From positions 12,335 to 76,334 of the forward strand of contig CALRJN020000012.1 in assembly GCA_943367555.1 (NCBI GenBank): a DNA stretch of 64,000 nucleotides. The letters are read 5' to 3'. This DNA comes from Synechococcus sp. UW140 (GTDB lineage Bacteria > Actinomycetota > Actinomycetes > Actinomycetales > Microbacteriaceae). Every line of letters begins with the position of its first letter. Within the stretch, counting starts at the first letter, position 1. Shown here one piece after another: positions 1-64,000 of this stretch. A program made the translations under genes and the position numbers. Under the pieces are notes generated by a model. It ran no database searches and was not told the DNA's origin. It saw only the letters and a program-made list of their open reading frames with translations.

Positions 1-3000
1 TGTTCCAGATCACCTGGAGCGTCGAGAACCGCTCCGAGAAGGCGGCGACCGTCAGCTCGACGTCGAACTCGAAGGTCATTGCCCTCGCGACCTCGATCCC
101 CGCCAAGGGCTTCATCACCGGCACGGAAATCGTCTCCTCGGCGCAGTCGCGCTCACTCCGGTTGACCGTCACCGTCGCTGGTGGTTCGGCCGACGCAAGC
201 GCGTCGGTGCGGTCGAGCGACTTCCCGAAATGCGAGCCCCCGGTTGCCAAAGTCTCGCTGTGTCACGCCTCGCCGCCGGACACCGCAGCGCAGGGATGGA
301 ACAGTCAGAGCGTCGATGACAGCTCCGTCATCGACGGAGCCCACGACCGGGAGCACGCTGCCGACATCATCCCGTCGTTCACCTACTGGAAGCAGGTCGA
401 CGGCGTGTGGACGCCATTGACCTATCCGGGGAAGAATCTCAGCACCCCGTTCAGCGGGTTCACCGGGGCGCAGATCCTCGCGTCGAACTGCACGCAGTCC
501 GTCACGGCCACCGCGCCGACGCTCACGCCATCGGTGTGCACGGCGCCCGGCGTGGTCGGCGCGGCGAGCTACACGATCCCCACCACCAGCGGCGTCACCT
601 ACGAGGTGCGTGTGGGCGCCGGCTCGTTCGGCACGAAGGTCGCCGGAACCTACCCGGTGACCGTGCCCTCGACGATCACGATCCGCGCCGTCGCGGGCGC
701 GTCCTGGGTCACCCTCAGCGGCACGACGCAGTGGTCCCTCGCCTACAGCAGTCCCGGTGACTGCATCGTAAGCGTCGCTCCGGTCGCCCCGACCGTGACG
801 ACGATCACCGCGTGCGGCACGTCCGGCTCGATCGTCTTCGCGACCACCACCGGGGTGACCTACACCCTCACGCGGGGCACCGGGCTCGCCGGCGCCTGGC
901 AGGTCACCGCCACCGCTCAGTCGGGCTACCGACTCACCGGCCAGACCGTGTTCAGCGGCAATCTCGGCACCCGCACCACGTGTGCGACGCCGGCGGCGTC
1001 GACCTTCACCGCCGCGGAGTGCACGGGACCGGGCACGCGTGCCGACGGTTCGTACATGATTCCCTCGACGACGGGCGTGACCTACCGCGTCTCGATCAAC
1101 CGTGGCACCGCGGCGGATGTCGCCTCCGGCACGCAGTTCGTCTTCACCTTCCCGACGACGGTGACCGTAACCGCGGTCGCCCAGTCCGGGTACACGCTGA
1201 CCGGATCCACGGGCCCATGGTCGTCGACCTTCGCCGACCCGGGCGACTGCCTCCGGGTCAGCACGCCGGTGAGCCCGACGGCGTCTCCGATCACCGAGTG
1301 CGGCAACGAGGGCGACCTCGTGCTCCCGACCACGCCAGGGGTTGCCTACAAGCTCACACTCGGCGACGGCACGAGCGGCGCGTGGGAGGTCACGGCCACC
1401 CCGGCGACGGGCTACCGCTTCGACGGCGCCCAGTCGGTCGTCTTCCGCGGCGATCTCGGGGAGTACACCGACTGCGTGACGCCAGCGGCGCCGACCTTCA
1501 CGCCGGCCGTCTGCACCGTTCCCGGGGACAACGGCCCCGGCCAGTACACGATCCCGAGCACGGTCGGCGTGACCTACTGGGTCTCGATCGACGGCGGAAC
1601 TGCGACGGCCACGCCCGCGGGGACCTACGACGTGATCGGGCTCCCGGCCACCGTGGCGATCACGGCGACCGCGAACACCGGCTACACCCTCCAGAAGTAC
1701 ACCGGCCCGTGGGAGCAGACCCTCGAGAGCCCCGGGGACTGCCTCGTCGAGGTGACGCCGCTGGCGCCCTCGGCCACGGCGATCACCGAGTGTGGAACGA
1801 CCGGTGAGGTGCTCCTGCCGAAGACCGCGGGCGTCATCTACACGATCACCAGCGGCACCGGCCTTGCCGGCGCGTACGAGGTGACCGCCACCGCGGCCGC
1901 CGGCTACGTGATCACGACGGGAGCGCAGACGGTGTTCCCGCTCGACCTCGGCACCTACACCGAGTGCGTGACTCCCGCGGCGCCGACGTTCGTGCCGGCG
2001 GTGTGCACCGGACCCGGTGAGAGCGGCTCGGGAAGCTATGTCATCCCGAGCACGGTCGGCGTGACCTACTGGGTCTCGATCGACGGTGCGACGCCGGTCG
2101 CGACCGGGGCGGGCACCTTCGAGGTGACGGCCCTTCCGGCCACGATCGAGATCACCGCAATGGCGGATGCCGGATTCACTCTCAGGGCCTACCCGGGCCC
2201 GTGGGCGGAGACCCTCGATGACGCCGGTGACTGCCTCGTGGCAGCGACCCCGGTCGCCCCGTCCGCGACGGTGATCACCGAGTGCGGGACGTTCGGCGAG
2301 GTCCGGCTGGCGAAGACCGAAGGTGTCGTCTACGCGATCACCAGCGGCACCGGGCTCTCCGGCGCCTACGAGGTCACGGCCACAGCGGCCACGGGATATG
2401 TGATCGAGTCGGGAGCTCAGACCGTGTTCCCGCTCGACCTCGGGCAGTACACCGAGTGCGTGACGCCGCCGGCGCCGACGTTCGTGCAGGCGGTATGCAC
2501 CCTGCCCGGGCAGCACGACAACGCGCAGTACGTCATCCCCACCACTCAGGGTGTCGCCTACGGGGTGGCACTTGACGGATCGACTTCGGTCGCGACCCCG
2601 GCGGGCGCCTACGACGTGATGACGTTCCCGACCACGGTGACGATCACCGCGAGCGCTGAGTGGGGCTACACGCTCGAGGGGGACACCGACGGGTGGGCGG
2701 TCGAATTCGGCGGCCCGGGAGACTGCGACCAGGAGGTCCCGGCGGCCACCGTGACCTTCACCGAAAGCACGTGCCCCGAGCTGGTCACCGAGCAGACGAT
2801 CCCAGGCTCCCTGGCGATCCCCGCGACGACCGGAGTCGAGTACTGGGTCACGGTCAACGGTGGTGCCCCGTGGATGGCTGCCCCCGGTGACGACGCATTC
2901 GATGCGGGCGACGAGGTGCTCGTCGAGGCCGTCGCCGCCACCGGGTACCGACTCGCGAAGGGGACCACCGCATGGAGCCACGAGTTCGCAGCAGACCCGG

Positions 3001-3386
3001 TCTGTCAGTTCCCGACACTGAACGAGCTGCTGCCCGCCGTGTCCGTGGCGCCGGCCACCTGCACATCCCTCGGCTCGATCATCGTGGATGGGGCTGAGCA
3101 CCTGCTCTACTTCATCGACGGAGCCGCGGTGATCCAGGCGAGCACGCCGACGGCGCCGGGCACGTACACGGTGACCGCGGCATCCGATGATCCGCTCACC
3201 CACACGATCCTCGACAACAAGCCGTTCGTCGTGACGGTGGCCGGACCGTCCATCTGCGCCGACCTGGCGACGCTCGCCCTCACAGGTGCGGGAGGCTCGT
3301 GGTGGCTCGCGGGCTCGACCGCCCTGTCGCTTCTCACGGTCGGTGCCATCATGCTGGTCATCCGACGCCGCGAGAGCGCCCGCTAG
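1..3386 (+). CDS. LAxTG-anchored cell-surface repeat protein, 5' end outside window
   Basis: Track ORF 162..3386 begins at an internal TTG, but the same frame is open back to nt 3, so the gene enters the window truncated. C-terminus DLATLALTGAGG + hydrophobic segment + VIRRRESAR is a sortase sorting signal. The body is alternating Cys-bounded modules. Confidence 0.75.
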   Translation, partial: FQITWSVENRSEKAATVSSTSNSKVIALATSIPAKGFITGTEIVSSAQSRSLRLTVTVAGGSADASASVRSSDFPKCEPPVAKVSLCHASPPDTAAQGWNSQSVDDSSVIDGAHDREHAADIIPSFTYWKQVDGVWTPLTYPGKNLSTPFSGFTGAQILASNCTQSVTATAPTLTPSVCTAPGVVGAASYTIPTTSGVTYEVRVGAGSFGTKVAGTYPVTVPSTITIRAVAGASWVTLSGTTQWSLAYSSPGDCIVSVAPVAPTVTTITACGTSGSIVFATTTGVTYTLTRGTGLAGAWQVTATAQSGYRLTGQTVFSGNLGTRTTCATPAASTFTAAECTGPGTRADGSYMIPSTTGVTYRVSINRGTAADVASGTQFVFTFPTTVTVTAVAQSGYTLTGSTGPWSSTFADPGDCLRVSTPVSPTASPITECGNEGDLVLPTTPGVAYKLTLGDGTSGAWEVTATPATGYRFDGAQSVVFRGDLGEYTDCVTPAAPTFTPAVCTVPGDNGPGQYTIPSTVGVTYWVSIDGGTATATPAGTYDVIGLPATVAITATANTGYTLQKYTGPWEQTLESPGDCLVEVTPLAPSATAITECGTTGEVLLPKTAGVIYTITSGTGLAGAYEVTATAAAGYVITTGAQTVFPLDLGTYTECVTPAAPTFVPAVCTGPGESGSGSYVIPSTVGVTYWVSIDGATPVATGAGTFEVTALPATIEITAMADAGFTLRAYPGPWAETLDDAGDCLVAATPVAPSATVITECGTFGEVRLAKTEGVVYAITSGTGLSGAYEVTATAATGYVIESGAQTVFPLDLGQYTECVTPPAPTFVQAVCTLPGQHDNAQYVIPTTQGVAYGVALDGSTSVATPAGAYDVMTFPTTVTITASAEWGYTLEGDTDGWAVEFGGPGDCDQEVPAATVTFTESTCPELVTEQTIPGSLAIPATTGVEYWVTVNGGAPWMAAPGDDAFDAGDEVLVEAVAATGYRLAKGTTAWSHEFAADPVCQFPTLNELLPAVSVAPATCTSLGSIIVDGAEHLLYFIDGAAVIQASTPTAPGTYTVTAASDDPLTHTILDNKPFVVTVAGPSICADLATLALTGAGGSWWLAGSTALSLLTVGAIMLVIRRRESAR
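489..2726 (+). repeat. in-frame tandem super-repeat (period ~492 nt / 162-164 aa, about 4.5 units) inside surface-protein gene 1
   Basis: Conserved PGDC cysteines recur at aa 201/363/527/691/855 of the track ORF. An identical 44-nt string atcccgagcacggtcggcgtgacctactgggtctcgatcgacgg occurs at 1551..1594 and 2043..2086 (offset 492). Confidence 0.8.
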
Positions 3387-3641
3387 GCGCGATCCTGTCC
3401 GGGAAGGACCCCTGCCGAGGATGTGTCGGTGGGGGTCCTCCCTATGGGGGACAGACAGACCCCCCGAAATGGAGACTGGTCCACCTTAGGGGGGACACCT
3501 AGCCTGAATGAGCATCGTTGTTCGTGGAGCCCGAAATTTCACGAACACACCCGAAACGCGATGCAGTTTCGCTCTGCGCAGCGCACGCCCGAACGTGTGC
3601 CGCTCGTGTGGTGCCGAACTCCCATACCCAGGAGTCGTCCC

Positions 3642-5972
3642 GTGTTCAAGAAGTTGCTTGCTGTTGCCGCCACCCTTCTGCTTGCCGCCGGCATCTCCGT
3701 CATCGCCGTCGCCGCGCCGGCATCCGCTCACACGCCCAGCTACGCCGCGAACTGCGACAACCTGTGGTTCCAGGCGACGGCCTACGAGACGCGTTCGGGC
3801 AACCCGACGCCCAACACGCTCAAGATCGTCATCGATGGCTCGACGGTGCTCGACACGAAGTTCGGCGCCTCGTTCGTCAAGCAGACCTTCAAGTACGACG
3901 GCACGACAGCCCACACCTACTCCATCGTGATCGACGCCGTCGGCGGAACGAACAACACGCAGTACGACAAGACGATCACCGGAGTGACCACCCCCTGCTC
4001 CTACCCGAAGCGCGACATGGCGGTCGATTGCTCGGCCGTCACCGTCAACTGGGGTGCTGCGCTCACCAACGAGCTGCACATCAACATGCGTCTCGAGACC
4101 CCCAAGGGCGAGATCACGGTCAACGCCTACATCGACCTGAACGTCACGGGCGGGTACAAGACCTACGGTCTGCGCATCAACGGATACGACCCGATCCCGC
4201 TCACGGAGCAGCAGGTGAAGTCAGGCAAGCTCGTCTTCGACTACCCGGTCTACGTGAAGAAGGCGGGATACGAGTCCTGGGCCGTCAAGTGGGTGCAGGT
4301 CAACGAGATGCACTTCAACCAGGACGAGAAGGGCGAGTGGATCTACTGCAACTGGTCCACGCCGACGGATGCCGCGGCCGAGGTCACGGTGCTGCCCGCC
4401 TCCTGCACCGCAGGTGAGTCGCTCGTGCTCGGCACGATCACGAACGCCGCGTGGGGCAAGGTCGACGGCGCGTACACGGTCGTCGCCACTGCGCTCACCG
4501 GGCACCTCTTCCCGGCCGGCGATGGCGTCTCGAAGGACGGCACCACGAAGACGTTCACTGGAACGCTCGCGGGCATCCTGAACCCCAATGCCCCGCCGTG
4601 CGCCACCAAGGCCGTGCCGGTCAAGCCGACCGTCGTCACGGTCTCCGAGTGCGGAACCTCCGGCTCGGTCACCCCGGTCGCCGTCACCGGCGTCGACTAC
4701 GCGGTGACGTTCGACAGCGCCAGCGGTGACTACGTCGTGACCGCGACTCCGAAGGCCGGCTACTACTTCGAGGGTGACGCCGACCAGAAGATCACCTTCG
4801 AGGGCAATGCCGGCGCGTACTACGCGTGCTCCGAGAAGCCGGACGCCACGATCGCCTACGGCGAGTGCGTGTATGGGTCCGACGGCAAGGCCGAGCCGCG
4901 CACCGTGCGGATCACCTTCGACAACTCCCGCTCGAACAAGGCCGTGCTGTTCCAGGTTCCCTACTTCCCGGAGTACGACCAGAAGGTCGCCGCGGGTGAC
5001 TCGATCACCTTCGAGGTCGCCAACATGTGGGCGGCGGGCGGCGGGTACAGCGTGACCGCTGGCACGAGCACCTTCGAGCTCACCGTCCCTCCGTGCGACG
5101 AGCCCGTCAAGCCCGAGCCGAAGCAGCGCGTCATCGTCACCGAGCTCATGACCTGCTCGACGAGCGACGTCGAGGTCACCACGACCACGTACACGACCGA
5201 CTGGGTCTTCGACGTCGCCACGACCACCTGGGCCCCGGGTGTCGAGGGTGCTGGCGTTGTCGTGATCACCCACCGGGCGATGACGAGCGACGAGGCGTCC
5301 ACCTACTGCGGCACGAAGGTGGAGACCGACCCGTCGGCATCCACGTGCACCAAGTTCGACCTGAACGCGCCGTACACGAGTTGGATCTACGTCGCCCTCG
5401 ACCCGAAGGTCGTCTACACGATCACCGACGCGAACGCGTCGTCGATCGTCGCGACCTCGGCCTACACGGCGCTCCCGGTGGGCACCTACACCGTGACCGC
5501 TGTCGCGGCGCCCGGCTACGTCCTGCAGCCGAGCGCGTCGAAGTCGTGGACCTTCACGGTCGCGGACACCGATAAGTGCCAGCTCCCGAGCAACGCGCTC
5601 GTCACCCCGATGCTCGCGAGCACGGCCATGACCTGCAAGGCGTCCGGCTCGTACACGCTCGGCGAGCTCACCCCCGGCACGATCGTGTGGACGGTCAACG
5701 GCGTGGTGTCGCCGGCCGGGACCTACAAGGTCACCTCCGCGCAGACGGTGACCCTGGTGGCGACGCCCAAGAACGCATCCGACGGGCTGGACGCCGCGTG
5801 GAAGAGCCCGCAGATCCTGACGTTCGAGGAGTCGGCGGGCGGATGCCAGCTGACCACCCTCGCTCTCACGGGCAGCACCCGCACTCTCGGCTACGCCGCG
5901 ATCGGCACCCTGCTGATCCTCGGCGGAATCGGGTTCTGGATCGTGCGCCGCCGACTTGCCCCCACCGCGTAA
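3642..5972 (+). CDS. LAxTG-anchored cell-surface protein (paralogue 2)
   Basis: In-frame GTG at 3642 preceded by AGGAG (3630..3634) gives Sec signal peptide VFKKLLAVAATLLLAAGISVIAVAAPASA. C-terminus QLTTLALTGSTR + hydrophobic helix + RRRLAPTA. Shares the CGTSGSV...VTATPKAGY module with genes 1 and 3. The track ORF start at 3423 is probably too far upstream. Confidence 0.75.
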   Translation: MFKKLLAVAATLLLAAGISVIAVAAPASAHTPSYAANCDNLWFQATAYETRSGNPTPNTLKIVIDGSTVLDTKFGASFVKQTFKYDGTTAHTYSIVIDAVGGTNNTQYDKTITGVTTPCSYPKRDMAVDCSAVTVNWGAALTNELHINMRLETPKGEITVNAYIDLNVTGGYKTYGLRINGYDPIPLTEQQVKSGKLVFDYPVYVKKAGYESWAVKWVQVNEMHFNQDEKGEWIYCNWSTPTDAAAEVTVLPASCTAGESLVLGTITNAAWGKVDGAYTVVATALTGHLFPAGDGVSKDGTTKTFTGTLAGILNPNAPPCATKAVPVKPTVVTVSECGTSGSVTPVAVTGVDYAVTFDSASGDYVVTATPKAGYYFEGDADQKITFEGNAGAYYACSEKPDATIAYGECVYGSDGKAEPRTVRITFDNSRSNKAVLFQVPYFPEYDQKVAAGDSITFEVANMWAAGGGYSVTAGTSTFELTVPPCDEPVKPEPKQRVIVTELMTCSTSDVEVTTTTYTTDWVFDVATTTWAPGVEGAGVVVITHRAMTSDEASTYCGTKVETDPSASTCTKFDLNAPYTSWIYVALDPKVVYTITDANASSIVATSAYTALPVGTYTVTAVAAPGYVLQPSASKSWTFTVADTDKCQLPSNALVTPMLASTAMTCKASGSYTLGELTPGTIVWTVNGVVSPAGTYKVTSAQTVTLVATPKNASDGLDAAWKSPQILTFEESAGGCQLTTLALTGSTRTLGYAAIGTLLILGGIGFWIVRRRLAPTA

Positions 5973-5985
5973 GAGAGTCCCCTTG

Positions 5986-7038
5986 ATGAGGAAAGTCCTT
6001 GCTGCCCTGATCGCCCTGGCGTTGAGCGTGGGCGGGGTGCTCGCCACCGCTGGCCCAGCATCCGCGACCGATCCCGTCGTAGTGGCCGTGAACCTCACGT
6101 ACATCCAGGGGTGCGCTCCGGATGGCGACAACACGTGGCGGGTGACCAACCCGAGCGCCCTCACCATCCAGGTCTCCTATGCGGCCTACGGCGGGGGCCC
6201 CTCGGGCACGATCAGCGCCCCTCCGGGCCAGTCGTTCTTCAGCACCCCGCGCGCAAGCGAGACGATGATCATCACGTGGGGCGGGGGTGCCACGGGGATC
6301 GTGGCGGGGTCGCGCACGAAGGCGTCCGGATCGGACCTCACCTGCTTGACCCTCGTCGTTCCGGTCGCCCCGACCGTCGTCGCACCACCGTCGTGCGGGA
6401 CCTACGGGTCGGTCACGGCGGCGACCACCACGGGCGTGACCTACGTCGTCGAGTTCGACCAGGTCACCGGGGTCTACACGGTGACGGCGACGCCGAAGGC
6501 CGGATACCGGTTCGACGGCGACGTGCCGCAGATCCTGTTCGAGGGCAACGCGGGCGCGTACACCAAGTGCCCCGACCTGCCCACCCTCGCTGAGGCCAAC
6601 CCGAGCTACTCCTTCACTCAGCCGACCTGCACCCTCCCGGGCACCTACACGGTCGGCGGAACCGTCAACGCGGAGTTCATCGAGTGGCGGATGCAGGGAT
6701 CCAGCACGATCATCCCGCAGGGGACCCCGGTCGCCGTGGGCGGCGCCGTGGCCGTGACCTTGGTCGCGACATCCACCGATCCGATCATGTACACCCTGGT
6801 CGACGCGAACAGCGATCCCTGGGTGAACCCGGTGGTGCTGACGTTCGTCACCCCGACCAACTGCGGGAATCAGGGCGGTCAGGGCGGAAAGGGCGGGCAG
6901 GGCGGCACGGACCTCCAGCTGGAGACGCTCGCCCTGACGGGCGGCCAGACCGCGGGCCCCCTCGGCGTGCTCGGCGTGTTGAGCCTGCTGGCGATCGGCG
7001 GTCTGCTGCTCATCATCCGCCGCCGGATGGAGGCCTGA
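5986..7038 (+). CDS. LAxTG-anchored cell-surface protein (paralogue 3)
   Basis: ATG at 5986 gives signal peptide MRKVLAALIALALSVGGVLATAGPASA. C-terminus LETLALTGGQT + hydrophobic helix + IIRRRMEA. Contains module SCGTYGSVTAATTTGVTYVV...VTATPKAGYRFDG and a GGQ/GGK linker. Confidence 0.75.
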   Translation: MRKVLAALIALALSVGGVLATAGPASATDPVVVAVNLTYIQGCAPDGDNTWRVTNPSALTIQVSYAAYGGGPSGTISAPPGQSFFSTPRASETMIITWGGGATGIVAGSRTKASGSDLTCLTLVVPVAPTVVAPPSCGTYGSVTAATTTGVTYVVEFDQVTGVYTVTATPKAGYRFDGDVPQILFEGNAGAYTKCPDLPTLAEANPSYSFTQPTCTLPGTYTVGGTVNAEFIEWRMQGSSTIIPQGTPVAVGGAVAVTLVATSTDPIMYTLVDANSDPWVNPVVLTFVTPTNCGNQGGQGGKGGQGGTDLQLETLALTGGQTAGPLGVLGVLSLLAIGGLLLIIRRRMEA

Positions 7039-7092
7039 CGCCTTTCCCGGAATTCGCGTGCGCGCGGGCGATGAACAGTACGCTCGGTAACC

Positions 7093-8331
7093 ATGACAAC
7101 GACAGTCACCACGGCGAAACCCGGATTCATCGCGCTGTACGCCCTCGGATACGTGGGGGCGTTCATCGCGCTGATCACGCCCGTGGCGACGACGTTGGCC
7201 CTCAAGGTCGGTGAGCTCGACCCCGCCGGCAAGGAGACGAGCCTCGGACTGATCAGCGCCATCGGGGCGCTCGTCGCGATCATCTCCAACGCGTTGTCCG
7301 GCGCCTTGAGCGACCGCACCCGGTCGGGTCTCGGCCGCCGCCGCCCCTGGATCGTCGTCGGGGCTCTCGGGGGTGTCGTCGCCCTCGCGATCGTCGGCTT
7401 CGCGCCGACGCTGCTCATCGCCACCCTCGGGTGGGTGCTTGCGCAGCTCACGCTCAACATGGTGCTCGCGGCGCTCCAGGCCCTGCTGCCCGACCAGGTG
7501 CCGCTCGAGCAGCGCGCCCGCGTGAGCGCCGTGCTGGGGATCTCCCAGCAGGTCTCCCCCCTGCTCGGCATCGGAATAGCGTTCGGGGTGCAGGCGGCCG
7601 GCGGCGGCATCGGCCTGATGTTCCTCGTCCCGGGCATCGTCGGCGCGATCATGCTGCTCGTGCTCGTGGCACGCATCCGGGATGTTCCGCACGAGGAGGC
7701 GGGCCCGTTCGTGCTCCGCGAGTTCCTGGCCGCGTTCAGCATCCCGAGGGGCAAGCGCTCCGACTTCGGCTGGGCGTGGTTCGGGCGGTTCTTCGTCATC
7801 CTCGGGTTCGCCGTGTACACGACGTATCAGGTCTACTTCATCGGCGATCGACTGGGCGTCACCGGCAGCGACGTCGTTCTGATGCAGCTCTACGCCCTCC
7901 TGATCTTCTCCGCCGTGCTCACCGTGAGCGCGATCATCTCCGGTCGCCTCTCGGACCGCACCGGGCGCCGCAAGCCGTTCGTGTTCGCGGCCGCGGCGAT
8001 CGTGGGGGTCGGTCTCACGATGCTCGCGCTCACGACGACCCTGCCGGCCTTCTTCGCCGCCGCCGCGGTGATGGGGGTCGGAATCGGCTCGTTCTTCGCC
8101 GTGGACCTGGCCCTGCTCACCGACGTGCTGCCCGACAAGGAGCGCACCGCGGCGAAGGACATGGGGTTGTTCAACATCGCCAACTCGCTCCCGCAGTCGG
8201 TCGCCCCGGCGATCGCTCCGCTCTTCCTCGCGATCGGTGGGGGCGGCAACTACACCGCCCTCTTCATCGCGGGCGGCGTCTTCTGCGTGATCGGAGCGGC
8301 GCTCATCGCGCCGATCCGCGCCGTACGCTGA
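7093..8331 (+). CDS. MFS transporter, glycoside-pentoside-hexuronide (GPH) type sugar:cation symporter
   Basis: 412 aa polytopic membrane protein with the GPH-like loop SGALSDRTRSGLGRRRPWIVVG. Lies 5 nt upstream of a GH3 gene. Confidence 0.75.
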   Translation: MTTTVTTAKPGFIALYALGYVGAFIALITPVATTLALKVGELDPAGKETSLGLISAIGALVAIISNALSGALSDRTRSGLGRRRPWIVVGALGGVVALAIVGFAPTLLIATLGWVLAQLTLNMVLAALQALLPDQVPLEQRARVSAVLGISQQVSPLLGIGIAFGVQAAGGGIGLMFLVPGIVGAIMLLVLVARIRDVPHEEAGPFVLREFLAAFSIPRGKRSDFGWAWFGRFFVILGFAVYTTYQVYFIGDRLGVTGSDVVLMQLYALLIFSAVLTVSAIISGRLSDRTGRRKPFVFAAAAIVGVGLTMLALTTTLPAFFAAAAVMGVGIGSFFAVDLALLTDVLPDKERTAAKDMGLFNIANSLPQSVAPAIAPLFLAIGGGGNYTALFIAGGVFCVIGAALIAPIRAVR

Positions 8332-8336
8332 ATGGC

Positions 8337-10538
8337 ATGACCGATCTGACCCTGGCCCAGAAGGCGTCGCTCGTCGTGGGCGCCGGGTTCTGGGGCACGG
8401 TGCCGGTCGACGCGGCGGGCATCCGCTCGGTGACGCTCGCGGACGGGCCCCACGGCATCCGGCGCCAGCCCGACGGCGGAGACCACCTCGGCCTCGGCGG
8501 CAGCCTGCCCGCCACGTGCTTCCCGCCCGCCGCGGGGCTCGCGTCGAGCTGGAACCCCGCGCTCGTCGAGCGGGTCGGCCGGGCTCTCGGCATCGAGGCC
8601 CGGGCTCAGGGCGTCGACGTGCTGCTCGGCCCCGGCGTGAACATCAAGCGCGACCCGCGCTGCGGTCGCAATTTCGAGTACTTCGCCGAGGACCCCCTGC
8701 TCGCGGGCGAGCTCGGAGGGGCCTGGGTGCACGGCATCCAGTCGACCGGGGTCGGGGCGAGCCTCAAGCATTTCGCGGCCAACAACCAGGAGACCGACCG
8801 GATGACGGTGAGCGCCGAGGTCGACGAGCGCACCCTGCGCGAGCTCTACCTCCCCGCCTTCGAGCACATCGTCACACAGGAGCAGCCGTGGACCGTGATG
8901 TGCGCGTACAACCGCCTCAACGGCGTGTACGCCGCCGAGAACCGCTGGCTGCTCACCGACGTGCTGCGCGGCGAGTGGGGCTTCCGCGGGCTCGTCGTCT
9001 CCGACTGGGGCGCCGTCGACCGGCTCGTGCCATCGATCGCCGCCGGGCTCGATCTGGAGATGCCCGGGCCGCAGCCCGGGAGCGTCGACTCGGTGATCGC
9101 TGCCGTGCGGTCGGGTGCTCTGGCCGAGGCCGATCTCGATACGGCGGTCGCGCGGGTTCGGTCGCTCGCCGCGCGGGCCGGCGGGATCGGCGAGCCGTTC
9201 GACGTGGACGAGCACCACGCCCTTGCGCGGGAGGCCGCGGCCGAGTCGATCGTGCTGCTGCGCAACGAGGGCGCGCTGCTGCCGCTGGCTCCCGGGGAAC
9301 GCGTCGCCGTGATCGGCGAGTTCGCGCGCACCCCGCGCATCCAGGGCGCGGGGTCGTCTCAGGTCGAGCCCACGCGCGTGGATGCCGCTCTCGACGCGAT
9401 CGCCGCCGTCGCCGAGGTCGAGTTCGCCCCGGGGTACCGGCTCGACGGCGCGGATGACCCCGCCCTCGCCCCCGCGGCGGTCGCCCTCGCCGCGCGGGCC
9501 GACGCCGTGCTGCTCTTCGTGGGCCTGCCGGCCGGACTCGAGTCGGAGGGCTTCGACCGCACTCATCTCGACCTCCCGGCCGCGCAGGAGCGCCTCATCG
9601 AGCAGGTCGCCGCGGCGAATGAACGGGTCGTCGTCATCCTCACCAACGGCGGGGTCGTGAGCCTCGAACCGTGGCACGACTCGGTGCCGGTGATCGTCGA
9701 GTCCTGGCTGCTGGGCCAGGCGGGGGGCAGCGCCATCGCGGACGTGCTGTTCGGCCGCAGCGAGCCGTCCGGACGTCTCGCGGAGAGCATCCCGCTGCAC
9801 CTGACGCACACGCCCAGCTACCTCAACTTCCCCGGCGAGAACGATGTCGTGCGCTACGGCGAGGGGGTCTTCGTGGGGTACCGCTACTACGAGACCGTCG
9901 AGCGTGCGGTGCGCTACCCGTTCGGCCACGGGCTCGGCTACACCACGTTCGAGCTCAGCGACCTGCGCGCGTCGCGGCGAGAAGCCTCCGTCACGGTCAC
10001 CAACACGGGCGACCGCCGCGGCAGCCACGTGGTGCAGTTCTACGTGGCGCCTCCGGCGGGGGCGGTCTCGCGGCCCCGGCGCGAGCTGCGCGCCTTCGAG
10101 AAGGTCGCGCTGGAGCCGGGCCAGTCGGTGCGCGTGACCGTGGGGCTGGATGCCCGCGCCTTCGCCCACTGGGACTCCCGCGCCGCGGGCTGGCGCATCC
10201 CCGGCGGCGAGTACCTCGTCGAGGTCGGACACTCCGCCCACGACATCGCGCTCGACGCGCCGGTGCGGATGCCGCAGCCTCCGGCACCGCGGCTCTCGCT
10301 CGACTCCCGCGTGGAGGAGTTCCTCGCCCACCCCGTCACCGGCCCGCTGTTCGCGCGCGCCGCGAACGGGGCCGAGGAGGGCGGCACCGATCTGCTCGCG
10401 ATGGTCGCGTCGATGCCGATGCGCCGGCTCATGCGGTTCCCGGGTGTGGGAGACGCGTTCAAGCGCATCGGGGTGCTCATCGCCCTCGCGAACAATCCCC
10501 TCGTGCGCACCGTCGCCAGCTGGTTCCAGCGCCGCTAG
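8337..10538 (+). CDS. bglX: glycoside hydrolase family 3 beta-glucosidase
   Basis: Real start is ATG 8337 inside track ORF 7431..10538 (MTDLTLAQKASLVVGAGFWGT...). Motifs GPHGIR, KHFAANNQE and VVSDWGAV (nucleophile Asp region); C-terminal fibronectin-like domain. Confidence 0.9.
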   Translation: MTDLTLAQKASLVVGAGFWGTVPVDAAGIRSVTLADGPHGIRRQPDGGDHLGLGGSLPATCFPPAAGLASSWNPALVERVGRALGIEARAQGVDVLLGPGVNIKRDPRCGRNFEYFAEDPLLAGELGGAWVHGIQSTGVGASLKHFAANNQETDRMTVSAEVDERTLRELYLPAFEHIVTQEQPWTVMCAYNRLNGVYAAENRWLLTDVLRGEWGFRGLVVSDWGAVDRLVPSIAAGLDLEMPGPQPGSVDSVIAAVRSGALAEADLDTAVARVRSLAARAGGIGEPFDVDEHHALAREAAAESIVLLRNEGALLPLAPGERVAVIGEFARTPRIQGAGSSQVEPTRVDAALDAIAAVAEVEFAPGYRLDGADDPALAPAAVALAARADAVLLFVGLPAGLESEGFDRTHLDLPAAQERLIEQVAAANERVVVILTNGGVVSLEPWHDSVPVIVESWLLGQAGGSAIADVLFGRSEPSGRLAESIPLHLTHTPSYLNFPGENDVVRYGEGVFVGYRYYETVERAVRYPFGHGLGYTTFELSDLRASRREASVTVTNTGDRRGSHVVQFYVAPPAGAVSRPRRELRAFEKVALEPGQSVRVTVGLDARAFAHWDSRAAGWRIPGGEYLVEVGHSAHDIALDAPVRMPQPPAPRLSLDSRVEEFLAHPVTGPLFARAANGAEEGGTDLLAMVASMPMRRLMRFPGVGDAFKRIGVLIALANNPLVRTVASWFQRR

Positions 10539-10547
10539 GGCCGCCCG

Positions 10548-11582
10548 TCAGAGTCGGGCCACGTACTCGTCCTCGGCGGCGTAGTCGAACCAGGAGTCCG
10601 CGCCGTAGCGCTCGACGAGGCGTGGGAAGGCCTCGCGCCACGTGCGCCCGTCGGCGCGGGCGGCGGCCGCGGCATCCACGATCCACTCGATCGCGGGAGC
10701 GACCAGCGCGCGATAGGTGCCCTGGGGCATGTAGCCGACCTCGGCCGCGGCACGATCCATCGACAGCACGAACGGGTTCGGAACCGCCCACGGGGAGGTG
10801 CCGAGGTCGCCTTGGGCCTCGCCCGGCATCCCGATGATGCAAACCTCCCGGCCGAGCACGTCGAACACGGCCTCCCCGATCTCGCGCACGGTCGGCGCGT
10901 TCTCGTCGGCCGCGTTGAGCACGCGCGTTCCCGGGCGTTCGGCGCACAGGCGCACGAGCTCCGCGATCGTCGCGGTGGAGGTCGTGCCGAAGCGGCTGAG
11001 GCCGTCGTAGGCGAGCACGACGTGCGGCCGCTCGTCGAGTGCGCGCTTGACGAAGAACCATTCCCGCAGGAATGCGCCGTGCGGTCCGTGGATGGCCTGC
11101 GGGCGCAGGATGCTCACCGGCAGGTCGGGCGTGGCGAGGAGCACGCGCTCCATCGCCGCCTTGAGCGGCGAGTAGGTCTGCTCCGCGTTGTCGATCGTCG
11201 GCTCGGACTCGGTCACCGGCTCCGGGAAGACCGGGAAGTCATCGTCGCCGGTCGCGATGTCGAGGTAGGTGCCGTTCGTGCCCAGGTACACGGATGCCGT
11301 GGAGATCACCACGAGCGAGCCCACCCTCCCGGCCAGCCCCGCCAGTTGCGCGCCGTGGTCGGGAGTGAACGCGACGGTGTCGAGCACGAGGTCGTGGCCA
11401 TCGGCCTCGAGCATCACGTGCGCCGTGTCCTGCCGGTCGAGCGGGATGCTCGTCACGCCGTGCGGCGCTGCCCCCTCGGTGCGCGAGCCGACCGTGACCT
11501 CCCACCCGGCATCGCGGAGTCGCTCGGCGGTCGCCCACCCGATCTGCCCGGTGCCGCCGATGATCAGTGCCGTGCGCGCCAT
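10548..11582 (-). CDS. NAD-dependent epimerase/dehydratase (extended SDR) family protein
   Basis: N-terminal Rossmann motif MARTALIIGGTGQIGWATAERL; 344 aa. Confidence 0.7.
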   Translation of the reverse strand: MARTALIIGGTGQIGWATAERLRDAGWEVTVGSRTEGAAPHGVTSIPLDRQDTAHVMLEADGHDLVLDTVAFTPDHGAQLAGLAGRVGSLVVISTASVYLGTNGTYLDIATGDDDFPVFPEPVTESEPTIDNAEQTYSPLKAAMERVLLATPDLPVSILRPQAIHGPHGAFLREWFFVKRALDERPHVVLAYDGLSRFGTTSTATIAELVRLCAERPGTRVLNAADENAPTVREIGEAVFDVLGREVCIIGMPGEAQGDLGTSPWAVPNPFVLSMDRAAAEVGYMPQGTYRALVAPAIEWIVDAAAAARADGRTWREAFPRLVERYGADSWFDYAAEDEYVARL

Positions 11583-11591
11583 GGGTCCACG

Positions 11592-12206
11592 CTAGCCCTG
11601 CGCCCGCGCCCGCCACTCCCGCTGGAGGATCGCGTAGACACCGGTGTCCGCCCAGGCACCCTTGAAGAACAGGTCCTCCACGAAGTGCGCCTCGGCGCGC
11701 ATCCCCAGTCGGAGGCAGAGCGCCACGCTCGCGTCGTTGCGCGGGTCGAGTTCCGCCGTCACGCGGTGGAGGTCGAGCGCCCCGAACGCGACGTCGAGGA
11801 GCGCGACCGCTGCCTCGAACGCGTAGCCCTGGCCCTGGTGTTCGCGACGCAACGCCCAGCCGATCTCCGCCGCCGCATTCTCGACGCTCTTGAGCACGAA
11901 GTACATCGTGCCGATGACCGTCGTGCCGCCGCCCGGGAGCGCGAGCTCCATCGCCGGTTGGATGAAGTCGCCGTCGCCGGCGAGGGTCGTCGCCGCGGCC
12001 AGCTCGGGCAGGCGCGCGGCAACCTCGTCCCGGCTGCGAGGCTCGAACAGCTGGTACCGCACCACCTCGGGGTCGGACTGCAGCGCGTGCAGGTCGTCGA
12101 GATCGCCCTCGCGGGGAGGGCGCAGCACCAGCCGTTCGGTCGTCAGCGGGTCGAACGTCCACGGGGGCGGGGTCACGTCGGTCACCCTACATTCCCCTCG
12201 CGGCAT
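11592..12206 (-). CDS. GNAT family N-acetyltransferase (RimJ/RimL-like)
   Basis: ERLVLRPP...IGWALRREHQGQGYAFEAAVALLDVAF...LHRVTAELDPRNDASVALCLRLGM pattern is typical of RimJ-type GNATs. Confidence 0.8.
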   Translation of the reverse strand: MPRGECRVTDVTPPPWTFDPLTTERLVLRPPREGDLDDLHALQSDPEVVRYQLFEPRSRDEVAARLPELAAATTLAGDGDFIQPAMELALPGGGTTVIGTMYFVLKSVENAAAEIGWALRREHQGQGYAFEAAVALLDVAFGALDLHRVTAELDPRNDASVALCLRLGMRAEAHFVEDLFFKGAWADTGVYAILQREWRARAQG

Positions 12207-12278
12207 GGTCTACGGGCAGAAGCGTTCACCTCGCAGGACTATCGTTGAGGTCACAACGCCTCACGAACGGAGAGCACC

Positions 12279-12569
12279 ATGAAAGGCAAGATCCTCCTGG
12301 TGGTCGGACTGGGCATCGGCTACGTGCTGGGCACTCGCGCCGGTCGCGAGAAGTACGACCAGATGAAGGCCACCGCGCTGAAGTTCTGGAACGACCCGCG
12401 CGTGCAGAAGCGCGTCGACGACGCACAGGACTTCGTCAAGGACAAGGCACCCGACGTGGCGGAGTTCTTCGCCGACGGCGCCAAGAAGGTCGTCTCCCAG
12501 GTCTCGGGGTCGAAGGCGGCGCCCAAGCCCCGCACGACGACCGCCCCGAAGACCACCCCCGCGAAGTAG
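12279..12569 (+). CDS. YtxH domain-containing small membrane/stress protein
   Basis: MKGKILLVVGLGIGYVLGTRAGREKYDQMK N-terminus is characteristic of the YtxH family. Confidence 0.7.
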   Translation: MKGKILLVVGLGIGYVLGTRAGREKYDQMKATALKFWNDPRVQKRVDDAQDFVKDKAPDVAEFFADGAKKVVSQVSGSKAAPKPRTTTAPKTTPAK

Positions 12570-12575
12570 CACGCC

Positions 12576-12989
12576 GTGTCCGCCGTGCCGCCTCGGCCGA
12601 AGCGCTCGCTGTTCGGGCTCATCGGCGACCTGCCGCGCCTGTTCGTCGATCAGGTGCGCAACGAGATCGAGCTCCTCAAGAAGGAGATCCTCGACAAGAT
12701 CAAGCACGCTGGCATCGGCATCGGGCTGCTGGTCGGGGCGGGCGCGTTCGCGTTCTTCTTCGCGGGCGTGCTCACGGCCGCCGGCATCCTCGGCCTTGCC
12801 GTCGTGCTGCCCACGTGGGCCGCGGCCCTCATCGTGGCGGGCGCGCTGCTGCTCATCACGGTGATCCTCGCGCTCGCGGGCATCGCGCAGCTGCGCAGCA
12901 GCACTCCGGCGACGCCGGAGCAGACCATCACCAACATCAAGAAGGATGTCCAGGTGATCAAGGGCATCGGAAAGCGGGAGACATCATGA
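12576..12989 (+). CDS. phage-holin-family (actinobacterial Holin-X / Phage_holin_3_6) membrane protein
   Basis: SLFGLIGDLPRLFVDQVRNEIELLKKEI..., then two TM helices, then TPEQTITNIKKDVQVIKG, which is the usual Holin-X layout. Confidence 0.7.
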   Translation: MSAVPPRPKRSLFGLIGDLPRLFVDQVRNEIELLKKEILDKIKHAGIGIGLLVGAGAFAFFFAGVLTAAGILGLAVVLPTWAAALIVAGALLLITVILALAGIAQLRSSTPATPEQTITNIKKDVQVIKGIGKRETS

Positions 12990-13213
12990 GCGATTCCATC
13001 GAGAGCAAGATCGCCAGCACGCGTGCCCAGCTGGGCGAGACGCTCGACGCGATCGAGGACAAGCTGAACCTGCCCAAGCAAGCCTCCGAGCTCGCCGGAC
13101 GGGTCAAGTCCTCCTACCAGACCAACCCCGTGCCGTGGATCATCGGCGCGACGGTCGCCGCCGTCGCCGTCGCGGGTCTCATCGCGTGGGCGATCCTCAG
13201 CGACGACGACTGA
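12986..13213 (+). CDS. DUF3618 domain-containing protein
   Basis: ATG 12986 overlaps the upstream TGA (ATGA). MSDSIESKIASTRAQLGETLDAIEDKLNLPKQ plus a C-terminal TM helix. The track shows it only as the tail of ORF 12245..13213. Confidence 0.7.
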   Translation: MSDSIESKIASTRAQLGETLDAIEDKLNLPKQASELAGRVKSSYQTNPVPWIIGATVAAVAVAGLIAWAILSDDD

Positions 13214-13264
13214 TCCTCGCTCAACGATTCGCGGTGCAGCCCCGGCACGGGGCAGGATAGGCAA

Positions 13265-14032
13265 ATGGCAGCCAAACCACTCGGCGGCCTCCGCGTGCTC
13301 GTTCCCCGAGGCGGAAAGTGGGGGGACGGCGTCGCGGCGACCCTCCGCAGCTACGGTGCCGTGCCCGTCATCGCGCCGATGATCAACTTCGCGAGCGCCG
13401 ACGACGGTCCGGCCCTCGCGAACGCCCTGCACGAGCTCCAGGACGGCCAGTACGACTGGCTCGTGATCACCAGCGCGACGACCGTCGACGTGTTCATGGG
13501 GCAGGGCGTCGCCATTCCCTCGAGAACGCGAGTCGCCGCCGTGGGCGAGACGACCGCCGCGGCCCTCCAGCTCGCGGGATACCGCGTCGATTTCACCCCG
13601 CAGGGCGACAACACGGCCCGGGGCCTCGTGAAGGAGTGGCCGGATCTCGACGCCGGCCGCGTGCTCGTTCCCCAGTCCGAGGTGGCCGAACCCAATCTCG
13701 TCGCAGGCCTCGCCGCGCTCGGTCTCGACGTACGGTTCATCGCGGCCTACCGCACGGTGGGCGTCCCCGTGTCCGACGCGGTGCGGGCGGACGTCGCATC
13801 CGGCCGGATCGGGGCCATCCTCGTGAGCTCCGGCAGCGTTGCGCGCCAGATCGCGGCCCAGCTCGCCCCGCTCCCCGAGGCCACCGTCGTCGCGTGCATC
13901 GGCCCGCGCACCGCCTTCGACGCCCGCGCGGCGGGACTGGGCGTCGATGTCATCGCGGAGGACCGGTCGGCCGATTCGCTCGTGGCGGCGCTCGTGGAGC
14001 ACGCCCGCCTCGCGCCGCCTAGCGGCGCGTGA
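13265..14032 (+). CDS. hemD: uroporphyrinogen-III synthase
   Basis: 255 aa. LRVLVPRGG...AVPVIAPMINF...DWLVITSATTV...ILVSSGSVARQ resembles the HemD two-lobe pattern. Confidence 0.7.
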   Translation: MAAKPLGGLRVLVPRGGKWGDGVAATLRSYGAVPVIAPMINFASADDGPALANALHELQDGQYDWLVITSATTVDVFMGQGVAIPSRTRVAAVGETTAAALQLAGYRVDFTPQGDNTARGLVKEWPDLDAGRVLVPQSEVAEPNLVAGLAALGLDVRFIAAYRTVGVPVSDAVRADVASGRIGAILVSSGSVARQIAAQLAPLPEATVVACIGPRTAFDARAAGLGVDVIAEDRSADSLVAALVEHARLAPPSGA

Positions 14033-14423
14033 GACGCACGATCGGGGTGCGGCGAGCGATCTTGTCCTGGTAGGCCTGGAACCCGGGCATCACCGAGATC
14101 AGCCGCGGCCAGAGGGACTCGCGCTCGGCGTCCGGGACGACCTCGGCTCGCACCGGGATCGTCTCACTGCCGTACTCGATGACGGTGTCGGGGTGCGCGA
14201 GGAGGTTGTGGTACCAGGCCGGATGCTCGGGGGCCCCGCCCTTCGAGGCCACGATGAGCAGGTCATCCCCGTCGGGCAGGGCCGCGAGCGGGCTCACGCG
14301 TTCGATCCCGGACTTCGCCCCCGTGTGATGAAGGAGCACGAGCGACGTCGCGGCGAACGGCCCGCCGACGCGGCCCGAGTTCGCGCGGAACTCCGCGATG
14401 ATCCGTTCGTTGAAATCGCTCAT
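14019..14423 (-). CDS. nitroreductase-family deazaflavin (F420H2)-dependent oxidoreductase (DUF385)
   Basis: FNERIIAEFRANSGRVGGPF...LLHHTGAKSG...VASKGGAPEHPAWYHNL...R.IPVVRL pattern. Confidence 0.8.
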   Translation of the reverse strand: MSDFNERIIAEFRANSGRVGGPFAATSLVLLHHTGAKSGIERVSPLAALPDGDDLLIVASKGGAPEHPAWYHNLLAHPDTVIEYGSETIPVRAEVVPDAERESLWPRLISVMPGFQAYQDKIARRTPIVRLTRR

Positions 14424-14821
14424 GCGGTGGTCAGCGCCGCGGCGAGCAGAATGATTCCCACGAGCGGCAGCGTGCCTTGCACGAGGGCGGCGCGGAACAG
14501 CTTCGGCGAGCTCACGAGGAGCACGAGCGCGGCGGCGACCATGCTCCCGGCCGCGAGGAAGATGAGGGCCGCCCCGGCGGCGGTCGAGCCCGTGACGATG
14601 AGCAGGACGCCGACGCCCGCGCCGATCGCGAGGAAGAGGTTGTAGAAGCCCTGGTTGAACGCCATCGGCTTCAAGGTCACGGCCTCCTCCTCGGTGCGCA
14701 CGCCGAAGGTGCGGCGGGTGGAGGCCCGCGTCCAGAGCAGGCTCTCGAGCGCGAAGATGTAGACGTGGATGAGGGCGGCGAGCCCCACGAGCACGAGCGA
14801 GACGATGGTGAGCGCGGTCAT
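14420..14821 (-). CDS. DUF1304 family membrane protein
   Basis: 133 aa, 4 TM. LAALIHVYIFALESLLW...AFNQGFYNLFLAIG is typical of DUF1304. Confidence 0.6.
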   Translation of the reverse strand: MTALTIVSLVLVGLAALIHVYIFALESLLWTRASTRRTFGVRTEEEAVTLKPMAFNQGFYNLFLAIGAGVGVLLIVTGSTAAGAALIFLAAGSMVAAALVLLVSSPKLFRAALVQGTLPLVGIILLAAALTTA

Positions 14822-14847
14822 CCCGTCAGTGTGGCACCGATTGCGAC

Positions 14848-15873
14848 TCAGCCGAAGAGCACGGCGGCTTCGTCGTAGCGTTCCTGCGGCACGGTGTTGA
14901 GCTGGCCGAGGGCCTCCTCGAAGGCCACGTGCGTGATCGTGGTGCCGCGCAGCGCCACCATCCGGCCCCAGTGGCCGTCCTTCACGGAGTCGACCGCGGC
15001 CATGCCGTAGCGGGTGGCGAGAACGCGGTCGTAGGCGGTCGGCGTGCCGCCGCGCTGGATGTGCCCGAGCGTGGTCGAGCGCGTCTCGATGCCTGTGCGA
15101 GCCTCGATCTCGGGCGCGAGCATGTCGCCGATGCCGCCGAGTCGGGGACGCCCGAAGGCGTCGAGTCCGCGCTCGCTGTGCGCGTCATCCATCGTGTCGA
15201 GTTTGAAGCCCTCGGCGACGACGATGAGCGGGGCGCGACCGCGCGAGCGGGCCGAGTCCACCCACTCGACGATCTGGTCCATGCTCGTCTTCTGCTCGGG
15301 GATGAGGATCGCGTGGGCGCCGGCCGCCATGCCCGAATGGAGCGCGATCCAGCCGACGTGGCGGCCCATGACCTCGGCGATCATGCACCGGCCGTGCGAG
15401 TCGCCCGTCGTGCGGAGGCGGTCCATCGCCTCAGTCGCGATCTGCGTGGCGGTGTCGAAGCCGAACGTGTAGTCGGTCGCGGAGAGGTCGTTGTCGACCG
15501 TCTTGGGCACGCCCACGATCTTGATTCCGGCATCCGTGAGGCGCTTGGCGGCCGCGAGGGTGCCCTCGCCGCCGATCGCGATGATCGAGTCGATTCCGAG
15601 GCGCTCCATGTTCTCGCGCACCCGGTCGGGCCCGCCGTCGCCCTCGAAGGGATTGGTGCGGCTCGTGCCGAGGATCGTGCCGCCCTGCTTGCCGATGCCC
15701 TGGATGTCCTTGCGCTCGAGCGGCATGATGTCGCCCTGCACGACTCCGCGCCAGCCGTCCTTGAAGCCGACGAACTCCTCGTTGTAGACCTTGATGCCCT
15801 TGAGGACGGCACCGCGGATGACCGCGTTGAGGCCGGGGCAGTCGCCGCCACTGGTGAGGATTCCGATGCTCAT
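14848..15873 (-). CDS. pfkA: 6-phosphofructokinase
   Basis: True start is Met48 of track ORF (cat at 15871..15873). MSIGILTSGGDCPGLNAVIRG, IGGEGTL, PKTVDNDL, MGRHVGWIAL motifs. Gly in GGEGT suggests an ATP rather than PPi donor (inference). Confidence 0.9.
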   Translation of the reverse strand: MSIGILTSGGDCPGLNAVIRGAVLKGIKVYNEEFVGFKDGWRGVVQGDIMPLERKDIQGIGKQGGTILGTSRTNPFEGDGGPDRVRENMERLGIDSIIAIGGEGTLAAAKRLTDAGIKIVGVPKTVDNDLSATDYTFGFDTATQIATEAMDRLRTTGDSHGRCMIAEVMGRHVGWIALHSGMAAGAHAILIPEQKTSMDQIVEWVDSARSRGRAPLIVVAEGFKLDTMDDAHSERGLDAFGRPRLGGIGDMLAPEIEARTGIETRSTTLGHIQRGGTPTAYDRVLATRYGMAAVDSVKDGHWGRMVALRGTTITHVAFEEALGQLNTVPQERYDEAAVLFG

Positions 15874-15980
15874 GCGTACTATCTTGCCGTGTTCCGATCG
15901 ACTGCTCGTTCGGGGGGCGGGACACGGTCCCGCAGGCGTGGTGCAACGAGCCCTGTGACCACTAGAGTCGTGCCGCGCGG

Positions 15981-16002
15981 CAGAAATGCGGCCGCATTTC
16001 TG
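15981..16002. promoter_or_regulatory. perfect 22-bp palindrome CAGAAATGCGGCCGCATTTCTG abutting the RBS of the DUF4190 gene
   Basis: Read directly. The 3' end overlaps GGAGGA (16002..16007), 12 nt before ATG 16014. Lies in the divergent pfkA / DUF4190 intergenic region. Confidence 0.5.
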
Positions 16003-16013
16003 GAGGAAACCCA

Positions 16014-16331
16014 ATGACTGACGCAGCTCCCGCCCCGGCCCCGGCGGCCCCCGCAGCAGTTCCCGGCAAGACCCTCGGCGTCGTCGCCATCTTCGTCTCG
16101 ATCTTCTTCTCGGTGATCGGCATCATTCTTGGCTTCGTGGCCCGGAGCCAGTCCAAGAAGGCTGGATTCAAGAACGGCGCGGCAACGGCGGCGATCGTGA
16201 TCGGGTTCATCGTGCTCGCACTGCAGATCATCCTGCCGATCACGCTGGGTGCGACCCTCTTCTCGGCCTGCAACGGACTCGAGCCGGGCACCTACACGCT
16301 CGACAACGGCGCCACCCTCACCTGCGGCTAG
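16014..16331 (+). CDS. DUF4190 domain membrane protein
   Basis: Pro/Ala-rich N-terminus, two TM helices (LGVVAIFVSIFFSVIGIILGFVARSQ), C-terminal C-x17-C tail. Confidence 0.55.
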   Translation: MTDAAPAPAPAAPAAVPGKTLGVVAIFVSIFFSVIGIILGFVARSQSKKAGFKNGAATAAIVIGFIVLALQIILPITLGATLFSACNGLEPGTYTLDNGATLTCG

Positions 16332-16345
16332 GCCTCAGACCATGA

Positions 16346-16380
16346 CGAACGGCGCTCTCCGATCCGGGGAGCGCCGTTCG
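16346..16380 (+). terminator. candidate intrinsic terminator hairpin
   Basis: 12-bp perfect stem cgaacggcgctc / gagcgccgttcg with 11-nt loop, 15 nt after the stop at 16331, followed by cgtcttc. Confidence 0.5.
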
Positions 16381-16397
16381 CGTCTTCGGGAGTATTC

Positions 16398-16793
16398 ATG
16401 ACCATCCTCAACGGAGTGCCGATCGACCCGCCCCCGGGCTCCCGCCCGCAGGGCCCCCGTGCGCCCGAGCCCACCCCGACGGCGAGCGCCGACTCCCAGG
16501 CGGTCGGCGGCATCGCGGGAATCGCCTCGGTCATCCTCGCGTTCACGGTGCCGCCCGCCGGCATCGTCGTCGGCGCGATCGCGCTCCATCAGGCGCGCAA
16601 GGGCGGCTATCGCAACGTGCTCGGCCGCGTGGGCGTTATCGCCGGGATCGTCATGACGCTCGTCTCGATCGCGCTGACGGTGCTGGTGATCTGGCTCGCG
16701 GCGCCGGTCTTCATCGATCTGGTGCAGTTCTGCAACGAACGCGGGAACGGCATCTTCATCGAGGACGGCGTGACCTACCGCTGCAACGTGTGA
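16398..16793 (+). CDS. DUF4190 domain membrane protein (paralogue)
   Basis: Same layout as 16014..16331: Pro-rich N-terminus, GIAGIASVILAFTVPPAGIVVGAIALHQARK, second TM pair, C-terminal C-x18-C tail. Confidence 0.55.
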   Translation: MTILNGVPIDPPPGSRPQGPRAPEPTPTASADSQAVGGIAGIASVILAFTVPPAGIVVGAIALHQARKGGYRNVLGRVGVIAGIVMTLVSIALTVLVIWLAAPVFIDLVQFCNERGNGIFIEDGVTYRCNV

Positions 16794-16819
16794 TCGGTGC
16801 CCCCGGGTAGTCTCGGCGC

Positions 16820-17755
16820 ATGACTGCGAGCGTGACGGATGCCCCCGCCGCCGTCACGACCTACGCCCCCGCCGATCCCGTGAGCCTGTCGGCCACGCTC
16901 GGGCCACTGCGGCGGGGGACCGGTGATCCCACCTTCCGAACCGACCCCACCGGAGTGTGGCGCACGCTCCGCACCCCCGACGGCCCGGCGACCCTCCACC
17001 TCGCCCGCACCCCGCACGGGATCGACGCGCGGGCCTGGGGTCCGGGCGCCGCGTGGGCGATCGACGGGGTGCCCGAGCTCCTCGGCGAGGGCGATGACTG
17101 GGCGGGGCTCGACGTCGGCGGCACACCGCTCCTGGCCGAGTCGTGGCGTCGACGGCCCGGCCTGCGGCTCACCCGCACCCGGCAGGTGTTCGAGATGATG
17201 ACCGCGGCGATCCTCGAGCAGAAGGTCACCGGTGTGCAGGCGCGCTCATCGTGGCGCTGGCTGCTCGCGCGGCACGGCGACCCCGCCCCGGGGCCGGCGC
17301 CCGAGGGGATGCGGGTGTTCCCCGCGGCCGAGGTCTGGCGCCGTATCCCGTCGTGGGAGTGGCATCGGGCCGGCGTGGGGCCGGATCGCTCGGCCGCGAT
17401 CCTGCGGGCGGCGGGGGTCGCGGCATCCCTCGAGCGCACGCTCGCGCGCGGGCGGGGCGGACCGGACGTCGAGCGCGCGCTGCGCAGCATCCCGGGCGTC
17501 GGGGTCTGGACCGCGGCCGAGACGATGCAGCGCGCCCACGGCGACCCGGACTCGCCGAGCGTGGGCGACTACCACCTCCCGGCGCTCGTCGGCTGGGCCC
17601 TCGTGGGCGAGCCCGTGGATGACGCGGGGATGCTCGAACTCCTCGCCCCGTGGGCGGGCCACCGGCACCGCGTCGTGCGGTTGATCGAGCTGAGCGGCGT
17701 CGAGAAGCCGCGATTCGGGCCGAGGGCGACGATCCAGGATCACCGCGGGCACTAG
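16820..17755 (+). CDS. DNA-3-methyladenine glycosylase 2 (AlkA / HhH-GPD) family protein
   Basis: FEMMTAAILEQKVTGVQARSSW...IPGVGVWTAAETMQRAHGDPDSPSVGDYHL is a helix-hairpin-helix GPD signature with the catalytic Asp region. Confidence 0.65.
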   Translation: MTASVTDAPAAVTTYAPADPVSLSATLGPLRRGTGDPTFRTDPTGVWRTLRTPDGPATLHLARTPHGIDARAWGPGAAWAIDGVPELLGEGDDWAGLDVGGTPLLAESWRRRPGLRLTRTRQVFEMMTAAILEQKVTGVQARSSWRWLLARHGDPAPGPAPEGMRVFPAAEVWRRIPSWEWHRAGVGPDRSAAILRAAGVAASLERTLARGRGGPDVERALRSIPGVGVWTAAETMQRAHGDPDSPSVGDYHLPALVGWALVGEPVDDAGMLELLAPWAGHRHRVVRLIELSGVEKPRFGPRATIQDHRGH

Positions 17756-17911
17756 CCGGGCGCTGTCGCTGGGACTGCGGCCCACCTCCACGCGTGCCTG
17801 GCCACCCGGCCCGCATCCCCCGCAGCCCGACCACGCCGTCCGTCTCCCCTGAGGCCTGGCACCCGGCCGCATCTCTGGCGGAGACCACCGGGCCGTGGGC
17901 GACCTGCCCGG

Positions 17912-17971
17912 CGTTCTGGCGGATCAGGACGATCTCTCGACGTCAAGACAACGTCCTGATCCGCCAGAACG
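17912..17971. repeat. perfect 20-bp inverted repeat (hairpin, 20-nt loop) in a 386-nt non-coding gap
   Basis: cgttctggcggatcaggacg (17912..17931) and its exact reverse complement cgtcctgatccgccagaacg (17952..17971). Confidence 0.9.
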
Positions 17972-18141
17972 ATCGGCCAGAGCAACCCGTCCTCCTCAGA
18001 ACCTCAGTTATCGAGCTCGCCCGGCGGCAGGCCGACCGCTGCCGGAGAAAAGCTCCAAAGGCACCGCAGCGATGCCCGAGCGAGTTGTGGGCGCACTCAA
18101 GGCTCGCCCGAGAGAACGCCCGAGCGCACTACCCTGACGCG

Positions 18142-18693
18142 GTGCACCTGATCTTCCGGACCATCTACCACCTGTTCCGCAGTCGCCGTCGGCCGCCGCT
18201 GGGGATGCGCGACGTCAGCCGCGTTCCGATGCGCGTGCTGCCGACCGACCTCGACATCCTCGGCCACATGAACAACGGCGTCTACCTGTCGATCATGGAT
18301 CTCGGCCGCATGGACCTCATGATCCGGGAGGGCTTCTGGGCGAAGCTGCGCGCCGAGAAGATGTATCCGGTCATGGTGAGCGAGACGATCACGTTCCGCC
18401 GGTCGCTGCACCCCTGGGAGCACTTCATCCTCGAGACCCGCGTGATCGGCGTGGATGAGAAGGCCGTCTACGTGGAGCAGCGCTTCGTGATCGACGGCGA
18501 GATCGCCGCGCAGGCGATGACCCGCGCGCGCTTCCTCCAGGCCGACTCCGGCACCGTCTCGATCGAGCGGCTCTCGGAGCTCGCCGGCACGGACCTCCGC
18601 GACCACCCGGTGCCCGCGTGGGCGCTCGAGTGGGCTGCCGCGGTGGCGCTGCCCGCCCGCCGCGACGCCGCGCCGAGCGTCTGGGAGGACTGA
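18142..18693 (+). CDS. acyl-CoA thioesterase (hotdog fold, 4HBT-like)
   Basis: In-frame GTG 18142 gives VHLIFRTIYHLF...RVLPTDLDILGHMNNGVYLSIMDLGR...; the upstream part of track ORF 17650.. is Arg/Pro-rich noise. Confidence 0.6.
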   Translation: MHLIFRTIYHLFRSRRRPPLGMRDVSRVPMRVLPTDLDILGHMNNGVYLSIMDLGRMDLMIREGFWAKLRAEKMYPVMVSETITFRRSLHPWEHFILETRVIGVDEKAVYVEQRFVIDGEIAAQAMTRARFLQADSGTVSIERLSELAGTDLRDHPVPAWALEWAAAVALPARRDAAPSVWED

Positions 18694-18694
18694 C

Positions 18695-19120
18695 TCAGCT
18701 CGGCGGCCAGGCCACGGGGTCGCCGTCCATCGCGAGCCGCTCGTAGTAGGGGCGCTGGGTGGGCGCGTAGTCGGATTCGCGGGGAGCGGCGTGGCCCTCG
18801 ATCCCGGCGACGAGCCGGTCGAGCCGGAACTCCCAGAGCGGCCCGCGGGCCCCGGCCTCACGCCAGCCCGGCAGGCGCTCGCGGAGAAAGACGACGGTCG
18901 CGCCATCCGCCTCGACGAGGGAGAGGGTCGTGATCTCGTCGATGATGACGCGGTCCCCGTCGCGTTCCACGACGGATGCGGGAGCCCCGAGCCAGGACTT
19001 GCGCCGGGATGCCGTGGTGAGCCACGAACGCACGGTCGCGGCATCCACCGGGATCGATCGCTCGAGCAGCAGTTCCAGCCCTCGCGCGTCCCGCGCGATG
19101 CGACCCGTCGCCTGCACCAT
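18695..19120 (-). CDS. SRPBCC / AHSA1-like domain protein
   Basis: LELLLERSIPVDAATVRSWLT...GPLWEFRLDRLVAGIEG resembles the Aha1/SRPBCC family. Low-information call. Confidence 0.5.
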   Translation of the reverse strand: MVQATGRIARDARGLELLLERSIPVDAATVRSWLTTASRRKSWLGAPASVVERDGDRVIIDEITTLSLVEADGATVVFLRERLPGWREAGARGPLWEFRLDRLVAGIEGHAAPRESDYAPTQRPYYERLAMDGDPVAWPPS

Positions 19121-19129
19121 GGGGCGAGC

Positions 19130-20698
19130 CTAGTCCGCCTCGAGCACCGCCATCGCGGCGTTGTGGCCGCCGATCGCGCTGACGCCACCGCCGCGCTGAG
19201 CGCCCGCCCCGCAGAGCAGGATGCGCGGATGCCGCGTCGCCACTCCCCAGCGCTGCGCCGGGGTCGCGAGCTCCGCGTCGTCCTCGGCGAAGGGCCACGA
19301 GAGGGGCGCATGGAAGATGTTGCCGCCGGGGAGGCCGAGGGCGTGCTCGAGGTCGAGGGTCGTCTTGGTCTCCACGGTAGGGCGACCGTCGGCATCCGTG
19401 AGCAGCAGCGACTCGATCGGCTCGGCGAGCACGCTGTCGAGCGAGGCGAGCACTGCGGCCTGCAACTCCGCGCGCCGCGCGTCGTTCGTCGCCTCGGTCA
19501 CGAGCCGGTCCGGCGCGTGCAGGCCGAACACGGTGAGGGTGTGGGCCCCGGACTCGCGCAGCTCGGGGCTCAGGATGGTCGGATCGGTGAGCGAGTGGCA
19601 GTAGATCTCGCATGGCAGGGGGTCAGGGATGCCGCCGGCCGCCGCCGTGTCGTAGGCCGTCTGCAGCTGGGTCCACGTCTCGTTGATGTGGAAGGTGCCG
19701 CCGAACGCCGCCGCCGGATCGACCGTCGAGTCCTTGAGGCGAGGGAGGCGCGAGAGCAGGAGATTGACCTTGACCTGGGCTCCCTCGACCGCAGGACCCG
19801 TCGGTGAGGTCTCGCCGAGCTCGACCCGCGGGAGGAGGGATTCCAGCACGGCCGGCGCCACGTTGGCGAGCACCCAGGTCGCCCCGAGCCGTCGCTCTTC
19901 GCCGCCCCGCACATAGGTCACCTCGCCGTCGGGCGTGATCTCCGTCACCTCGGCCCCGGTGAGCAACTCGGCTCCGGCAAACCTCGCGGCCCGAGCCAGT
20001 TCGCCGGTCACCGCGCCCATGCCGCCGACCGGAACGTCCCAGTCCCCCGTGCCGCCGCCGATCACGTGATACGCGAAGCAGCGGTTGCCCGCGAGGGTGG
20101 GGTCGATGTTGGGGGCGAACGTGCCGATGAGCGCGTCGGTGAGCACGACGCCGCGCACGACATCGCCGAAGAACGTGCGCTCGATCGTCTCGCCGATCGG
20201 CCGCTCGATGAGATCGCGCCAGAGGGCGTCATCCCCCACGGCGGCGCGGGCCTCGGCGCGCGTGAGCAGCGGCTCGGTGACCGTGGGGAACAGCGCCCGC
20301 GCCAGCCGCGCCGTGCCGTCGTAGAAGCTCGACCAGGCCGACGCGTCGGCGCCGAGGGCGTGGGCGGTCGCGGCGGCATCCGCGTTGTCCACGAGCACCC
20401 CGCGATCGGTGCCTGGCTCGGGCGTGTAGCTGGAGTATCGCCGCCGCGCGAGGGTGATCTCGAGCCCGAGGTCCCGGATGACGCGGGCGGGCAGCAACGA
20501 GACGAGATACGAGTACCGCGACAGCCGAGCATCCACCCCTGCGAAGGCGGGAGCGGAGATCGCGGCACCCCCGAGCACGTCGAGCCGCTCGAGCACGGTG
20601 ACGCGCTTGCCCGCGAGCGCGAGGTAGGCGGCCGCGGCGAGGCCGTTGTGCCCGCCGCCCACGATCACGACGTCGCGCCGGGTCGAGTGGTCAGGCAT
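19130..20698 (-). CDS. NAD(P)/FAD-dependent oxidoreductase (phytoene-dehydrogenase-related, COG1233-like)
   Basis: DVVIVGGGHNGLAAAAYLALAGKRVTVLERLDVLGGAA dinucleotide fold; 522 aa. Start overlaps the MarR stop by 8 nt. Confidence 0.75.
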   Translation of the reverse strand: MPDHSTRRDVVIVGGGHNGLAAAAYLALAGKRVTVLERLDVLGGAAISAPAFAGVDARLSRYSYLVSLLPARVIRDLGLEITLARRRYSSYTPEPGTDRGVLVDNADAAATAHALGADASAWSSFYDGTARLARALFPTVTEPLLTRAEARAAVGDDALWRDLIERPIGETIERTFFGDVVRGVVLTDALIGTFAPNIDPTLAGNRCFAYHVIGGGTGDWDVPVGGMGAVTGELARAARFAGAELLTGAEVTEITPDGEVTYVRGGEERRLGATWVLANVAPAVLESLLPRVELGETSPTGPAVEGAQVKVNLLLSRLPRLKDSTVDPAAAFGGTFHINETWTQLQTAYDTAAAGGIPDPLPCEIYCHSLTDPTILSPELRESGAHTLTVFGLHAPDRLVTEATNDARRAELQAAVLASLDSVLAEPIESLLLTDADGRPTVETKTTLDLEHALGLPGGNIFHAPLSWPFAEDDAELATPAQRWGVATRHPRILLCGAGAQRGGGVSAIGGHNAAMAVLEAD

Positions 20699-21176
20699 CG
20701 ACGGCCCCCGTCACCTCGTCGCACAGGGGCGGAGCGATCGCGCCGAGCACGCGGTGCGAGATCTGGAGCAACTGGGCCTGCTCCGATTCGTCGAGCAGAT
20801 CGAGGAAGTACTCGCGCACGACCTCGGTGCGGTCCGTGATTGCGGCGACCACCGAGCGCGTGCCCTCCGGGGTGATCGTGAGCCAGACGCCGCGAGCGTC
20901 GTCGTCGCACTCCTCGCGCGCCACAAGCCCCCGCGACTCCATCCGGGTGAGCTGGTGGGAGACGCGGCTCTTCTCCCAGTCGATGAGGTCGGCGATGCGG
21001 CCGGCCCTCAGCCGGTGACCGGGCTCCTCGTGCAGGGCGAGGAGGATCTCGAAGTCGGCGGTGGAGATGCCCGCGTCGGCGTTCAGGCGACGCTCGAGCG
21101 TCACGTCGAGCTGGCGGCGCATGTGGCGGAACGTCATCCACACATCACGCTCGCGATCGGTGAGGGCACGCGTCAT
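20691..21176 (-). CDS. MarR family transcriptional regulator
   Basis: 161-aa tail of track ORF 20691..24587, starting at cat 21174..21176. STADFEILLALHEEPGHRLRAGRIADLIDWEKSRVSHQLTRMESRGLVARE is a winged HTH. Confidence 0.8.
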   Translation of the reverse strand: MTRALTDRERDVWMTFRHMRRQLDVTLERRLNADAGISTADFEILLALHEEPGHRLRAGRIADLIDWEKSRVSHQLTRMESRGLVAREECDDDARGVWLTITPEGTRSVVAAITDRTEVVREYFLDLLDESEQAQLLQISHRVLGAIAPPLCDEVTGAVDA

Positions 21177-21290
21177 CGCCCCAGTGTAGGCCCGGGATTG
21201 AAGAGGATTCCTGCGTGGATGCCCCTCCAGACGCACGAGTCCGGCGCTCAGCGGCGGTCTTCGCCGGATGCGCGCGGTTAGGCTCTCTCC

Positions 21291-24200
21291 ATGCTGTCGC
21301 CGGAGTCCGAGCCGAACCCGTCCGCCGCCGGCCCGCTCGCGCCGCAGACCCTCGCGACGGTGCGACGCTGGCTCACCGAGAGCACCGGCGTGCGCCCGGA
21401 TGCCGCCGCCGCCCGCCTCGCCGGTCTGCTCAAGGACCCGAAGGGGCTCGACTTCACCCTCGGATTCGTCGACCGGGTGGTGCGCCCCGAGGACGTGCGC
21501 GTCGCGGGCCGCAACTTCGAGCGGCTGAGTCACGCGATCCCCGCGTTCCTGCCCTGGTACCTGCGCTTCGCGATCGTGGTCGGCGGCGGGTTCGCGCCGC
21601 TGCTGCCCTGGGTCATCGTGCCGATCGCGCGCTGGGTGCTGCGCCGGATGGTGCGGCACCTCGTCATCGACGCCACCCCCACTCGACTCACCAAGACCCT
21701 CGCCCGGTTGCGATCGGACGGACTGCGACTCAATCTCAACCTGCTCGGGGAGGCCGTGCTCGGCGACGAGGAGGCCGCTCGTCGGCTGGAGGGCACCCGC
21801 GAACTGCTCGAGCGCGACGACGTGGACTACGTCTCGATCAAGGTGTCGTCGGTCGCGAGCCAGCTGTCGATGTGGGCCTTCGACGAGATGGTCGAGAAGG
21901 TCGTCGCGCGCCTCACGCCGCTCTACGAGTACGCGGCGGCGTCGCCGACTCCCAAGTTCATCAACCTCGACATGGAGGAGTACCGCGACCTCGACCTCAC
22001 CGTCGCGGTGTTCGAGCGACTGCTCGACCAGCCCCGGCTGCGTGGCCTCGAGGCGGGAATCGTGCTGCAGGCGTATCTGCCCGACGCCCTCGGGGCGCTC
22101 CAGGGGCTCACGGCGTGGGCGACCGAGCGTCGGGCCGGCGGTGGTGCGGGCATCAAGGTGCGCGTCGTCAAGGGGGCCAACCTCGCGATGGAGCACGTCG
22201 ACGCGACGATGCACGACTGGCCGCTGGCCACGTGGGGCACCAAGCAGGAGACCGACACCAACTACAAGCGCGTGCTCGACTGGGCGATGACGCCCGAGCG
22301 CACCGCCGCGGTGCGGCTCGGCGTCGCCGGACACAACCTCTTCGACGCGGCCTGGGCCTGGCTGCTCGCGGGGCAGCGCGGCGTCGCCGACCGGGTCGAG
22401 TTCGAGATGCTCGCGGGCATGGCCACCGGTCAGGCGGATGCCGTGGCCCGCGATGTCGGCGGCCTCCTGCTCTACACGCCCGTCGTGCACCCGAAGGAGT
22501 TCGACTCGGCGATCAGCTACCTCGTTCGTCGCCTCGAGGAGAACGCGAGCCCGGAGAACTTCATGTCGGGCGTCTTCGAGCTGGCGACGGATGACGCGAT
22601 CTTCGCGCGCGAGTCCGACCGGTTCCTCGCCTCCCTTGCCGCCCTCGACGAGTCGGTGCCCGAACCCCACCGCCTGCAGAACCGCTCCGGCGTGCTCGAG
22701 GTCGCGCCCCCGTCCGGCTTCCGCAACGAGCCCGACACCGATCCGTCGATCGCGATCAACCGCGCGTGGGCCCGGCGCGTGCTCGAGCGCAGCGCCGACT
22801 CGCGGCTCGGGCAGGGCACGATCGCGCTCGCTGAGGTCACCGACGCGACGGTGCTCGAGCAGCGGATCCGGGCGGCGGCCGGCGCCGGCGACGCGTGGGG
22901 CGCACGGTCCGTGGGCGACCGCTCCTGCATCCTGCACGACGCCGGCGACGTGCTTGCCGCCTTCCGCGGACGGCTCGCCGAGGTCATGGCCAGCGAGACC
23001 GGCAAGACGATCGCCGAGGGCGACGTGGAGGTGAGCGAGGCGATCGACTTCGCCCACTACTACGCGGACCGCGCGCTCGAACTCGACGTCGTGGAGGGGG
23101 CGACCTACCTGCCGCCGCGGCTGACCGTCGTCACCCCGCCGTGGAACTTCCCCGTGGCGATCCCCGCGGGCTCCGTGCTCTCCGCGCTCGCCGCGGGCAG
23201 CGCCGTGATCATCAAGCCCGCGCCGCAGGCCCGCCGCAGCGCGGCCGTGATGGTGGAGGCGCTCTGGGAGGCGGGGGTTCCGCGCGACGTGCTCGTGCTC
23301 GTCGATCTCGAGGAGGGCGCCCTCGGCCGCCAGCTCGTGAGTCACCCGGAGGTCGACCGCGTCATCCTCACCGGCTCGTGGGAGACCGCGGCCCTGTTCC
23401 GCTCCTGGCGCGCCGACCTGCCCCTGCTCGCGGAGACGAGCGGCAAGAACGCGATCATCGTCACCCCGAGCGCCGACCTCGACCTCGCGGTCGGGGATGT
23501 CGTGCGCAGCGCCTTCGGGCACGCCGGCCAGAAGTGCTCGGCCGCGTCGCTCGTGATCCTCGTCGGGTCGGTCGGGCGCAGCGAACGCTTCGAGCGCCAG
23601 CTCGCGGATGCCGTGCGCACCCTGCGCGTGGGCTACCCCCAGCAGTCGGAGGCCCAGATGGGCCCCCTCGTGGAGCCGGCGTCGGGCAAACTCCTGGCCG
23701 CCCTCACGACGTTGGACGAGGGCGAGCGCTGGGTCGTCAAGCCCCGCCCCCTCGACGAGTCCGGCCGCCTGTGGAGCCCGGGGGTGCGCGCAGGCGTGGC
23801 CGCGGGCAGCACGTTCCACCTCACCGAGTACTTCGGGCCGGTGCTCGGCATCATGACCGCGGCGACGCTCGACGAGGCCATCGCCCTGCAGAACGCGGTG
23901 GCCTACGGGCTGACGGCCGGCATCCACTCGCTCGACACTCGCGAGGTGGCACACTGGCTCGACACCGTGGAGGCGGGCAACCTCTACGTCAACCGCGGCA
24001 TCACGGGCGCGATCGTGCGTCGCCAGCCGTTCGGTGGCTGGAAGCGGTCCACCGTCGGCACCGGAGCCAAGGCCGGGGGCCCCAACTACGTGCTCACCCT
24101 CGGGCGCTGGGCCCCGGTGGAGGTCGAGCCCGAGAACAACCTCGTGATCTCGGGTCTCTCGCGCCGGGTCGCCTCGGTCGTCAAGCGCGCACAGGGTGGC

Positions 24201-24755
24201 CTCGACTTCGAGGCGTTCGACCGGGTGCGCCGGGCCGCGGAGAGCGACGAGCGCGCGTGGGTGGACGAGTACGGCACGGCACGGGATGTCTCGGCCCTCG
24301 GCGTGGAGCGCAACGTGTTCCGCTACCGTCCGGCGCCCGTCACGATCCGACTCTCCGATGGCGCGCCGCTCGGCCACCTCGTGCGCCTCATCGCCGCCGC
24401 CTCCCTCACGCAATCGCCGATCACGATCAGCACGTCGGTGCCCCTGCCGACGCCGCTCGTGGAGTCGTTCCACGAGCCGCTGCCCGCGGCTCTCGTCGCG
24501 GACATCGTCGTCGAGTCGGATGTGGCCTGGTTGGCGAGGGCCCCACGGCTCACCGGCCGGGTGCGCCTGATCGGCGGCGACCCCCACGCGCTCGCGGAGG
24601 CCGTGGGCGGGTCACCGGATGTCGCGATCCACGCAGGCCCGGTGACGACCTCGGGGCGCCTCGAGCTGCTGCCGTTCCTGCGCGAGCAATCGGTGTCGGT
24701 CACGGCCCACCGGTTCGGCAACCCCGACCGCGACTTCCTCACTCTGCCGATCTGA
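21291..24755 (+). CDS. putA: bifunctional proline dehydrogenase / L-glutamate gamma-semialdehyde dehydrogenase
   Basis: 1154 aa. The N-terminal half is a PRODH barrel (LGEAVLGDEEA..., VSIKVSS..., GIKVRVVKGAN). The C-terminal half is ALDH (PWNFP, ETSGKNA, GQKCSA). Confidence 0.9.
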   Translation: MLSPESEPNPSAAGPLAPQTLATVRRWLTESTGVRPDAAAARLAGLLKDPKGLDFTLGFVDRVVRPEDVRVAGRNFERLSHAIPAFLPWYLRFAIVVGGGFAPLLPWVIVPIARWVLRRMVRHLVIDATPTRLTKTLARLRSDGLRLNLNLLGEAVLGDEEAARRLEGTRELLERDDVDYVSIKVSSVASQLSMWAFDEMVEKVVARLTPLYEYAAASPTPKFINLDMEEYRDLDLTVAVFERLLDQPRLRGLEAGIVLQAYLPDALGALQGLTAWATERRAGGGAGIKVRVVKGANLAMEHVDATMHDWPLATWGTKQETDTNYKRVLDWAMTPERTAAVRLGVAGHNLFDAAWAWLLAGQRGVADRVEFEMLAGMATGQADAVARDVGGLLLYTPVVHPKEFDSAISYLVRRLEENASPENFMSGVFELATDDAIFARESDRFLASLAALDESVPEPHRLQNRSGVLEVAPPSGFRNEPDTDPSIAINRAWARRVLERSADSRLGQGTIALAEVTDATVLEQRIRAAAGAGDAWGARSVGDRSCILHDAGDVLAAFRGRLAEVMASETGKTIAEGDVEVSEAIDFAHYYADRALELDVVEGATYLPPRLTVVTPPWNFPVAIPAGSVLSALAAGSAVIIKPAPQARRSAAVMVEALWEAGVPRDVLVLVDLEEGALGRQLVSHPEVDRVILTGSWETAALFRSWRADLPLLAETSGKNAIIVTPSADLDLAVGDVVRSAFGHAGQKCSAASLVILVGSVGRSERFERQLADAVRTLRVGYPQQSEAQMGPLVEPASGKLLAALTTLDEGERWVVKPRPLDESGRLWSPGVRAGVAAGSTFHLTEYFGPVLGIMTAATLDEAIALQNAVAYGLTAGIHSLDTREVAHWLDTVEAGNLYVNRGITGAIVRRQPFGGWKRSTVGTGAKAGGPNYVLTLGRWAPVEVEPENNLVISGLSRRVASVVKRAQGGLDFEAFDRVRRAAESDERAWVDEYGTARDVSALGVERNVFRYRPAPVTIRLSDGAPLGHLVRLIAAASLTQSPITISTSVPLPTPLVESFHEPLPAALVADIVVESDVAWLARAPRLTGRVRLIGGDPHALAEAVGGSPDVAIHAGPVTTSGRLELLPFLREQSVSVTAHRFGNPDRDFLTLPI

Positions 24756-24803
24756 GCCTGCCGAACCGAGCCCGCCGAACCGGGCCGCCGGTAGCGTGGG
24801 GGC

Positions 24804-25628
24804 ATGATCCCCTCGCTCCCGCTCAACGACGGTCACCGCATCCCCCAGCTCGGGCTGGGCACCTACGGACTGTGGAAGGAGGAGGGCTCCGCCCTCGTCG
24901 CCACGGCGATCGAGCTCGGTTATCGGCACCTCGACACGGCGGCCCGCTACGAGAACGAGGATGCCGTGGGCGAGGGCATCCGACGGGCCGGCATCGACCG
25001 CGAGCTGCTGTTCGTCACCACGAAGCTGGACGGACCCTTCCAGGGCGAGGATCGTGCCGTCGCGGGGCTCGCGGCATCCCTCGACCGCCTCGGGCTCGAC
25101 CACGTCGACCTGCTGCTGATCCACTGGCCGCTGCCCCAGCGCGACCAGTACGTCTCGACGTGGCGCACGTTCGAGCGACTGATGGCGGAGGGCCTCACCC
25201 GGTCCATCGGCGTCTCGAACTTCAAGGCCGCCCACCTCGACCGCCTCGCCGCCGAGACGGGCACTGTGCCCGCGGTGAACCAGATCCAGCTCAATCCGGA
25301 GGTGCCCCGCGAGGCCGAGCGCGCCGACCACGACCGGCGCGGCATCGTCACCGAGTCCTACTCCCCGTTCGGAGGCGGCGGGGCGCCGCTGCTGGATTCC
25401 GCGGAGATCGTCGCGATCGCCCGGCGCCACGCGGTGACACCGGCTCAGGTGGTGACGCGCTGGCACGTGCAGAACGGGCTCGTGGCGATCCCCAAGTCGG
25501 GCAACGCCGCGCGGATGGCGGCCAACCTCGACGTGTTCGAGTTCGAGCTGACTCCCGAGGATCTCGCGTCGATCGCGACCCTCGCGAACCCGTCCGCGGC
25601 GAACGACTCCGACGTCGTGGGTCACTGA
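24804..25628 (+). CDS. aldo/keto reductase (2,5-diketo-D-gluconate reductase-like)
   Basis: IPQLGLGTYGL, GYRHLDTAARYENE, DLLLIHWP, AVNQIQLNP, IPKSGN motifs. Confidence 0.9.
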   Translation: MIPSLPLNDGHRIPQLGLGTYGLWKEEGSALVATAIELGYRHLDTAARYENEDAVGEGIRRAGIDRELLFVTTKLDGPFQGEDRAVAGLAASLDRLGLDHVDLLLIHWPLPQRDQYVSTWRTFERLMAEGLTRSIGVSNFKAAHLDRLAAETGTVPAVNQIQLNPEVPREAERADHDRRGIVTESYSPFGGGGAPLLDSAEIVAIARRHAVTPAQVVTRWHVQNGLVAIPKSGNAARMAANLDVFEFELTPEDLASIATLANPSAANDSDVVGH

Positions 25629-25692
25629 CCCGGCCGGTCACCGACCCGGCGTCACCGACCCAGGGTCACCGCGCCAGGGTCACCGCGCCAGG
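25621..25692. repeat. five tandem copies of a 14-16-nt unit GTCACYGMSCCRGS
   Basis: Copies at 25621..25636, 25637..25650, 25651..25664, 25665..25678, 25679..25692 (the last two are identical gtcaccgcgccagg). The array covers the stop codons of both convergent genes. Confidence 0.85.
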
Positions 25693-26051
25693 GCGGTCCT
25701 GACGAACTCGACCGCCTGATCGGCCGGGATGCCGAGGCGGCGGGCCCGGTCCGCGTAGTCGCTCGCGGCGAGCTGGAGGGACGCCTCCGGACTGTCCTGG
25801 GCGCTCACGACGGTGCCGTTGCGCCCCCGCGTCTCGAGCACGCCGTCCTGCTCGAGCAACCGGTAGACGCGCGCCACCGTGTACGGGGCCACGCCGAGCG
25901 AGTCGGCGAGCTGGCGCACGGGGGGCAGCTTGGTCCCCGCGATGAGGGTGCCCGCCTTCACCTGCTCCAGGATCTGGGTGCGCAGCTGCTCGTAGAGGGT
26001 GACCGAGGAGTCGTGATCGACGGTGAACATGCGGCTAAAGGCTCCGTTCAT
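25680..26051 (-). CDS. GntR family transcriptional regulator (short YtrA/YhcF-like)
   Basis: LYEQLRTQILEQVKAGTLIAGTKLPPVRQLADSLGVAPYTVARVYRLLEQDGVLETRGRNGTVV is a GntR wHTH. Start may be the second Met (26030). Confidence 0.75.
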   Translation of the reverse strand: MNGAFSRMFTVDHDSSVTLYEQLRTQILEQVKAGTLIAGTKLPPVRQLADSLGVAPYTVARVYRLLEQDGVLETRGRNGTVVSAQDSPEASLQLAASDYADRARRLGIPADQAVEFVRTALAR

Positions 26052-26055
26052 TCAA

Positions 26056-26078
26056 CCGGGGAGGCGCAGCCTCCCCGG
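26056..26078 (-). terminator. GC-rich hairpin downstream of the asnC-family gene
   Basis: ccggggaggc gca gcctccccgg. A second 8-bp IR gcgattgc gat gcaatcgc lies at 26091..26109. Confidence 0.35.
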
Positions 26079-26125
26079 CGCTGGCGTCGCGCGATTGCGA
26101 TGCAATCGCCATGGCTCCAGCGCGC

Positions 26126-26563
26126 TCAGTCATGGGTGCGGTGGATCAATCGCGAGAGCACGATCGCACTGCGGGTGTGGTCCACGTTGGGGGCGATGCG
26201 CACCTTCTCGAGCGCGATCTCGAGCGAGGCGATGTCCCGCGAGCGCATGTGCACGATCGCGTCGGCCGATCCCGTGACGGTGCCGGCATCCACAACCTCG
26301 GGAACGCCGGAGAGGATGCGCTTGAGCTCCTCGGGGGCGACCGTGCCCCGGCAGAAGAGCTCCACGTAGGCTTCGGTGGCCATCCCGTCGACGGCGGGGT
26401 CGACCTGGATCGTGAAGCCGCGGATGACGCCGTCGGCGACCAAGCGGTCGACGCGGCGCTTGACGGCGGAGGCGGAGAGTCCGATGACCTCGCCGATGTC
26501 GCCGTAGCCGGCACGGGCATTTTGGCGCAGGAGATCGATGATCCCGTAGTCAAGACTGTCCAT
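26126..26563 (-). CDS. Lrp/AsnC family transcriptional regulator
   Basis: MDSLDYGIIDLLRQNARAGYGDIGEVIGLSASAVKRRVDRLVADGVIRGF plus a RAM-domain C-terminus. Confidence 0.9.
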   Translation of the reverse strand: MDSLDYGIIDLLRQNARAGYGDIGEVIGLSASAVKRRVDRLVADGVIRGFTIQVDPAVDGMATEAYVELFCRGTVAPEELKRILSGVPEVVDAGTVTGSADAIVHMRSRDIASLEIALEKVRIAPNVDHTRSAIVLSRLIHRTHD

Positions 26564-26666
26564 CGGAGCATTCTATGGCGGAAACGTGTGTCAGGCCACC
26601 CTCAAACGCACGTTCCGTGCGCCTCACGCTCTGACAGTGCGGATCGGTGCGTGTGAGACTGGACTG

Positions 26667-27503
26667 ATGACCCTGACCGACGCCGCCCCGACCCAGCCGG
26701 GCCGCACCGCCCGTCACCGCTCGGTGCTGATGTGCCGCCCCGAGCACTTCACCGTGGTCTACCGGATCAATCCGTGGATGGACCCGCAGCTGCCGACCGA
26801 CACCGCCCTCGCCGTGCGCCAGTGGGAGGTGCTCCACCAGACCTACCTCGACCTCGGTTTCGACGTGCAGCTCATCGACCCCGTGGTCGGGTTGCCCGAC
26901 ATGGTCTATGCGGCGAACGGCGGGTTCGTCCTCGACAACATCGCCTACGGCGCGAGCTTCACCTACGCGGAGCGCCAGCCGGAGGGGCCGGCCTACATGG
27001 ACTGGTTCCGGGCCAACGGCTTCGACGTGCGGGTTCCCGCCGAGATCAACGAGGGCGAGGGCGACTTCCTTCTCGTCGGCGACGTCATCCTCGCCGGCAC
27101 GGGGTTCCGCAGCGCGTCGAACAGCCACGAGGAGGTCGCGACGATCTTCGGTCGCGACGTGGTGACCCTCACGCTGATCAACCCGAGCTTCTACCACCTC
27201 GACACCGCGATCGCGGTGCTCGACGACGAGAACATCGCCTACCTGCCGAGCGCGTTCGACGACGCCTCCCTCGCGGTGCTGCGCGAGCGCTTCCCGGATG
27301 CCGTGATCGTCACCGAGGAGGATGCCGCGGTGCTCGGCCTCAATTCGTTCAGCGACGGCTACAACGTGGTGATCGCCTCCCGCGCGAAGGACTTCGAGCG
27401 TCAGCTGCGCGAGCGCGGCTACAACCCGATCGGCGTCGACCTCTCCGAGCTGCTGCTCGGCGGCGGCGGCGTCAAGTGCTGCACGCTGGAGCTGCGCCGA
27501 TGA
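26667..27503 (+). CDS. amidinotransferase / dimethylarginine dimethylaminohydrolase-family (guanidino-group modifying) enzyme
   Basis: ATG 26667. RSVLMCRPEHFTV.YRINPWMD...YAANGGFV...FYHLDTAI...C-terminal GGGGVKCCTLEL, with the catalytic Cys near the C-terminus. Confidence 0.75.
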   Translation: MTLTDAAPTQPGRTARHRSVLMCRPEHFTVVYRINPWMDPQLPTDTALAVRQWEVLHQTYLDLGFDVQLIDPVVGLPDMVYAANGGFVLDNIAYGASFTYAERQPEGPAYMDWFRANGFDVRVPAEINEGEGDFLLVGDVILAGTGFRSASNSHEEVATIFGRDVVTLTLINPSFYHLDTAIAVLDDENIAYLPSAFDDASLAVLRERFPDAVIVTEEDAAVLGLNSFSDGYNVVIASRAKDFERQLRERGYNPIGVDLSELLLGGGGVKCCTLELRR

Positions 27504-28792
27504 GCGAGGGGACGGCTGGCGGCCCGATCGCGGGCTCCCGCCCAAAGATGCCCGCCGAACCCCGGAGCCCGCAATCGGGCCGCCAGCCTGGGAACTGGAT
27601 AAAGCAGGAAGACGCCTATCTGACTCACAACTACCACCCGCTGCCCGTCGTCGTCGCGTCCGGGGAGGGGGCCTGGGTGACGGATGTCACGGGTCGCCGC
27701 TACCTCGACTGCCTCGCCGCGTATTCCGCGGTGAACTTCGGCCACGGGCATCCGGCCCTCATCGCCGCGGCGAAGGAGCAGCTCGACCGCATCACGCTCA
27801 CGAGCCGCGCGTTCCACAACGACCAGCTCGGGCCGTTCGCCGCCGCGCTCGCGGCGCTCGCGCACAAGGACATGGTGCTGCCGATGAACACGGGCGCCGA
27901 AGCCGTCGAGTCCGGCGTGAAGGTCGCCCGCGCGTGGGGCTACCGGGTGAAAGGCGTGCCGCAGGGCAAGGCCAGAATCATCGTCGCCGATGGCAACTTC
28001 CACGGTCGCACGACCACGATCATCAGTTTCTCCAACGACGAGCAGGCGCGCGCCGACTTCGGCCCGTTCACCCCCGGCTTCGTGAGCGTGCCATATGGGG
28101 ATGCCGCGGCGCTCGAGGCCGCGATCGACGAGAACACCGTGGCCGTGCTCATCGAGCCGATCCAGGGCGAGGCCGGGATCATCGTGCCGCCCGCCGACTA
28201 CCTCCCCGCCGTACGCGAGATCACGACTCGCCGCAATGTGCTCTTCATCGCCGACGAGATCCAGTCGGGGCTCGGTCGCACGGGCACGACCTTCGCGTGC
28301 GACCTCGCAGGAGTCGTGCCCGACCTGTACCTTCTCGGCAAGGCGCTCGGCGGCGGCATCGTGCCGGTGAGCGCCGTCGTCGGCAACCGCGACATCCTCG
28401 GGGTGCTCCGCCCCGGTGAGCACGGCTCCACCTTCGGTGGCAACCCGCTCGCCGCCGCCGTCGGTCACGCGGTCGTCGACCTGCTCGCGACCGGGACGCT
28501 GCAGGAGCGCGCTGGCATCCTCGGCGAACGCCTCCAAGCTCGACTGCGCACCCTGATCGGGCGCGGCGTCGTCGCGGTCCGCGGCGCCGGGCTGTGGGTC
28601 GGCATCGACATCGACCCCGCGGTCGGCACGGGCCGGGAGGTCTGCGAGAAGCTCATGGAGCGCGGGGTGCTCGCCAAGGACACCCACGGGTCCACGATCC
28701 GGCTCGCGCCGCCGATCGTCGTCGAAGCCGAGGAGCTCGACTGGGCCGTCGACCAGCTCGAGGCTGTGCTCGAGGAGCTGCGCGCAGGCTAG
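27500..28792 (+). CDS. rocD: ornithine--oxo-acid aminotransferase
   Basis: ATG 27500 overlaps the upstream TGA (ATGA). NYHPLPVVVASGEGAWVTDV.GRRYLDCLAAYSAVNFGH.HP, IADEIQSGLGRTG, LGKALGGG. A later Met (MPAEP) is also a possible start. Confidence 0.9.
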   Translation: MSEGTAGGPIAGSRPKMPAEPRSPQSGRQPGNWIKQEDAYLTHNYHPLPVVVASGEGAWVTDVTGRRYLDCLAAYSAVNFGHGHPALIAAAKEQLDRITLTSRAFHNDQLGPFAAALAALAHKDMVLPMNTGAEAVESGVKVARAWGYRVKGVPQGKARIIVADGNFHGRTTTIISFSNDEQARADFGPFTPGFVSVPYGDAAALEAAIDENTVAVLIEPIQGEAGIIVPPADYLPAVREITTRRNVLFIADEIQSGLGRTGTTFACDLAGVVPDLYLLGKALGGGIVPVSAVVGNRDILGVLRPGEHGSTFGGNPLAAAVGHAVVDLLATGTLQERAGILGERLQARLRTLIGRGVVAVRGAGLWVGIDIDPAVGTGREVCEKLMERGVLAKDTHGSTIRLAPPIVVEAEELDWAVDQLEAVLEELRAG

Positions 28793-29040
28793 TCGCGGTC
28801 GGCGCCGAAGATGTGGCGGGTCAGCGCCTGAACGTCCCGGTCGAGATGCTCGAGCTTCATGTCGACGATCTCGAACTTGGCGTCGATCTTCGCCTCGAGC
28901 CGTCGGACCGACGTGTCGATCGTGCGGTTGAGCAGAAGCGTCTGCCACGTCATCATGCCAAGGACGGCCGAGGCGAACACGCCGATGAGCACCCAGACTT
29001 GGGGTTCGGTCAATTGGGGCACCTCACTATTCTCCGGCAC
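28789..29040 (-). CDS. hypothetical small membrane-anchored coiled-coil protein
   Basis: 83 aa with one TM (VWVLIGVFASAVLGMMTW), then a charged helical tail. No family recognised. Stop overlaps the rocD stop by 4 nt. Confidence 0.35.
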   Translation of the reverse strand: MPENSEVPQLTEPQVWVLIGVFASAVLGMMTWQTLLLNRTIDTSVRRLEAKIDAKFEIVDMKLEHLDRDVQALTRHIFGADRD

Positions 29041-29096
29041 GACGTGATGCGAGGCTAGTCCGCAAGGAGTGCCCCGAACCGCCGTGTGGACAACCG

Positions 29097-29999
29097 CTAC
29101 CCCAGCCCGGCGGGCTCCTGGTGGTCGTCGTCGTCACTGATCGCGCCGGTCACCGGCTTGCGGGACAGGCCGACCGATCCGGCATTCGGGTTGTGCGAGG
29201 TCGCCGCGGCGACCGCAGGACGATCGTCGGCCTTCGTGTAGGCGTGGCGCAGGTGCACCGGCTCGATCTTGCCGTCGCGCTTCTCGACCCGGCGCTTGTA
29301 GGCGAGGTTGAGCGCCTCGACGACGATCGCGAAGGCCATCGGCACGTAGATCAGGGCCTTGTCGATCTTCACGTCGAACCCGTCGGCGATGAGCACGACC
29401 CCGATGAGCACGAGGAAGGCGAGCGCGAGCATCTTCACCGTGGGGTGCTTGTTGACGAAGGCGAAGATGTACTTCGACGAGAAGAGCATGATCGTGAACG
29501 AGAGCACGACCGCGACGATGATCACGAGCAGGTTGTCGACCATGCCCACGGCGGTGATCACGGAGTCGAACGAGAAGACGATGTCGATGAGCAGGATCTG
29601 CACGATCACGGCACCGAAGGTCACCGCCCCGCGGCCCCCGCCGGTGCCGTGGGATTCGGCCCCCTCGAGCTTCTCGTGGATCTCGCGCACGGCCTTGTAG
29701 ATGAGGAACCCGCCACCGAGGATGAGGATGAGGTCGCGCCCGGAGAACCCGAACCCGGCGATGACGAACAGGTCTTCCTTGAGCGAGATGATCCAGCTCG
29801 CGGCGAAGAGCAGCACGATCCGGATGAGCATCGCCAGGGTCAGGCCGAGGTTGCGGGCCTTCGCCTGCTGCTCGACCGGGAGCTTGCTGGCCAGGATCGA
29901 GATGAAGATGACGTTGTCCACCCCGAGCACGATCTCGAGAACGAACAGGGTGAGGAAGGCCACGATCAGTTCGGGCGTGATCTCGAGCGCGAAGTTCAT
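29097..29999 (-). CDS. TerC family integral membrane protein
   Basis: Start cat 29997..29999 inside track ORF 29097..31280. LEIVLGVDNVIFISILA and IDIVFSFDSVITAVG duplicated TerC motifs. Confidence 0.85.
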   Translation of the reverse strand: MNFALEITPELIVAFLTLFVLEIVLGVDNVIFISILASKLPVEQQAKARNLGLTLAMLIRIVLLFAASWIISLKEDLFVIAGFGFSGRDLILILGGGFLIYKAVREIHEKLEGAESHGTGGGRGAVTFGAVIVQILLIDIVFSFDSVITAVGMVDNLLVIIVAVVLSFTIMLFSSKYIFAFVNKHPTVKMLALAFLVLIGVVLIADGFDVKIDKALIYVPMAFAIVVEALNLAYKRRVEKRDGKIEPVHLRHAYTKADDRPAVAAATSHNPNAGSVGLSRKPVTGAISDDDDHQEPAGLG

Positions 30000-30056
30000 G
30001 GGCACAGAATATGGGGTGGACGCCGAGAAACCACCACGAGCCGGGAGAATCGAGCC

Positions 30057-31262
30057 ATGATGTTCTCCCCCTCCGCCGAGCTCGACGCGGCCGACCCGCT
30101 TGCCGCCCGCCGCAACCTGTTCGTGGAGGCGCCCGGGCTCGTCGCCTACCTCGACGGAAACTCGCTCGGCCGACCGCTCGCCGCATCCCTCGATCGCACC
30201 GCCGCCTTCCTGCGTGAGCAGTGGGCGGGCCGCTTGATCCGCGGGTGGGACGAGGGCTGGATGGACCTGCCGCTCACCATCGGCGATGAGCTCGGACGGG
30301 TCGCCCTGGGTGCGGCAGCGGGTCAGGTCGCGATCGGCGACTCGACGACGGTGCTGCTCTACAAGCTGATCCGGGCGGCAGTGGATGCCCGTCCCGGTCG
30401 CACCGAGATCGTCATCGATCGCGACAACTTCCCCACCGACCGCTACCTCGTCGAGGGCATCGCGGCCGACCGCGGACTCACCGTGCAGTGGATCGAGACC
30501 GACCCCGCCGCCGGCGTCACGCCCGAGCTCGTTGCGGCGGCGGTCGGACCGCAGACGGCGCTCACCCTGTTCAGCGCGGTCGCCTACCGCTCGGCGTGGT
30601 TCGCCGACGTCGAGGCGATCACCGCGATCGTGCATGAGGCCGGCGGGCTCACGCTGTGGGACCTCTCGCACTCGGTGGGCTCGGTGCCGACGCCGCTCGA
30701 CGCGTGGGGCGTCGACCTCGCCACCGGCTGCGGCTACAAGTACCTGAACGGCGGGCCGGGCGCTCCCGCGTTCCTCTACGTGCGGCGCGAGCTGCAGTCC
30801 ACGCTGCGGCAGCCGATCCAGGGCTGGCTGGGCTCGGCGACCCCGTTCGAGATGGGGCAGGGCTATGAGCCTGCGGCGGGCATCCGGGGCTGGCTCAGCG
30901 GCACGCCGCCGGTGGTGGCGATGCAGCCCATGCGCGACATGATCGCCCTGATCGACTCCGTGGGGCTGGATGCCGTGCGCGCCAAGTCGGTCGCGCTCAC
31001 CGAGCATGCGATCGCGCTCGTCGATGAGCTGCTGCCCGAGGCGACCCTCTCGAGCCCGCGGGATGCCGCCCGCCGCGGGGGCCACATCACGATCGACCAC
31101 CCGCGGTTCGCCGAGCTCATCCCGCGGCTGTGGGCCGGGGGCGTCATCCCGGACTTCCGTCGCCCGGACGGGATCCGTCTGGGACTCTCGCCCCTGTCGA
31201 CGAGCTTCGCCGAGGTGGAGGCGGGCATCCGGGCGATCCGGGCGGAGTTGGTACCGCACTAG
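30057..31262 (+). CDS. kynU: kynureninase
   Basis: ATG 30057 inside track ORF 29121..31262. YLDGNSLGRP, DLSHSVG, ATGCGYKYLNGGPGAPAF (PLP-Lys region), DFRRPDGIRLG. Confidence 0.85.
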   Translation: MMFSPSAELDAADPLAARRNLFVEAPGLVAYLDGNSLGRPLAASLDRTAAFLREQWAGRLIRGWDEGWMDLPLTIGDELGRVALGAAAGQVAIGDSTTVLLYKLIRAAVDARPGRTEIVIDRDNFPTDRYLVEGIAADRGLTVQWIETDPAAGVTPELVAAAVGPQTALTLFSAVAYRSAWFADVEAITAIVHEAGGLTLWDLSHSVGSVPTPLDAWGVDLATGCGYKYLNGGPGAPAFLYVRRELQSTLRQPIQGWLGSATPFEMGQGYEPAAGIRGWLSGTPPVVAMQPMRDMIALIDSVGLDAVRAKSVALTEHAIALVDELLPEATLSSPRDAARRGGHITIDHPRFAELIPRLWAGGVIPDFRRPDGIRLGLSPLSTSFAEVEAGIRAIRAELVPH

Positions 31263-31286
31263 TACCACTCTTGGTACCATCGCACC

Positions 31287-31568
31287 ATGGCCATGAATCT
31301 CAGATTGCCCCCCGAAACGGCGGAGGCGCTGAAAGAGCGGTCGAGCAGCACGGGGCGTTCGCAGCAGGAACTCATCCGTGAAGCCGTGGAAACCTACCTC
31401 GGGTTGAGGGAGAGTGACGTGCGGCGGTTCACGGGCACGACCCAGGACCTCATCGCTCGCGGGCTTCTGCGGCCGCCGGATTCTCCGTATCGGGAGGCGA
31501 CGACGATGATCACCCTTCCCGACGGAGTAACGTCACTCGATCTTCTGCAGCGCGAAGACCGTTTCTAG
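31287..31568 (+). CDS. vapB: ribbon-helix-helix antitoxin (VapB-type)
   Basis: MAMNLRLPPETAEALKERSSSTGRSQQELIREAVETYL is an RHH fold. Stop overlaps the start of the PIN gene by 1 nt. Confidence 0.6.
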   Translation: MAMNLRLPPETAEALKERSSSTGRSQQELIREAVETYLGLRESDVRRFTGTTQDLIARGLLRPPDSPYREATTMITLPDGVTSLDLLQREDRF

Positions 31569-31984
31569 TGCGGGCCTACGTCGACAGCAGCGCACTCGTC
31601 AAGCGGGTCATCCGTGAGACTGAGTCGGCATCCCTGGTCGCGGCACTTCGAGATCTGAAGCAGCGAGGTTTCTCGATCCAGACGTCGGTACTCGGGGTCA
31701 TCGAGGTATCCCGAGGGATTCGTGCCCGCCTGGACCTCGATCCGCCCACCGAAGTCGTCGACTCCGTGGAGCTCGCGCTGGCCGGGATCGAGCAGGTCGA
31801 GATCTCCGAGCCGGTCGTGACGCTCGCCCGCCGCCTCTTCCCGATCTCGCTGCGCAGCCTGGATGCGATTCACCTGGCGTCGGCGCTCCTGGTCAACGCG
31901 AACGTCGTCGTCGCCTACGACCGACGTCTGCTCACCGCGGCATCCGAGCTCGGTTTTCGCACCCTCAGCCCGGGGATGGACTGA
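31568..31984 (+). CDS. vapC: PIN-domain ribonuclease toxin (VapC)
   Basis: GTG start. YVDSSALV (Asp5), IEVSRG (Glu), SLDAIHLASA (Asp), VVAYDRRL (Asp): a complete acidic quartet. Confidence 0.75.
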   Translation: MRAYVDSSALVKRVIRETESASLVAALRDLKQRGFSIQTSVLGVIEVSRGIRARLDLDPPTEVVDSVELALAGIEQVEISEPVVTLARRLFPISLRSLDAIHLASALLVNANVVVAYDRRLLTAASELGFRTLSPGMD

Positions 31985-31991
31985 CCGGGAG

Positions 31992-32028
31992 GCTCCCGCG
32001 GAGATCCACCACAGTTCTCCGCGGGAGC
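31992..32028. terminator. bidirectional terminator hairpin between convergent vapC and lldD
   Basis: 13-bp perfect stem gctcccgcggaga / tctccgcgggagc with an 11-nt loop, between the stops at 31984 and 32034. Confidence 0.6.
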
Positions 32029-32033
32029 AGTCT

Positions 32034-33308
32034 CTACTTCCGGCGAGCCGCGGGCGTGCTCAGCGCCGGCGTGCTCAAGGCGCGCGGGGCCAGCCGCTGC
32101 AGCTGCGTCACGTGGCGCGGGGTGAGCTCCGCGATCGAGGCGACCTCGAGCAGCTTCATCGTGCGCACGACCTGGTCGGAGAGGATCGCGATCGTGCGGT
32201 CGACGCCGGCGCGGCCGCCGGCCATGAGGCCGTACAGGTAGGCGCGCCCGATCAGCGTGAACTTCGCGCCGAGCGCGATCGACGCGACGATGTCGGCGCC
32301 GTTCATGATGCCGGTGTCGACGACGACCTCGGTGTCCTTGCCGACCTCGCGCACCACCTCCGGAAGGAGGTGGAACGGGATGGGCGCGCGGTCGAGCTGA
32401 CGTCCGCCGTGGTTGGAGAGCACGATGCCGTCGATGCCGAGGTCGGCGAGGGTCTTCGAATCGTCGACGTTCTGCACGCCCTTGACGACGAGCTTGCCCG
32501 GCCACATGTCGCGGATGATGCGCAGATCCTCGAAGCTGATCGAGGGGTCCATCGCGTTGTCGATGAGCTCGCCCACCGTGCCGCCGGTCGACGAGAGCGA
32601 CGCGAACTCCAGCGGCGGCGTGGTCAGGAAGTCCCACCACCACCACGGCCGGGGGATCGCGTTGACGATCGTGCCCATCGTGAGGGCCGGGGGGATGGAG
32701 AACCCGTTGCGCTTGTCCCTGAGCCGAGCCCCGGCCACGGGGGTGTCGACCGTGAACATCAGGGTGTCGAAGCCGGCGGCGGCCGCGCGCTCGACAAGGC
32801 CGTAGGAGATCTCCCGCTGACGCATCACGTAGAGCTGGAACCAGTTGCGTCCCGTGGGGTTCTCCGCCTTGACGGCCTCGATCGAGGTGGTTCCCAGCGT
32901 CGACAGGGTGAAGGGGATGCCGGCCGCCCCCGCCGCGCCTGCGCCGGCGATCTCGCCCTCAGTCTGCATGAGCCGGGTGAAGCCCGTGGGAGCGATGCCG
33001 AACGGCATGGCCGAGGTGCCGCCGAAGATCGTCGTCGTCGTGTCGACCGTGGAGACGTCGCGCAGGATCGACGGGTGGAACTCGACGTCCTCGAAGGCCT
33101 GGCGAGCGCGCGACATCGAGAGCTCGCCCTCGGCGGCGCCGTCGGTGTAGTCGAACGCGGCCTTGGGGGTGCGTCGCTTGGCGATGTCGCGCAGGTCGTA
33201 GATCGTCAGCGCGGACTGGAGCCGGCGCTTCTTGGCGTTGAAGGTGGGCTTCTTGAACTTCATCAGTTCGAGGAGCGCCTTCGGGTTGGGAACGCTGCGC
33301 TTAACCAT
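32034..33308 (-). CDS. lldD: FMN-dependent alpha-hydroxy-acid (L-lactate) dehydrogenase
   Basis: Start cat 33306..33308 (MVKRSVPN...), overlapping the GntR stop by 8 nt. [41 protein letters not shown] motifs. Confidence 0.85.
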
Positions 33309-33942
33309 TCGGTGTCCTGTCGACGTGGGCGAGGAGGCGATCGCGCGCTCCGGTGATGTGGTCTCGGGTGAGGCGGGCGGCGGCATCCGGATCGCCCGCG
33401 GTGATCGCGTCGAGGATGCCCTGGTGCTGGTGCGCGACCTCGGTCGCGCTGAGCAGATGCGCGGCCTGCACCTGGCCGATGCAGAGCTCGATCTCGCCCA
33501 TGAGCAGCTCGTGCAGGCGAGTGAGGCGAGGGCTCGGCTGGCCGGCCACGAGGGCGCGGTGAAAGGCGATGTCGTGCCGGGCGAAGTCCTCGGTGGTGGC
33601 GAGGGCCCGGTGGGCGACGACGGCCGGCCCCGGCACCGTGCCGAGGCGGGCGAGGGTCGCCATCGCGGCGGACTCGATCACGGCCCGGTTGTCGAAGAGG
33701 TCGACGATGTCGTCGCGGCTGAGCTCGGGCACGCGCGCGGCGCGGTGGGCCTCGCGGCGCAGGAGTCCGGCATCCACGAGCTTGTCGATCGCGAGGCGGG
33801 CGGTCGGGCGTGAGGCGCCGAACCGCAGCGCAACGGCAGTCTCGGTGATCGCGGATCCGGGGGCGTCGGTCTGGTTCAGGATGCTCGCGCGCAGCGCCTC
33901 GGCGATCGCGTCGGGCAGCACCGGGGTCGGGTCGAGTGACAC
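33301..33942 (-). CDS. GntR family (FadR/FCD subfamily) transcriptional regulator
   Basis: [30 protein letters not shown] wHTH plus a helical FCD C-terminal domain. Promoter region carries two matching palindromes. Confidence 0.85.
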
Positions 33943-33971
33943 GGTGGCTCCCTTCGCGCGGCGGTGTGCAG

Positions 33972-34004
33972 ATTGTCAGACAATGTAGCAGATTGTCCGA
34001 CAAT
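33972..34004. promoter_or_regulatory. two GntR-type operator palindromes ATTGTCnGACAAT, 20 bp centre to centre
   Basis: attgtcagacaat (33972..33984) and attgtccgacaat (33992..34004), each preceded by gcag. They fit the GntR core t.GT...AC.a. The first is 30 nt upstream of the regulator start. Confidence 0.65.
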
Positions 34005-34042
34005 CACGCGAGCCGGAGCCGCGTCGCGCCTCCCCGCCGACG

Positions 34043-34139
34043 TCCGAGTGCCCCCGCGCACGGATCCTCGCCGACGCGCCGCGCCCGTGGGTCCGCCACC
34101 TGCGCGTCTGGCGAGAATCTGTGCGCGGGGGCACTCGGA
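34043..34139. repeat. ~97-nt extended imperfect palindrome (long hairpin)
   Basis: Outer perfect 19-bp arms tccgagtgcccccgcgcac (34043..34061) / gtgcgcgggggcactcgga (34121..34139). Inner arms ctcgccgacgcg (34067..34078) / cgcgtctggcgag (34103..34115) with one bulge. Confidence 0.85.
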
Positions 34140-34240
34140 TCGAGTGGGTGCGCGGGGGCCGGGCGGGCGCGCCGGTCCGGGTGGCCGCGAGTGAGCAAGC
34201 TCGGGCGCGCCGCGGCCGCGTTGCGGGAGAGGATGGACCC

Positions 34241-35083
34241 ATGAAGATCGCGGTCACGGGAGCCACCGGCAAGCTGGGTCGAGCGACGGTCACGGGGCTC
34301 CGGGCCGCGGGCCATGAGGTGATCACCCTCGACCGGGTCGGCGACCGCGACTCCATCGTCAACGTCGATCTGACCAACTACGGCGACATCGCCGATGCCC
34401 TCGCCGGAATCGACGAGCACCATTCCGGGCTGGATGCCGTGGCCCACCTCGCCGCGATCCCCGCGCCTGGCCTGCTCAGCGATGCGGGCACGTTCCACAA
34501 CAACGTCATGGCGTCGTTCAACGTGTTCCAGGCCGCCCGGCGTGCGGGCATCAAGCGCATCGCCTTCGCCTCGAGCGAGACGGTGCTCGGTCTGCCGTTC
34601 GACACCCCGCCGCCCTACGTGCCGCTCGACGAGGAGTACGACACCCGTCCGGAGTCGATGTACTCGCTCGGCAAGCACCTCGAGGAGCAGCTCGCGCTCA
34701 AGCTCGCCCGCTGGGATCCCGAGCTGAGCATCACGGCGCTGCGCTTCTCGAACGTCATGGACCCGGAGGACTACGCCGCGTTCCCCTCGTTCGACGCCGA
34801 CGCGACCCTGCGCAAGTGGAACCTCTGGGGCTACATCGACGCGCGCGACGGCGCCGTGGCGATCCGGCTCGCGCTCGAGACCGCGCGCCCCGGCTACGAC
34901 GTGTTCAACATCTTCGCGGCCGACACCGTGATGAGTCGGCCGAACGCCGAGCTGCTCGCGGAGGTCTTCCCGGGCGTCGAGGTGCGCGGCGAGCTGGGCG
35001 TGAACGACTCCCTCACGAGCATCGCGAAGGCCGAGCGGCTGCTCGGCTGGCGCCCGCAGCACTCCTGGCGCGACGAGGTCTAG
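34241..35083 (+). CDS. NAD-dependent epimerase/dehydratase family oxidoreductase
   Basis: ATG 34241 after GGGAGAGGA. MKIAVTGATGKLGRATV Rossmann motif; YSLGK catalytic Tyr-x3-Lys. Confidence 0.75.
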   Translation: MKIAVTGATGKLGRATVTGLRAAGHEVITLDRVGDRDSIVNVDLTNYGDIADALAGIDEHHSGLDAVAHLAAIPAPGLLSDAGTFHNNVMASFNVFQAARRAGIKRIAFASSETVLGLPFDTPPPYVPLDEEYDTRPESMYSLGKHLEEQLALKLARWDPELSITALRFSNVMDPEDYAAFPSFDADATLRKWNLWGYIDARDGAVAIRLALETARPGYDVFNIFAADTVMSRPNAELLAEVFPGVEVRGELGVNDSLTSIAKAERLLGWRPQHSWRDEV

Positions 35084-36489
35084 CGCGGGCGGTAGGTCGT
35101 CGGGGCGAACGCGCGGGCCACGAGCGCACGCAGCGACTCGAGGCTGCCCGACACGAAGCCTTGGGCGCGCGCCTGGATGAGCACGTTGCCGACGGCGGTG
35201 GCCTCGACGGGCCCGGCGACGACGGGCAGCCCGCTCCGATCCGCGGTGAGCTGGCAGAGCAGTTCGTTCTGGGATCCGCCCCCGACGAGGTGGATGACCG
35301 ACACCCGCCGACCCGAGAGCGCGCTCGCCGTGTGCACCGCGTGGGCGAAGGCGTCGGCGAGGGATTCGATGATGCTCCGCGTCAGGGCGATGTGGTCGCG
35401 CGGCACCGCGAGGTCGTGCTCCGTGAGCCACTGCGCGATGCGCCCGGGGAGGTCGCCGGGGGCGAGGAAGCGCGCATCGTTCGCGTCGAACACGGGCACG
35501 GGCTCGGTGAGCGCCGACGCGCGCGCGATGAGGTCGGGCAGGTCGATGGTCTCGCCTGCCGCCTCCCAGGTGCGCACCGATTCGCTGAGCAGCCAGAGCC
35601 CCATCACGTTGTGGAGGAACCGCACGCGGCCGTCGACGCCGCCCTCGTTGGTGAAGTTCGCGGCGCGGCTCGCGTCGGTGGTCACGGGCGAGTCGAGCTC
35701 GACGCCGACGAGTCCCCACGTTCCGCACGAGATGTAGGCGAAATCGTCGGATGCCGCGGGCACCGCGACGACGGCGCTCGCTGTGTCGTGGGAGCCGACC
35801 GCGGTCACGTGCACCTCGTGACGGGCTCCGATCCGCTCCGCGACGGGCGGGAGCAGTGAGCCGATCGTCGTGCCGGGGTCGACGAGCTCGGGGAAGACCG
35901 ACCGCGGCAGAGCCAGCCGCTCGATGAGCGCGTCATCCCATTCGTGAGTGCGCACGCCGAGCAGGCCCGTCGTCGACGCGTTGGTGCGCTCGGCGACCGC
36001 GCGGCCCGTCATCCAGAACCCGATCAGGTCGGGGATCAGCACGAAGCCATCCGCCTCAGCGAGCCGGGCGTCCGCTGCGAACTGGTAGAGCGTGTTGAAG
36101 GGGAGGTGCTGCAGCCCGTTCCGGGCGTAGAGCTCCTCGGGAGCGATGCGGGAGTGAACGGCGGCGACCCCGTGGGCCGTGCGGGCGTCACGGTAGTGGA
36201 ACGGCTCCGCGATCATCCGGCCGCCGCGCAGCAGGCCGTAGTCGACCGCCCAGGAGTCGATGCCGATGCTGCGGATGTCCGGCTCGTCCGCGAGGGCGGC
36301 CGTGATTCCCGAGAGCGCGTGCTCGTACAGCGCCGTGACGTTCCAGTGCAGCCCGTCCGGGTGGGTGACGGGACCGTTGGGGAACCGCGCGACCGGCCGC
36401 ACGCTCAGCTCGTTGTGGCCGACGTGGCCGATCATCACCCGGCCGCTCGTGGCGCCGAGGTCGACGGCCGCGACGGGTGAGGCGTTCAC
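35080..36489 (-). CDS. rhaB: rhamnulokinase
   Basis: GTG 36489 overlaps the upstream TGA (GTGA). VAAVDLGATSGRVM, IGIDSWAVDYGLL, FNTLYQ, VGSHDTASAV, GGGSQNELLCQL: FGGY kinase motifs in the RhaB arrangement. Confidence 0.85.
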   Translation of the reverse strand: MNASPVAAVDLGATSGRVMIGHVGHNELSVRPVARFPNGPVTHPDGLHWNVTALYEHALSGITAALADEPDIRSIGIDSWAVDYGLLRGGRMIAEPFHYRDARTAHGVAAVHSRIAPEELYARNGLQHLPFNTLYQFAADARLAEADGFVLIPDLIGFWMTGRAVAERTNASTTGLLGVRTHEWDDALIERLALPRSVFPELVDPGTTIGSLLPPVAERIGARHEVHVTAVGSHDTASAVVAVPAASDDFAYISCGTWGLVGVELDSPVTTDASRAANFTNEGGVDGRVRFLHNVMGLWLLSESVRTWEAAGETIDLPDLIARASALTEPVPVFDANDARFLAPGDLPGRIAQWLTEHDLAVPRDHIALTRSIIESLADAFAHAVHTASALSGRRVSVIHLVGGGSQNELLCQLTADRSGLPVVAGPVEATAVGNVLIQARAQGFVSGSLESLRALVARAFAPTTYRPR

Positions 36490-38519
36490 CGCAGGAACGC
36501 GGCCGCGACCCCGGCATCCACGGGTATGTGGAGTCCGGTCGTGTGCGACAGGTCGGGTCCGGTGAGCACGGAGACGGCGTTGGCGACGTTCTCGGGCAGC
36601 ACCTCGCGCTTGAGGATGGTGCGCTGGGCGTAGAACTTGCCGAGGTCCTGCTCCTCGATGCCGTAAGTCTTGGCCCGGTTGGCGCCCCAGCCGGCGGCGA
36701 AGATGCCGGAGCCGCGCACGACGCCGTCGGGGTTGATGCCGTTGACCTTGATCCCGTGCTCGCCGAGCTCGACGGCCAGCAGGCGCACCTGGTGGGCCTG
36801 GTCGGCCTTGGTCGCCGAGTAGGCGATGTTGTTGGGTCCGGCGAACACGGAGTTCTTCGACGAGATGTAGATAACGTCGCCGCCCATCTGCTGCTCGATG
36901 AGCACGGGCGCGGTGGCCTTGGACACGAGGAACGAGCCCTTGGCCATAATGTCGTGCTGGAAGTCCCAGTCCTGTTCGGTGGTCTCCAGCAGCGGCTTGG
37001 AGAGCGAGACTCCGGCGTTGTTGACGACGATGTCGAGGCCGCCGAAGGCGAGCACGGCATCCTGCACCATCTGCTCGATCGCGGCCGCGTCGGTCACGTT
37101 CACCTGGAGGCCGATCGCGACATCCGTTCCGCCGATCTCGGCCGCCGCAGCCTGCGCCTTGGCGAGGTCGAGGTCGGCGATGATCACGCACGCGCCGTCC
37201 GCGGCCAGGCGCGTGGCGATGGCCTTGCCGATGCCGGATGCGGCGCCCGTGACGAGGGCGACGCGGGTGGCGTGCGACTTCGGCTTCGGCAGGCGCGCGA
37301 GCTTGGCCTCCTCGAGCGCCCAGTACTCGATGCGGAACTTCTCCGCGTCGCTGATGGGCGCGTAGGTCGAGATCGCCTCGGCCCCGCGCATGACGTTGAT
37401 CGCGTTGACGTAGAACTCCCCGGCCACACGGGCGGTCTGCTTGGTCGCGCCGTAGCTGAACATGCCCACACCGGGCACGAGAACGATGAGCGGATCGGCG
37501 CCGCGCATGGCGGGGCTGTCGGCGACCGCGTGCTTCTCGTAGTAGCTCGTGTACTCCCGGCGGTACGCCTCGTGCAGCTCCTTCAGGCGGGCGAGGGATG
37601 CCTCGACGCTCGCATTGGCCGGCAGGTCGAGCAGCATCGGTGTGACCTTGGTGCGCAGGAAGTGGTCGGGGCAGCTCGTGCCCAAGGCGGCCAGCGCCGG
37701 GGCTTTCGCCGACGCGAGGAAGTCGAGCACGACGTCCGCGTCGGTGAAGTGGCCGACCATCGGGCGGTCATGGCTGGCGATCCCGCGGATCGTCGCCGCG
37801 AGGGCGGCGGCTTTGGCGCGCCGCTCGGCCCCGGGCAGGGCCGCGTTCTTCTTGACCGTGGCGCCGAAGGGGTTCTTCGTCCCCTGGGTCGCGATGTAGC
37901 GCTCCGCGGTCCCGATGATCCAGAGGCTGTTCTTCTCGGCCTCCTCCGACGTGTCACCCCACGCGGTGATGCCGTGGCCGCCGAGGATGCAGCCGATCGC
38001 CTGCGGGTTGGCCTTCTTGATCGCGGCGATGTCGAGCCCGAGCTGGAAGCCGGGACGGCGCCAGTCGACCCAGACGACCTTGTCGCCGAAGGCCTTCTGC
38101 GTGAGCTTCGCGCCATCCTTCGCGGTGGCGAACGCGATGCCGGAATCGGGGTGGAGGTGATCGACGTGGGCGGCATCCACGAGCCCGTGCATCGCGGTGT
38201 CGATCGACGGTGCCGCACCGCCCTTGCCGTGGAGCGTGTAGTCGAAGGCGGCGACCATCTCGTCCTCGCGCTCGACACCGGGGTAGACATCGACGAGGGC
38301 GCGCAGGCGGTCGACGCGCAGCACGGCCAGGCCTGCCTCGGTCAGGGTGCCGAGGTCGCCCCCGGAGCCCTTCACCCACATCAGCTCGATGGGGTCGCCC
38401 GTCACGGGGTCGGTCTCGAGGCCCTTGGCGGAGGTGTTGCCGCCGGCGTAGTTGGTGACGCGCGGGTCGGAGCCGAGACGGTTGGAGCGGGCGAGCAGGT
38501 CGGCGGCGGCCTTGTTCAT
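36486..38519 (-). CDS. bifunctional rhamnulose-1-phosphate aldolase / short-chain (lactaldehyde) dehydrogenase (RhaEW type)
   Basis: Start cat 38517..38519. N-terminal class II aldolase domain (NYAGGNTSAK, HLHPD) fused to a C-terminal SDR (VTGAASGIGKA, YSATKA). 677 aa. Confidence 0.85.
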   Translation of the reverse strand: MNKAAADLLARSNRLGSDPRVTNYAGGNTSAKGLETDPVTGDPIELMWVKGSGGDLGTLTEAGLAVLRVDRLRALVDVYPGVEREDEMVAAFDYTLHGKGGAAPSIDTAMHGLVDAAHVDHLHPDSGIAFATAKDGAKLTQKAFGDKVVWVDWRRPGFQLGLDIAAIKKANPQAIGCILGGHGITAWGDTSEEAEKNSLWIIGTAERYIATQGTKNPFGATVKKNAALPGAERRAKAAALAATIRGIASHDRPMVGHFTDADVVLDFLASAKAPALAALGTSCPDHFLRTKVTPMLLDLPANASVEASLARLKELHEAYRREYTSYYEKHAVADSPAMRGADPLIVLVPGVGMFSYGATKQTARVAGEFYVNAINVMRGAEAISTYAPISDAEKFRIEYWALEEAKLARLPKPKSHATRVALVTGAASGIGKAIATRLAADGACVIIADLDLAKAQAAAAEIGGTDVAIGLQVNVTDAAAIEQMVQDAVLAFGGLDIVVNNAGVSLSKPLLETTEQDWDFQHDIMAKGSFLVSKATAPVLIEQQMGGDVIYISSKNSVFAGPNNIAYSATKADQAHQVRLLAVELGEHGIKVNGINPDGVVRGSGIFAAGWGANRAKTYGIEEQDLGKFYAQRTILKREVLPENVANAVSVLTGPDLSHTTGLHIPVDAGVAAAFLR

Positions 38520-38524
38520 GGCGG

Positions 38525-39694
38525 TCACGCTCCCCAGCCCGCCTGCACACCACCGACGCGCTCGGCGGCGATCCTCGCGAGGTGGCCCGAGGCCAGGTAC
38601 GCGGCCATCGGGTCGCCGGGCAGACCGCGGCCCTCCCGCCACGCCGCGAGCGCGGGGCGCACATCCGTGTAGAACGCGTCCATGAGGATGCCGTTGGCCG
38701 CGAGCACGTCGCCCGCGACCTCCGCGCCGTCGAGCGCGTCCTGGTCGACGAGGAGCGCGCGCGCCGTCATCTCCTGCACGTTGAGCACGGAGCGGATCTG
38801 GCCGGGGATCTTGTCCTCCACGTTGTGGCACTGGTCGAGCATGAAGGCCACGGGCGAGCCGGGGCCGTAGCCGCCGCCGCGCACGACCTGGTGGATGATG
38901 CGGAACAGCTGGAAGGGGTCCGCCGCGCCCACGATCAGGTCGTCGTCGGCGTAGAAGCGCGAGTTGAAGTCGAAGGAGCCGAGCTTGCCCAGGCGCAGCA
39001 GCTGCATGACGATGAACTCGATGTTGGTGCCGGGCGCGTGGTGCCCGGTGTCGAGGCACACGAGGGCACGGTCTCCGAGGGCGGCGACCTGGGCGTAGCT
39101 CGTCCCCCAGTCCGGAACGTCGGTGTGGTAGAACGCCGGCTCGAAGAACTTGTACTCGAGCACAAGACGCTGGTTCTCGCCGATGCGGGCGTAGATCTTC
39201 TGGAGCGAGTCGGCGAGGCGGTCCTGGCGACCGCGGAGATCGGCCTGGCCGGGGTAGTTCGTGCCGTCGGCGAGCCAGATCTTGAGGTCGCGCGATCCGG
39301 TCGCGTTCATGATGTCGATGCACTCGAAGTGGTGGTCGATCGCCTTCTGGCGGATGACCGGGTCGATATGCGTGAGGCTGCCGAACTTGTAGGCCTCGTC
39401 CTGGAACGTGTTGGAGTTGATCGTGCCGAGGCTCACCCCGAGATCGTTCGCGAAGGCGGAGAGGGCGGCATAGTCATCCACCTTGTCCCACGGGATATGA
39501 AGGGCGACCGTCGGGGCGAGCGCGGTGAGCTCGTTGACCTTGGCGGCATCCGCGATCTTCTCCTGCGGCGTGCGCGGCGTGCCCGCGGTGGGGAAGACCT
39601 TGAACCGGGTGCCGGAGTTGCCGAAGGCCCACGAGGGGAGTTCGATGGCCTGCGCTTCGAGCTGCACGGCGATCGAATCGAAGGTGTGGGTCAT
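38525..39694 (-). CDS. rhaI: L-rhamnose isomerase (actinobacterial / P. stutzeri type, xylose-isomerase-like TIM barrel)
   Basis: Start cat 39692..39694. IELPSWAFGNSGTRF, LHIPWD, LEYKFFEP, CLDTGHH motifs. First gene of the minus-strand operon. Confidence 0.85.
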   Translation of the reverse strand: MTHTFDSIAVQLEAQAIELPSWAFGNSGTRFKVFPTAGTPRTPQEKIADAAKVNELTALAPTVALHIPWDKVDDYAALSAFANDLGVSLGTINSNTFQDEAYKFGSLTHIDPVIRQKAIDHHFECIDIMNATGSRDLKIWLADGTNYPGQADLRGRQDRLADSLQKIYARIGENQRLVLEYKFFEPAFYHTDVPDWGTSYAQVAALGDRALVCLDTGHHAPGTNIEFIVMQLLRLGKLGSFDFNSRFYADDDLIVGAADPFQLFRIIHQVVRGGGYGPGSPVAFMLDQCHNVEDKIPGQIRSVLNVQEMTARALLVDQDALDGAEVAGDVLAANGILMDAFYTDVRPALAAWREGRGLPGDPMAAYLASGHLARIAAERVGGVQAGWGA

Positions 39695-39712
39695 CGTGGT
39701 TCCTGTTCGCCT

Positions 39713-39726
39713 TTGAATCGTTTCAA
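39713..39726. promoter_or_regulatory. LacI-family operator-like palindrome TTGAATCGTTTCAA upstream of rhaI
   Basis: Arms TTGAA/TTCAA around a CG core, 19 nt upstream of the rhaI start codon. Confidence 0.5.
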
Positions 39727-39802
39727 GTTCCCGATGATCATAGACGCGGATCGGGTATCGACACAATACTGCGCAAGGGTGCCGGCACCCGCGTGGCAGA
39801 AT

Positions 39803-39813
39803 TGAACGATTCA
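39803..39813. promoter_or_regulatory. second related half-palindrome TGAACGATTCA upstream of the LacI regulator
   Basis: Shares GAA(A)CGATTCA with the reverse complement of the first site. Lies between the GTG at 39793 and the ATG at 39826. Confidence 0.4.
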
Positions 39814-39825
39814 TTCGGCGAAGGG

Positions 39826-40839
39826 ATGCCCGTGGCAACGGCGAGCGTGCGTGACGTGGCCCTCCGAGCCGGCGTCTCCGTGGGAACCGTCTCCAACGTG
39901 CTCAACCATCCCGACAAGGTGCTCCCCGAAACCGTCGCGCGGGTGCAGGAGTCGATCGCCGCGCTGGGATTCATCCGCAACGACGCGGCCCGGCAGTTGC
40001 GGGCCGGCCGAAGCAAGTCGGTCGGGCTCATCGTGCTCGACGTGCGCAACCCGTTCTTCACCGACCTCGCGCGCGGCGCCGAGGATCGGGCGAGCGACTC
40101 GGGCCTCTCGGTCATCCTCGGCAACAGCGACGACAGCGAGGCTCGCGAGAGCACCTACCTCGATCTGTTCGAGGAGCAGCGCGTGCACGGCGTGCTCATC
40201 TCCCCCTATGGCGAGATCACGGCGCGGCTCACCCGGTTGCGTGAGCGCGGCATCCCCGCGGTGCTCGTCGACCGCAGCGGGGATGACGGCGGCTTCAGCT
40301 CCGTCTCGGTGGACGATGTCGCCGGGGGGCGCCTGGCGGTCGAGCACCTGCTGGCTCAGGGGCGCACCCGGATCGCGTTCGTGGCCGGGAGCCTCGGCAT
40401 CCGACAGATCGTCGACCGGCTCGCGGGCGCCCGCGCGGCCGTGGACGCGCACAGTGGCGCCACCCTCGAGGTGGTGGGCATCGACGCCCTCACGGTGCTC
40501 GCCGGACGTGCCGCCGGCGAGAGCATCGCAGGGCGGGCCCCGCAGGAGCGTCCCGACGGCATCTTCGCCGCCAACGACCTCGTGGCGATGGGTGTGCTGC
40601 AGGCCCTCGTGATGCAGGGCGACGTTCGGGTGCCCGAGCAGATCGCCCTCGTCGGGTACGACGACATCGACTTCGCGGCCGCCGCCGTCGTGCCCCTCAC
40701 CTCGGTGCGCCAGCCCAGCCGTGAGATCGGCAGCACGGCCATCGAGATCCTCCTCGAGGAGGCCGCAGACCCGACACTGGCGCCGAGACAGATCGTGTTC
40801 CAGCCCGAACTGGTGGTGCGGGCATCCACCGTCTCCTGA
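39826..40839 (+). CDS. LacI family transcriptional regulator (probable rhamnose regulon repressor)
   Basis: MPVATASVRDVALRAGVSVGTVSNVLNHP HTH at the N-terminus. I prefer ATG 39826 over track GTG 39793 because LacI HTHs sit at the extreme N-terminus and an operator-like site lies at 39803. Confidence 0.8.
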   Translation: MPVATASVRDVALRAGVSVGTVSNVLNHPDKVLPETVARVQESIAALGFIRNDAARQLRAGRSKSVGLIVLDVRNPFFTDLARGAEDRASDSGLSVILGNSDDSEARESTYLDLFEEQRVHGVLISPYGEITARLTRLRERGIPAVLVDRSGDDGGFSSVSVDDVAGGRLAVEHLLAQGRTRIAFVAGSLGIRQIVDRLAGARAAVDAHSGATLEVVGIDALTVLAGRAAGESIAGRAPQERPDGIFAANDLVAMGVLQALVMQGDVRVPEQIALVGYDDIDFAAAAVVPLTSVRQPSREIGSTAIEILLEEAADPTLAPRQIVFQPELVVRASTVS

Positions 40840-40898
40840 TCCCGGTCGTCGGGGCGAGCCTCGCGCTCGCGCTGACGGGATGTGCCGGGACCCCCGCG

Positions 40899-41606
40899 GT
40901 GTTCCCCGCCGGCGCCGTCGCCGACTACCAGCTCGGCGGGGCCTACGACCCGACGGAGGGCGTCACCGTCGTCGCGCGCGACAGCACCGAACAGCCTGCG
41001 GAGGGCCTCTACTCGATCTGCTACGTCAACGGCTTCCAGACGCAGCCCGGCGACGACTGGCCAGACGACCTGCTCGTGCAGGTCGACGGGGAGCCGCTGG
41101 TCGACCCGAACTGGCCCGACGAGCGCGTCATCGACATCTCGTCCGACCAATCGAGAGCGGATGCCGCCGCCCGCCTCGTCCCCGTGCTCGAGCGCTGCGC
41201 TAGTGCGGGCTTCGACGCCGTGGAGTTCGACAACCTCGACTCGTACACGCGCTCGGAGGGCCAGCTCACCCTTGAGCACGCCGTCACGTTCGCGACCCTG
41301 CTGGTGAAGCAGGCCCACGAGCTCGGCCTCGCGGCCGGGCAGAAGAATACGTCCGAGCTCGGCGCTCGCGGGCGCGACGAGATCGGCTTCGATTTCGCCG
41401 TCGTGGAGGAGTGCGCCGTCTTCGACGAGTGCGCCGACTACACCGACGTCTACGGCGACGCCGTGATCGCCATCGAGTACACCGACGCCCTCCCGCGCCC
41501 GTTCGCCGAGGTGTGCGCCGACCCCGCGACCCCCGCCACGACGATCCTCCGCGACCGGATGCTTACCCCGCGGGGCCATCCCGATCATGTCTATGGGCAC
41601 TGCTGA
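40899..41606 (+). CDS. glycoside hydrolase family 114-like protein (endo-alpha-1,4-polygalactosaminidase family), probable lipoprotein
   Basis: DYQLGGAYDP..GV.VVARD...YSICYVNGFQTQP...WPDE.VIDI...GFDAVEFDNLDSY pattern. The in-frame upstream sequence encodes HRLLIPVVGASLALALTGC (lipobox) with no ATG/GTG/TTG, so the true start is uncertain (see finding). Confidence 0.6.
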   Translation: MFPAGAVADYQLGGAYDPTEGVTVVARDSTEQPAEGLYSICYVNGFQTQPGDDWPDDLLVQVDGEPLVDPNWPDERVIDISSDQSRADAAARLVPVLERCASAGFDAVEFDNLDSYTRSEGQLTLEHAVTFATLLVKQAHELGLAAGQKNTSELGARGRDEIGFDFAVVEECAVFDECADYTDVYGDAVIAIEYTDALPRPFAEVCADPATPATTILRDRMLTPRGHPDHVYGHC

Positions 41607-41629
41607 GCTGATTCCGCCAGAATGAAGCC

Positions 41630-42070
41630 ATGCCCCTGACTGGTGAGTACGAACCGAGCACGTCCGACTGGGCCCGCGAGCAGGCCGAGCTGATCGAAGC
41701 GACGGGGGGTGCTCAGGGCGCTGACTTCCGTGGAATGGGAGTGATCGTGCTCACGACCGTCGGCGCGAAGACCGGCAAACTGCGCAAGACGGCCCTCATG
41801 CGGGTGGAGCACGAAGGGGTCTATGCAGTCGTCGCGTCCCTCGGGGGAGCGCCGAAGCATCCGGCCTGGTACTTCAATGTCGTGGCGCAGCCCCACGTCG
41901 AGCTGCAGGACGGCCCGGTCAAGCGCGACTACCGGGCGCGCGAGGTCACGGGCGCCGAGAAGGCGATCTGGTGGGAGCGCGCGGTCGCGGCGTACCCGCC
42001 CTACGCCGACTACCAGGAGAACACCGAGCGGCAGATCCCGGTGTTCGTGCTGGAGCCGTTCGACGCGTAG
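41630..42070 (+). CDS. nitroreductase-family deazaflavin-dependent oxidoreductase (DUF385), second copy
   Basis: [43 protein letters not shown]...[10 protein letters not shown]. Confidence 0.8.
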
Positions 42071-42104
42071 CCGCTCGGACCGCCAACTGGCGTAATGTGT
42101 CTGC

Positions 42105-43469
42105 GTGCCCAGCACGAGTCCGCTCTCTCCGCGCACGCGCGGCTGGCGTCGACCGCACCCGGCGCAATGGACGGTAGGCGGATTCGCCGTCGGCATCCTC
42201 GTGGGAACCGGACTCCTTCTGCTGCCGATCTCGAAGGCCGGGCCGGGGGGTGCGACCTTCATCGAGGCGTTCTTCACCGCCGTCTCCGCGCTGTGCGTGA
42301 CCGGGCACATCATCGTCGACACCCCGGTCTACTGGTCGGGGTTCGGTCAGGTCGTGATCATGCTCCTGATCCAGGTCGGCGGCTTCGGGGTGATGACCTT
42401 CGCGTCGATCATCGGCATCGCCGTCGTGCGGCGCCTCTCGCTCGCCTCGCGACTGAACACGGCGGCCGAGACCCGGGCGCTCGGGCTCGAAGACGTGAAG
42501 TCGCTCGTGCTGAACGTGCTGCGCATCTCGCTCGTGATCGAGGGAGTCGTCGCCGTGATCCTCTTCCTCTGGTTCTGGCTGCACTACGGCAAGTCCGCTG
42601 GCGAGGCGGCCTGGATCGCGGTCTTCCACGCGGTCTCGTCGTTCAACAACGCCGGGTTCTCGCTGTTCAGCGACAACATGATCGGGTACGTTTCCGATCC
42701 TGTGGTCTCGCTCACGCTGGCGGCCGCGATCATCCTCGGCGGTCTCGGATTCCCCGTGATCATGCAGCTGCGCAAGCACCGTCACTCGATCCTGCGCTGG
42801 ACGATGAACACCCGCATCGTGCTCTTCGCGACCGTCGTTCTCCTCGTCGGCGGCACCGTCTACATCACGGCGATCGAGTGGTCGAATCCCGCGACCCTCG
42901 GTCCTCTCGACTGGCCCGCCAAGATCCTGGCCGGCTTCTTCCAGTCCGTGCAGACCCGCACCGCCGGATTCAACAGCGTCGACATCGGGGGGATGCACGA
43001 AGCCACGCAACTCGGCATGAGCGCTCTCATGTTCATCGGCGCGGGCCCGGCCGGCACCGCGGGCGGCATCAAGGTCACGACCTTCGCCGTGCTGCTCTTC
43101 ATCCTCGTCGCGGAGGTGCGCGGCGAGGGCGTCGTCAACGTCTTCGGCAAGCGACTCTCCCGCGCGGTGCACCGTCAGGCCATCTCGGTCGCGCTGCTCG
43201 CGATGGCCGTCGTCATGGCCGGCACCGTCTCGATCATGCTCATGACCGGCCTGCCCCTCTCCCCCGTGCTGTTCGAGGTGATCTCGGCGTTCGGTACCGT
43301 GGGTCTCTCCACCGGCATCACCGCGAACCTCCCGGTCGGCGCGCAGCTCATCCTGTGCGCGCTCATGTTCATCGGCCGCCTCGGCCCCGTCACCTTCGCC
43401 GCCGCCCTCGCCCTCCGCGAGCGTCAGGTGCTCTACCAGCTCCCCAAGGAAAGGCCGATCATTGGTTAA
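42105..43469 (+). CDS. trkH: TrkH/KtrB family potassium uptake membrane subunit
   Basis: 454 aa. Repeated pore-loop motifs (TGH, NAGFS, TAGFN, TVGLSTG). Confidence 0.9.
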   Translation: MPSTSPLSPRTRGWRRPHPAQWTVGGFAVGILVGTGLLLLPISKAGPGGATFIEAFFTAVSALCVTGHIIVDTPVYWSGFGQVVIMLLIQVGGFGVMTFASIIGIAVVRRLSLASRLNTAAETRALGLEDVKSLVLNVLRISLVIEGVVAVILFLWFWLHYGKSAGEAAWIAVFHAVSSFNNAGFSLFSDNMIGYVSDPVVSLTLAAAIILGGLGFPVIMQLRKHRHSILRWTMNTRIVLFATVVLLVGGTVYITAIEWSNPATLGPLDWPAKILAGFFQSVQTRTAGFNSVDIGGMHEATQLGMSALMFIGAGPAGTAGGIKVTTFAVLLFILVAEVRGEGVVNVFGKRLSRAVHRQAISVALLAMAVVMAGTVSIMLMTGLPLSPVLFEVISAFGTVGLSTGITANLPVGAQLILCALMFIGRLGPVTFAAALALRERQVLYQLPKERPIIG

Positions 43470-44157
43470 ACTGCGCGTCTTCGGATCCGAGACCGAGAAG
43501 GTCGCCCAGGCCGACTCGGTGGCCGTCATCGGGCTCGGCCGCTTCGGCCGGGCCCTCGCCCTCGAGCTCATGGCCAACGGCACCGAGGTGCTGGGGATCG
43601 ACACGAGCGAGGACATCGTCCAGGACCTCAACGGCAAGCTCACGCACGTCGTGATGGCCGACACCACGAAGGAGGAGGTGCTGCGCCAGCTCTCCGTGCC
43701 CGAGTTCGACCGCGTGGTCGTCGCGATCGGCAGCGACGTGCAGGCGAGCATCCTCACCACCTCGTTGCTGCTGCGGTTCGACATCAAGCACCTCTGGGCG
43801 AAGGCGGTGAGTGAAGCGCACGGCACGATCCTCGAGCAGCTCGGAGTGAAGCACGTCATCTATCCCGAGAGCGACATGGGCCGTCGCGTCGCGCACCTCG
43901 TGCGGGGGTCGATGCAGGACTTCCTCGACATCGGGGAGGACTTCTCGCTCGTCAAGATGGCGCCGCCCGCTCTTGTGGTCGGCAAGACCCTCGCCGAGTC
44001 CGGCATCCGCACCAAGCAGAAGGTCACCGTCGTGGCGGTGAAGAAGCCCGGCGGCAAGTGGAACTACACGACCCCGGAGACGGTCATCGACGCTGGGGAC
44101 ACCATGCTCGTCGCGGGCGCGACCGAAAGGGCGGAGGCGTTCAGCCAGCTGCGATAG
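43462..44157 (+). CDS. trkA: TrkA/KtrA family potassium uptake regulatory subunit (RCK)
   Basis: VAVIGLGRFGRALALEL Rossmann motif plus a TrkA-C domain. The TTG start overlaps the trkH stop by 8 nt; a later start is possible. Confidence 0.85.
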   Translation: MVKLRVFGSETEKVAQADSVAVIGLGRFGRALALELMANGTEVLGIDTSEDIVQDLNGKLTHVVMADTTKEEVLRQLSVPEFDRVVVAIGSDVQASILTTSLLLRFDIKHLWAKAVSEAHGTILEQLGVKHVIYPESDMGRRVAHLVRGSMQDFLDIGEDFSLVKMAPPALVVGKTLAESGIRTKQKVTVVAVKKPGGKWNYTTPETVIDAGDTMLVAGATERAEAFSQLR

Positions 44158-44172
44158 TCATGTAAATAGTGT

Positions 44173-44201
44173 TTGACATGGTGTCTACAAAACCGTACTC
44201 T
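44173..44201 (+). promoter_or_regulatory. sigma-70 (HrdB)-like promoter TTGACA-17 nt-TACTCT
   Basis: Read directly in the AT-rich island 44158..44280. -35 at 44173..44178, -10 at 44196..44201, ~80 nt before ATG 44281. Confidence 0.5.
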
Positions 44202-44280
44202 CAGGGTGTCAAAGATTTCTGACATCCCTACGAGCATCGGAGAGCACCGTGACCAACCACCAGGCCCGTGAGGCCACATC

Positions 44281-45240
44281 ATGAGGGCGGCCGTCGCCCG
44301 AGCGTACGGCGGACCGGAGGTCGTCGTGATCGAGTCCCGTCCCGACCCCGTGCCGAAGCCCGACGAGGTGCTCGTGCGCATCATGGCCACGCCGATCGGC
44401 GCATCCGAGAGCGCGGGGCGGCTGGGCGAGCCGGCCTTCGCCCGGCTGTTCTTCGGGCTGCGGCGCCCTCGGCTCCCCGTGCTTGGCTCGGGTTTCGCGG
44501 GAACGATCATCGGACTCGGCGCCGACGTCACCGAGTTCGAGATCGGTGACCGGGTCTATGGGTCGACCGGCGCCGCCATGGGGGCGCATGCCGAACTCAT
44601 CGCGGTGAAAGAGAGCAGTTCGATCGCCCTTCTTCCGGATGCCGTCTCCTTCGTGGACGCGGTCGGCCTCACGGATGGTGGCCTCACCGCCTTGCCCTTC
44701 CTGCGCGACACCGGCCGCCTCGCGCCGGGCCAGCGGCTTATCGTCAACGGCGCCTCGGGTGCCGTCGGGTCCGCCGCGGTGCAGCTGGGGCGGCACTTCG
44801 GCGCCACGGTCACCGCCGTCACGAGCACACCCAACGTGGACGTCGTGCGTGCTCTCGGGGCACACGAGGTGATCGACTACACGGTCGAGGACTTCACGCT
44901 GTCACCCCAGCGCTGGGATGTCGTGTTCGACGCCGTCGGCCTGAGCAGCTTCGCGCGTGCTCGGCGCGTGCTGACCCCCACCGGAATCTTCATGTCGACC
45001 GTTCCCGGCGTGATCATGCTCCAGGCGCTGTTCAGCAAGCGGGCCGCGATCGCGTTCACGGGACTGCGGTCGCACGCCGCGGTGCGTCCCGATCTGGTCG
45101 AGCTCGCTCGCCTGGCCGCCGACGGAGTGATCGACCCGCTCATCGACTCGCAGTACCCTCTGGGCGAGATCGCGCCCGCCTACGCCCGAGTCGACTCGAA
45201 GCGCAAGGTCGGCACGGTCGTGCTCGAGCCGCAGGTCTGA
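44281..45240 (+). CDS. NADPH:quinone oxidoreductase / zinc-type alcohol dehydrogenase superfamily (MDR) protein
   Basis: MRAAVARAYGGPEVVVIESRPDPVPKPDEVLVRI, LIVNGASGAVGSAAVQL. Confidence 0.8.
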   Translation: MRAAVARAYGGPEVVVIESRPDPVPKPDEVLVRIMATPIGASESAGRLGEPAFARLFFGLRRPRLPVLGSGFAGTIIGLGADVTEFEIGDRVYGSTGAAMGAHAELIAVKESSSIALLPDAVSFVDAVGLTDGGLTALPFLRDTGRLAPGQRLIVNGASGAVGSAAVQLGRHFGATVTAVTSTPNVDVVRALGAHEVIDYTVEDFTLSPQRWDVVFDAVGLSSFARARRVLTPTGIFMSTVPGVIMLQALFSKRAAIAFTGLRSHAAVRPDLVELARLAADGVIDPLIDSQYPLGEIAPAYARVDSKRKVGTVVLEPQV

Positions 45241-45255
45241 CCCGGCCGGCCCGGG

Positions 45256-45894
45256 TCAGCGGCGGTACTCGAGCCAGCGGGCGCAGAGCTCCCGCCAGGC
45301 CTCCGCCGGCAGTCCCTCGGCGAAGCCGAGTCCGTGCGCGCCCCGTTCGAACGCGTGATACTCGTGCCGCACTCCCGCGCGCGACAGGGCCGCCACGAGC
45401 GCGTCGGAGTGGTCGGCGACGGCGACCGAGGCATCCTCGCCCGTCGTCCAGACGAACATCGGCGGGGAGGCCGGAGTGACCAAGCGCTCGAGCGAGGTCG
45501 CGCGCTTGGCCCGCCGGCTCGGCCGCGGACCCAGCAGCTGGTCGCGCGACCCGCGATGGGTCTCGGCGAGCATCGTCACCACCGGGTAGCACAGCACGGC
45601 GAAGTCGGGCCTGACGGGCGCGTCCGGAACGAGGGCCGCGTGACCGGCCAGGTGGCCGCCCGCCGAGAACCCCAGCACGCCGACGATGGCGGTGCCAGCG
45701 GACCGCTCGAGGGCGATCTCGCGCTGCACGGCATCCAACGGGCCCGGATGCCGCGTCTGCACGGGATACTCGACGACCCGCGCTCGCCACCCGAGTCCCC
45801 GCAACCACTGCGCCACGGGCTCGCCCTCGTGCGGGGCGAGGCGGGAGTAACCCCCGCCCGGGAGCACGAGGATGATCGGCGAGTTCTCGGCCAT
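45256..45894 (-). CDS. alpha/beta hydrolase (esterase)
   Basis: ILVLPGGGY, nucleophile elbow GFSAGGH, C-terminal His region. Confidence 0.7.
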   Translation of the reverse strand: MAENSPIILVLPGGGYSRLAPHEGEPVAQWLRGLGWRARVVEYPVQTRHPGPLDAVQREIALERSAGTAIVGVLGFSAGGHLAGHAALVPDAPVRPDFAVLCYPVVTMLAETHRGSRDQLLGPRPSRRAKRATSLERLVTPASPPMFVWTTGEDASVAVADHSDALVAALSRAGVRHEYHAFERGAHGLGFAEGLPAEAWRELCARWLEYRR

Positions 45895-45936
45895 GACTCG
45901 ATCCTAGGGATGCCCCGACGGGCCTAGGCTCGGGGC

Positions 45937-47331
45937 GTGCCAGAATCGACCCGCCCGCCCCGCCGCCTCTCCCGTGTGATCGGGTCCGGCCCCGTCCTCC
46001 TTCTCGCGTTCGCCTTCGCGGTCATGGCCGACCCGGTGTCGTCGGTGGCCTACGCGGTGGAGGCGGCCCTGCGGGCGCTCGACGGCGACCTCGGTCTGCT
46101 CGTCCCCACGATGGTGCTCGTCGTGGCGATCATCGCGATGGTGATCATCAACTACCAGCAGCTCGTGCGCCGCTACCCGAACGGCGGCGGGGACTCGGCG
46201 GCGGTGGGCGAGGCGTTCGGCGACGGCTTCTCGTTCATCCCGATCGGCGCCCTGATCGTCGACTTCGTGCTGACGATCGCGATCAGCGTCGCCGCGGGCG
46301 CGTCAGCGATTATCGCCTACTTCCCCGGCCTCGCGCCGTACCGCCTGGTCGTCGCCCTCGTGCTCGTGCTCATCGTCGCGGGCATCACCTGGTTCGGGCA
46401 CCTCGGTCGGGTGGTGTTCGCTCTCATGACCGTCGGCTTCGTCCTCGTCGCCGCCGTCGTGCTGATCTACGGCATCGGAGCGCCGCCGGCCGAGCTCGGC
46501 ACCATCACCTCCACCCCACCGCAGGGGTCGCTGCTCGCGATCGCCTTCGCGTTCCCCGTGGCGATGGCTCTGGCGACCGGCGTCGAGGCGCCGTCCTCGG
46601 CGATCGCGCAGCTGGGCGGACTTGACGACGACAAGCGCCGGATGTTCGGCCGCGTCACCCTGTGGATGACGCTCGGCATCGTCGGCACGATCACGATCGG
46701 TCTCGCCGTCGAGGCCGCGGTGCTGCGCATCGGCGTCCCGGGAACGGACAGCACCCTTATCGCCGAGCTGGCGCGTCACGTGGCTCCCGGTCCGGTCTTC
46801 GCCGCGTTCCAGCTGGTCACGACACTGCTGCTGCTCGCCGCGGCGAGCTCGTCGTTCCAGGCCGGCCCGGGCCTGCTCAAGGCCTTCGCCCGCGACCGGT
46901 CCGGCGCCAACCCGTTCGGCATCCTGCACCACGCCTTCGGCGCGACCAACTCGCGCCACACGCCCTACTGGGGCGTCGTGCTGTTCGCGGTGCTCGCGAT
47001 GGTCATCGTCGCGATCGCCGGCGGCAACGATCAGGAGCTCGTGCTGTTCTACGCGGTCGCGGTCTTTCTCAGCTTCTTCGCCGGCATGCTCGCGCTCGCC
47101 GTGTTCAACTTCCGCGCGAAGCGCTGGGGCACGTTCTCCCTCAATGTCATCGGCGCCGTCGTCGTCGGGTTCACTCTCGTGGTCAACCTCAGCCGCGGCT
47201 ATCCGCTCGTGAGTCTGGCCGCGGCCCTCGCGGTGGGAGGACTGCTCTTCGTGCTCTGGGTGCGCGCCGGGCGCCCGAGCGGCGTGCGCAACATCGAAGC
47301 CGCAGCCGAGGCCGACGCCGAGCAGCTCTGA
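45937..47331 (+). CDS. APC superfamily permease
   Basis: 464 aa with ~12 TM. The N-terminal pattern SGPVLLLAFAFAVMADPVSSVAYAVE is seen in actinobacterial APC-family permeases. Confidence 0.6.
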   Translation: MPESTRPPRRLSRVIGSGPVLLLAFAFAVMADPVSSVAYAVEAALRALDGDLGLLVPTMVLVVAIIAMVIINYQQLVRRYPNGGGDSAAVGEAFGDGFSFIPIGALIVDFVLTIAISVAAGASAIIAYFPGLAPYRLVVALVLVLIVAGITWFGHLGRVVFALMTVGFVLVAAVVLIYGIGAPPAELGTITSTPPQGSLLAIAFAFPVAMALATGVEAPSSAIAQLGGLDDDKRRMFGRVTLWMTLGIVGTITIGLAVEAAVLRIGVPGTDSTLIAELARHVAPGPVFAAFQLVTTLLLLAAASSSFQAGPGLLKAFARDRSGANPFGILHHAFGATNSRHTPYWGVVLFAVLAMVIVAIAGGNDQELVLFYAVAVFLSFFAGMLALAVFNFRAKRWGTFSLNVIGAVVVGFTLVVNLSRGYPLVSLAAALAVGGLLFVLWVRAGRPSGVRNIEAAAEADAEQL

Positions 47332-47385
47332 CGCACGCCAGCGCCCTGAAACACCCACGCAACATCGCGGGCCTAGGCTCTCACC

Positions 47386-49014
47386 ATGGCTGACCTGTTC
47401 GATGGCTACGGCGCCACTGCCACGAAGAGCACGGCCACGCCCGCGTGGGACGAGATGTTCTCCGAACCGGGCACCGCCCGCAGCTCCTACAAGGAGATCC
47501 ACGCGGCCCTCGCGCAGATGACGCAGGACGAGCTGCGCGGGCGCACCGACGCCCTCGCGAGCTCCTACCTGGCCCAGGGCGTCACGTTCGACTTCGCCGG
47601 CGAGGAGCGCCCCTTCCCGCTGGATGCCGTGCCGCGCGTGATCGACCAGGCCGAGTGGGTCACCGTGGAGGCCGGCATCAAGCAGCGGGTGCGCGCGCTC
47701 GAGGCGTTCCTCGCCGACATCTACGGCGACCAGGCCGCGGTCAAGGACGGCGTCATCCCGGCCAAGCTCGTCACCTCCTCCAGCCACTTCCACCGGGAGG
47801 CCGCGGGCATCGAGCCGGCCAACGGGGTGCGCATCCAGGTGAGCGGCATCGACCTCATCCGCGACGAGGCCGGCACCTGGCGGGTGCTCGAAGACAACGT
47901 GCGCGTGCCGAGCGGCGTGAGCTACGTCATCTCCAACCGCCGCGTCATGGCGCAGACCCTGCCCGAGCTGTTCGTGTCGATGCGGGTGCGTCCGGTGGGC
48001 GACTACCCGCACAAGCTCCTCCAGGCGCTCCGGGCGTCCGCCCCCGGCAACGTCGAGGACCCCACGGTCGTCGTGCTCACCCCCGGCGTCTACAACTCGG
48101 CGTACTTCGAGCACACCCTGCTCGCCCGACTCATGGGCGTCGAGCTCGTCGAGGGCCGCGACCTGTTCTGCTCCGGCGGGCGGGTGTGGATGCGCACGAC
48201 CGCCGGCCCCACGCGCGTCGACGTGATCTACCGGCGGGTCGACGACGAGTTCCTCGATCCGCTGCAGTTCCGCGCCGACTCGATGCTCGGCAGTCCGGGC
48301 CTGCTGCTCGCCGCACGATTGGGCAACGTGACGATCGCCAACGCGGTCGGCAACGGGGTCGCCGACGACAAGCTCGTCTACACCTATCTGCCCGACCTCA
48401 CGAAGTACTACCTCGGCGAGGACCAGCTCCTGCCCAACGTGCAGACCTGGCGGCTCGAAGATCCCGGCGCGCTCGAGGAGGTGCTCGACCGGCTCGCCGA
48501 GCTCGTGGTCAAGCCCGTCGACGGCTCGGGCGGCAAGGGTCTCGTGATCGGACCAGCGGCGTCGAAGGACGAGCTCACCGCCCTCAAGGGGCGCCTCCTG
48601 CGCGACCCCCGCGGCTGGATCGCTCAGCCCGTCGTGCAGCTCTCCACGATCCCCACGCTTGTCGACGAGGGGATGCGCCCGCGGCACGCCGACCTTCGTC
48701 CCTTCGCGGTCAACGACGGCCACGACATCTGGGTGCTCCCCGGCGGACTCACGCGGGTCGCGCTGCCCGAGGGCGAACTCGTCGTCAACAGCTCGCAGGG
48801 CGGCGGCTCGAAGGACACCTGGGTGGTCGGACAGGACCCGCTCACGGTGACGCGCCACAGCATCCAGGGCCTCGTCGCCGGGCAGGCCGCCGCGACGCAG
48901 GCGATCCCGATCATCACCGCCGAGCACCACCTGCAGGACCACGCTCCGCAGGACCGCCCGTTCGGGCACGGGCAGCAGGAGCAGCAGCAGCAAACGAAGG
49001 ACTCGGCATGCTGA
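47386..49014 (+). CDS. circularly permuted type 2 ATP-grasp protein
   Basis: 542 aa. AWDEMF...SYKEIHAAL..., GVTFDF...ERPFPLD.VPRVI...EW, VLEDN.RVPSGVSYV, NAVGNGVADDK, VVKPVDGSGGKG: the CP_ATPgrasp_2 pattern. Confidence 0.85.
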   Translation: MADLFDGYGATATKSTATPAWDEMFSEPGTARSSYKEIHAALAQMTQDELRGRTDALASSYLAQGVTFDFAGEERPFPLDAVPRVIDQAEWVTVEAGIKQRVRALEAFLADIYGDQAAVKDGVIPAKLVTSSSHFHREAAGIEPANGVRIQVSGIDLIRDEAGTWRVLEDNVRVPSGVSYVISNRRVMAQTLPELFVSMRVRPVGDYPHKLLQALRASAPGNVEDPTVVVLTPGVYNSAYFEHTLLARLMGVELVEGRDLFCSGGRVWMRTTAGPTRVDVIYRRVDDEFLDPLQFRADSMLGSPGLLLAARLGNVTIANAVGNGVADDKLVYTYLPDLTKYYLGEDQLLPNVQTWRLEDPGALEEVLDRLAELVVKPVDGSGGKGLVIGPAASKDELTALKGRLLRDPRGWIAQPVVQLSTIPTLVDEGMRPRHADLRPFAVNDGHDIWVLPGGLTRVALPEGELVVNSSQGGGSKDTWVVGQDPLTVTRHSIQGLVAGQAAATQAIPIITAEHHLQDHAPQDRPFGHGQQEQQQQTKDSAC

Positions 49015-49937
49015 GCCGCATCGCCGAGTCGCTCTTCTGGATCGGTCGCTACATCGAGCGCTCCGACGGCACTGCTCGCATCCTCGACGTGCACCTCCAG
49101 CTGCTGCTCGAGGACCCGTGGATCGAGGAGGACCTCGCCTGCCGGTCCCTGCTCAGCGTCATGGGCAGCGAGGCGCCCGAGGATGCGGTGCTCACCCGCC
49201 AGGACATCCTCGCCATCCTCGCCGTGGACCGCAGCGAGCCGGCATCCATCGCCTACTCGCTGGGCGCCGCCCGCGAGAACGCCCGGCGCGCGCGTGAGAT
49301 CGTCTCGACCGAGCTCTGGGAGTGTCTCAACACCACGCGCGCCCGGATGCCCCGCAAGGTGTCGAGCGACAAGGTGCACGAGTTTTTCGGCTGGGTTCGA
49401 GAGCGCTCGGCGCTTGCCGTGGGCATCATCGAGTCGGCGACGAGTCGGGATGAGGCGTGGCAGTTCTTCACCCTCGGCCGCTCCATCGAGCGGGCGGACA
49501 TGACCGCGCGGCTGCTCGCGACCCGCAGCCTCACCGAGGCATCCGGCCCGAGCTGGACGACGATCCTGCGCTCGTGCGGCGCCTACGAGGCCTACTTGCG
49601 CACCTACCGCGGCGTGCCGAGCGCGCGCAACGCGGCGGAGTTCCTGCTGCTCGATCGGCTGTTCCCGCGCAGCATCCTGTTCTCCGTCTCGCGCGCGGAG
49701 CAGTGCATGCGCGACATCGAGCCGCGCGCCGAGCGGGTCGGCGTCTCCGACCCGTCGCAGCGGCTGCTCGGGCAGATCCGCAGCGAGCTGGAGTACCGCC
49801 CGATCGCGGAGATCCTCGAGGACCTGACGATGCACATGGACAACGTGCAGGCCGCCACGAGCGCCGCGTCGGAGGCGATCCGCCAGCGGTACTTCCCCAC
49901 GCAGGTGGCGCCGAGCTGGGTGGGGGAGACCTCGTGA
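49008..49937 (+). CDS. alpha-E domain-containing protein
   Basis: ATG 49008 overlaps the ATP-grasp stop (49012..49014). MLSRIAESLFWIGRYIERSDGTARILDV is the hallmark N-terminus of the alpha-E family. Confidence 0.8.
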   Translation: MLSRIAESLFWIGRYIERSDGTARILDVHLQLLLEDPWIEEDLACRSLLSVMGSEAPEDAVLTRQDILAILAVDRSEPASIAYSLGAARENARRAREIVSTELWECLNTTRARMPRKVSSDKVHEFFGWVRERSALAVGIIESATSRDEAWQFFTLGRSIERADMTARLLATRSLTEASGPSWTTILRSCGAYEAYLRTYRGVPSARNAAEFLLLDRLFPRSILFSVSRAEQCMRDIEPRAERVGVSDPSQRLLGQIRSELEYRPIAEILEDLTMHMDNVQAATSAASEAIRQRYFPTQVAPSWVGETS

Positions 49938-50782
49938 ACCGCCTGCGCATCAAGCACTCCACGGGCTTCCACTACGGCGGCGACGTGACCGCCTCGTACA
50001 ACGAGGCCCGGATGCTCCCGGTGAGCGCCGACGGTCAGCTCGTGCTCTACTCCAACCTCGACATCCTGCCGATCTCGAGCCACCACAACTACGTGGACTA
50101 CTGGGGCTCGCGCGTCTCGTCGTTCGAGATCCTCACCCCGCACCGGGAGCTCTCGCTCACGGCGACGAGCCTCGTGGAGGTGCGGCCCCGCGCCCACGAG
50201 GTCGACAGCCTCGACTGGGATGCCCTGGCCGACGCCGCGGAGGCCCTCACCGAGACCGTGGAGATGCGCGGCCAGACCCGCCGCACGGCGCCGCCGAACG
50301 AGGTGCAGGACCTCGCCCGGGACATCGCGAACTCGACTGCCGACTCGTGTGCGGCCGCCCTCGAGATCGCCCGGGCGATCGGCAATGCGGTCGAGTACGT
50401 GCAGGGGGTGACCGGCGTGCACTCCACGGCGAAGGAGGCGTGGGAGGGCCGCAAGGGCGTCTGCCAGGACATCGCGCATCTCGCCCTCGGCGCGCTGCGC
50501 TCGGTCGGCATCCCCGCCCGCTATGTCTCGGGCTACCTGCATCCCAAGCCGAACGCCGCGATCGGCGAGACCGTCACCGGGGAGTCGCACGCCTGGGTGG
50601 AGTGGTTCTGCGGTGGCGAGTGGCGAGGCTACGACCCCACCAACCTCATCGAGATCGGCGACCGTCATGTGCTCGTCGGTCGCGGCCGCGACTACAACGA
50701 CGTGCCCCCGCTGCGCGGCGTCTACGCGGGCCCGTTCGGCTCGGAGCTCTTCGTCAAGGTGGAGATCACGCGCGAGGCGTAA
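49934..50782 (+). CDS. transglutaminase-like cysteine peptidase family protein
   Basis: GTG 49934 overlaps the alpha-E TGA (GTGA). N-terminal Bact_transglu_N-like region, then the catalytic triad context GVCQDIAHL (Cys), SHAWVEW (His), GYDPTN (Asp). Confidence 0.85.
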   Translation: MNRLRIKHSTGFHYGGDVTASYNEARMLPVSADGQLVLYSNLDILPISSHHNYVDYWGSRVSSFEILTPHRELSLTATSLVEVRPRAHEVDSLDWDALADAAEALTETVEMRGQTRRTAPPNEVQDLARDIANSTADSCAAALEIARAIGNAVEYVQGVTGVHSTAKEAWEGRKGVCQDIAHLALGALRSVGIPARYVSGYLHPKPNAAIGETVTGESHAWVEWFCGGEWRGYDPTNLIEIGDRHVLVGRGRDYNDVPPLRGVYAGPFGSELFVKVEITREA

Positions 50783-50805
50783 GACGTCTGTCTTACACTG
50801 GCGGC

Positions 50806-51036
50806 ATGACCGTCGTGAACTTCCGCACGGATGACGCCGCCGATCGTGCGCTCGAGCAGTTGACGGCGGACGGCACGTCGGTCTCCGCAGCGATCCGCCA
50901 GGCGCTCCTCGACTCGGTGACCCTGCGGGCCCGAGCCCGGATGCGCGAGGAGTCGGCCCGGCTTGTGGATGACGCGGCTGACCTGGCGGAGAGCCGTGCC
51001 ATCCTCGCCCACATGGATGAGCTGCGTGCGCGGTGA
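50806..51036 (+). CDS. type II antitoxin (MazE/RHH-like)
   Basis: 76 aa: MTVVNFRTDDAADRALEQL...AAIRQALLD. Overlaps the downstream PemK/MazF-like gene. Confidence 0.5.
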   Translation: MTVVNFRTDDAADRALEQLTADGTSVSAAIRQALLDSVTLRARARMREESARLVDDAADLAESRAILAHMDELRAR

Positions 51037-51340
51037 CATCGTCGAGTTGCGTGCTCCTCGCGGGGTGCGCGGCCATGAGCAGGCCGGCGCACGCTACGCC
51101 GTGGTACTGCAGTCCGACGATCTGACGCTCTCGACGCTCCTGATCGCTCCGACCTCACGGTCGGCTCGGGCCACCACCTTCCGTCCCACGATCACGGTGG
51201 CGGGGGAGACCACGCAGGTGCTCGTGGAGCAGACCGCCGCGGTCGACCCGACCCGACTGGGTCGCACGGTCGCGGTCGTCACGCGATCCGAGCTCGACGC
51301 GATCGGAGCGGCCCTGCGCCTCGTGCTCGAACTGGACTGA
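51017..51340 (+). CDS. mazF: type II toxin, PemK/MazF family endoribonuclease
   Basis: RGDIVEL..P.GVRGHEQAGARYAVVLQSD....STLLIAPTS......FRP...V.G....VLVEQTAAVDPTRL is the MazF signature. Start is ATG 51017 or GTG 51026. Confidence 0.7.
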   Translation: MSCVRGDIVELRAPRGVRGHEQAGARYAVVLQSDDLTLSTLLIAPTSRSARATTFRPTITVAGETTQVLVEQTAAVDPTRLGRTVAVVTRSELDAIGAALRLVLELD

Positions 51341-51345
51341 TCAGC

Positions 51346-52677
51346 TCAGCTCGTGCGCTGCGCCGTGGACTGCACGATCGCGATCTCCTGGGTCGCAAGC
51401 TCGCGGTCGGCGGTCTCGTCGTGGGTGAAGCGCAGGCGCAGGCCGAAGCGGGAGTCCGGGATGCGGCCGACCCGCATCCCGCGCCGGGAGACGAGCCACG
51501 CGACGGCGAGGCCCGCGGCGACGATGCCGGAAGCCGCACCGATCCCGAGCGCCCAGCGCGGCCCGAGGGTGTTCGCCACGGCTCCGACGATCGGGGCGCC
51601 GATCGGAGTGCCCCCGGCGAACAGCGCGAGGTAGAGGGCCATGACCCGCCCGCGCACGGCCGGGTCGGTGGTGGTCTGCACGTACGCGTTGGCCGTGTTC
51701 ATCATCGTGAGCGAGCTCGCGCCCACGAACACGAGCGCGATGCCGAACACGAGTTGGCTCGGCGCGAGCGCGGCGAACACGCACGCGGCACCGAAGGCCG
51801 CGGCGGCTCCGACGATGAGGCCGACCCGCGCACGCTCCCGTCGGGCCGCGAGCAGCGACCCCGTGAGGGCACCGACCGCGACGACCGACGAGAGCACCCC
51901 GAACTCGGTGGCCCCGCCGCCGAACTCCACGGTGGACATGGTCGAGATGAAGACCGGGAAGTTGAATCCGAAGGTGCCGACGAGGAAGACCATGACGAGC
52001 ACGATGACGATGTCCGGTCGCGAGCGCACGTACCGCAGGCCGTCACGGATCTGTCCCCGGGCTCGCACGAGGCGCGGCGCGGCGACCAGACGGCTCGGCC
52101 GGATGAAGAACAACGACAGCAGAACGGCGGCGAACGAGGCGCCGTTGATGAAGAACACCGGGCCCGCGCCGATCGCCGCGACGAGCACGCCGGCGACCGC
52201 CGGGCCGACCAGGCGTGCGCCCTGGAACGAGATCGAGTTCAGCGCGACCGCGTTGGGAAGGTCCGGGTCGGTGACGAGCTCGGAGACGAAGGCCTGCCGC
52301 ACGGGGGCATCGATCGCCGTGGCGATGCCGAGCAGAAGCGCGAACGCGTAGACCCACCAGAGGGTGGCGAGCCCCGTGACGATGAGGATGCCGAGGCCGA
52401 TCGCGAGCGCGAACTGGGCCGCCTGCGTCCACATCAGCACGCGGCGCCGGTCGAACCGGTCGGCGATGAGTCCGGCGACGGGCATGAGCGCCAGGAGCGG
52501 CCCGAACTGGAGGGCCATGGTGATGCCGAGCGCCGCGGCATCCCCGTCGGTGAGGTCGGTGAGTACGATCCAGTCCTGGGCGGTGCGCTGCATCCACGCC
52601 CCGGTGTTGGAGATGAGGGCGCCCGCGAACCAGAGCCGGTAGTTGGCGACCCGCAAAGACCGGAACATCGCGCTCAC
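51346..52677 (-). CDS. MFS transporter (EntS/MFS_3-like exporter)
   Basis: FRSLRVANYRLWFAGALISNTGAWMQ..AQDWIVL, GLIADRFDRRRVL. Start overlaps the MarR stop by 4 nt. Confidence 0.85.
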   Translation of the reverse strand: MSAMFRSLRVANYRLWFAGALISNTGAWMQRTAQDWIVLTDLTDGDAAALGITMALQFGPLLALMPVAGLIADRFDRRRVLMWTQAAQFALAIGLGILIVTGLATLWWVYAFALLLGIATAIDAPVRQAFVSELVTDPDLPNAVALNSISFQGARLVGPAVAGVLVAAIGAGPVFFINGASFAAVLLSLFFIRPSRLVAAPRLVRARGQIRDGLRYVRSRPDIVIVLVMVFLVGTFGFNFPVFISTMSTVEFGGGATEFGVLSSVVAVGALTGSLLAARRERARVGLIVGAAAAFGAACVFAALAPSQLVFGIALVFVGASSLTMMNTANAYVQTTTDPAVRGRVMALYLALFAGGTPIGAPIVGAVANTLGPRWALGIGAASGIVAAGLAVAWLVSRRGMRVGRIPDSRFGLRLRFTHDETADRELATQEIAIVQSTAQRTS

Positions 52678-53111
52678 GAGTCGGCCAGCCGGTGGAGGAT
52701 CGGGGCCGCCGCATCGAGGGCGGCGCGCTCCTCGGGCGGGAGCGAGGCGAGCTGGCGTGCGAACCAGGCGGCCCGGCGACGCGTGGTTTCGGTGACGATC
52801 GCGCGGCCCGCCTCGGTGAGGCTCACCTGAACCTTGCGGCCGTCATCGGGGGCCGTCTCCCGGGTCACGAGGCCGGAGGCGACCAGCGCGTTGACCGTGC
52901 GGTTCATCGAGGGCGCGGTGATCCGCTCGAAGTCGCTGAGGGCGCCGAGGGTCTGCGGCCCGTGCTTGGCGAGCACGAACAGCGCCGACAACTGCCCGTC
53001 GGTCACATCGCCGTCGACGCGCTCGAGGCGCATCCGGCGGCCCAGGCGCAGCACGGCCATGCGCAGTTGGTCGTCCAGCTCGTCGGTCACAATCGTTAGC
53101 CTAGCAAACAA
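52674..53111 (-). CDS. MarR family transcriptional regulator
   Basis: TTG start. GQLSALFVLAKHGPQTLGALSDFERITAPSMNRTVNALVASGLVTRE wHTH. Confidence 0.8.
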   Translation of the reverse strand: MFARLTIVTDELDDQLRMAVLRLGRRMRLERVDGDVTDGQLSALFVLAKHGPQTLGALSDFERITAPSMNRTVNALVASGLVTRETAPDDGRKVQVSLTEAGRAIVTETTRRRAAWFARQLASLPPEERAALDAAAPILHRLADS

Positions 53112-53142
53112 TTAGGATTGCTAATCAATTGAGGGAAGAAGA

Positions 53143-53172
53143 GGGCGAGGGCCGGCGAACCGGCCCTCGCCC
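53143..53172 (-). terminator. intrinsic terminator of the rhodopsin gene
   Basis: 13-bp perfect stem gggcgagggccgg / ccggccctcgccc with a 4-nt loop, 10 nt past the TAA. On the minus strand it is followed by TCTTCTTCCCTC. Confidence 0.7.
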
Positions 53173-53181
53173 CGTGAGCAG

Positions 53182-54018
53182 TTACTTCTTGGCGGGTGCG
53201 GCCGCGGGCTCGTCGATCGAGTCCTCGATCTTCGCGAACTCCGCGTCGTCGGCGTGCGACTTCATGCGGGCGATCTGGAAGATGATCACGCCGTAGACCG
53301 CCTTGGCCAGGATGTCGGCCACGGAGTAGCCGATCTGCTTGCCCACCCAGGCATCGGCACCCGAGATGTTGAGCAGCGGCAGCATGTAGGCGATCGGGTA
53401 GACGCCCCACGACAGCAGCAGCAGGAAGCGCAGCTGGCTGATCCTCGAGCGCACGCCCGCGGACTGGAGGTCGAGCGACTTCGTGAGCTGCACGAAGAGC
53501 ACGTACAGGATGTACAGGAACGGCAGGGTCGACAGGATGCCGAAGATCGTTCGCACGGTGTTGTCGCCGCTGATCTCGCCCGGGTAGCCGAGCGCGATCA
53601 TGAGCGCCGCGGCGGGAACGAGGCGCATGAGGAGGCCACGCTGGATGTGCTTGGCGAGCGCGAGCACGGCAACGAGCTCGACGAGCAGCAGCGGCACGGT
53701 GAGGAACCAGTCCACGTAGCGGTAGCCCTCGTTGAACGACTGGCCGACGGCTTGCGTGTACGTTCCGACACCACCGACGGCGTCCGTCACGAACGCCTCG
53801 CGGAACGAGTCGAAGATCCGGAAGTAGTGGTAGGCGGCGATCCCGCAGACGATCGCGGCGATCGCGATGGCCTGACGGTAGCGCGGCAGGACGCGCTGCA
53901 TCCCGACCACGAGGAACAACGCAGTGAACAACTGCGAGGCGATCACGAGGGACAGGAAGTTGTAGACGGTGTCGTACTGAAGTTGACTCAGGGAGTCGGG
54001 AATCATCTGATCCTCCAT
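53182..54018 (-). CDS. microbial (type 1) rhodopsin, DTE-motif proton-pump type (actinorhodopsin/xanthorhodopsin-like)
   Basis: 7-TM, 278-aa protein. Helix C is RYVDWFLTVPLLLVE (D103, T107, E114). Helix G is SVADILAKAVYG (D235, Schiff-base K239, codon 53302..53304 verified). H64 sits in AAYHYF and Leu111 at the spectral-tuning position. Start may be M5 (54006). Confidence 0.85.
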   Translation of the reverse strand: MEDQMIPDSLSQLQYDTVYNFLSLVIASQLFTALFLVVGMQRVLPRYRQAIAIAAIVCGIAAYHYFRIFDSFREAFVTDAVGGVGTYTQAVGQSFNEGYRYVDWFLTVPLLLVELVAVLALAKHIQRGLLMRLVPAAALMIALGYPGEISGDNTVRTIFGILSTLPFLYILYVLFVQLTKSLDLQSAGVRSRISQLRFLLLLSWGVYPIAYMLPLLNISGADAWVGKQIGYSVADILAKAVYGVIIFQIARMKSHADDAEFAKIEDSIDEPAAAPAKK

Positions 54019-54157
54019 TGGAGATGAGTTGAACAGGCCGCCGATGCCGTTGCCGGGGGCAGGGGCGTCGCCACGCTACGCCCGAAGTCAAGCCCCCCGA
54101 CAGGGCCACGACGATTCAGGTGGCACCCCCTACGATGAAGGGGAGCGAGGAGGCTCG

Positions 54158-55027
54158 ATGCCGAAAAAGACCGTCACCCGCAACGATGCGACCTTCACCG
54201 ATCCGCAGGGCGTGCGCATCCACTGGTACTCCTGGCGTGCCCCCAAGCCGAAGGCGGTGATCCAGCTCGCCCACGGTCTCGGCGATCACGCGCTGCGGTA
54301 CGAGCAGACCGCGAACGACCTCGTCGCGGCCGGATACTCCGTCTACGCGAACGACCACCGCGGTCACGGCGCGACCGGGATGGAGCAGTGGGGCGGTGAC
54401 ACCTCGAAGCTCGGCAAGCTCGGCCCCGGCGGCTTCCGGGCGACGGTCGCGGACGAGCTCCAGTTCACCGGCATCGTCAAGGCCGAGAACCCGGGCGTGC
54501 CGATCGTGCTGCTCGGGCACTCGTGGGGTTCGATCATCGCGCAGGAGATCATCAACACCCACTCCGCCGACTACGACGCGGCCGTGCTCACCGGCACCGC
54601 CTTCCGCACGTTCGGCGACATGAACGGCGGTGACCTCAACGCGAAGCACAAGCACCTCGGCACCACCGGCAACGAGTGGCTCAGCCGCGACGTCTCCGTG
54701 CACACCGCGTTCCGGGATGACCCGCTCACCTTCACCGCGACGGCGCTCAAGCTCTTCGGGCTCGCCGACGGGTTGCGCCTGCTCGGCACGCCCGCGAAGA
54801 ACCTCGCCCGCGACATCCCGCTGCTGATGATGATCGGCAGCGAGGACTCGCTCGGCGGGGAGAAGAGCATCGAGAAGCTCGCCTCGGCGTATGTGACCAA
54901 GTCGGGGCTCGACGACGTCAAGGCGATCGTCTACCCGGGCGCCCGCCACGAGGTGTTCAACGAGACCAACCGCGACGAGGTCATCGCTGATCTCGTCGCG
55001 TGGTTGGGCGACCGCCTGCCCGCATGA
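54158..55027 (+). CDS. alpha/beta hydrolase (lysophospholipase / monoacylglycerol lipase-like)
   Basis: ATG 54158 after GAGCGAGGAGG. HGLGDHALRY, NDHRGHG, nucleophile elbow GHSWGS, C-terminal ARHEVFNE. Confidence 0.8.
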   Translation: MPKKTVTRNDATFTDPQGVRIHWYSWRAPKPKAVIQLAHGLGDHALRYEQTANDLVAAGYSVYANDHRGHGATGMEQWGGDTSKLGKLGPGGFRATVADELQFTGIVKAENPGVPIVLLGHSWGSIIAQEIINTHSADYDAAVLTGTAFRTFGDMNGGDLNAKHKHLGTTGNEWLSRDVSVHTAFRDDPLTFTATALKLFGLADGLRLLGTPAKNLARDIPLLMMIGSEDSLGGEKSIEKLASAYVTKSGLDDVKAIVYPGARHEVFNETNRDEVIADLVAWLGDRLPA

Positions 55028-55458
55028 GTTCCGTCTTCACCGAGATCCTCGCGGGTCGGTCGCCGGGCCGCTTCGTGTGGCGGGATGACACGTGCTTCGC
55101 GATTCTCACCATCGAGCCGCGGCGCCCCGGGCACACCCTGGTGATCCCGAACGTCGAGGTGGATCACTGGCTCGACCTGCCCGAACAGACGGTCGAGCAC
55201 ATCTTCCGGGTCGGACGCGTCATCGGGCTCGCGCAGCAGGAGGAGTGGGACTCGCCGCGGGTGGGCGTGATGTACGAGGGCTACATGGTGCCGCATTCGC
55301 ACCTGCACGTCTGGCCGAGTTGGACGGTGTTCGAGTACAGCCACACCGGCATCGACCGCCATGCGACGCCGGCGGACCTGGATGCCGCGGCGGAGCGTCT
55401 GCGGGCGCGACTCGTCGCGCGAGGTCACGGGACCTTCGTCCCGGCCCCCGGAGAGTAG
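55024..55458 (+). CDS. HIT family protein
   Basis: ATG 55024 overlaps the upstream TGA (ATGA). Histidine triad HSHLHVWP. Confidence 0.85.
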   Translation: MSSVFTEILAGRSPGRFVWRDDTCFAILTIEPRRPGHTLVIPNVEVDHWLDLPEQTVEHIFRVGRVIGLAQQEEWDSPRVGVMYEGYMVPHSHLHVWPSWTVFEYSHTGIDRHATPADLDAAAERLRARLVARGHGTFVPAPGE

Positions 55459-55486
55459 CCCCGCGAGCTTTGGTTAGGCTTACCTG

Positions 55487-56536
55487 ATGCACGGTGAATT
55501 CAAGGTGCCCGGGGGCAAGCTCGTGGTCGTCGACCTCGAGGTGGCCGACGGGGTGATCTCCGCCTTCCGACTCGCCGGCGACTTCTTCCTCGAGCCCGAC
55601 AGCGCGCTCGCCGACATCGATGCGGCCGTGCTCGGCGTGCCGGTGACGGCGGATCCGACGGCGATCGCCGACCGCATCCGCCGCGCCCTGCCCGAGGGCG
55701 CGAGCCTGCTGGGCTTCTCCCCGGAGTCGGTGGCCACGGCGATCCGCCGTGCCCTCCAGGACGCCACCGGCTGGCGCGACTACGACTGGCAGCTCATCCA
55801 GGGCCCGGCGCTCGACCCCGTGCTGCAGATGGCCCTCGACCAGGTGCTTGCCGAGGAGGTCGGCGCCGGGCGCCGCAAGCCCACCCTGCGCATCTGGGAG
55901 TGGGAGAAGCCCGCCGTGGTGATCGGCAGCTTCCAATCGGTGAAGAACGAGGTGGATCTCGCGAACGCCGAGAAGTACGGCTTCGACATCGTGCGCCGCA
56001 TCTCCGGCGGCGGGGCGATGTTCATGGAGGCCGGCTCGGTGATCACCTACTCGATCTACGTGCCGACCCCGCTCGTGCAGGGGATGAGCTTCGCCGACTC
56101 GTACGCGTTCCTCGACGAGTGGGTCATCCTCGCGCTCAAGTCCCTCGGGATCGAGGCGAGCTACGTGCCACTCAACGACATCACGAGCACGAAGGGCAAG
56201 ATCGGCGGGGCCGCGCAGAAGCGCCTCGGCACCGGCGCCGTGCTGCACCACGTCACCATGAGCTACGACATGGACGGCGACAAGATGGTCGAGGTGCTGC
56301 GCATCGGTCGCGAGAAGATGAGCGACAAGGGAACGAAGAGCGCCAACAAGCGCGTGGACCCCTTGCGCAGTCAGACCGGGCTCACGCGGCCCGAGATCAT
56401 CGAGCGGATGATCGGCACCTTCCGCGGGTTGTACGGGCTCACGGCGGATGAGATCCACCCCGACGAACTCGCCCGCGCCCAGGCGCTCGTGGTGGAGAAG
56501 TTCGGCACCGAGGACTGGCTGCAGCGGGTGCCGTGA
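55487..56536 (+). CDS. lplA: lipoate--protein ligase, circularly permuted form
   Basis: The accessory (normally C-terminal) domain comes first (GEFKVPGGKLVVVDLEV.DGVI...GDFF). It is followed by the catalytic domain (RRISGGGAMFME, KGKIGGAAQKR). Confidence 0.8.
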   Translation: MHGEFKVPGGKLVVVDLEVADGVISAFRLAGDFFLEPDSALADIDAAVLGVPVTADPTAIADRIRRALPEGASLLGFSPESVATAIRRALQDATGWRDYDWQLIQGPALDPVLQMALDQVLAEEVGAGRRKPTLRIWEWEKPAVVIGSFQSVKNEVDLANAEKYGFDIVRRISGGGAMFMEAGSVITYSIYVPTPLVQGMSFADSYAFLDEWVILALKSLGIEASYVPLNDITSTKGKIGGAAQKRLGTGAVLHHVTMSYDMDGDKMVEVLRIGREKMSDKGTKSANKRVDPLRSQTGLTRPEIIERMIGTFRGLYGLTADEIHPDELARAQALVVEKFGTEDWLQRVP

Positions 56537-57573
56537 GCCGAGTCCCCCGCGCCGTTCTTCTCTCGACCAGCCTCGCGGTGCTGCTGGTCGGGGGCGTCGT
56601 GCTGTCCGCGGCGGTCGGCCAGCTGGCGATCAGTCCCTCGGAGGTGCTCGGCTCCGTGCTGCGCGCGCTCGGCATCCCGACCTCGCTCGCCCCGACGGAC
56701 CCGATCATCGAGTCGACGCTCTGGGTGGTGCGCTTCCCGCGGATCGCAATGGCGCTCGCCGTCGGGGCGGCGCTCGCCGTGGCGGGCGCGGTGATGCAGG
56801 CGATCTTCGGCAACCCGCTCGCCGAGCCCGGTGTCGTCGGGGTCTCCTCGGGCGGCGCCCTCGGCGCGGCGATCGGCATCGTGCTCGGGGTGACCGCGCT
56901 CGGCAGCGGCGGGATCGCGATCCTCGCCTTCATCGGCGGTCTCGGCGCCACCCTGCTCGTGTACGCCGTCTCGAGGGCGAACGGCCGCACCGAGGTCGTG
57001 ACCCTCCTGCTCACCGGGATCGCGGTCAACGCCTTCGCCGGAGCGGGACTGGCGTTCCTCCTGTTCATCGCCGACTCCGGCAGCCGCGAGCAGATCGTCT
57101 TCTGGCAGCTGGGAAGCCTCGGCGGGTCCCGCTGGAGCGAGGTCGGCATCGTCGCGGTCGTCACGGCACTGGGCACGGCCGTGGCGATCATGCTCGGGCG
57201 CCGCTACGACCTCCTCGCCCTGGGCGAGCGCAACGCGCGTCACCTCGGGGTGGATGTCGAGAAGCTGCGGATCGGCTCGATCGTGCTCGTGGCCCTGCTC
57301 ACCGGCGTCGCCGTGGCGTTCTGCGGGATCATCGCCTTCGTCGGTCTGGTGGTGCCCCACATCATCCGCATGGCGATCGGGCCGGCGCACCGCGCGCTCA
57401 TCCTCGCGAGCGGGGTCGGCGGCGGTGCGCTCCTCGTGCTCTCCGATCTCGCCGCACGCTCCGTGGTGCCCGGCGCCGACCTGCCGATCGGGCTGCTCAC
57501 GAGCCTCATCGGCGGGCCGTTCTTCTTCTTCCTGCTGTTCCGCCAGCGCCGTCGCAGCGGAGGGTGGGCATGA
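56533..57573 (+). CDS. hmuU: iron/heme-chelate ABC transporter permease (FecCD family)
   Basis: FPRIAMALAVGAALAVAGAVMQ..F.NPLAEPG..GVSSG, GPFFFFLL. GTG overlaps the upstream stop. Confidence 0.9.
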   Translation: MSRVPRAVLLSTSLAVLLVGGVVLSAAVGQLAISPSEVLGSVLRALGIPTSLAPTDPIIESTLWVVRFPRIAMALAVGAALAVAGAVMQAIFGNPLAEPGVVGVSSGGALGAAIGIVLGVTALGSGGIAILAFIGGLGATLLVYAVSRANGRTEVVTLLLTGIAVNAFAGAGLAFLLFIADSGSREQIVFWQLGSLGGSRWSEVGIVAVVTALGTAVAIMLGRRYDLLALGERNARHLGVDVEKLRIGSIVLVALLTGVAVAFCGIIAFVGLVVPHIIRMAIGPAHRALILASGVGGGALLVLSDLAARSVVPGADLPIGLLTSLIGGPFFFFLLFRQRRRSGGWA

Positions 57574-58328
57574 TCCGCGCGACGGGAGTCGGCGTCGACC
57601 TCGACGGCGCGACGGTGCTCGACGACATCACGATCGACGTCGTCCCGGGCGAGGTGCTCGTGCTCGTCGGACCGAACGGGGCCGGCAAGTCCACGCTGCT
57701 CGGGGTGCTCAGCGGCGAGAGGCGGCCCACCCGCGGAACGGTGGAGTTCGACGGGCGTGAGCTCGGCAGCATCCGGGGCACCGAGCTGGCGCGCTTGCGC
57801 AGCGTGCTCACGCAAGAGAACACGGTGAGCTTCCCGTTCCGGGTCGCCGAGGTGGTGGCCATGGGGCGGGCGCCGTGGGCCCGCACGATCGAGGGTCGAG
57901 ACGACGTCTCCGCCGTCACCGAGGCGATGGATGCCGCGGACATCCGCCACCTCGCCACCCGCCGTTACACTTCCCTCTCCGGGGGCGAGAAGGCGCGGGT
58001 CTCTCTCGCCCGGGTGCTCGCGCAGCAGGCGGGGACGATCTTCCTCGACGAGCCGACCGCGGCCCTCGACCTCCGGCACCAGGAGGACGTGATGCGCCGG
58101 GCCCGGGCGCTCGCCGACGGCGGCCGCGCGGTGGTCGTCGTGCTGCACGACCTGTCGCTCGCGAGCGCCTACGCCGACCGGCTCGCCCTCATCGCCGCGG
58201 GGCGGCTCGAGGCGCTCGGGAGTCCCGCGGAGGTACTCACCGAGGAGAGGGTTGAGCGCGTGTACGGCCTGCCCGTCGAACTGCATCTCGTGGCCGGACG
58301 CCCGGTCGTCGTTCCCACTCGCCCGTAG
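57570..58328 (+). CDS. hmuV: heme/iron-chelate ABC transporter ATP-binding protein
   Basis: ATG 57570 overlaps the upstream TGA. Walker A GPNGAGKST, signature LSGGE, Walker B IFLDEPT. Confidence 0.9.
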   Translation: MIRATGVGVDLDGATVLDDITIDVVPGEVLVLVGPNGAGKSTLLGVLSGERRPTRGTVEFDGRELGSIRGTELARLRSVLTQENTVSFPFRVAEVVAMGRAPWARTIEGRDDVSAVTEAMDAADIRHLATRRYTSLSGGEKARVSLARVLAQQAGTIFLDEPTAALDLRHQEDVMRRARALADGGRAVVVVLHDLSLASAYADRLALIAAGRLEALGSPAEVLTEERVERVYGLPVELHLVAGRPVVVPTRP

Positions 58329-58337
58329 ACTGACCCG

Positions 58338-58625
58338 ATGGATCCGTGGATCGTTCTCGCCGTGGTGGTCGGCGTGGGCGTGCTCACGTGGGTCGCGCAG
58401 CACTTCGGGTGGATCGACCTGAGCAACAAGTCGAAGACGTCGGGCAGCAAGGGCGGCGCGCTCGGCATCGGGGATGAGGTCTTCCATCCCACCCGGCACG
58501 AAGCGCAGATCGAGCTCGACCGCCAGACCGTGCTTCCCGCCCCGGCGCCGGTCGCGGGCGATGGCGACAAGGGCGTCTACGACGGGCGCGTGCACATCGA
58601 TCTCGACGACCCTGAGGACCGCTAG
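58338..58625 (+). CDS. small membrane-anchored hypothetical protein (DUF6191-like)
   Basis: One N-terminal TM (WIVLAVVVGVGVLTWV), then a polar tail with FHPTRHEAQIELDRQ...IDLD. Family assignment is from memory only. Confidence 0.4.
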   Translation: MDPWIVLAVVVGVGVLTWVAQHFGWIDLSNKSKTSGSKGGALGIGDEVFHPTRHEAQIELDRQTVLPAPAPVAGDGDKGVYDGRVHIDLDDPEDR

Positions 58626-58906
58626 CGCTCCAGCAGGTCCTGATAGTCGGGATGCCGCTCGATCCACGCCGAGACGTAGGGGCACCGGGCGACGACCCGA
58701 AGGTCGGTCTCGGCCCGCACGAGATTGAGGGCGCCGCGCACGAGTTCGCTCGCGAGCCCGTGCTCGCGCATCGCCGGGTCGATCTCGGTGTGGATGAAGA
58801 CGATCGTGTCGTCCCGGAGCACGTACTCGGTGACGCCCGCGTGAGCGCCGTCCACGAGCAGTTCGAAGCGGTTCATCGCCGCGTCCTGGATCACCTCGGT
58901 AGCCAC
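58622..58906 (-). CDS. GNAT family N-acetyltransferase (YjdJ-like, single-domain)
   Basis: NRFELLVDGAHAGVTEY....DTIVFIHTEIDPAMREHGLASELVRGALN..R......V...CPYV.AWI.RHPDYQDL. Confidence 0.75.
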   Translation of the reverse strand: MATEVIQDAAMNRFELLVDGAHAGVTEYVLRDDTIVFIHTEIDPAMREHGLASELVRGALNLVRAETDLRVVARCPYVSAWIERHPDYQDLLER

Positions 58907-58916
58907 GGGATCCAGC

Positions 58917-59942
58917 CTAGGCGCTGTCGCGCACCACGAGCCGGGTCGGCATCACCCGCACGCGTTCGGTCGGTTCCCCGCGCAGCAGCGCGAGCAGCAT
59001 CCGAGCCATCTCCTGTCCCATCTCCCGGGAGGGCTGGTGCACAGTCGTGATCCCGATCTCGCCGGTCATCGCCGCCGAGCTGTTGTCGAAGCCGACGATC
59101 GCGACATCGTCGGGCACCCGACGTCCGCGAGCCCGGAGTGCCGAGATCGCCCCGGTCGCCATGAGGTCGCTCGCGACGAACACCCCGTCGAGGTCGGGTG
59201 CGCGATCGAGCAGCTCGCGCATGGCCGCCGCGCCGCTGGCCATCGTGAAGTCGCCGTGCGCGACGAGCGAGGTGTCGAGACCGGCGGAGCGCATCGACGC
59301 CTCCCACCCGTCCTGACGATCGATCGACACCTGCATGTTCGGGGGACCGGTGATCGTGCCGATCCGGGTGCGCCCGACCTCGATGAGCCGGTCGGTGCCG
59401 AGGGTCGCGCCCGCGGTGTTGTCGACGTCGACGTAGTTGTTCCGGTGATTCTCCGGCTGGAAGGGACGACCACCGAAGACGACCGGGATCGTCGCGTCGA
59501 GCGTGGTGAAGAACGCGTCGCCCGAGTGGTGGGACACCACGATCGCGCCATCGACGTTGCCGCCGAGCAGGTAGCGGATCGTCTTCTCCGAGGGCGCCGA
59601 CGGCTTGGCGAGCTGGAGGTTGAGCACGTAGTCGCTGTCCTCGATCTCGCTCGTGATGCCCTGCATGATCTCGGCGAAGAACGGGTCGCCGAAGAACCGC
59701 TGCGCGTCCTCCGGCACGACGAGCGCGATCGCCGACGTCTGACGGTTCGCGAGCGAGCGGGCGGCCCGGTTGGGAACGTACTGCAGACGCTCGATCGCGG
59801 CGTTGACGCTGAGCAGCACATCCGGGCTCACATGGCTCGACCCGTTGACGACGCGGGACACCGTCGAGCGCGAGACCCCGGCCTCCGCGGCGACCGCCTC
59901 CAGTGTCGGGGCGACCCGCCGCACCGGGAGATCAAGGGCCAT
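58917..59942 (-). CDS. LacI family transcriptional regulator (CebR-like)
   Basis: Start cat 59940..59942. PTLEAVAAEAGVSRSTVSRVVNGSSHVSPD HTH plus a periplasmic-binding-protein fold. Immediately downstream of the GH1 gene. Confidence 0.85.
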   Translation of the reverse strand: MALDLPVRRVAPTLEAVAAEAGVSRSTVSRVVNGSSHVSPDVLLSVNAAIERLQYVPNRAARSLANRQTSAIALVVPEDAQRFFGDPFFAEIMQGITSEIEDSDYVLNLQLAKPSAPSEKTIRYLLGGNVDGAIVVSHHSGDAFFTTLDATIPVVFGGRPFQPENHRNNYVDVDNTAGATLGTDRLIEVGRTRIGTITGPPNMQVSIDRQDGWEASMRSAGLDTSLVAHGDFTMASGAAAMRELLDRAPDLDGVFVASDLMATGAISALRARGRRVPDDVAIVGFDNSSAAMTGEIGITTVHQPSREMGQEMARMLLALLRGEPTERVRVMPTRLVVRDSA

Positions 59943-59968
59943 GGTGGCGATTCTAGCCAGAGCGCCTC

Positions 59969-61381
59969 TTAGAGAGCGCGCCCCGCGATGATGTTCCTGT
60001 AAGCGATTGCACTGTCCTTGAGGATGCGCTCCTGGCTTTCGTAGTCGACCCGCACGAGGCCGAACCGCTTGTCGTAGCCCCAGGCCCACTCGAAGTTGTC
60101 CAGGAGCGACCAGTAGAAGTAGCCGCGCACCGGCACGCCCGCCTCGAGGGCGTCGAGGATCGCGTCGAGGTGCTGTTCGAGGAACGAGACCCGCTCGGCG
60201 TCGTGCACGGCCCCGTCGACGAGCACATCGTCGTAGGCCGCCCCGTTCTCGGTGACCGCAAGCGCGACTCCGGCCGGCTGCGCATACTCCGCGTGGATGC
60301 GCGTGAGCAGCCGCGTGAGCCCCTCCGGCTGCACCTCCCATCCCATCTCGGTCAGCGGAAGATCGCGCAGATGCCAGTGCACCGAGTCGGCCGCGGGGAA
60401 CGGGGAACGCTTGGGACGCTCCGACGGCGCCGTCGTCGACATCGTCCGTCCGGCGGGCGGGCGCGCGCTCACGAGCTCGCCGTGGTAGTAGTTCACGCCG
60501 AGCAGATCGATGGGCGCCGAGATGATCTCGAGGTCGCCGGGCGCGACGACGCTCTCGAAACCGAGGCCCGCGACATCCTCGAGCACATCATCCGGGTACG
60601 CGCCGCGGAAGATCGGGTCGAGGAAGAATCGATTGAACTGCCCGTCGATGCGCCGCGCGGCGTCGAGATCCCCCGGGTCGTCGCCATCCACGGGGTCGGC
60701 GACCGTGAGGTTGAGGGTGATCCCCAGGCTCAGGGACGGGTCGCGCCGACGCAGCTCCTCCACGACCAGGCCGTGGCCGAGCAGCAGGTGGTGCGCGGCC
60801 GCGAGTCCCGCGGCCGGGTCCTGGCGGCCCGGAGCGTGCTCGCCGCCGATGTAGCTGAGGAACGACGCGCACCACGGCTCGTTGAGCGTCGTCCACGACG
60901 TCACCCGGTCGCCGAGGCGGTCGTGCATCGCGGTCGCGTAGTCGAGGAAGCGGTACGCCGTGTCCCGCGCGGGCCACCCGCCCTTCTCCTCGAGCGCCTG
61001 GGGCAGATCCCAGTGGTACAGCGTGAGCCAGGGGTGGATGCCGTGCTCGAGCAGGTCATCCACGAGCCGCGAATAGAAGTCGAGTCCGGCCGCGTTGGGA
61101 GCTCCGCCGTCGGGGCAGACCCGCGACCACGACGCGGAGAACCGGTACGTCTGCAGGCCGAGGTCGGACATCAGCGTGACGTCGTCGTGGAACCGGTGGT
61201 AGTGATCGCACGCGACATCGCCGTTGTCCATGCCGACCACGGCGCCCGGAACCCGGCAGAACACGTCCCAGATCGAGTCGGTGCGCCCGTCCTCGTGAGC
61301 GGCCCCTTCGATCTGGTAGGCCGCCGTCGCCGCCCCGAACAGGAAGTCGGCGGGAAAGGCCCGGGGGGCGGGGTGCGGCAT
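59969..61381 (-). CDS. bglB: glycoside hydrolase family 1 beta-glucosidase
   Basis: FLFGAATAAYQIEGA, TLNEPW (acid/base Glu), VTENGAAY (nucleophile Glu), WSLLDNFEW. Confidence 0.9.
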   Translation of the reverse strand: MPHPAPRAFPADFLFGAATAAYQIEGAAHEDGRTDSIWDVFCRVPGAVVGMDNGDVACDHYHRFHDDVTLMSDLGLQTYRFSASWSRVCPDGGAPNAAGLDFYSRLVDDLLEHGIHPWLTLYHWDLPQALEEKGGWPARDTAYRFLDYATAMHDRLGDRVTSWTTLNEPWCASFLSYIGGEHAPGRQDPAAGLAAAHHLLLGHGLVVEELRRRDPSLSLGITLNLTVADPVDGDDPGDLDAARRIDGQFNRFFLDPIFRGAYPDDVLEDVAGLGFESVVAPGDLEIISAPIDLLGVNYYHGELVSARPPAGRTMSTTAPSERPKRSPFPAADSVHWHLRDLPLTEMGWEVQPEGLTRLLTRIHAEYAQPAGVALAVTENGAAYDDVLVDGAVHDAERVSFLEQHLDAILDALEAGVPVRGYFYWSLLDNFEWAWGYDKRFGLVRVDYESQERILKDSAIAYRNIIAGRAL

Positions 61382-61430
61382 GCGGGGACTCCTAGTCGAC
61401 GGTGACGGGGCGCTCCGCGTCCGAGCGACG

Positions 61431-61444
61431 TGAGAGCGCTCCCA
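61431..61444. promoter_or_regulatory. CebR-type operator TGAGAGCGCTCCCA (13/14 match to TGGGAGCGCTCCCA)
   Basis: Read directly, 50 nt upstream of the GH1 start codon. The consensus is recalled from the Streptomyces CebR literature. Confidence 0.6.
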
Positions 61445-61503
61445 CCACTGTAATCCGTGAAGCGTGCAAACGGTTGCGATCTCTCGAGATCGGAGCGCCG
61501 GCG

Positions 61504-61539
61504 CCCCGACGACGTCGATTCACCTCGACGTCGTCGGGC
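61504..61539 (-). terminator. terminator hairpin after the DHA2 MFS gene
   Basis: 15-bp perfect stem ccccgacgacgtcga / tcgacgtcgtcgggg with loop ttcacc, 19 nt past the stop at 61558. No U-tract. Confidence 0.55.
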
Positions 61540-61557
61540 GCGGGCGTGCGCCGCGGA

Positions 61558-63354
61558 CTACGGCCGCGAGCGGGTCGATCCGGCCGGCGTCGACGCCTCG
61601 TCAGAGACGTCGGGAGCCACCATCGCCCCGGCCTCCGCGGCCGCGGCCTGAGCGAGGATCGCCGCGTCCGCATCGGCGTTCTCCTGGAGCGCCGACTTCT
61701 CGCGCAGCGGTGCGGTCTTGAGGAAGAAGCTCAGCACGAACGCGAGGAGCACCACCCCGAGGCCCACCCAGTAGACGGTCACGGTCGCGTCGTTGAAGCC
61801 TTGGAGGAACGGGGCCGCGAGGCGCGGGTCGGAGCCGTTGAGGAACGAGGTGTCACCGTCGAGCGCGGTGCCGAGCGAACCCGATCCGCCGGCCTGGCCC
61901 TGCTGGAACAGGTCGAGGATCTTCGCGTTGGCCGGGTCGGCGAGCACGGTCGGGTCGGCGACCGCCTCGGCGATGCCGTCCTTGACCGACTGGCTCGCGA
62001 ACGCCGCGACGATCGTCTCCGGGATGCGCGTGAAGAGCACCGAGAACAGCACGGCCGTGCCCAGCGTTCCACCGATCTGGCGGAAGAACGTCGATGCGCT
62101 CGTCGCGACGCCGATGTCCCGCGGTCCGACCGAGTTCTGCGCGGCGATCGTGAGGGTCTGCATCAGCTGTCCGAGGCCGAGGCCGATGAGGAACATCCCG
62201 ATCATGATGTACCAGACCGGCTTGTCGACCGAGAGGAACGTGAGCCAGAAGAAGCCGACCGACATGAGACCGGTGCCGAGGATCGGGAACATGCGGTACT
62301 GGCCGGTGCGGGCGATGAGCTGGCCGCTGCCGATCGAGGCGATCATGAGGCCGAGGATCATCGGCAGCATGAGGAAGCCGCTCTCGGTCGGCGTCGCGCC
62401 GTTGACGAGCTGCAGGTAGAGCGGGATCGTCATCATCGCGCCGAACATGCCGAAGCCCACGAGCACCCCGAGCACGGTGGACATCGAGAACGTCGCGTTG
62501 CGGAAGAGCTTGAGCGGGATGAGCGCGTCATCCCCCATGAGCTTCTCGCTGAGGATGAACGCGCCGATGCCGAGGGCACCGATGATGTAGCAGAGGATGG
62601 CGGCGATCGAGTCCCAGCCCCACTCGCGGCCCTTCTCGGCCACGAGCAGGAGCGGAACCAGGGCGATGATCACCGTCGCGGCACCCCACCAGTCGATGCG
62701 CACCGTGTGGCGGGTGTGCGGGATGTGGAGGAATCGCATCACGATCGCAAGCGCGACGATGCCGATCGGGAGGTTGATCAGGAAGACCCAGCGCCATCCG
62801 GTGATGAACAGGATCTCCGGGGTGCCCGAGAGCAGACCGCCGATGAGCGGGCCGATGACGCTCGAGATGCCGAACACGGCGAGGAAGTAGCCCTGGTACT
62901 TCGCGCGCTCGCGAGGGGCGAGCATGTCGCCCATGATCGCGAGGGGGAGCGCCATGAGGCCGCCGGCGCCGAGTCCCTGGATGGCCCGGAAGGTCGCGAG
63001 CTGATACATCGTGCCGGCGAACCCGGCCGCGACCGAGCCGACGAGGAAGATCACGATCGCGATGATGAACAGCGGTCGACGACCGAAGATGTCGCTGAGC
63101 TTGCCGTAGATCGGCGTCGCGATCGTCGAGGTGATGAGGTATGCGGTCGTCACCCAGGCCTGGAGGCTCAGCCCGTCGAGGTCGTCGGCGATCGTGCGCA
63201 TCGAGGTGCCGACGATCGTCTGGTCGAGGGCGGAGAGGAACATCCCGGCCATGAGGCCGAAGATCACGAAGAGGATCTGACGGTGGGTCATGACGCCGCC
63301 GGCGTCGGCGATCGCCTGGGCCTGCTGCTTGCCCTTGGAGAGAGTGCTGGACAT
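61558..63354 (-). CDS. MFS transporter, DHA2 (EmrB/QacA, 14-TMS) drug:H+ antiporter family
   Basis: Start cat 63352..63354 after AAGGA. LDQTIVGTSMRTIADDL, GKLSDIFGRRPLF, FRAIQGLGAGGLMAL. Confidence 0.85.
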   Translation of the reverse strand: MSSTLSKGKQQAQAIADAGGVMTHRQILFVIFGLMAGMFLSALDQTIVGTSMRTIADDLDGLSLQAWVTTAYLITSTIATPIYGKLSDIFGRRPLFIIAIVIFLVGSVAAGFAGTMYQLATFRAIQGLGAGGLMALPLAIMGDMLAPRERAKYQGYFLAVFGISSVIGPLIGGLLSGTPEILFITGWRWVFLINLPIGIVALAIVMRFLHIPHTRHTVRIDWWGAATVIIALVPLLLVAEKGREWGWDSIAAILCYIIGALGIGAFILSEKLMGDDALIPLKLFRNATFSMSTVLGVLVGFGMFGAMMTIPLYLQLVNGATPTESGFLMLPMILGLMIASIGSGQLIARTGQYRMFPILGTGLMSVGFFWLTFLSVDKPVWYIMIGMFLIGLGLGQLMQTLTIAAQNSVGPRDIGVATSASTFFRQIGGTLGTAVLFSVLFTRIPETIVAAFASQSVKDGIAEAVADPTVLADPANAKILDLFQQGQAGGSGSLGTALDGDTSFLNGSDPRLAAPFLQGFNDATVTVYWVGLGVVLLAFVLSFFLKTAPLREKSALQENADADAAILAQAAAAEAGAMVAPDVSDEASTPAGSTRSRP

Positions 63355-63473
63355 GGAATCCTTCAGGTCGGAGGAGGACAGAAAAGGATGCGCGCACCGT
63401 CGGGCGCAAAACTTTGCGTAGAGTGCAAAGTTACAGCGGACGCACGGCTGACGCAAGCTGGGTGCCGCCTACG

Positions 63474-64000
63474 ATGGTGGGCGTGTCTGATCTGCGTCCC
63501 CGCAACCGCCCGAGCCGGGCGGTGCGTCGTCGACGCGCCATCCTGACCGCGGTGGGAATCGGCGTCGGCCTCGTGCTGATCGCCGTCGTCGTGGTCGTGG
63601 CCCTCACCCCGCGTGCCGCCGCGCCGACCCCGACGCCGACCCCGACGAAGACCGCGACCCCCACGCCGACGCCCACTCCCACGCCGACTCCGACATTCGA
63701 CACGACCGCCAACTCGATCGATGATCCCGCGAGCATCTGGGTCGTCGTCAACAAGCTCCGCCCCTTGGGGGAACCCGGCTACGAGCCCGCGGACCTCGTC
63801 GCCGTGCCCGTGCCCTACGTCAACGAACCCTTCCTGCGGCAGGTCGCCTCGGATGCCGTGGTGCAGATGTTCGCCGCCTTCACCTCCGAGACCGGCCTCG
63901 AGATGCAGGCGCAGAGCGCCTACCGCAGCTACTCCGTGCAGGAGAGCGTCTACGCCGGCTGGGTGTCGTCTCTCGGCCAGGAGGGCGCGGACCTCACGAG
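63474..64000 (+). CDS. M15B family D-alanyl-D-alanine carboxypeptidase (VanY-like), 3' end outside window
   Basis: Not in the ORF track because no stop lies in the window. ATG 63474 gives MVGVSDLRPRNRPSRAVRRRRAILTAVGIGVGLVLIAVVVV (TM anchor), a (TP)n linker, then SIWVVVNKLRPL...YEPADLV...QSAYRSYSVQESVY. Confidence 0.7.
   Translation, partial: MVGVSDLRPRNRPSRAVRRRRAILTAVGIGVGLVLIAVVVVVALTPRAAAPTPTPTPTKTATPTPTPTPTPTPTFDTTANSIDDPASIWVVVNKLRPLGEPGYEPADLVAVPVPYVNEPFLRQVASDAVVQMFAAFTSETGLEMQAQSAYRSYSVQESVYAGWVSSLGQEGADLT

Follow-up and report, generated by a model that had tools for sequence, protein, structure and literature searches.

The window analysed here, a 64-kb stretch of DNA taken as a whole, carries a rhodopsin gene with no gene for retinal formation beside it. 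This raises the question of whether the product would be a functional light-driven pump native to its host and, if so, where the chromophore would come from. A first-pass annotation, made from the sequence letters, had identified a DTE-motif rhodopsin of the proton-pumping proteorhodopsin/xanthorhodopsin/actinorhodopsin type (PR, XR and ActR, respectively), and the Pfam assignment, the matches to solved structures and the aligned motifs agree with that call. The best explanation, which we consider highly likely, is that a native, monocistronic gene encodes a 274-aa ActR-branch rhodopsin that pumps protons outward in the light, with pumping direction and colour assigned by homology.

Gene structure and product

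The gene is real and intact and encodes a type-1 rhodopsin. Two readings of its start were compared (Table 1). Residue numbers given here follow the 278-aa form, and Lys239 in this numbering corresponds to Lys235 in the 274-aa protein. An exact look-up of the 278-aa form returned no record because the start codon of that form is the wrong choice; the 274-aa product is exactly on record (NCBI, Logan). The second ATG had been suggested earlier as a possible start, giving an N-terminus that begins MIPDSL, and two further observations support it. Most homologs have the N-terminus MIPD, and the upstream ATG is unusable in relatives, with an in-frame TAG in two Cryobacterium loci (L013 and L017) and ACG in a third locus (L069). 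The codons read as MED in the longer open reading frame are the ribosome-binding site GGAGGA and are not coding. Relatives keep GGAG at 7–9 nt before an ATG or GTG start.

Table 1. Positions of the rhodopsin gene, its flanking signals and selected codons in the window
Feature	Position	Strand	Details
Rhodopsin ORF, long reading	53182..54018	minus	278 aa; first ATG 54018 (ORF list, sequence)
Rhodopsin CDS, preferred	53182..54006	minus	274 aa; ATG 54006 to TAA 53184-53182
Shine-Dalgarno GGAGGA	54011..54016	minus	4 nt 5' of ATG 54006; inside apparent codons MED
Divergent intergenic region	54007..54157		151 bp, between rhodopsin and alpha/beta-hydrolase gene (start 54158, plus strand)
Terminator-like hairpin	53142..53173	minus	14-bp G+C-rich stem, UUCG loop, then UCUUCUUCCCUC
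Asp103 codon GAC	53710..53712	minus	Predicted primary proton acceptor (counterion), helix C; aligns with GR D121, GPR D97, BR D85
Glu114 codon GAG	53677..53679	minus	Predicted cytoplasmic proton donor; aligns with GR E132, GPR E108, BR D96
Lys239 codon AAG	53302..53304	minus	Predicted Schiff-base lysine, helix G; aligns with GR K257, XR, GPR K231, BR K216
Gly160 codon GGC	53539..53541	minus	Putative fenestration glycine, start of helix E; aligns with GR G178, XR G156, Kin4B8 Gly, BR W138

The divergent intergenic region presumably holds the promoters of both flanking genes, and a sigma-70 consensus scan of this region returned no site. In the relative with 91% protein identity (L082), the proximal ~60 nt of the region are identical to those in the window.

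A hairpin begins 11 nt after the rhodopsin stop codon. It had been described as a clean intrinsic terminator at 53143..53172, and the hairpin itself is well founded. The inverted repeat (53143-53155 / 53160-53172) is 13 nt long and 100% complementary, and the 14-bp stem folds with a dG of -33.6 kcal/mol (z=-5.46), a value equalled in 0 of 200 shuffles. The tail after the stem, UCUUCUUCCCUC, is broken by a C, and we regard the U tract as weak because a consensus terminator scan made no call at 53142..53173. In nearly all relatives the rhodopsin gene is likewise followed by a comparable hairpin of differing sequence, in some cases with clear U runs.

Family placement and conserved residues

The Pfam family PF01036 (Bac_rhodopsin) matches residues 24–250 of the protein over positions 9–221 of the 224-position profile (E=1.4e-38; 133.1 bits, cut-off 24.6). 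Seven hydrophobic segments are present, and no NCBIfam model matched the rhodopsin. Homologs at E<1e-20 number more than 7,000.

The most closely related solved structures are PDB 9HFK (1e-80, 58% identity), Gloeobacter rhodopsin (GR, 6NWD; 8e-76, 54%) and psXR (3e-73, 53%), followed by Kin4B8 (6e-61, 49%), XR (3DDL; 1e-59, 48%) and TR (5AZD; 2e-54). PDB rhodopsins of the PR and BR type match at E=1e-22 or weaker. Identity to GPR and BR is about 31–33%, where the GPR sequence used in this and other comparisons may be inexact. In a neighbor-joining tree, the protein lies inside a high-GC actinobacterial clade, and the nearest characterised reference is 9HFK. The window protein falls within the xanthorhodopsin/Gloeobacter-rhodopsin family, on its actinorhodopsin branch, and is closer to XR, GR and ActR than to either PR or BR.

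All residue assignments made in the first-pass annotation hold in ungapped helix alignments with GR, XR, GPR and BR. In addition to the residues in Table 1, T107 corresponds to GR T125 and GPR T101 (BR position 89), H64 in helix B to GR H87 and GPR H75 (with Met at the BR position), and D235 to GR D253 and GPR D227. L111 had been placed at proteorhodopsin position 105, an equivalence borne out by the GPR alignment, in which it pairs with L105. Seven residues (H64, R100, D103, T107, L111, E114 and D235) do not vary among the 202 actinobacterial homologs; K239 is present in 201 of them and G160 in 200.

Proposed function

In the proposed mechanism, all-trans retinal would be bound to Lys239 as a protonated Schiff base and would be isomerised by green light, with an expected maximum at ~530–565 nm given the Leu at the PR-105 tuning site. 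The Schiff-base proton would be taken up by Asp103, which would form a pair with His64 and be held stable by Arg100 and Asp235, and the Schiff base would be reprotonated by Glu114 from the cytoplasmic side. The net result would be one proton exported per photon, adding to the proton-motive force of a heterotrophic Rhodoglobus/Salinibacterium-like Microbacteriaceae host. Retinal could come from a distant blh gene, from an unknown pathway or from the environment. Characterised relatives that pump H+ outward include RlActR, a pentamer absorbing at 534 nm (PMC11790970), ActR-13023, which absorbs at 565 nm and has Gly145 at the position of XR G156 (PMC8113403), and Nanopelagicus ActR, which absorbs at 544 nm (PMC12393363).

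Source of retinal

The window had been reported to lack blh/brp and crtEBIY, and both a Pfam scan and a Blh profile confirm this. Specifically, the Pfam scan of the 62 called window genes found no blh (PF15461) and no crtEBIY; genes for SQS_PSY, polyprenyl synthase and lycopene cyclase were likewise absent from the 64-kb window. A Blh HMM trained on 23 Blh proteins associated with the clade had no match in the six-frame translated window (best E=0.08). An FAD oxidoreductase encoded at 19130-20698 was considered as a CrtI or CrtO candidate and rejected, since it scored only 56.8 bits against CrtO (cut-off 1000) and 37 against crtI_fam (cut-off 238).

Among 88 related stretches, blh occurs near the rhodopsin in 25, each time within 3 kb of it. 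Most rhodopsin genes of this clade have no blh beside them, which is also usual in Microbacteriaceae. According to published surveys, most related Microbacteriaceae lack blh altogether, and rhodopsins without adjacent blh are well documented (PMC12422013, PMC7734400).

It is quite possible, although we lean slightly against it, that the organism has no canonical blh anywhere in its genome and either scavenges retinal from its neighbours or makes it with an unidentified enzyme, for example by asymmetric C50-carotenoid cleavage as proposed for Aurantimicrobium minutum. Such a situation refines the main explanation and touches chromophore supply only. The failure of the Blh profile to find a match in the window and the low frequency of blh in the related stretches are consistent with it, as is the absence of blh from a contig of the same strain (L001) and from the syntenic relatives (L082-L088). 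A database search with a Subtercola Blh query returned named Microbacteriaceae matches in Subtercola, Frondihabitans, Marisediminicola, Amnibacterium and Curtobacterium, and Rhodoglobus and Salinibacterium did not appear among the top 120 Blh matches; about three quarters of the proteins in this search are nameless and matching is limited by shared words, and the result is no proof of absence. A. minutum has no blh, yet it contains retinal and pumps (PMC7734400). On the other side, the window represents 64 kb of a ~3-Mb genome, and many Actinobacteria carry blh at a separate genomic site, together with the crt cluster.

A stronger and rather unlikely version is that the Rhodoglobus-like lineage lacks any known retinal-forming enzyme, yet has retained the pump gene intact, under strong constraint and at one chromosomal position. 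The position and the pump gene are maintained across at least 20% protein divergence. If true, this would imply an undiscovered retinal pathway in high-G+C Microbacteriaceae, such as C50 carotenoid cleavage, or alternatively an obligate supply of retinal from other members of cold terrestrial or freshwater communities. The Gly160 pocket might then also recruit the native C50 carotenoid as an antenna; we know of no rhodopsin that uses a C50 carotenoid in this way.

Potential for a carotenoid antenna

The proposal that Gly160 is the antenna glycine of XR and GR had been made subject to an alignment, and the equivalence holds in the alignment run here. This residue leaves a lateral opening, which is the carotenoid dock in XR, GR and Kin4B8, and a second chromophore would therefore be possible. 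Besides G156, we take the ring pocket of XR (3DDL) to consist of L148, F157, T160, M208 and M211. The window protein is identical to XR at G156, T160 and M208 and has conservative substitutions at F157 (to I) and M211 (to L). The counterpart of L148 depends on the alignment, being V155 in one and falling in a different column in another. ActR-13023 has the same Gly but shows no canthaxanthin binding (PMC8113403), which indicates that the Gly alone is insufficient for an antenna. Given this result and a pocket that is only partly identical, a carotenoid antenna on the window rhodopsin would be speculative.

Alternative roles and origin of the gene

There is a small chance that the main role of the protein is independent of retinal, as a pentameric phospholipid scramblase or a structural membrane protein, in which case light-driven pumping would be of lesser importance in vivo or would not occur there at all. 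Lipid scrambling by Nanopelagicus actinorhodopsin needs neither retinal nor light, an activity proposed explicitly to explain opsin-containing genomes without blh (PMC12393363), and a window with no retinal gene would fit such a role. However, the same paper finds no sequence motif that scrambling requires. The residues needed specifically for photochemistry and proton transfer (K239, D103, E114, H64, D235 and R100) are invariant or nearly so in the 202 homologs, which would not be expected if the pump function were dispensable.

We consider it very improbable that the gene belongs to a recently acquired, horizontally transferred rhodopsin island, with low G+C and unrelated neighbours as its footprints. 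Its computed G+C of 64.5%, which the earlier hand counts (60–67%) had about right, compares with 70.4 +/- 2.2% for the other window genes (z=-2.76) and is the lowest (0.645) among the 56 window genes of at least 100 codons. Moreover, the context is unlike that of 79 of the 80 reference-genome loci, and a toxin-antitoxin pair and the MarR-MFS genes adjoin the rhodopsin. Against transfer, codon usage is genome-typical both in GC3 (0.935, z=+0.48) and in CAI (0.76, z=+0.19), and the shortfall in G+C falls entirely on codon positions 1 and 2 (GC2 0.379), the pattern that a very hydrophobic protein should give. We attribute the low G+C to hydrophobic amino-acid content only. No tRNA, integrase or repeat boundaries occur around the rhodopsin, which thus lacks the hallmarks of integration. 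The window as a whole contains no tRNA genes and no Rfam families, and hence no riboswitches.

The location of the gene also argues against transfer. It occupies a conserved slot between a Hydrolase_4 gene and a transglutaminase-Alpha-E-ATP-grasp operon, and it is found in the same slot in relatives at 91, 82 and 80% protein identity. The neighbours had been described earlier as not a typical rhodopsin context, but the slot itself is conserved among the relatives at 80–91%. The MarR-MFS pair is a later local insertion; what was inserted is the toxin-antitoxin/MarR-MFS block, not the rhodopsin. Typical GC3 and CAI, together with the same slot in close relatives, therefore identify a native gene rather than a recent transfer, and the horizontal-transfer reading is largely refuted.

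The window MarR was also considered as a dedicated regulator of the rhodopsin and rejected. Its identity to the divergent MarR conserved at other loci is only ~29%, its partner gene encodes an MFS exporter, and it is missing from the slot in L083-L088.

Least probable of all is a sensory rhodopsin, or one that pumps Na+, Cl- or, in the inward direction, H+: cold-habitat Microbacteriaceae do have non-canonical rhodopsins such as the CryoRhodopsins (PMC12227055), and Subtercola vilae has three rhodopsin genes (PMC6518244), but the motif here is DTE and not NDQ, NTQ or the CryoR pattern RRxxxDK, no transducer gene adjoins the rhodopsin, and CryoR structures score 1e-14 to 3e-17 compared with 1e-80 for 9HFK.

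Comparison with known systems

As a putative outward proton pump, the window rhodopsin is an ordinary member of an already-known family; the original call was right and its novelty is low. It enlarges a family that is already very large and that annotation pipelines label routinely, and the exact protein is already public. It is also a clean example of rhodopsin phototrophy passed on vertically, with no linked retinal gene, in high-G+C Microbacteriaceae of cold habitats, and it therefore bears on chromophore supply in blh-less rhodopsin bacteria, a known and common puzzle already posed in the literature.

GPR shares the mechanism class of the window protein, with D97/T101/E108, H75, L105, D227 and K231 all identical, but it belongs to a different clade with ~31% identity, and the helix-E region around Gly160 aligns ambiguously. 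XR (3DDL) and Kin4B8 (7YTB) are closer, with 48–49% identity, the DTE motif and Gly at XR position 156. XR T160 and M208 are kept in the window protein, and the pocket differs from that of XR in the F157 to I and M211 to L changes. GR (6NWD) aligns with ungapped helices at 54% identity, and its D121, T125, E132, H87, G178, D253 and K257 are all matched. It pumps H+ outward and is able to bind keto-carotenoids, as cited in PMC11790970. GR differs in being cyanobacterial and in its pocket residues, for example T179 where the window protein has I161.

The best solved-structure match, 9HFK, is very probably the Rhodoluna lacicola actinorhodopsin RlActR, because its D92/K234 numbering and five chains match those in PMC11790970; a text search for "9HFK" returned irrelevant matches only and no paper on the entry. 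Like the window protein, RlActR comes from the Microbacteriaceae and has the DTE motif, the His, the Lys and the fenestration Gly, and its host also lacks blh (PMC12422013, PMC7734400). The two proteins differ at 42% of residues; relative to RlActR, the B-C loop of the window protein is extended (VTDAVGGVGTYTQAVGQS) and its F-G loop is shortened. Their hosts are also unlike: the window host is high in G+C (70%) and Rhodoglobus-like, whereas the RlActR host is a streamlined, low-G+C planktonic Luna bacterium.

Another known system is the set of "xanthorhodopsins" of high-G+C Microbacteriaceae, from Cryobacterium, Subtercola, Clavibacter, Marisediminicola, Salinibacterium and Rhodoglobus. NCBI labels these proteins "bacteriorhodopsin" or "xanthorhodopsin", genome papers mention their genes (PMC6669644, PMC6518244, PMC5009969), and the subclade seems to have no biochemically characterised member. 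The loci differ in arrangement. The Marisediminicola rhodopsin adjoins lycopene cyclase and blh (PMC6669644), whereas the window rhodopsin adjoins neither, and a divergent MarR precedes the rhodopsin in 28 of 77 loci, an arrangement not seen in the window. The proteins themselves fall in the same subclade as the window rhodopsin, share 73–78% identity with it and are identical to it at all motif residues.

Identity and phylogeny of the rhodopsin

The minus-strand ORF reported in the first-pass annotation is present exactly as described there, according to the ORF listing of the window. Its product matches the Pfam family Bac_rhodopsin (PF01036; E=1.4e-38, 133 bits against a cut-off of 24.6) and has seven hydrophobic segments in a 19-residue hydropathy scan, a combination far beyond chance. 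A PDB search matched 166 distinct rhodopsin sequences, the best being 9HFK (E=1e-80, 58% identity), Gloeobacter rhodopsin (GR; 6NWD, 8e-76, 54%) and psXR (9WFA, 3e-73, 53%), followed by Kin4B8 (7YTB, 6e-61, 49%), Salinibacter xanthorhodopsin (XR; 3DDL, 1e-59, 48%) and a Thermus rhodopsin (5AZD, 2e-54). Weaker matches (1e-29 to 1e-14) include proteorhodopsins, Na+ and Cl- pumps, CryoRhodopsins and bacteriorhodopsin; identity to green-absorbing proteorhodopsin (GPR) and bacteriorhodopsin (BR) is about 31-33%.

In a distance tree, the protein and its syntenic relatives are nested inside a high-G+C actinobacterial clade, to which 9HFK is the nearest characterised reference; the XR/Kin4B8 and GR/psXR groups come next. 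Named homologs at 73-78% identity come from Cryobacterium, Subtercola, Salinibacterium, Rhodoglobus, Clavibacter, Leifsonia, Herbiconiux and Marisediminicola, and more distant ones from Arthrobacter, Nesterenkonia, Mycolicibacterium, Rhodococcus, Pseudonocardia and Nocardioides. When proteins of the window are clustered at 90% identity, they group with entries from Rhodoglobus aureus, Rhodoglobus sp. and Salinibacterium sp., which places the source organism close to Rhodoglobus and Salinibacterium within the Microbacteriaceae.

Functional residues and predicted activity

The helices align with those of GR without gaps, so that numbering carries over directly. Each residue of the proposed DTE-type site has its counterpart in both GR and GPR, and Pfam, PDB and alignment agree on the rhodopsin type that had been claimed. 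Leu111 likewise falls opposite L105 of GPR, as had been proposed. Across 202 homologs of the actinobacterial clade, H64, R100, D103, T107, L111, E114 and D235 are invariant, K239 is kept in 201 and G160 in 200.

Residue correspondences in the 278-aa numbering (GPR and BR columns from BLASTP against the reference sequences)
Window protein	GR	XR	GPR	BR
H64	H87		H75	
D103	D121		D97	D85
T107	T125		T101	
L111			L105	
E114	E132		E108	
G160	G178	G156		W138
D235	D253		D227	
K239	K257		K231	

By homology, the protein would be an outward, green light-driven proton pump. Retinal would be attached at K239, and D103, paired with H64, would be the proton acceptor, with D235 and R100 completing the counterion complex and E114 as the putative cytoplasmic donor. 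A retinal-independent role such as lipid scrambling may exist as an additional activity (PMC12393363), but the photochemical residues are almost fully conserved, which speaks for selection on pumping. The DTE motif, the lack of a transducer gene in the context and the weak similarity to CryoRhodopsins and Na+/Cl- pumps make a sensory role, or one that does not involve protons, very unlikely.

Gly160, which the first-pass annotation had tentatively suggested as the antenna glycine, does lie opposite its XR equivalent; T164 and M212 are also identical to XR T160 and M208, while I161 faces XR F157 and L215 faces M211. XR, GR and Kin4B8 use the opening at this glycine to dock a carotenoid, and Gly160 would provide a fenestration of the same kind. 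The XR ring pocket is only partly identical in the window protein, and an actinorhodopsin (ActR) with the same glycine does not bind canthaxanthin (PMC8113403). For these two reasons an antenna is possible but is not predicted with confidence.

Gene boundaries

The suspicion that translation begins at the second ATG is supported by several observations. Logan assemblies and an 83,120-bp NCBI contig contain the 274-aa product, whereas an exact look-up of the 278-aa product gave no record. Homologs mostly begin MIPD. In an upstream alignment of relatives, the conserved element is GGAG, 7-9 nt ahead of an ATG or GTG at the equivalent position. In two Cryobacterium loci an in-frame TAG comes after the upstream 'ATG', and a third locus has ACG in its place. 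The apparent codons 'MED' (ATGGAGGAT) are therefore best read as a Shine-Dalgarno sequence, GGAGGA, 4 nt before the start.

The clean intrinsic terminator that had been claimed holds as a hairpin. An exact 13-nt inverted repeat forms a 14-bp stem closed by a UUCG loop (-33.6 kcal/mol, z=-5.46; 0 of 200 shuffles as stable), and this hairpin begins 11 nt past the stop. However, the U tract in its tail (UCUUCUUCCCUC) is weak, and the site was missed by a consensus terminator scan. In almost every relative a hairpin of different sequence but similar strength lies immediately 3' of the stop, some with clear U runs, which supports a monocistronic rhodopsin unit shielded from the MarR-MFS genes that follow it in the same orientation.

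Composition and chromosomal context

At 64.5% G+C, within the roughly 60-67% estimated earlier, the gene is the lowest (z=-2.76) among the 56 window genes of at least 100 codons, in a window of 69.9% G+C. The deficit sits in codon positions 2 (0.379, z=-2.25) and 1 and reflects a membrane protein rich in Leu, Ile, Phe, Tyr and Val. GC3 (0.935, z=+0.48) lies in the normal range, as does codon adaptation measured against the rest of the window genes (0.76, z=+0.19), and the composition gives no sign of recent transfer.

The neighbours had been called atypical, and none of 80 reference-genome loci shares them. The one partial exception is L010, where a MarR-MFS pair beside the rhodopsin is convergent, not co-directional as in the window. 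Closer metagenomic relatives, however, keep the same slot at 91% (L082), 82% (L083-L085) and 80% identity (L086-L088). All seven have a divergent Hydrolase_4 alpha/beta-hydrolase gene on one side, and the stretches that extend downstream (L083-L088) have a convergent transglutaminase/Alpha-E/circularly permuted ATP-grasp operon on the other. The window carries these flanking genes too. The MarR-MFS/toxin block, which in the window separates the rhodopsin from the transglutaminase gene, is absent from this slot in L083-L088 and is thus a later local insertion; the rhodopsin itself has descended vertically, keeping its slot. The reading as a recently transferred rhodopsin island is rejected because of the native composition and conserved synteny.

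Features of the window
Feature	Position	Strand	Remark
Three consecutive large ORFs	3-7038	+	1127 aa (open at window edge), 791 aa, 360 aa
F420H2-dependent quinone reductase (PF04075)	14019-14423	-	
FAD-dependent oxidoreductase	19130-20698	-	522 aa
TerC gene call	29097-31268	-	723 aa
F420H2-dependent quinone reductase (PF04075)	41735-42070	+	
ATP-grasp gene	47386-49014		
Alpha-E gene	49008-49937		
Transglutaminase gene	49934-50782		
Extra block	50783-53111		
MazF/PemK-type toxin gene	50969-51340	+	short upstream partner ORF; pair at 50.8-51.3 kb
MFS exporter gene	51346-52677	-	
MarR/Rv0880-like regulator gene	52674-53111	-	probable start GTG at 53090
Hairpin	53143-53172		arms 53143-53155 and 53160-53172
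Rhodopsin ORF	53182..54018	-	second ATG 54006
Putative Shine-Dalgarno GGAGGA	54016..54011	-	
Alpha/beta-hydrolase gene	54158-55027		

In 28 of 77 related loci, the window not among them, a divergent MarR-family gene (~160 aa) lies directly upstream, about 100-600 bp from the rhodopsin at locus position ~10001. These loci include L013, L017 and L069 and belong to Cryobacterium, Rhodoglobus, Arthrobacter, Nesterenkonia, Microbacterium and others. The Cryobacterium intergenic regions contain palindrome-like TTACTGAATAAGTAA / TTACTGATTCAGTAA, and the gene and this element could be an undescribed regulator and its operator, dedicated to the rhodopsin genes of Actinobacteria. GAF-ANTAR (RNA-binding antiterminator) genes occur two or three genes from the rhodopsin in four loci (e.g. 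L050, 8289-9047), a recurrence that may be coincidental.

Elsewhere in the window, the three large ORFs have high GC3 and only a marginal InlB B-repeat-like and a sub-threshold Oxidored_q6 Pfam match. The TerC domain covers only residues 439-629 of its gene call, which ranks last in the window for both GC3 (0.82) and codon adaptation (0.59). The call may be too long; otherwise the N-terminus would carry an atypical extension, or part of the gene would be of foreign composition. An Rfam search detected no yybP-ykoY or other riboswitch. The two paralogous PF04075 genes, one of them within the block syntenic with L083-L088, would imply F420 metabolism in the host.

Retinal supply

The 62 window genes, called by GC3 frame analysis and all annotated by Pfam scan or from the precomputed annotation of the same-strain contig, include no Brp/Blh (PF15461), phytoene synthase, polyprenyl synthase or lycopene cyclase, which bears out the reported absence of blh/brp and crtEBIY. 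The sole carotenoid-like signal, the FAD-dependent oxidoreductase, was rejected as a crt gene as it scores far below family cut-offs (56.8 bits against 1000 for CrtO, 37 against 238 for the CrtI family); its similarity to CrtI/CrtO/CrtD is remote, and the CrtO match lies mostly in the N-terminal dinucleotide-binding fold. A neighbour cluster in 23 related loci was identified as Blh (PF15461, E=2e-32), and an HMM built from its 23 proteins found nothing in a six-frame translation of the window (best E=0.08, 7 bits).

Blh occurs in only 25 of the 88 fetched stretches, never more than about 3 kb from the rhodopsin and mostly in Mycobacteriales, Pseudonocardia and Nocardioides, with few Microbacteriaceae. 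A rhodopsin without linked blh is thus the majority condition, in agreement with the literature. Aurantimicrobium minutum is without blh and diox1, yet has retinal and pumps protons (PMC7734400), whereas in Marisediminicola antarctica the opsin adjoins lycopene cyclase and blh (PMC6669644). With a Subtercola Blh as the query of a protein search, the named Microbacteriaceae hits belonged to Subtercola, Frondihabitans, Marisediminicola, Amnibacterium and Curtobacterium; the lack of Rhodoglobus or Salinibacterium among the best 120 matches is only suggestive, most entries being without an organism name. Retinal could come from a blh gene far away in the genome, from a pathway not yet known, or from scavenging.

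Comparison with known rhodopsins

The first-pass observation and its interpretation are correct and the finding is an ordinary one. Earlier publications already cover the rhodopsin family, its actinobacterial subclade and the occurrence of opsins without blh; annotation of homologs is routine, and the exact protein is in public databases. What interest remains lies in a high-G+C Microbacteriaceae subclade seemingly without any biochemically characterised member, and in the source of retinal, a general question for blh-less rhodopsin bacteria that reaches beyond the 64-kb window.

A text search for the entry found no paper on 9HFK itself. Its acceptor D92, lysine K234 and five chains agree with what has been published on the actinorhodopsin of Rhodoluna lacicola, which pumps protons outward as a pentamer and has its maximum at 534 nm (PMC11790970), and from these residue numbers and the chain count it is very probably that protein. 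Characterised ActRs have maxima at 534-565 nm (PMC11790970, PMC8113403, PMC12393363), and from these and the Leu at the proteorhodopsin-105 position, green absorption is predicted for the window protein.
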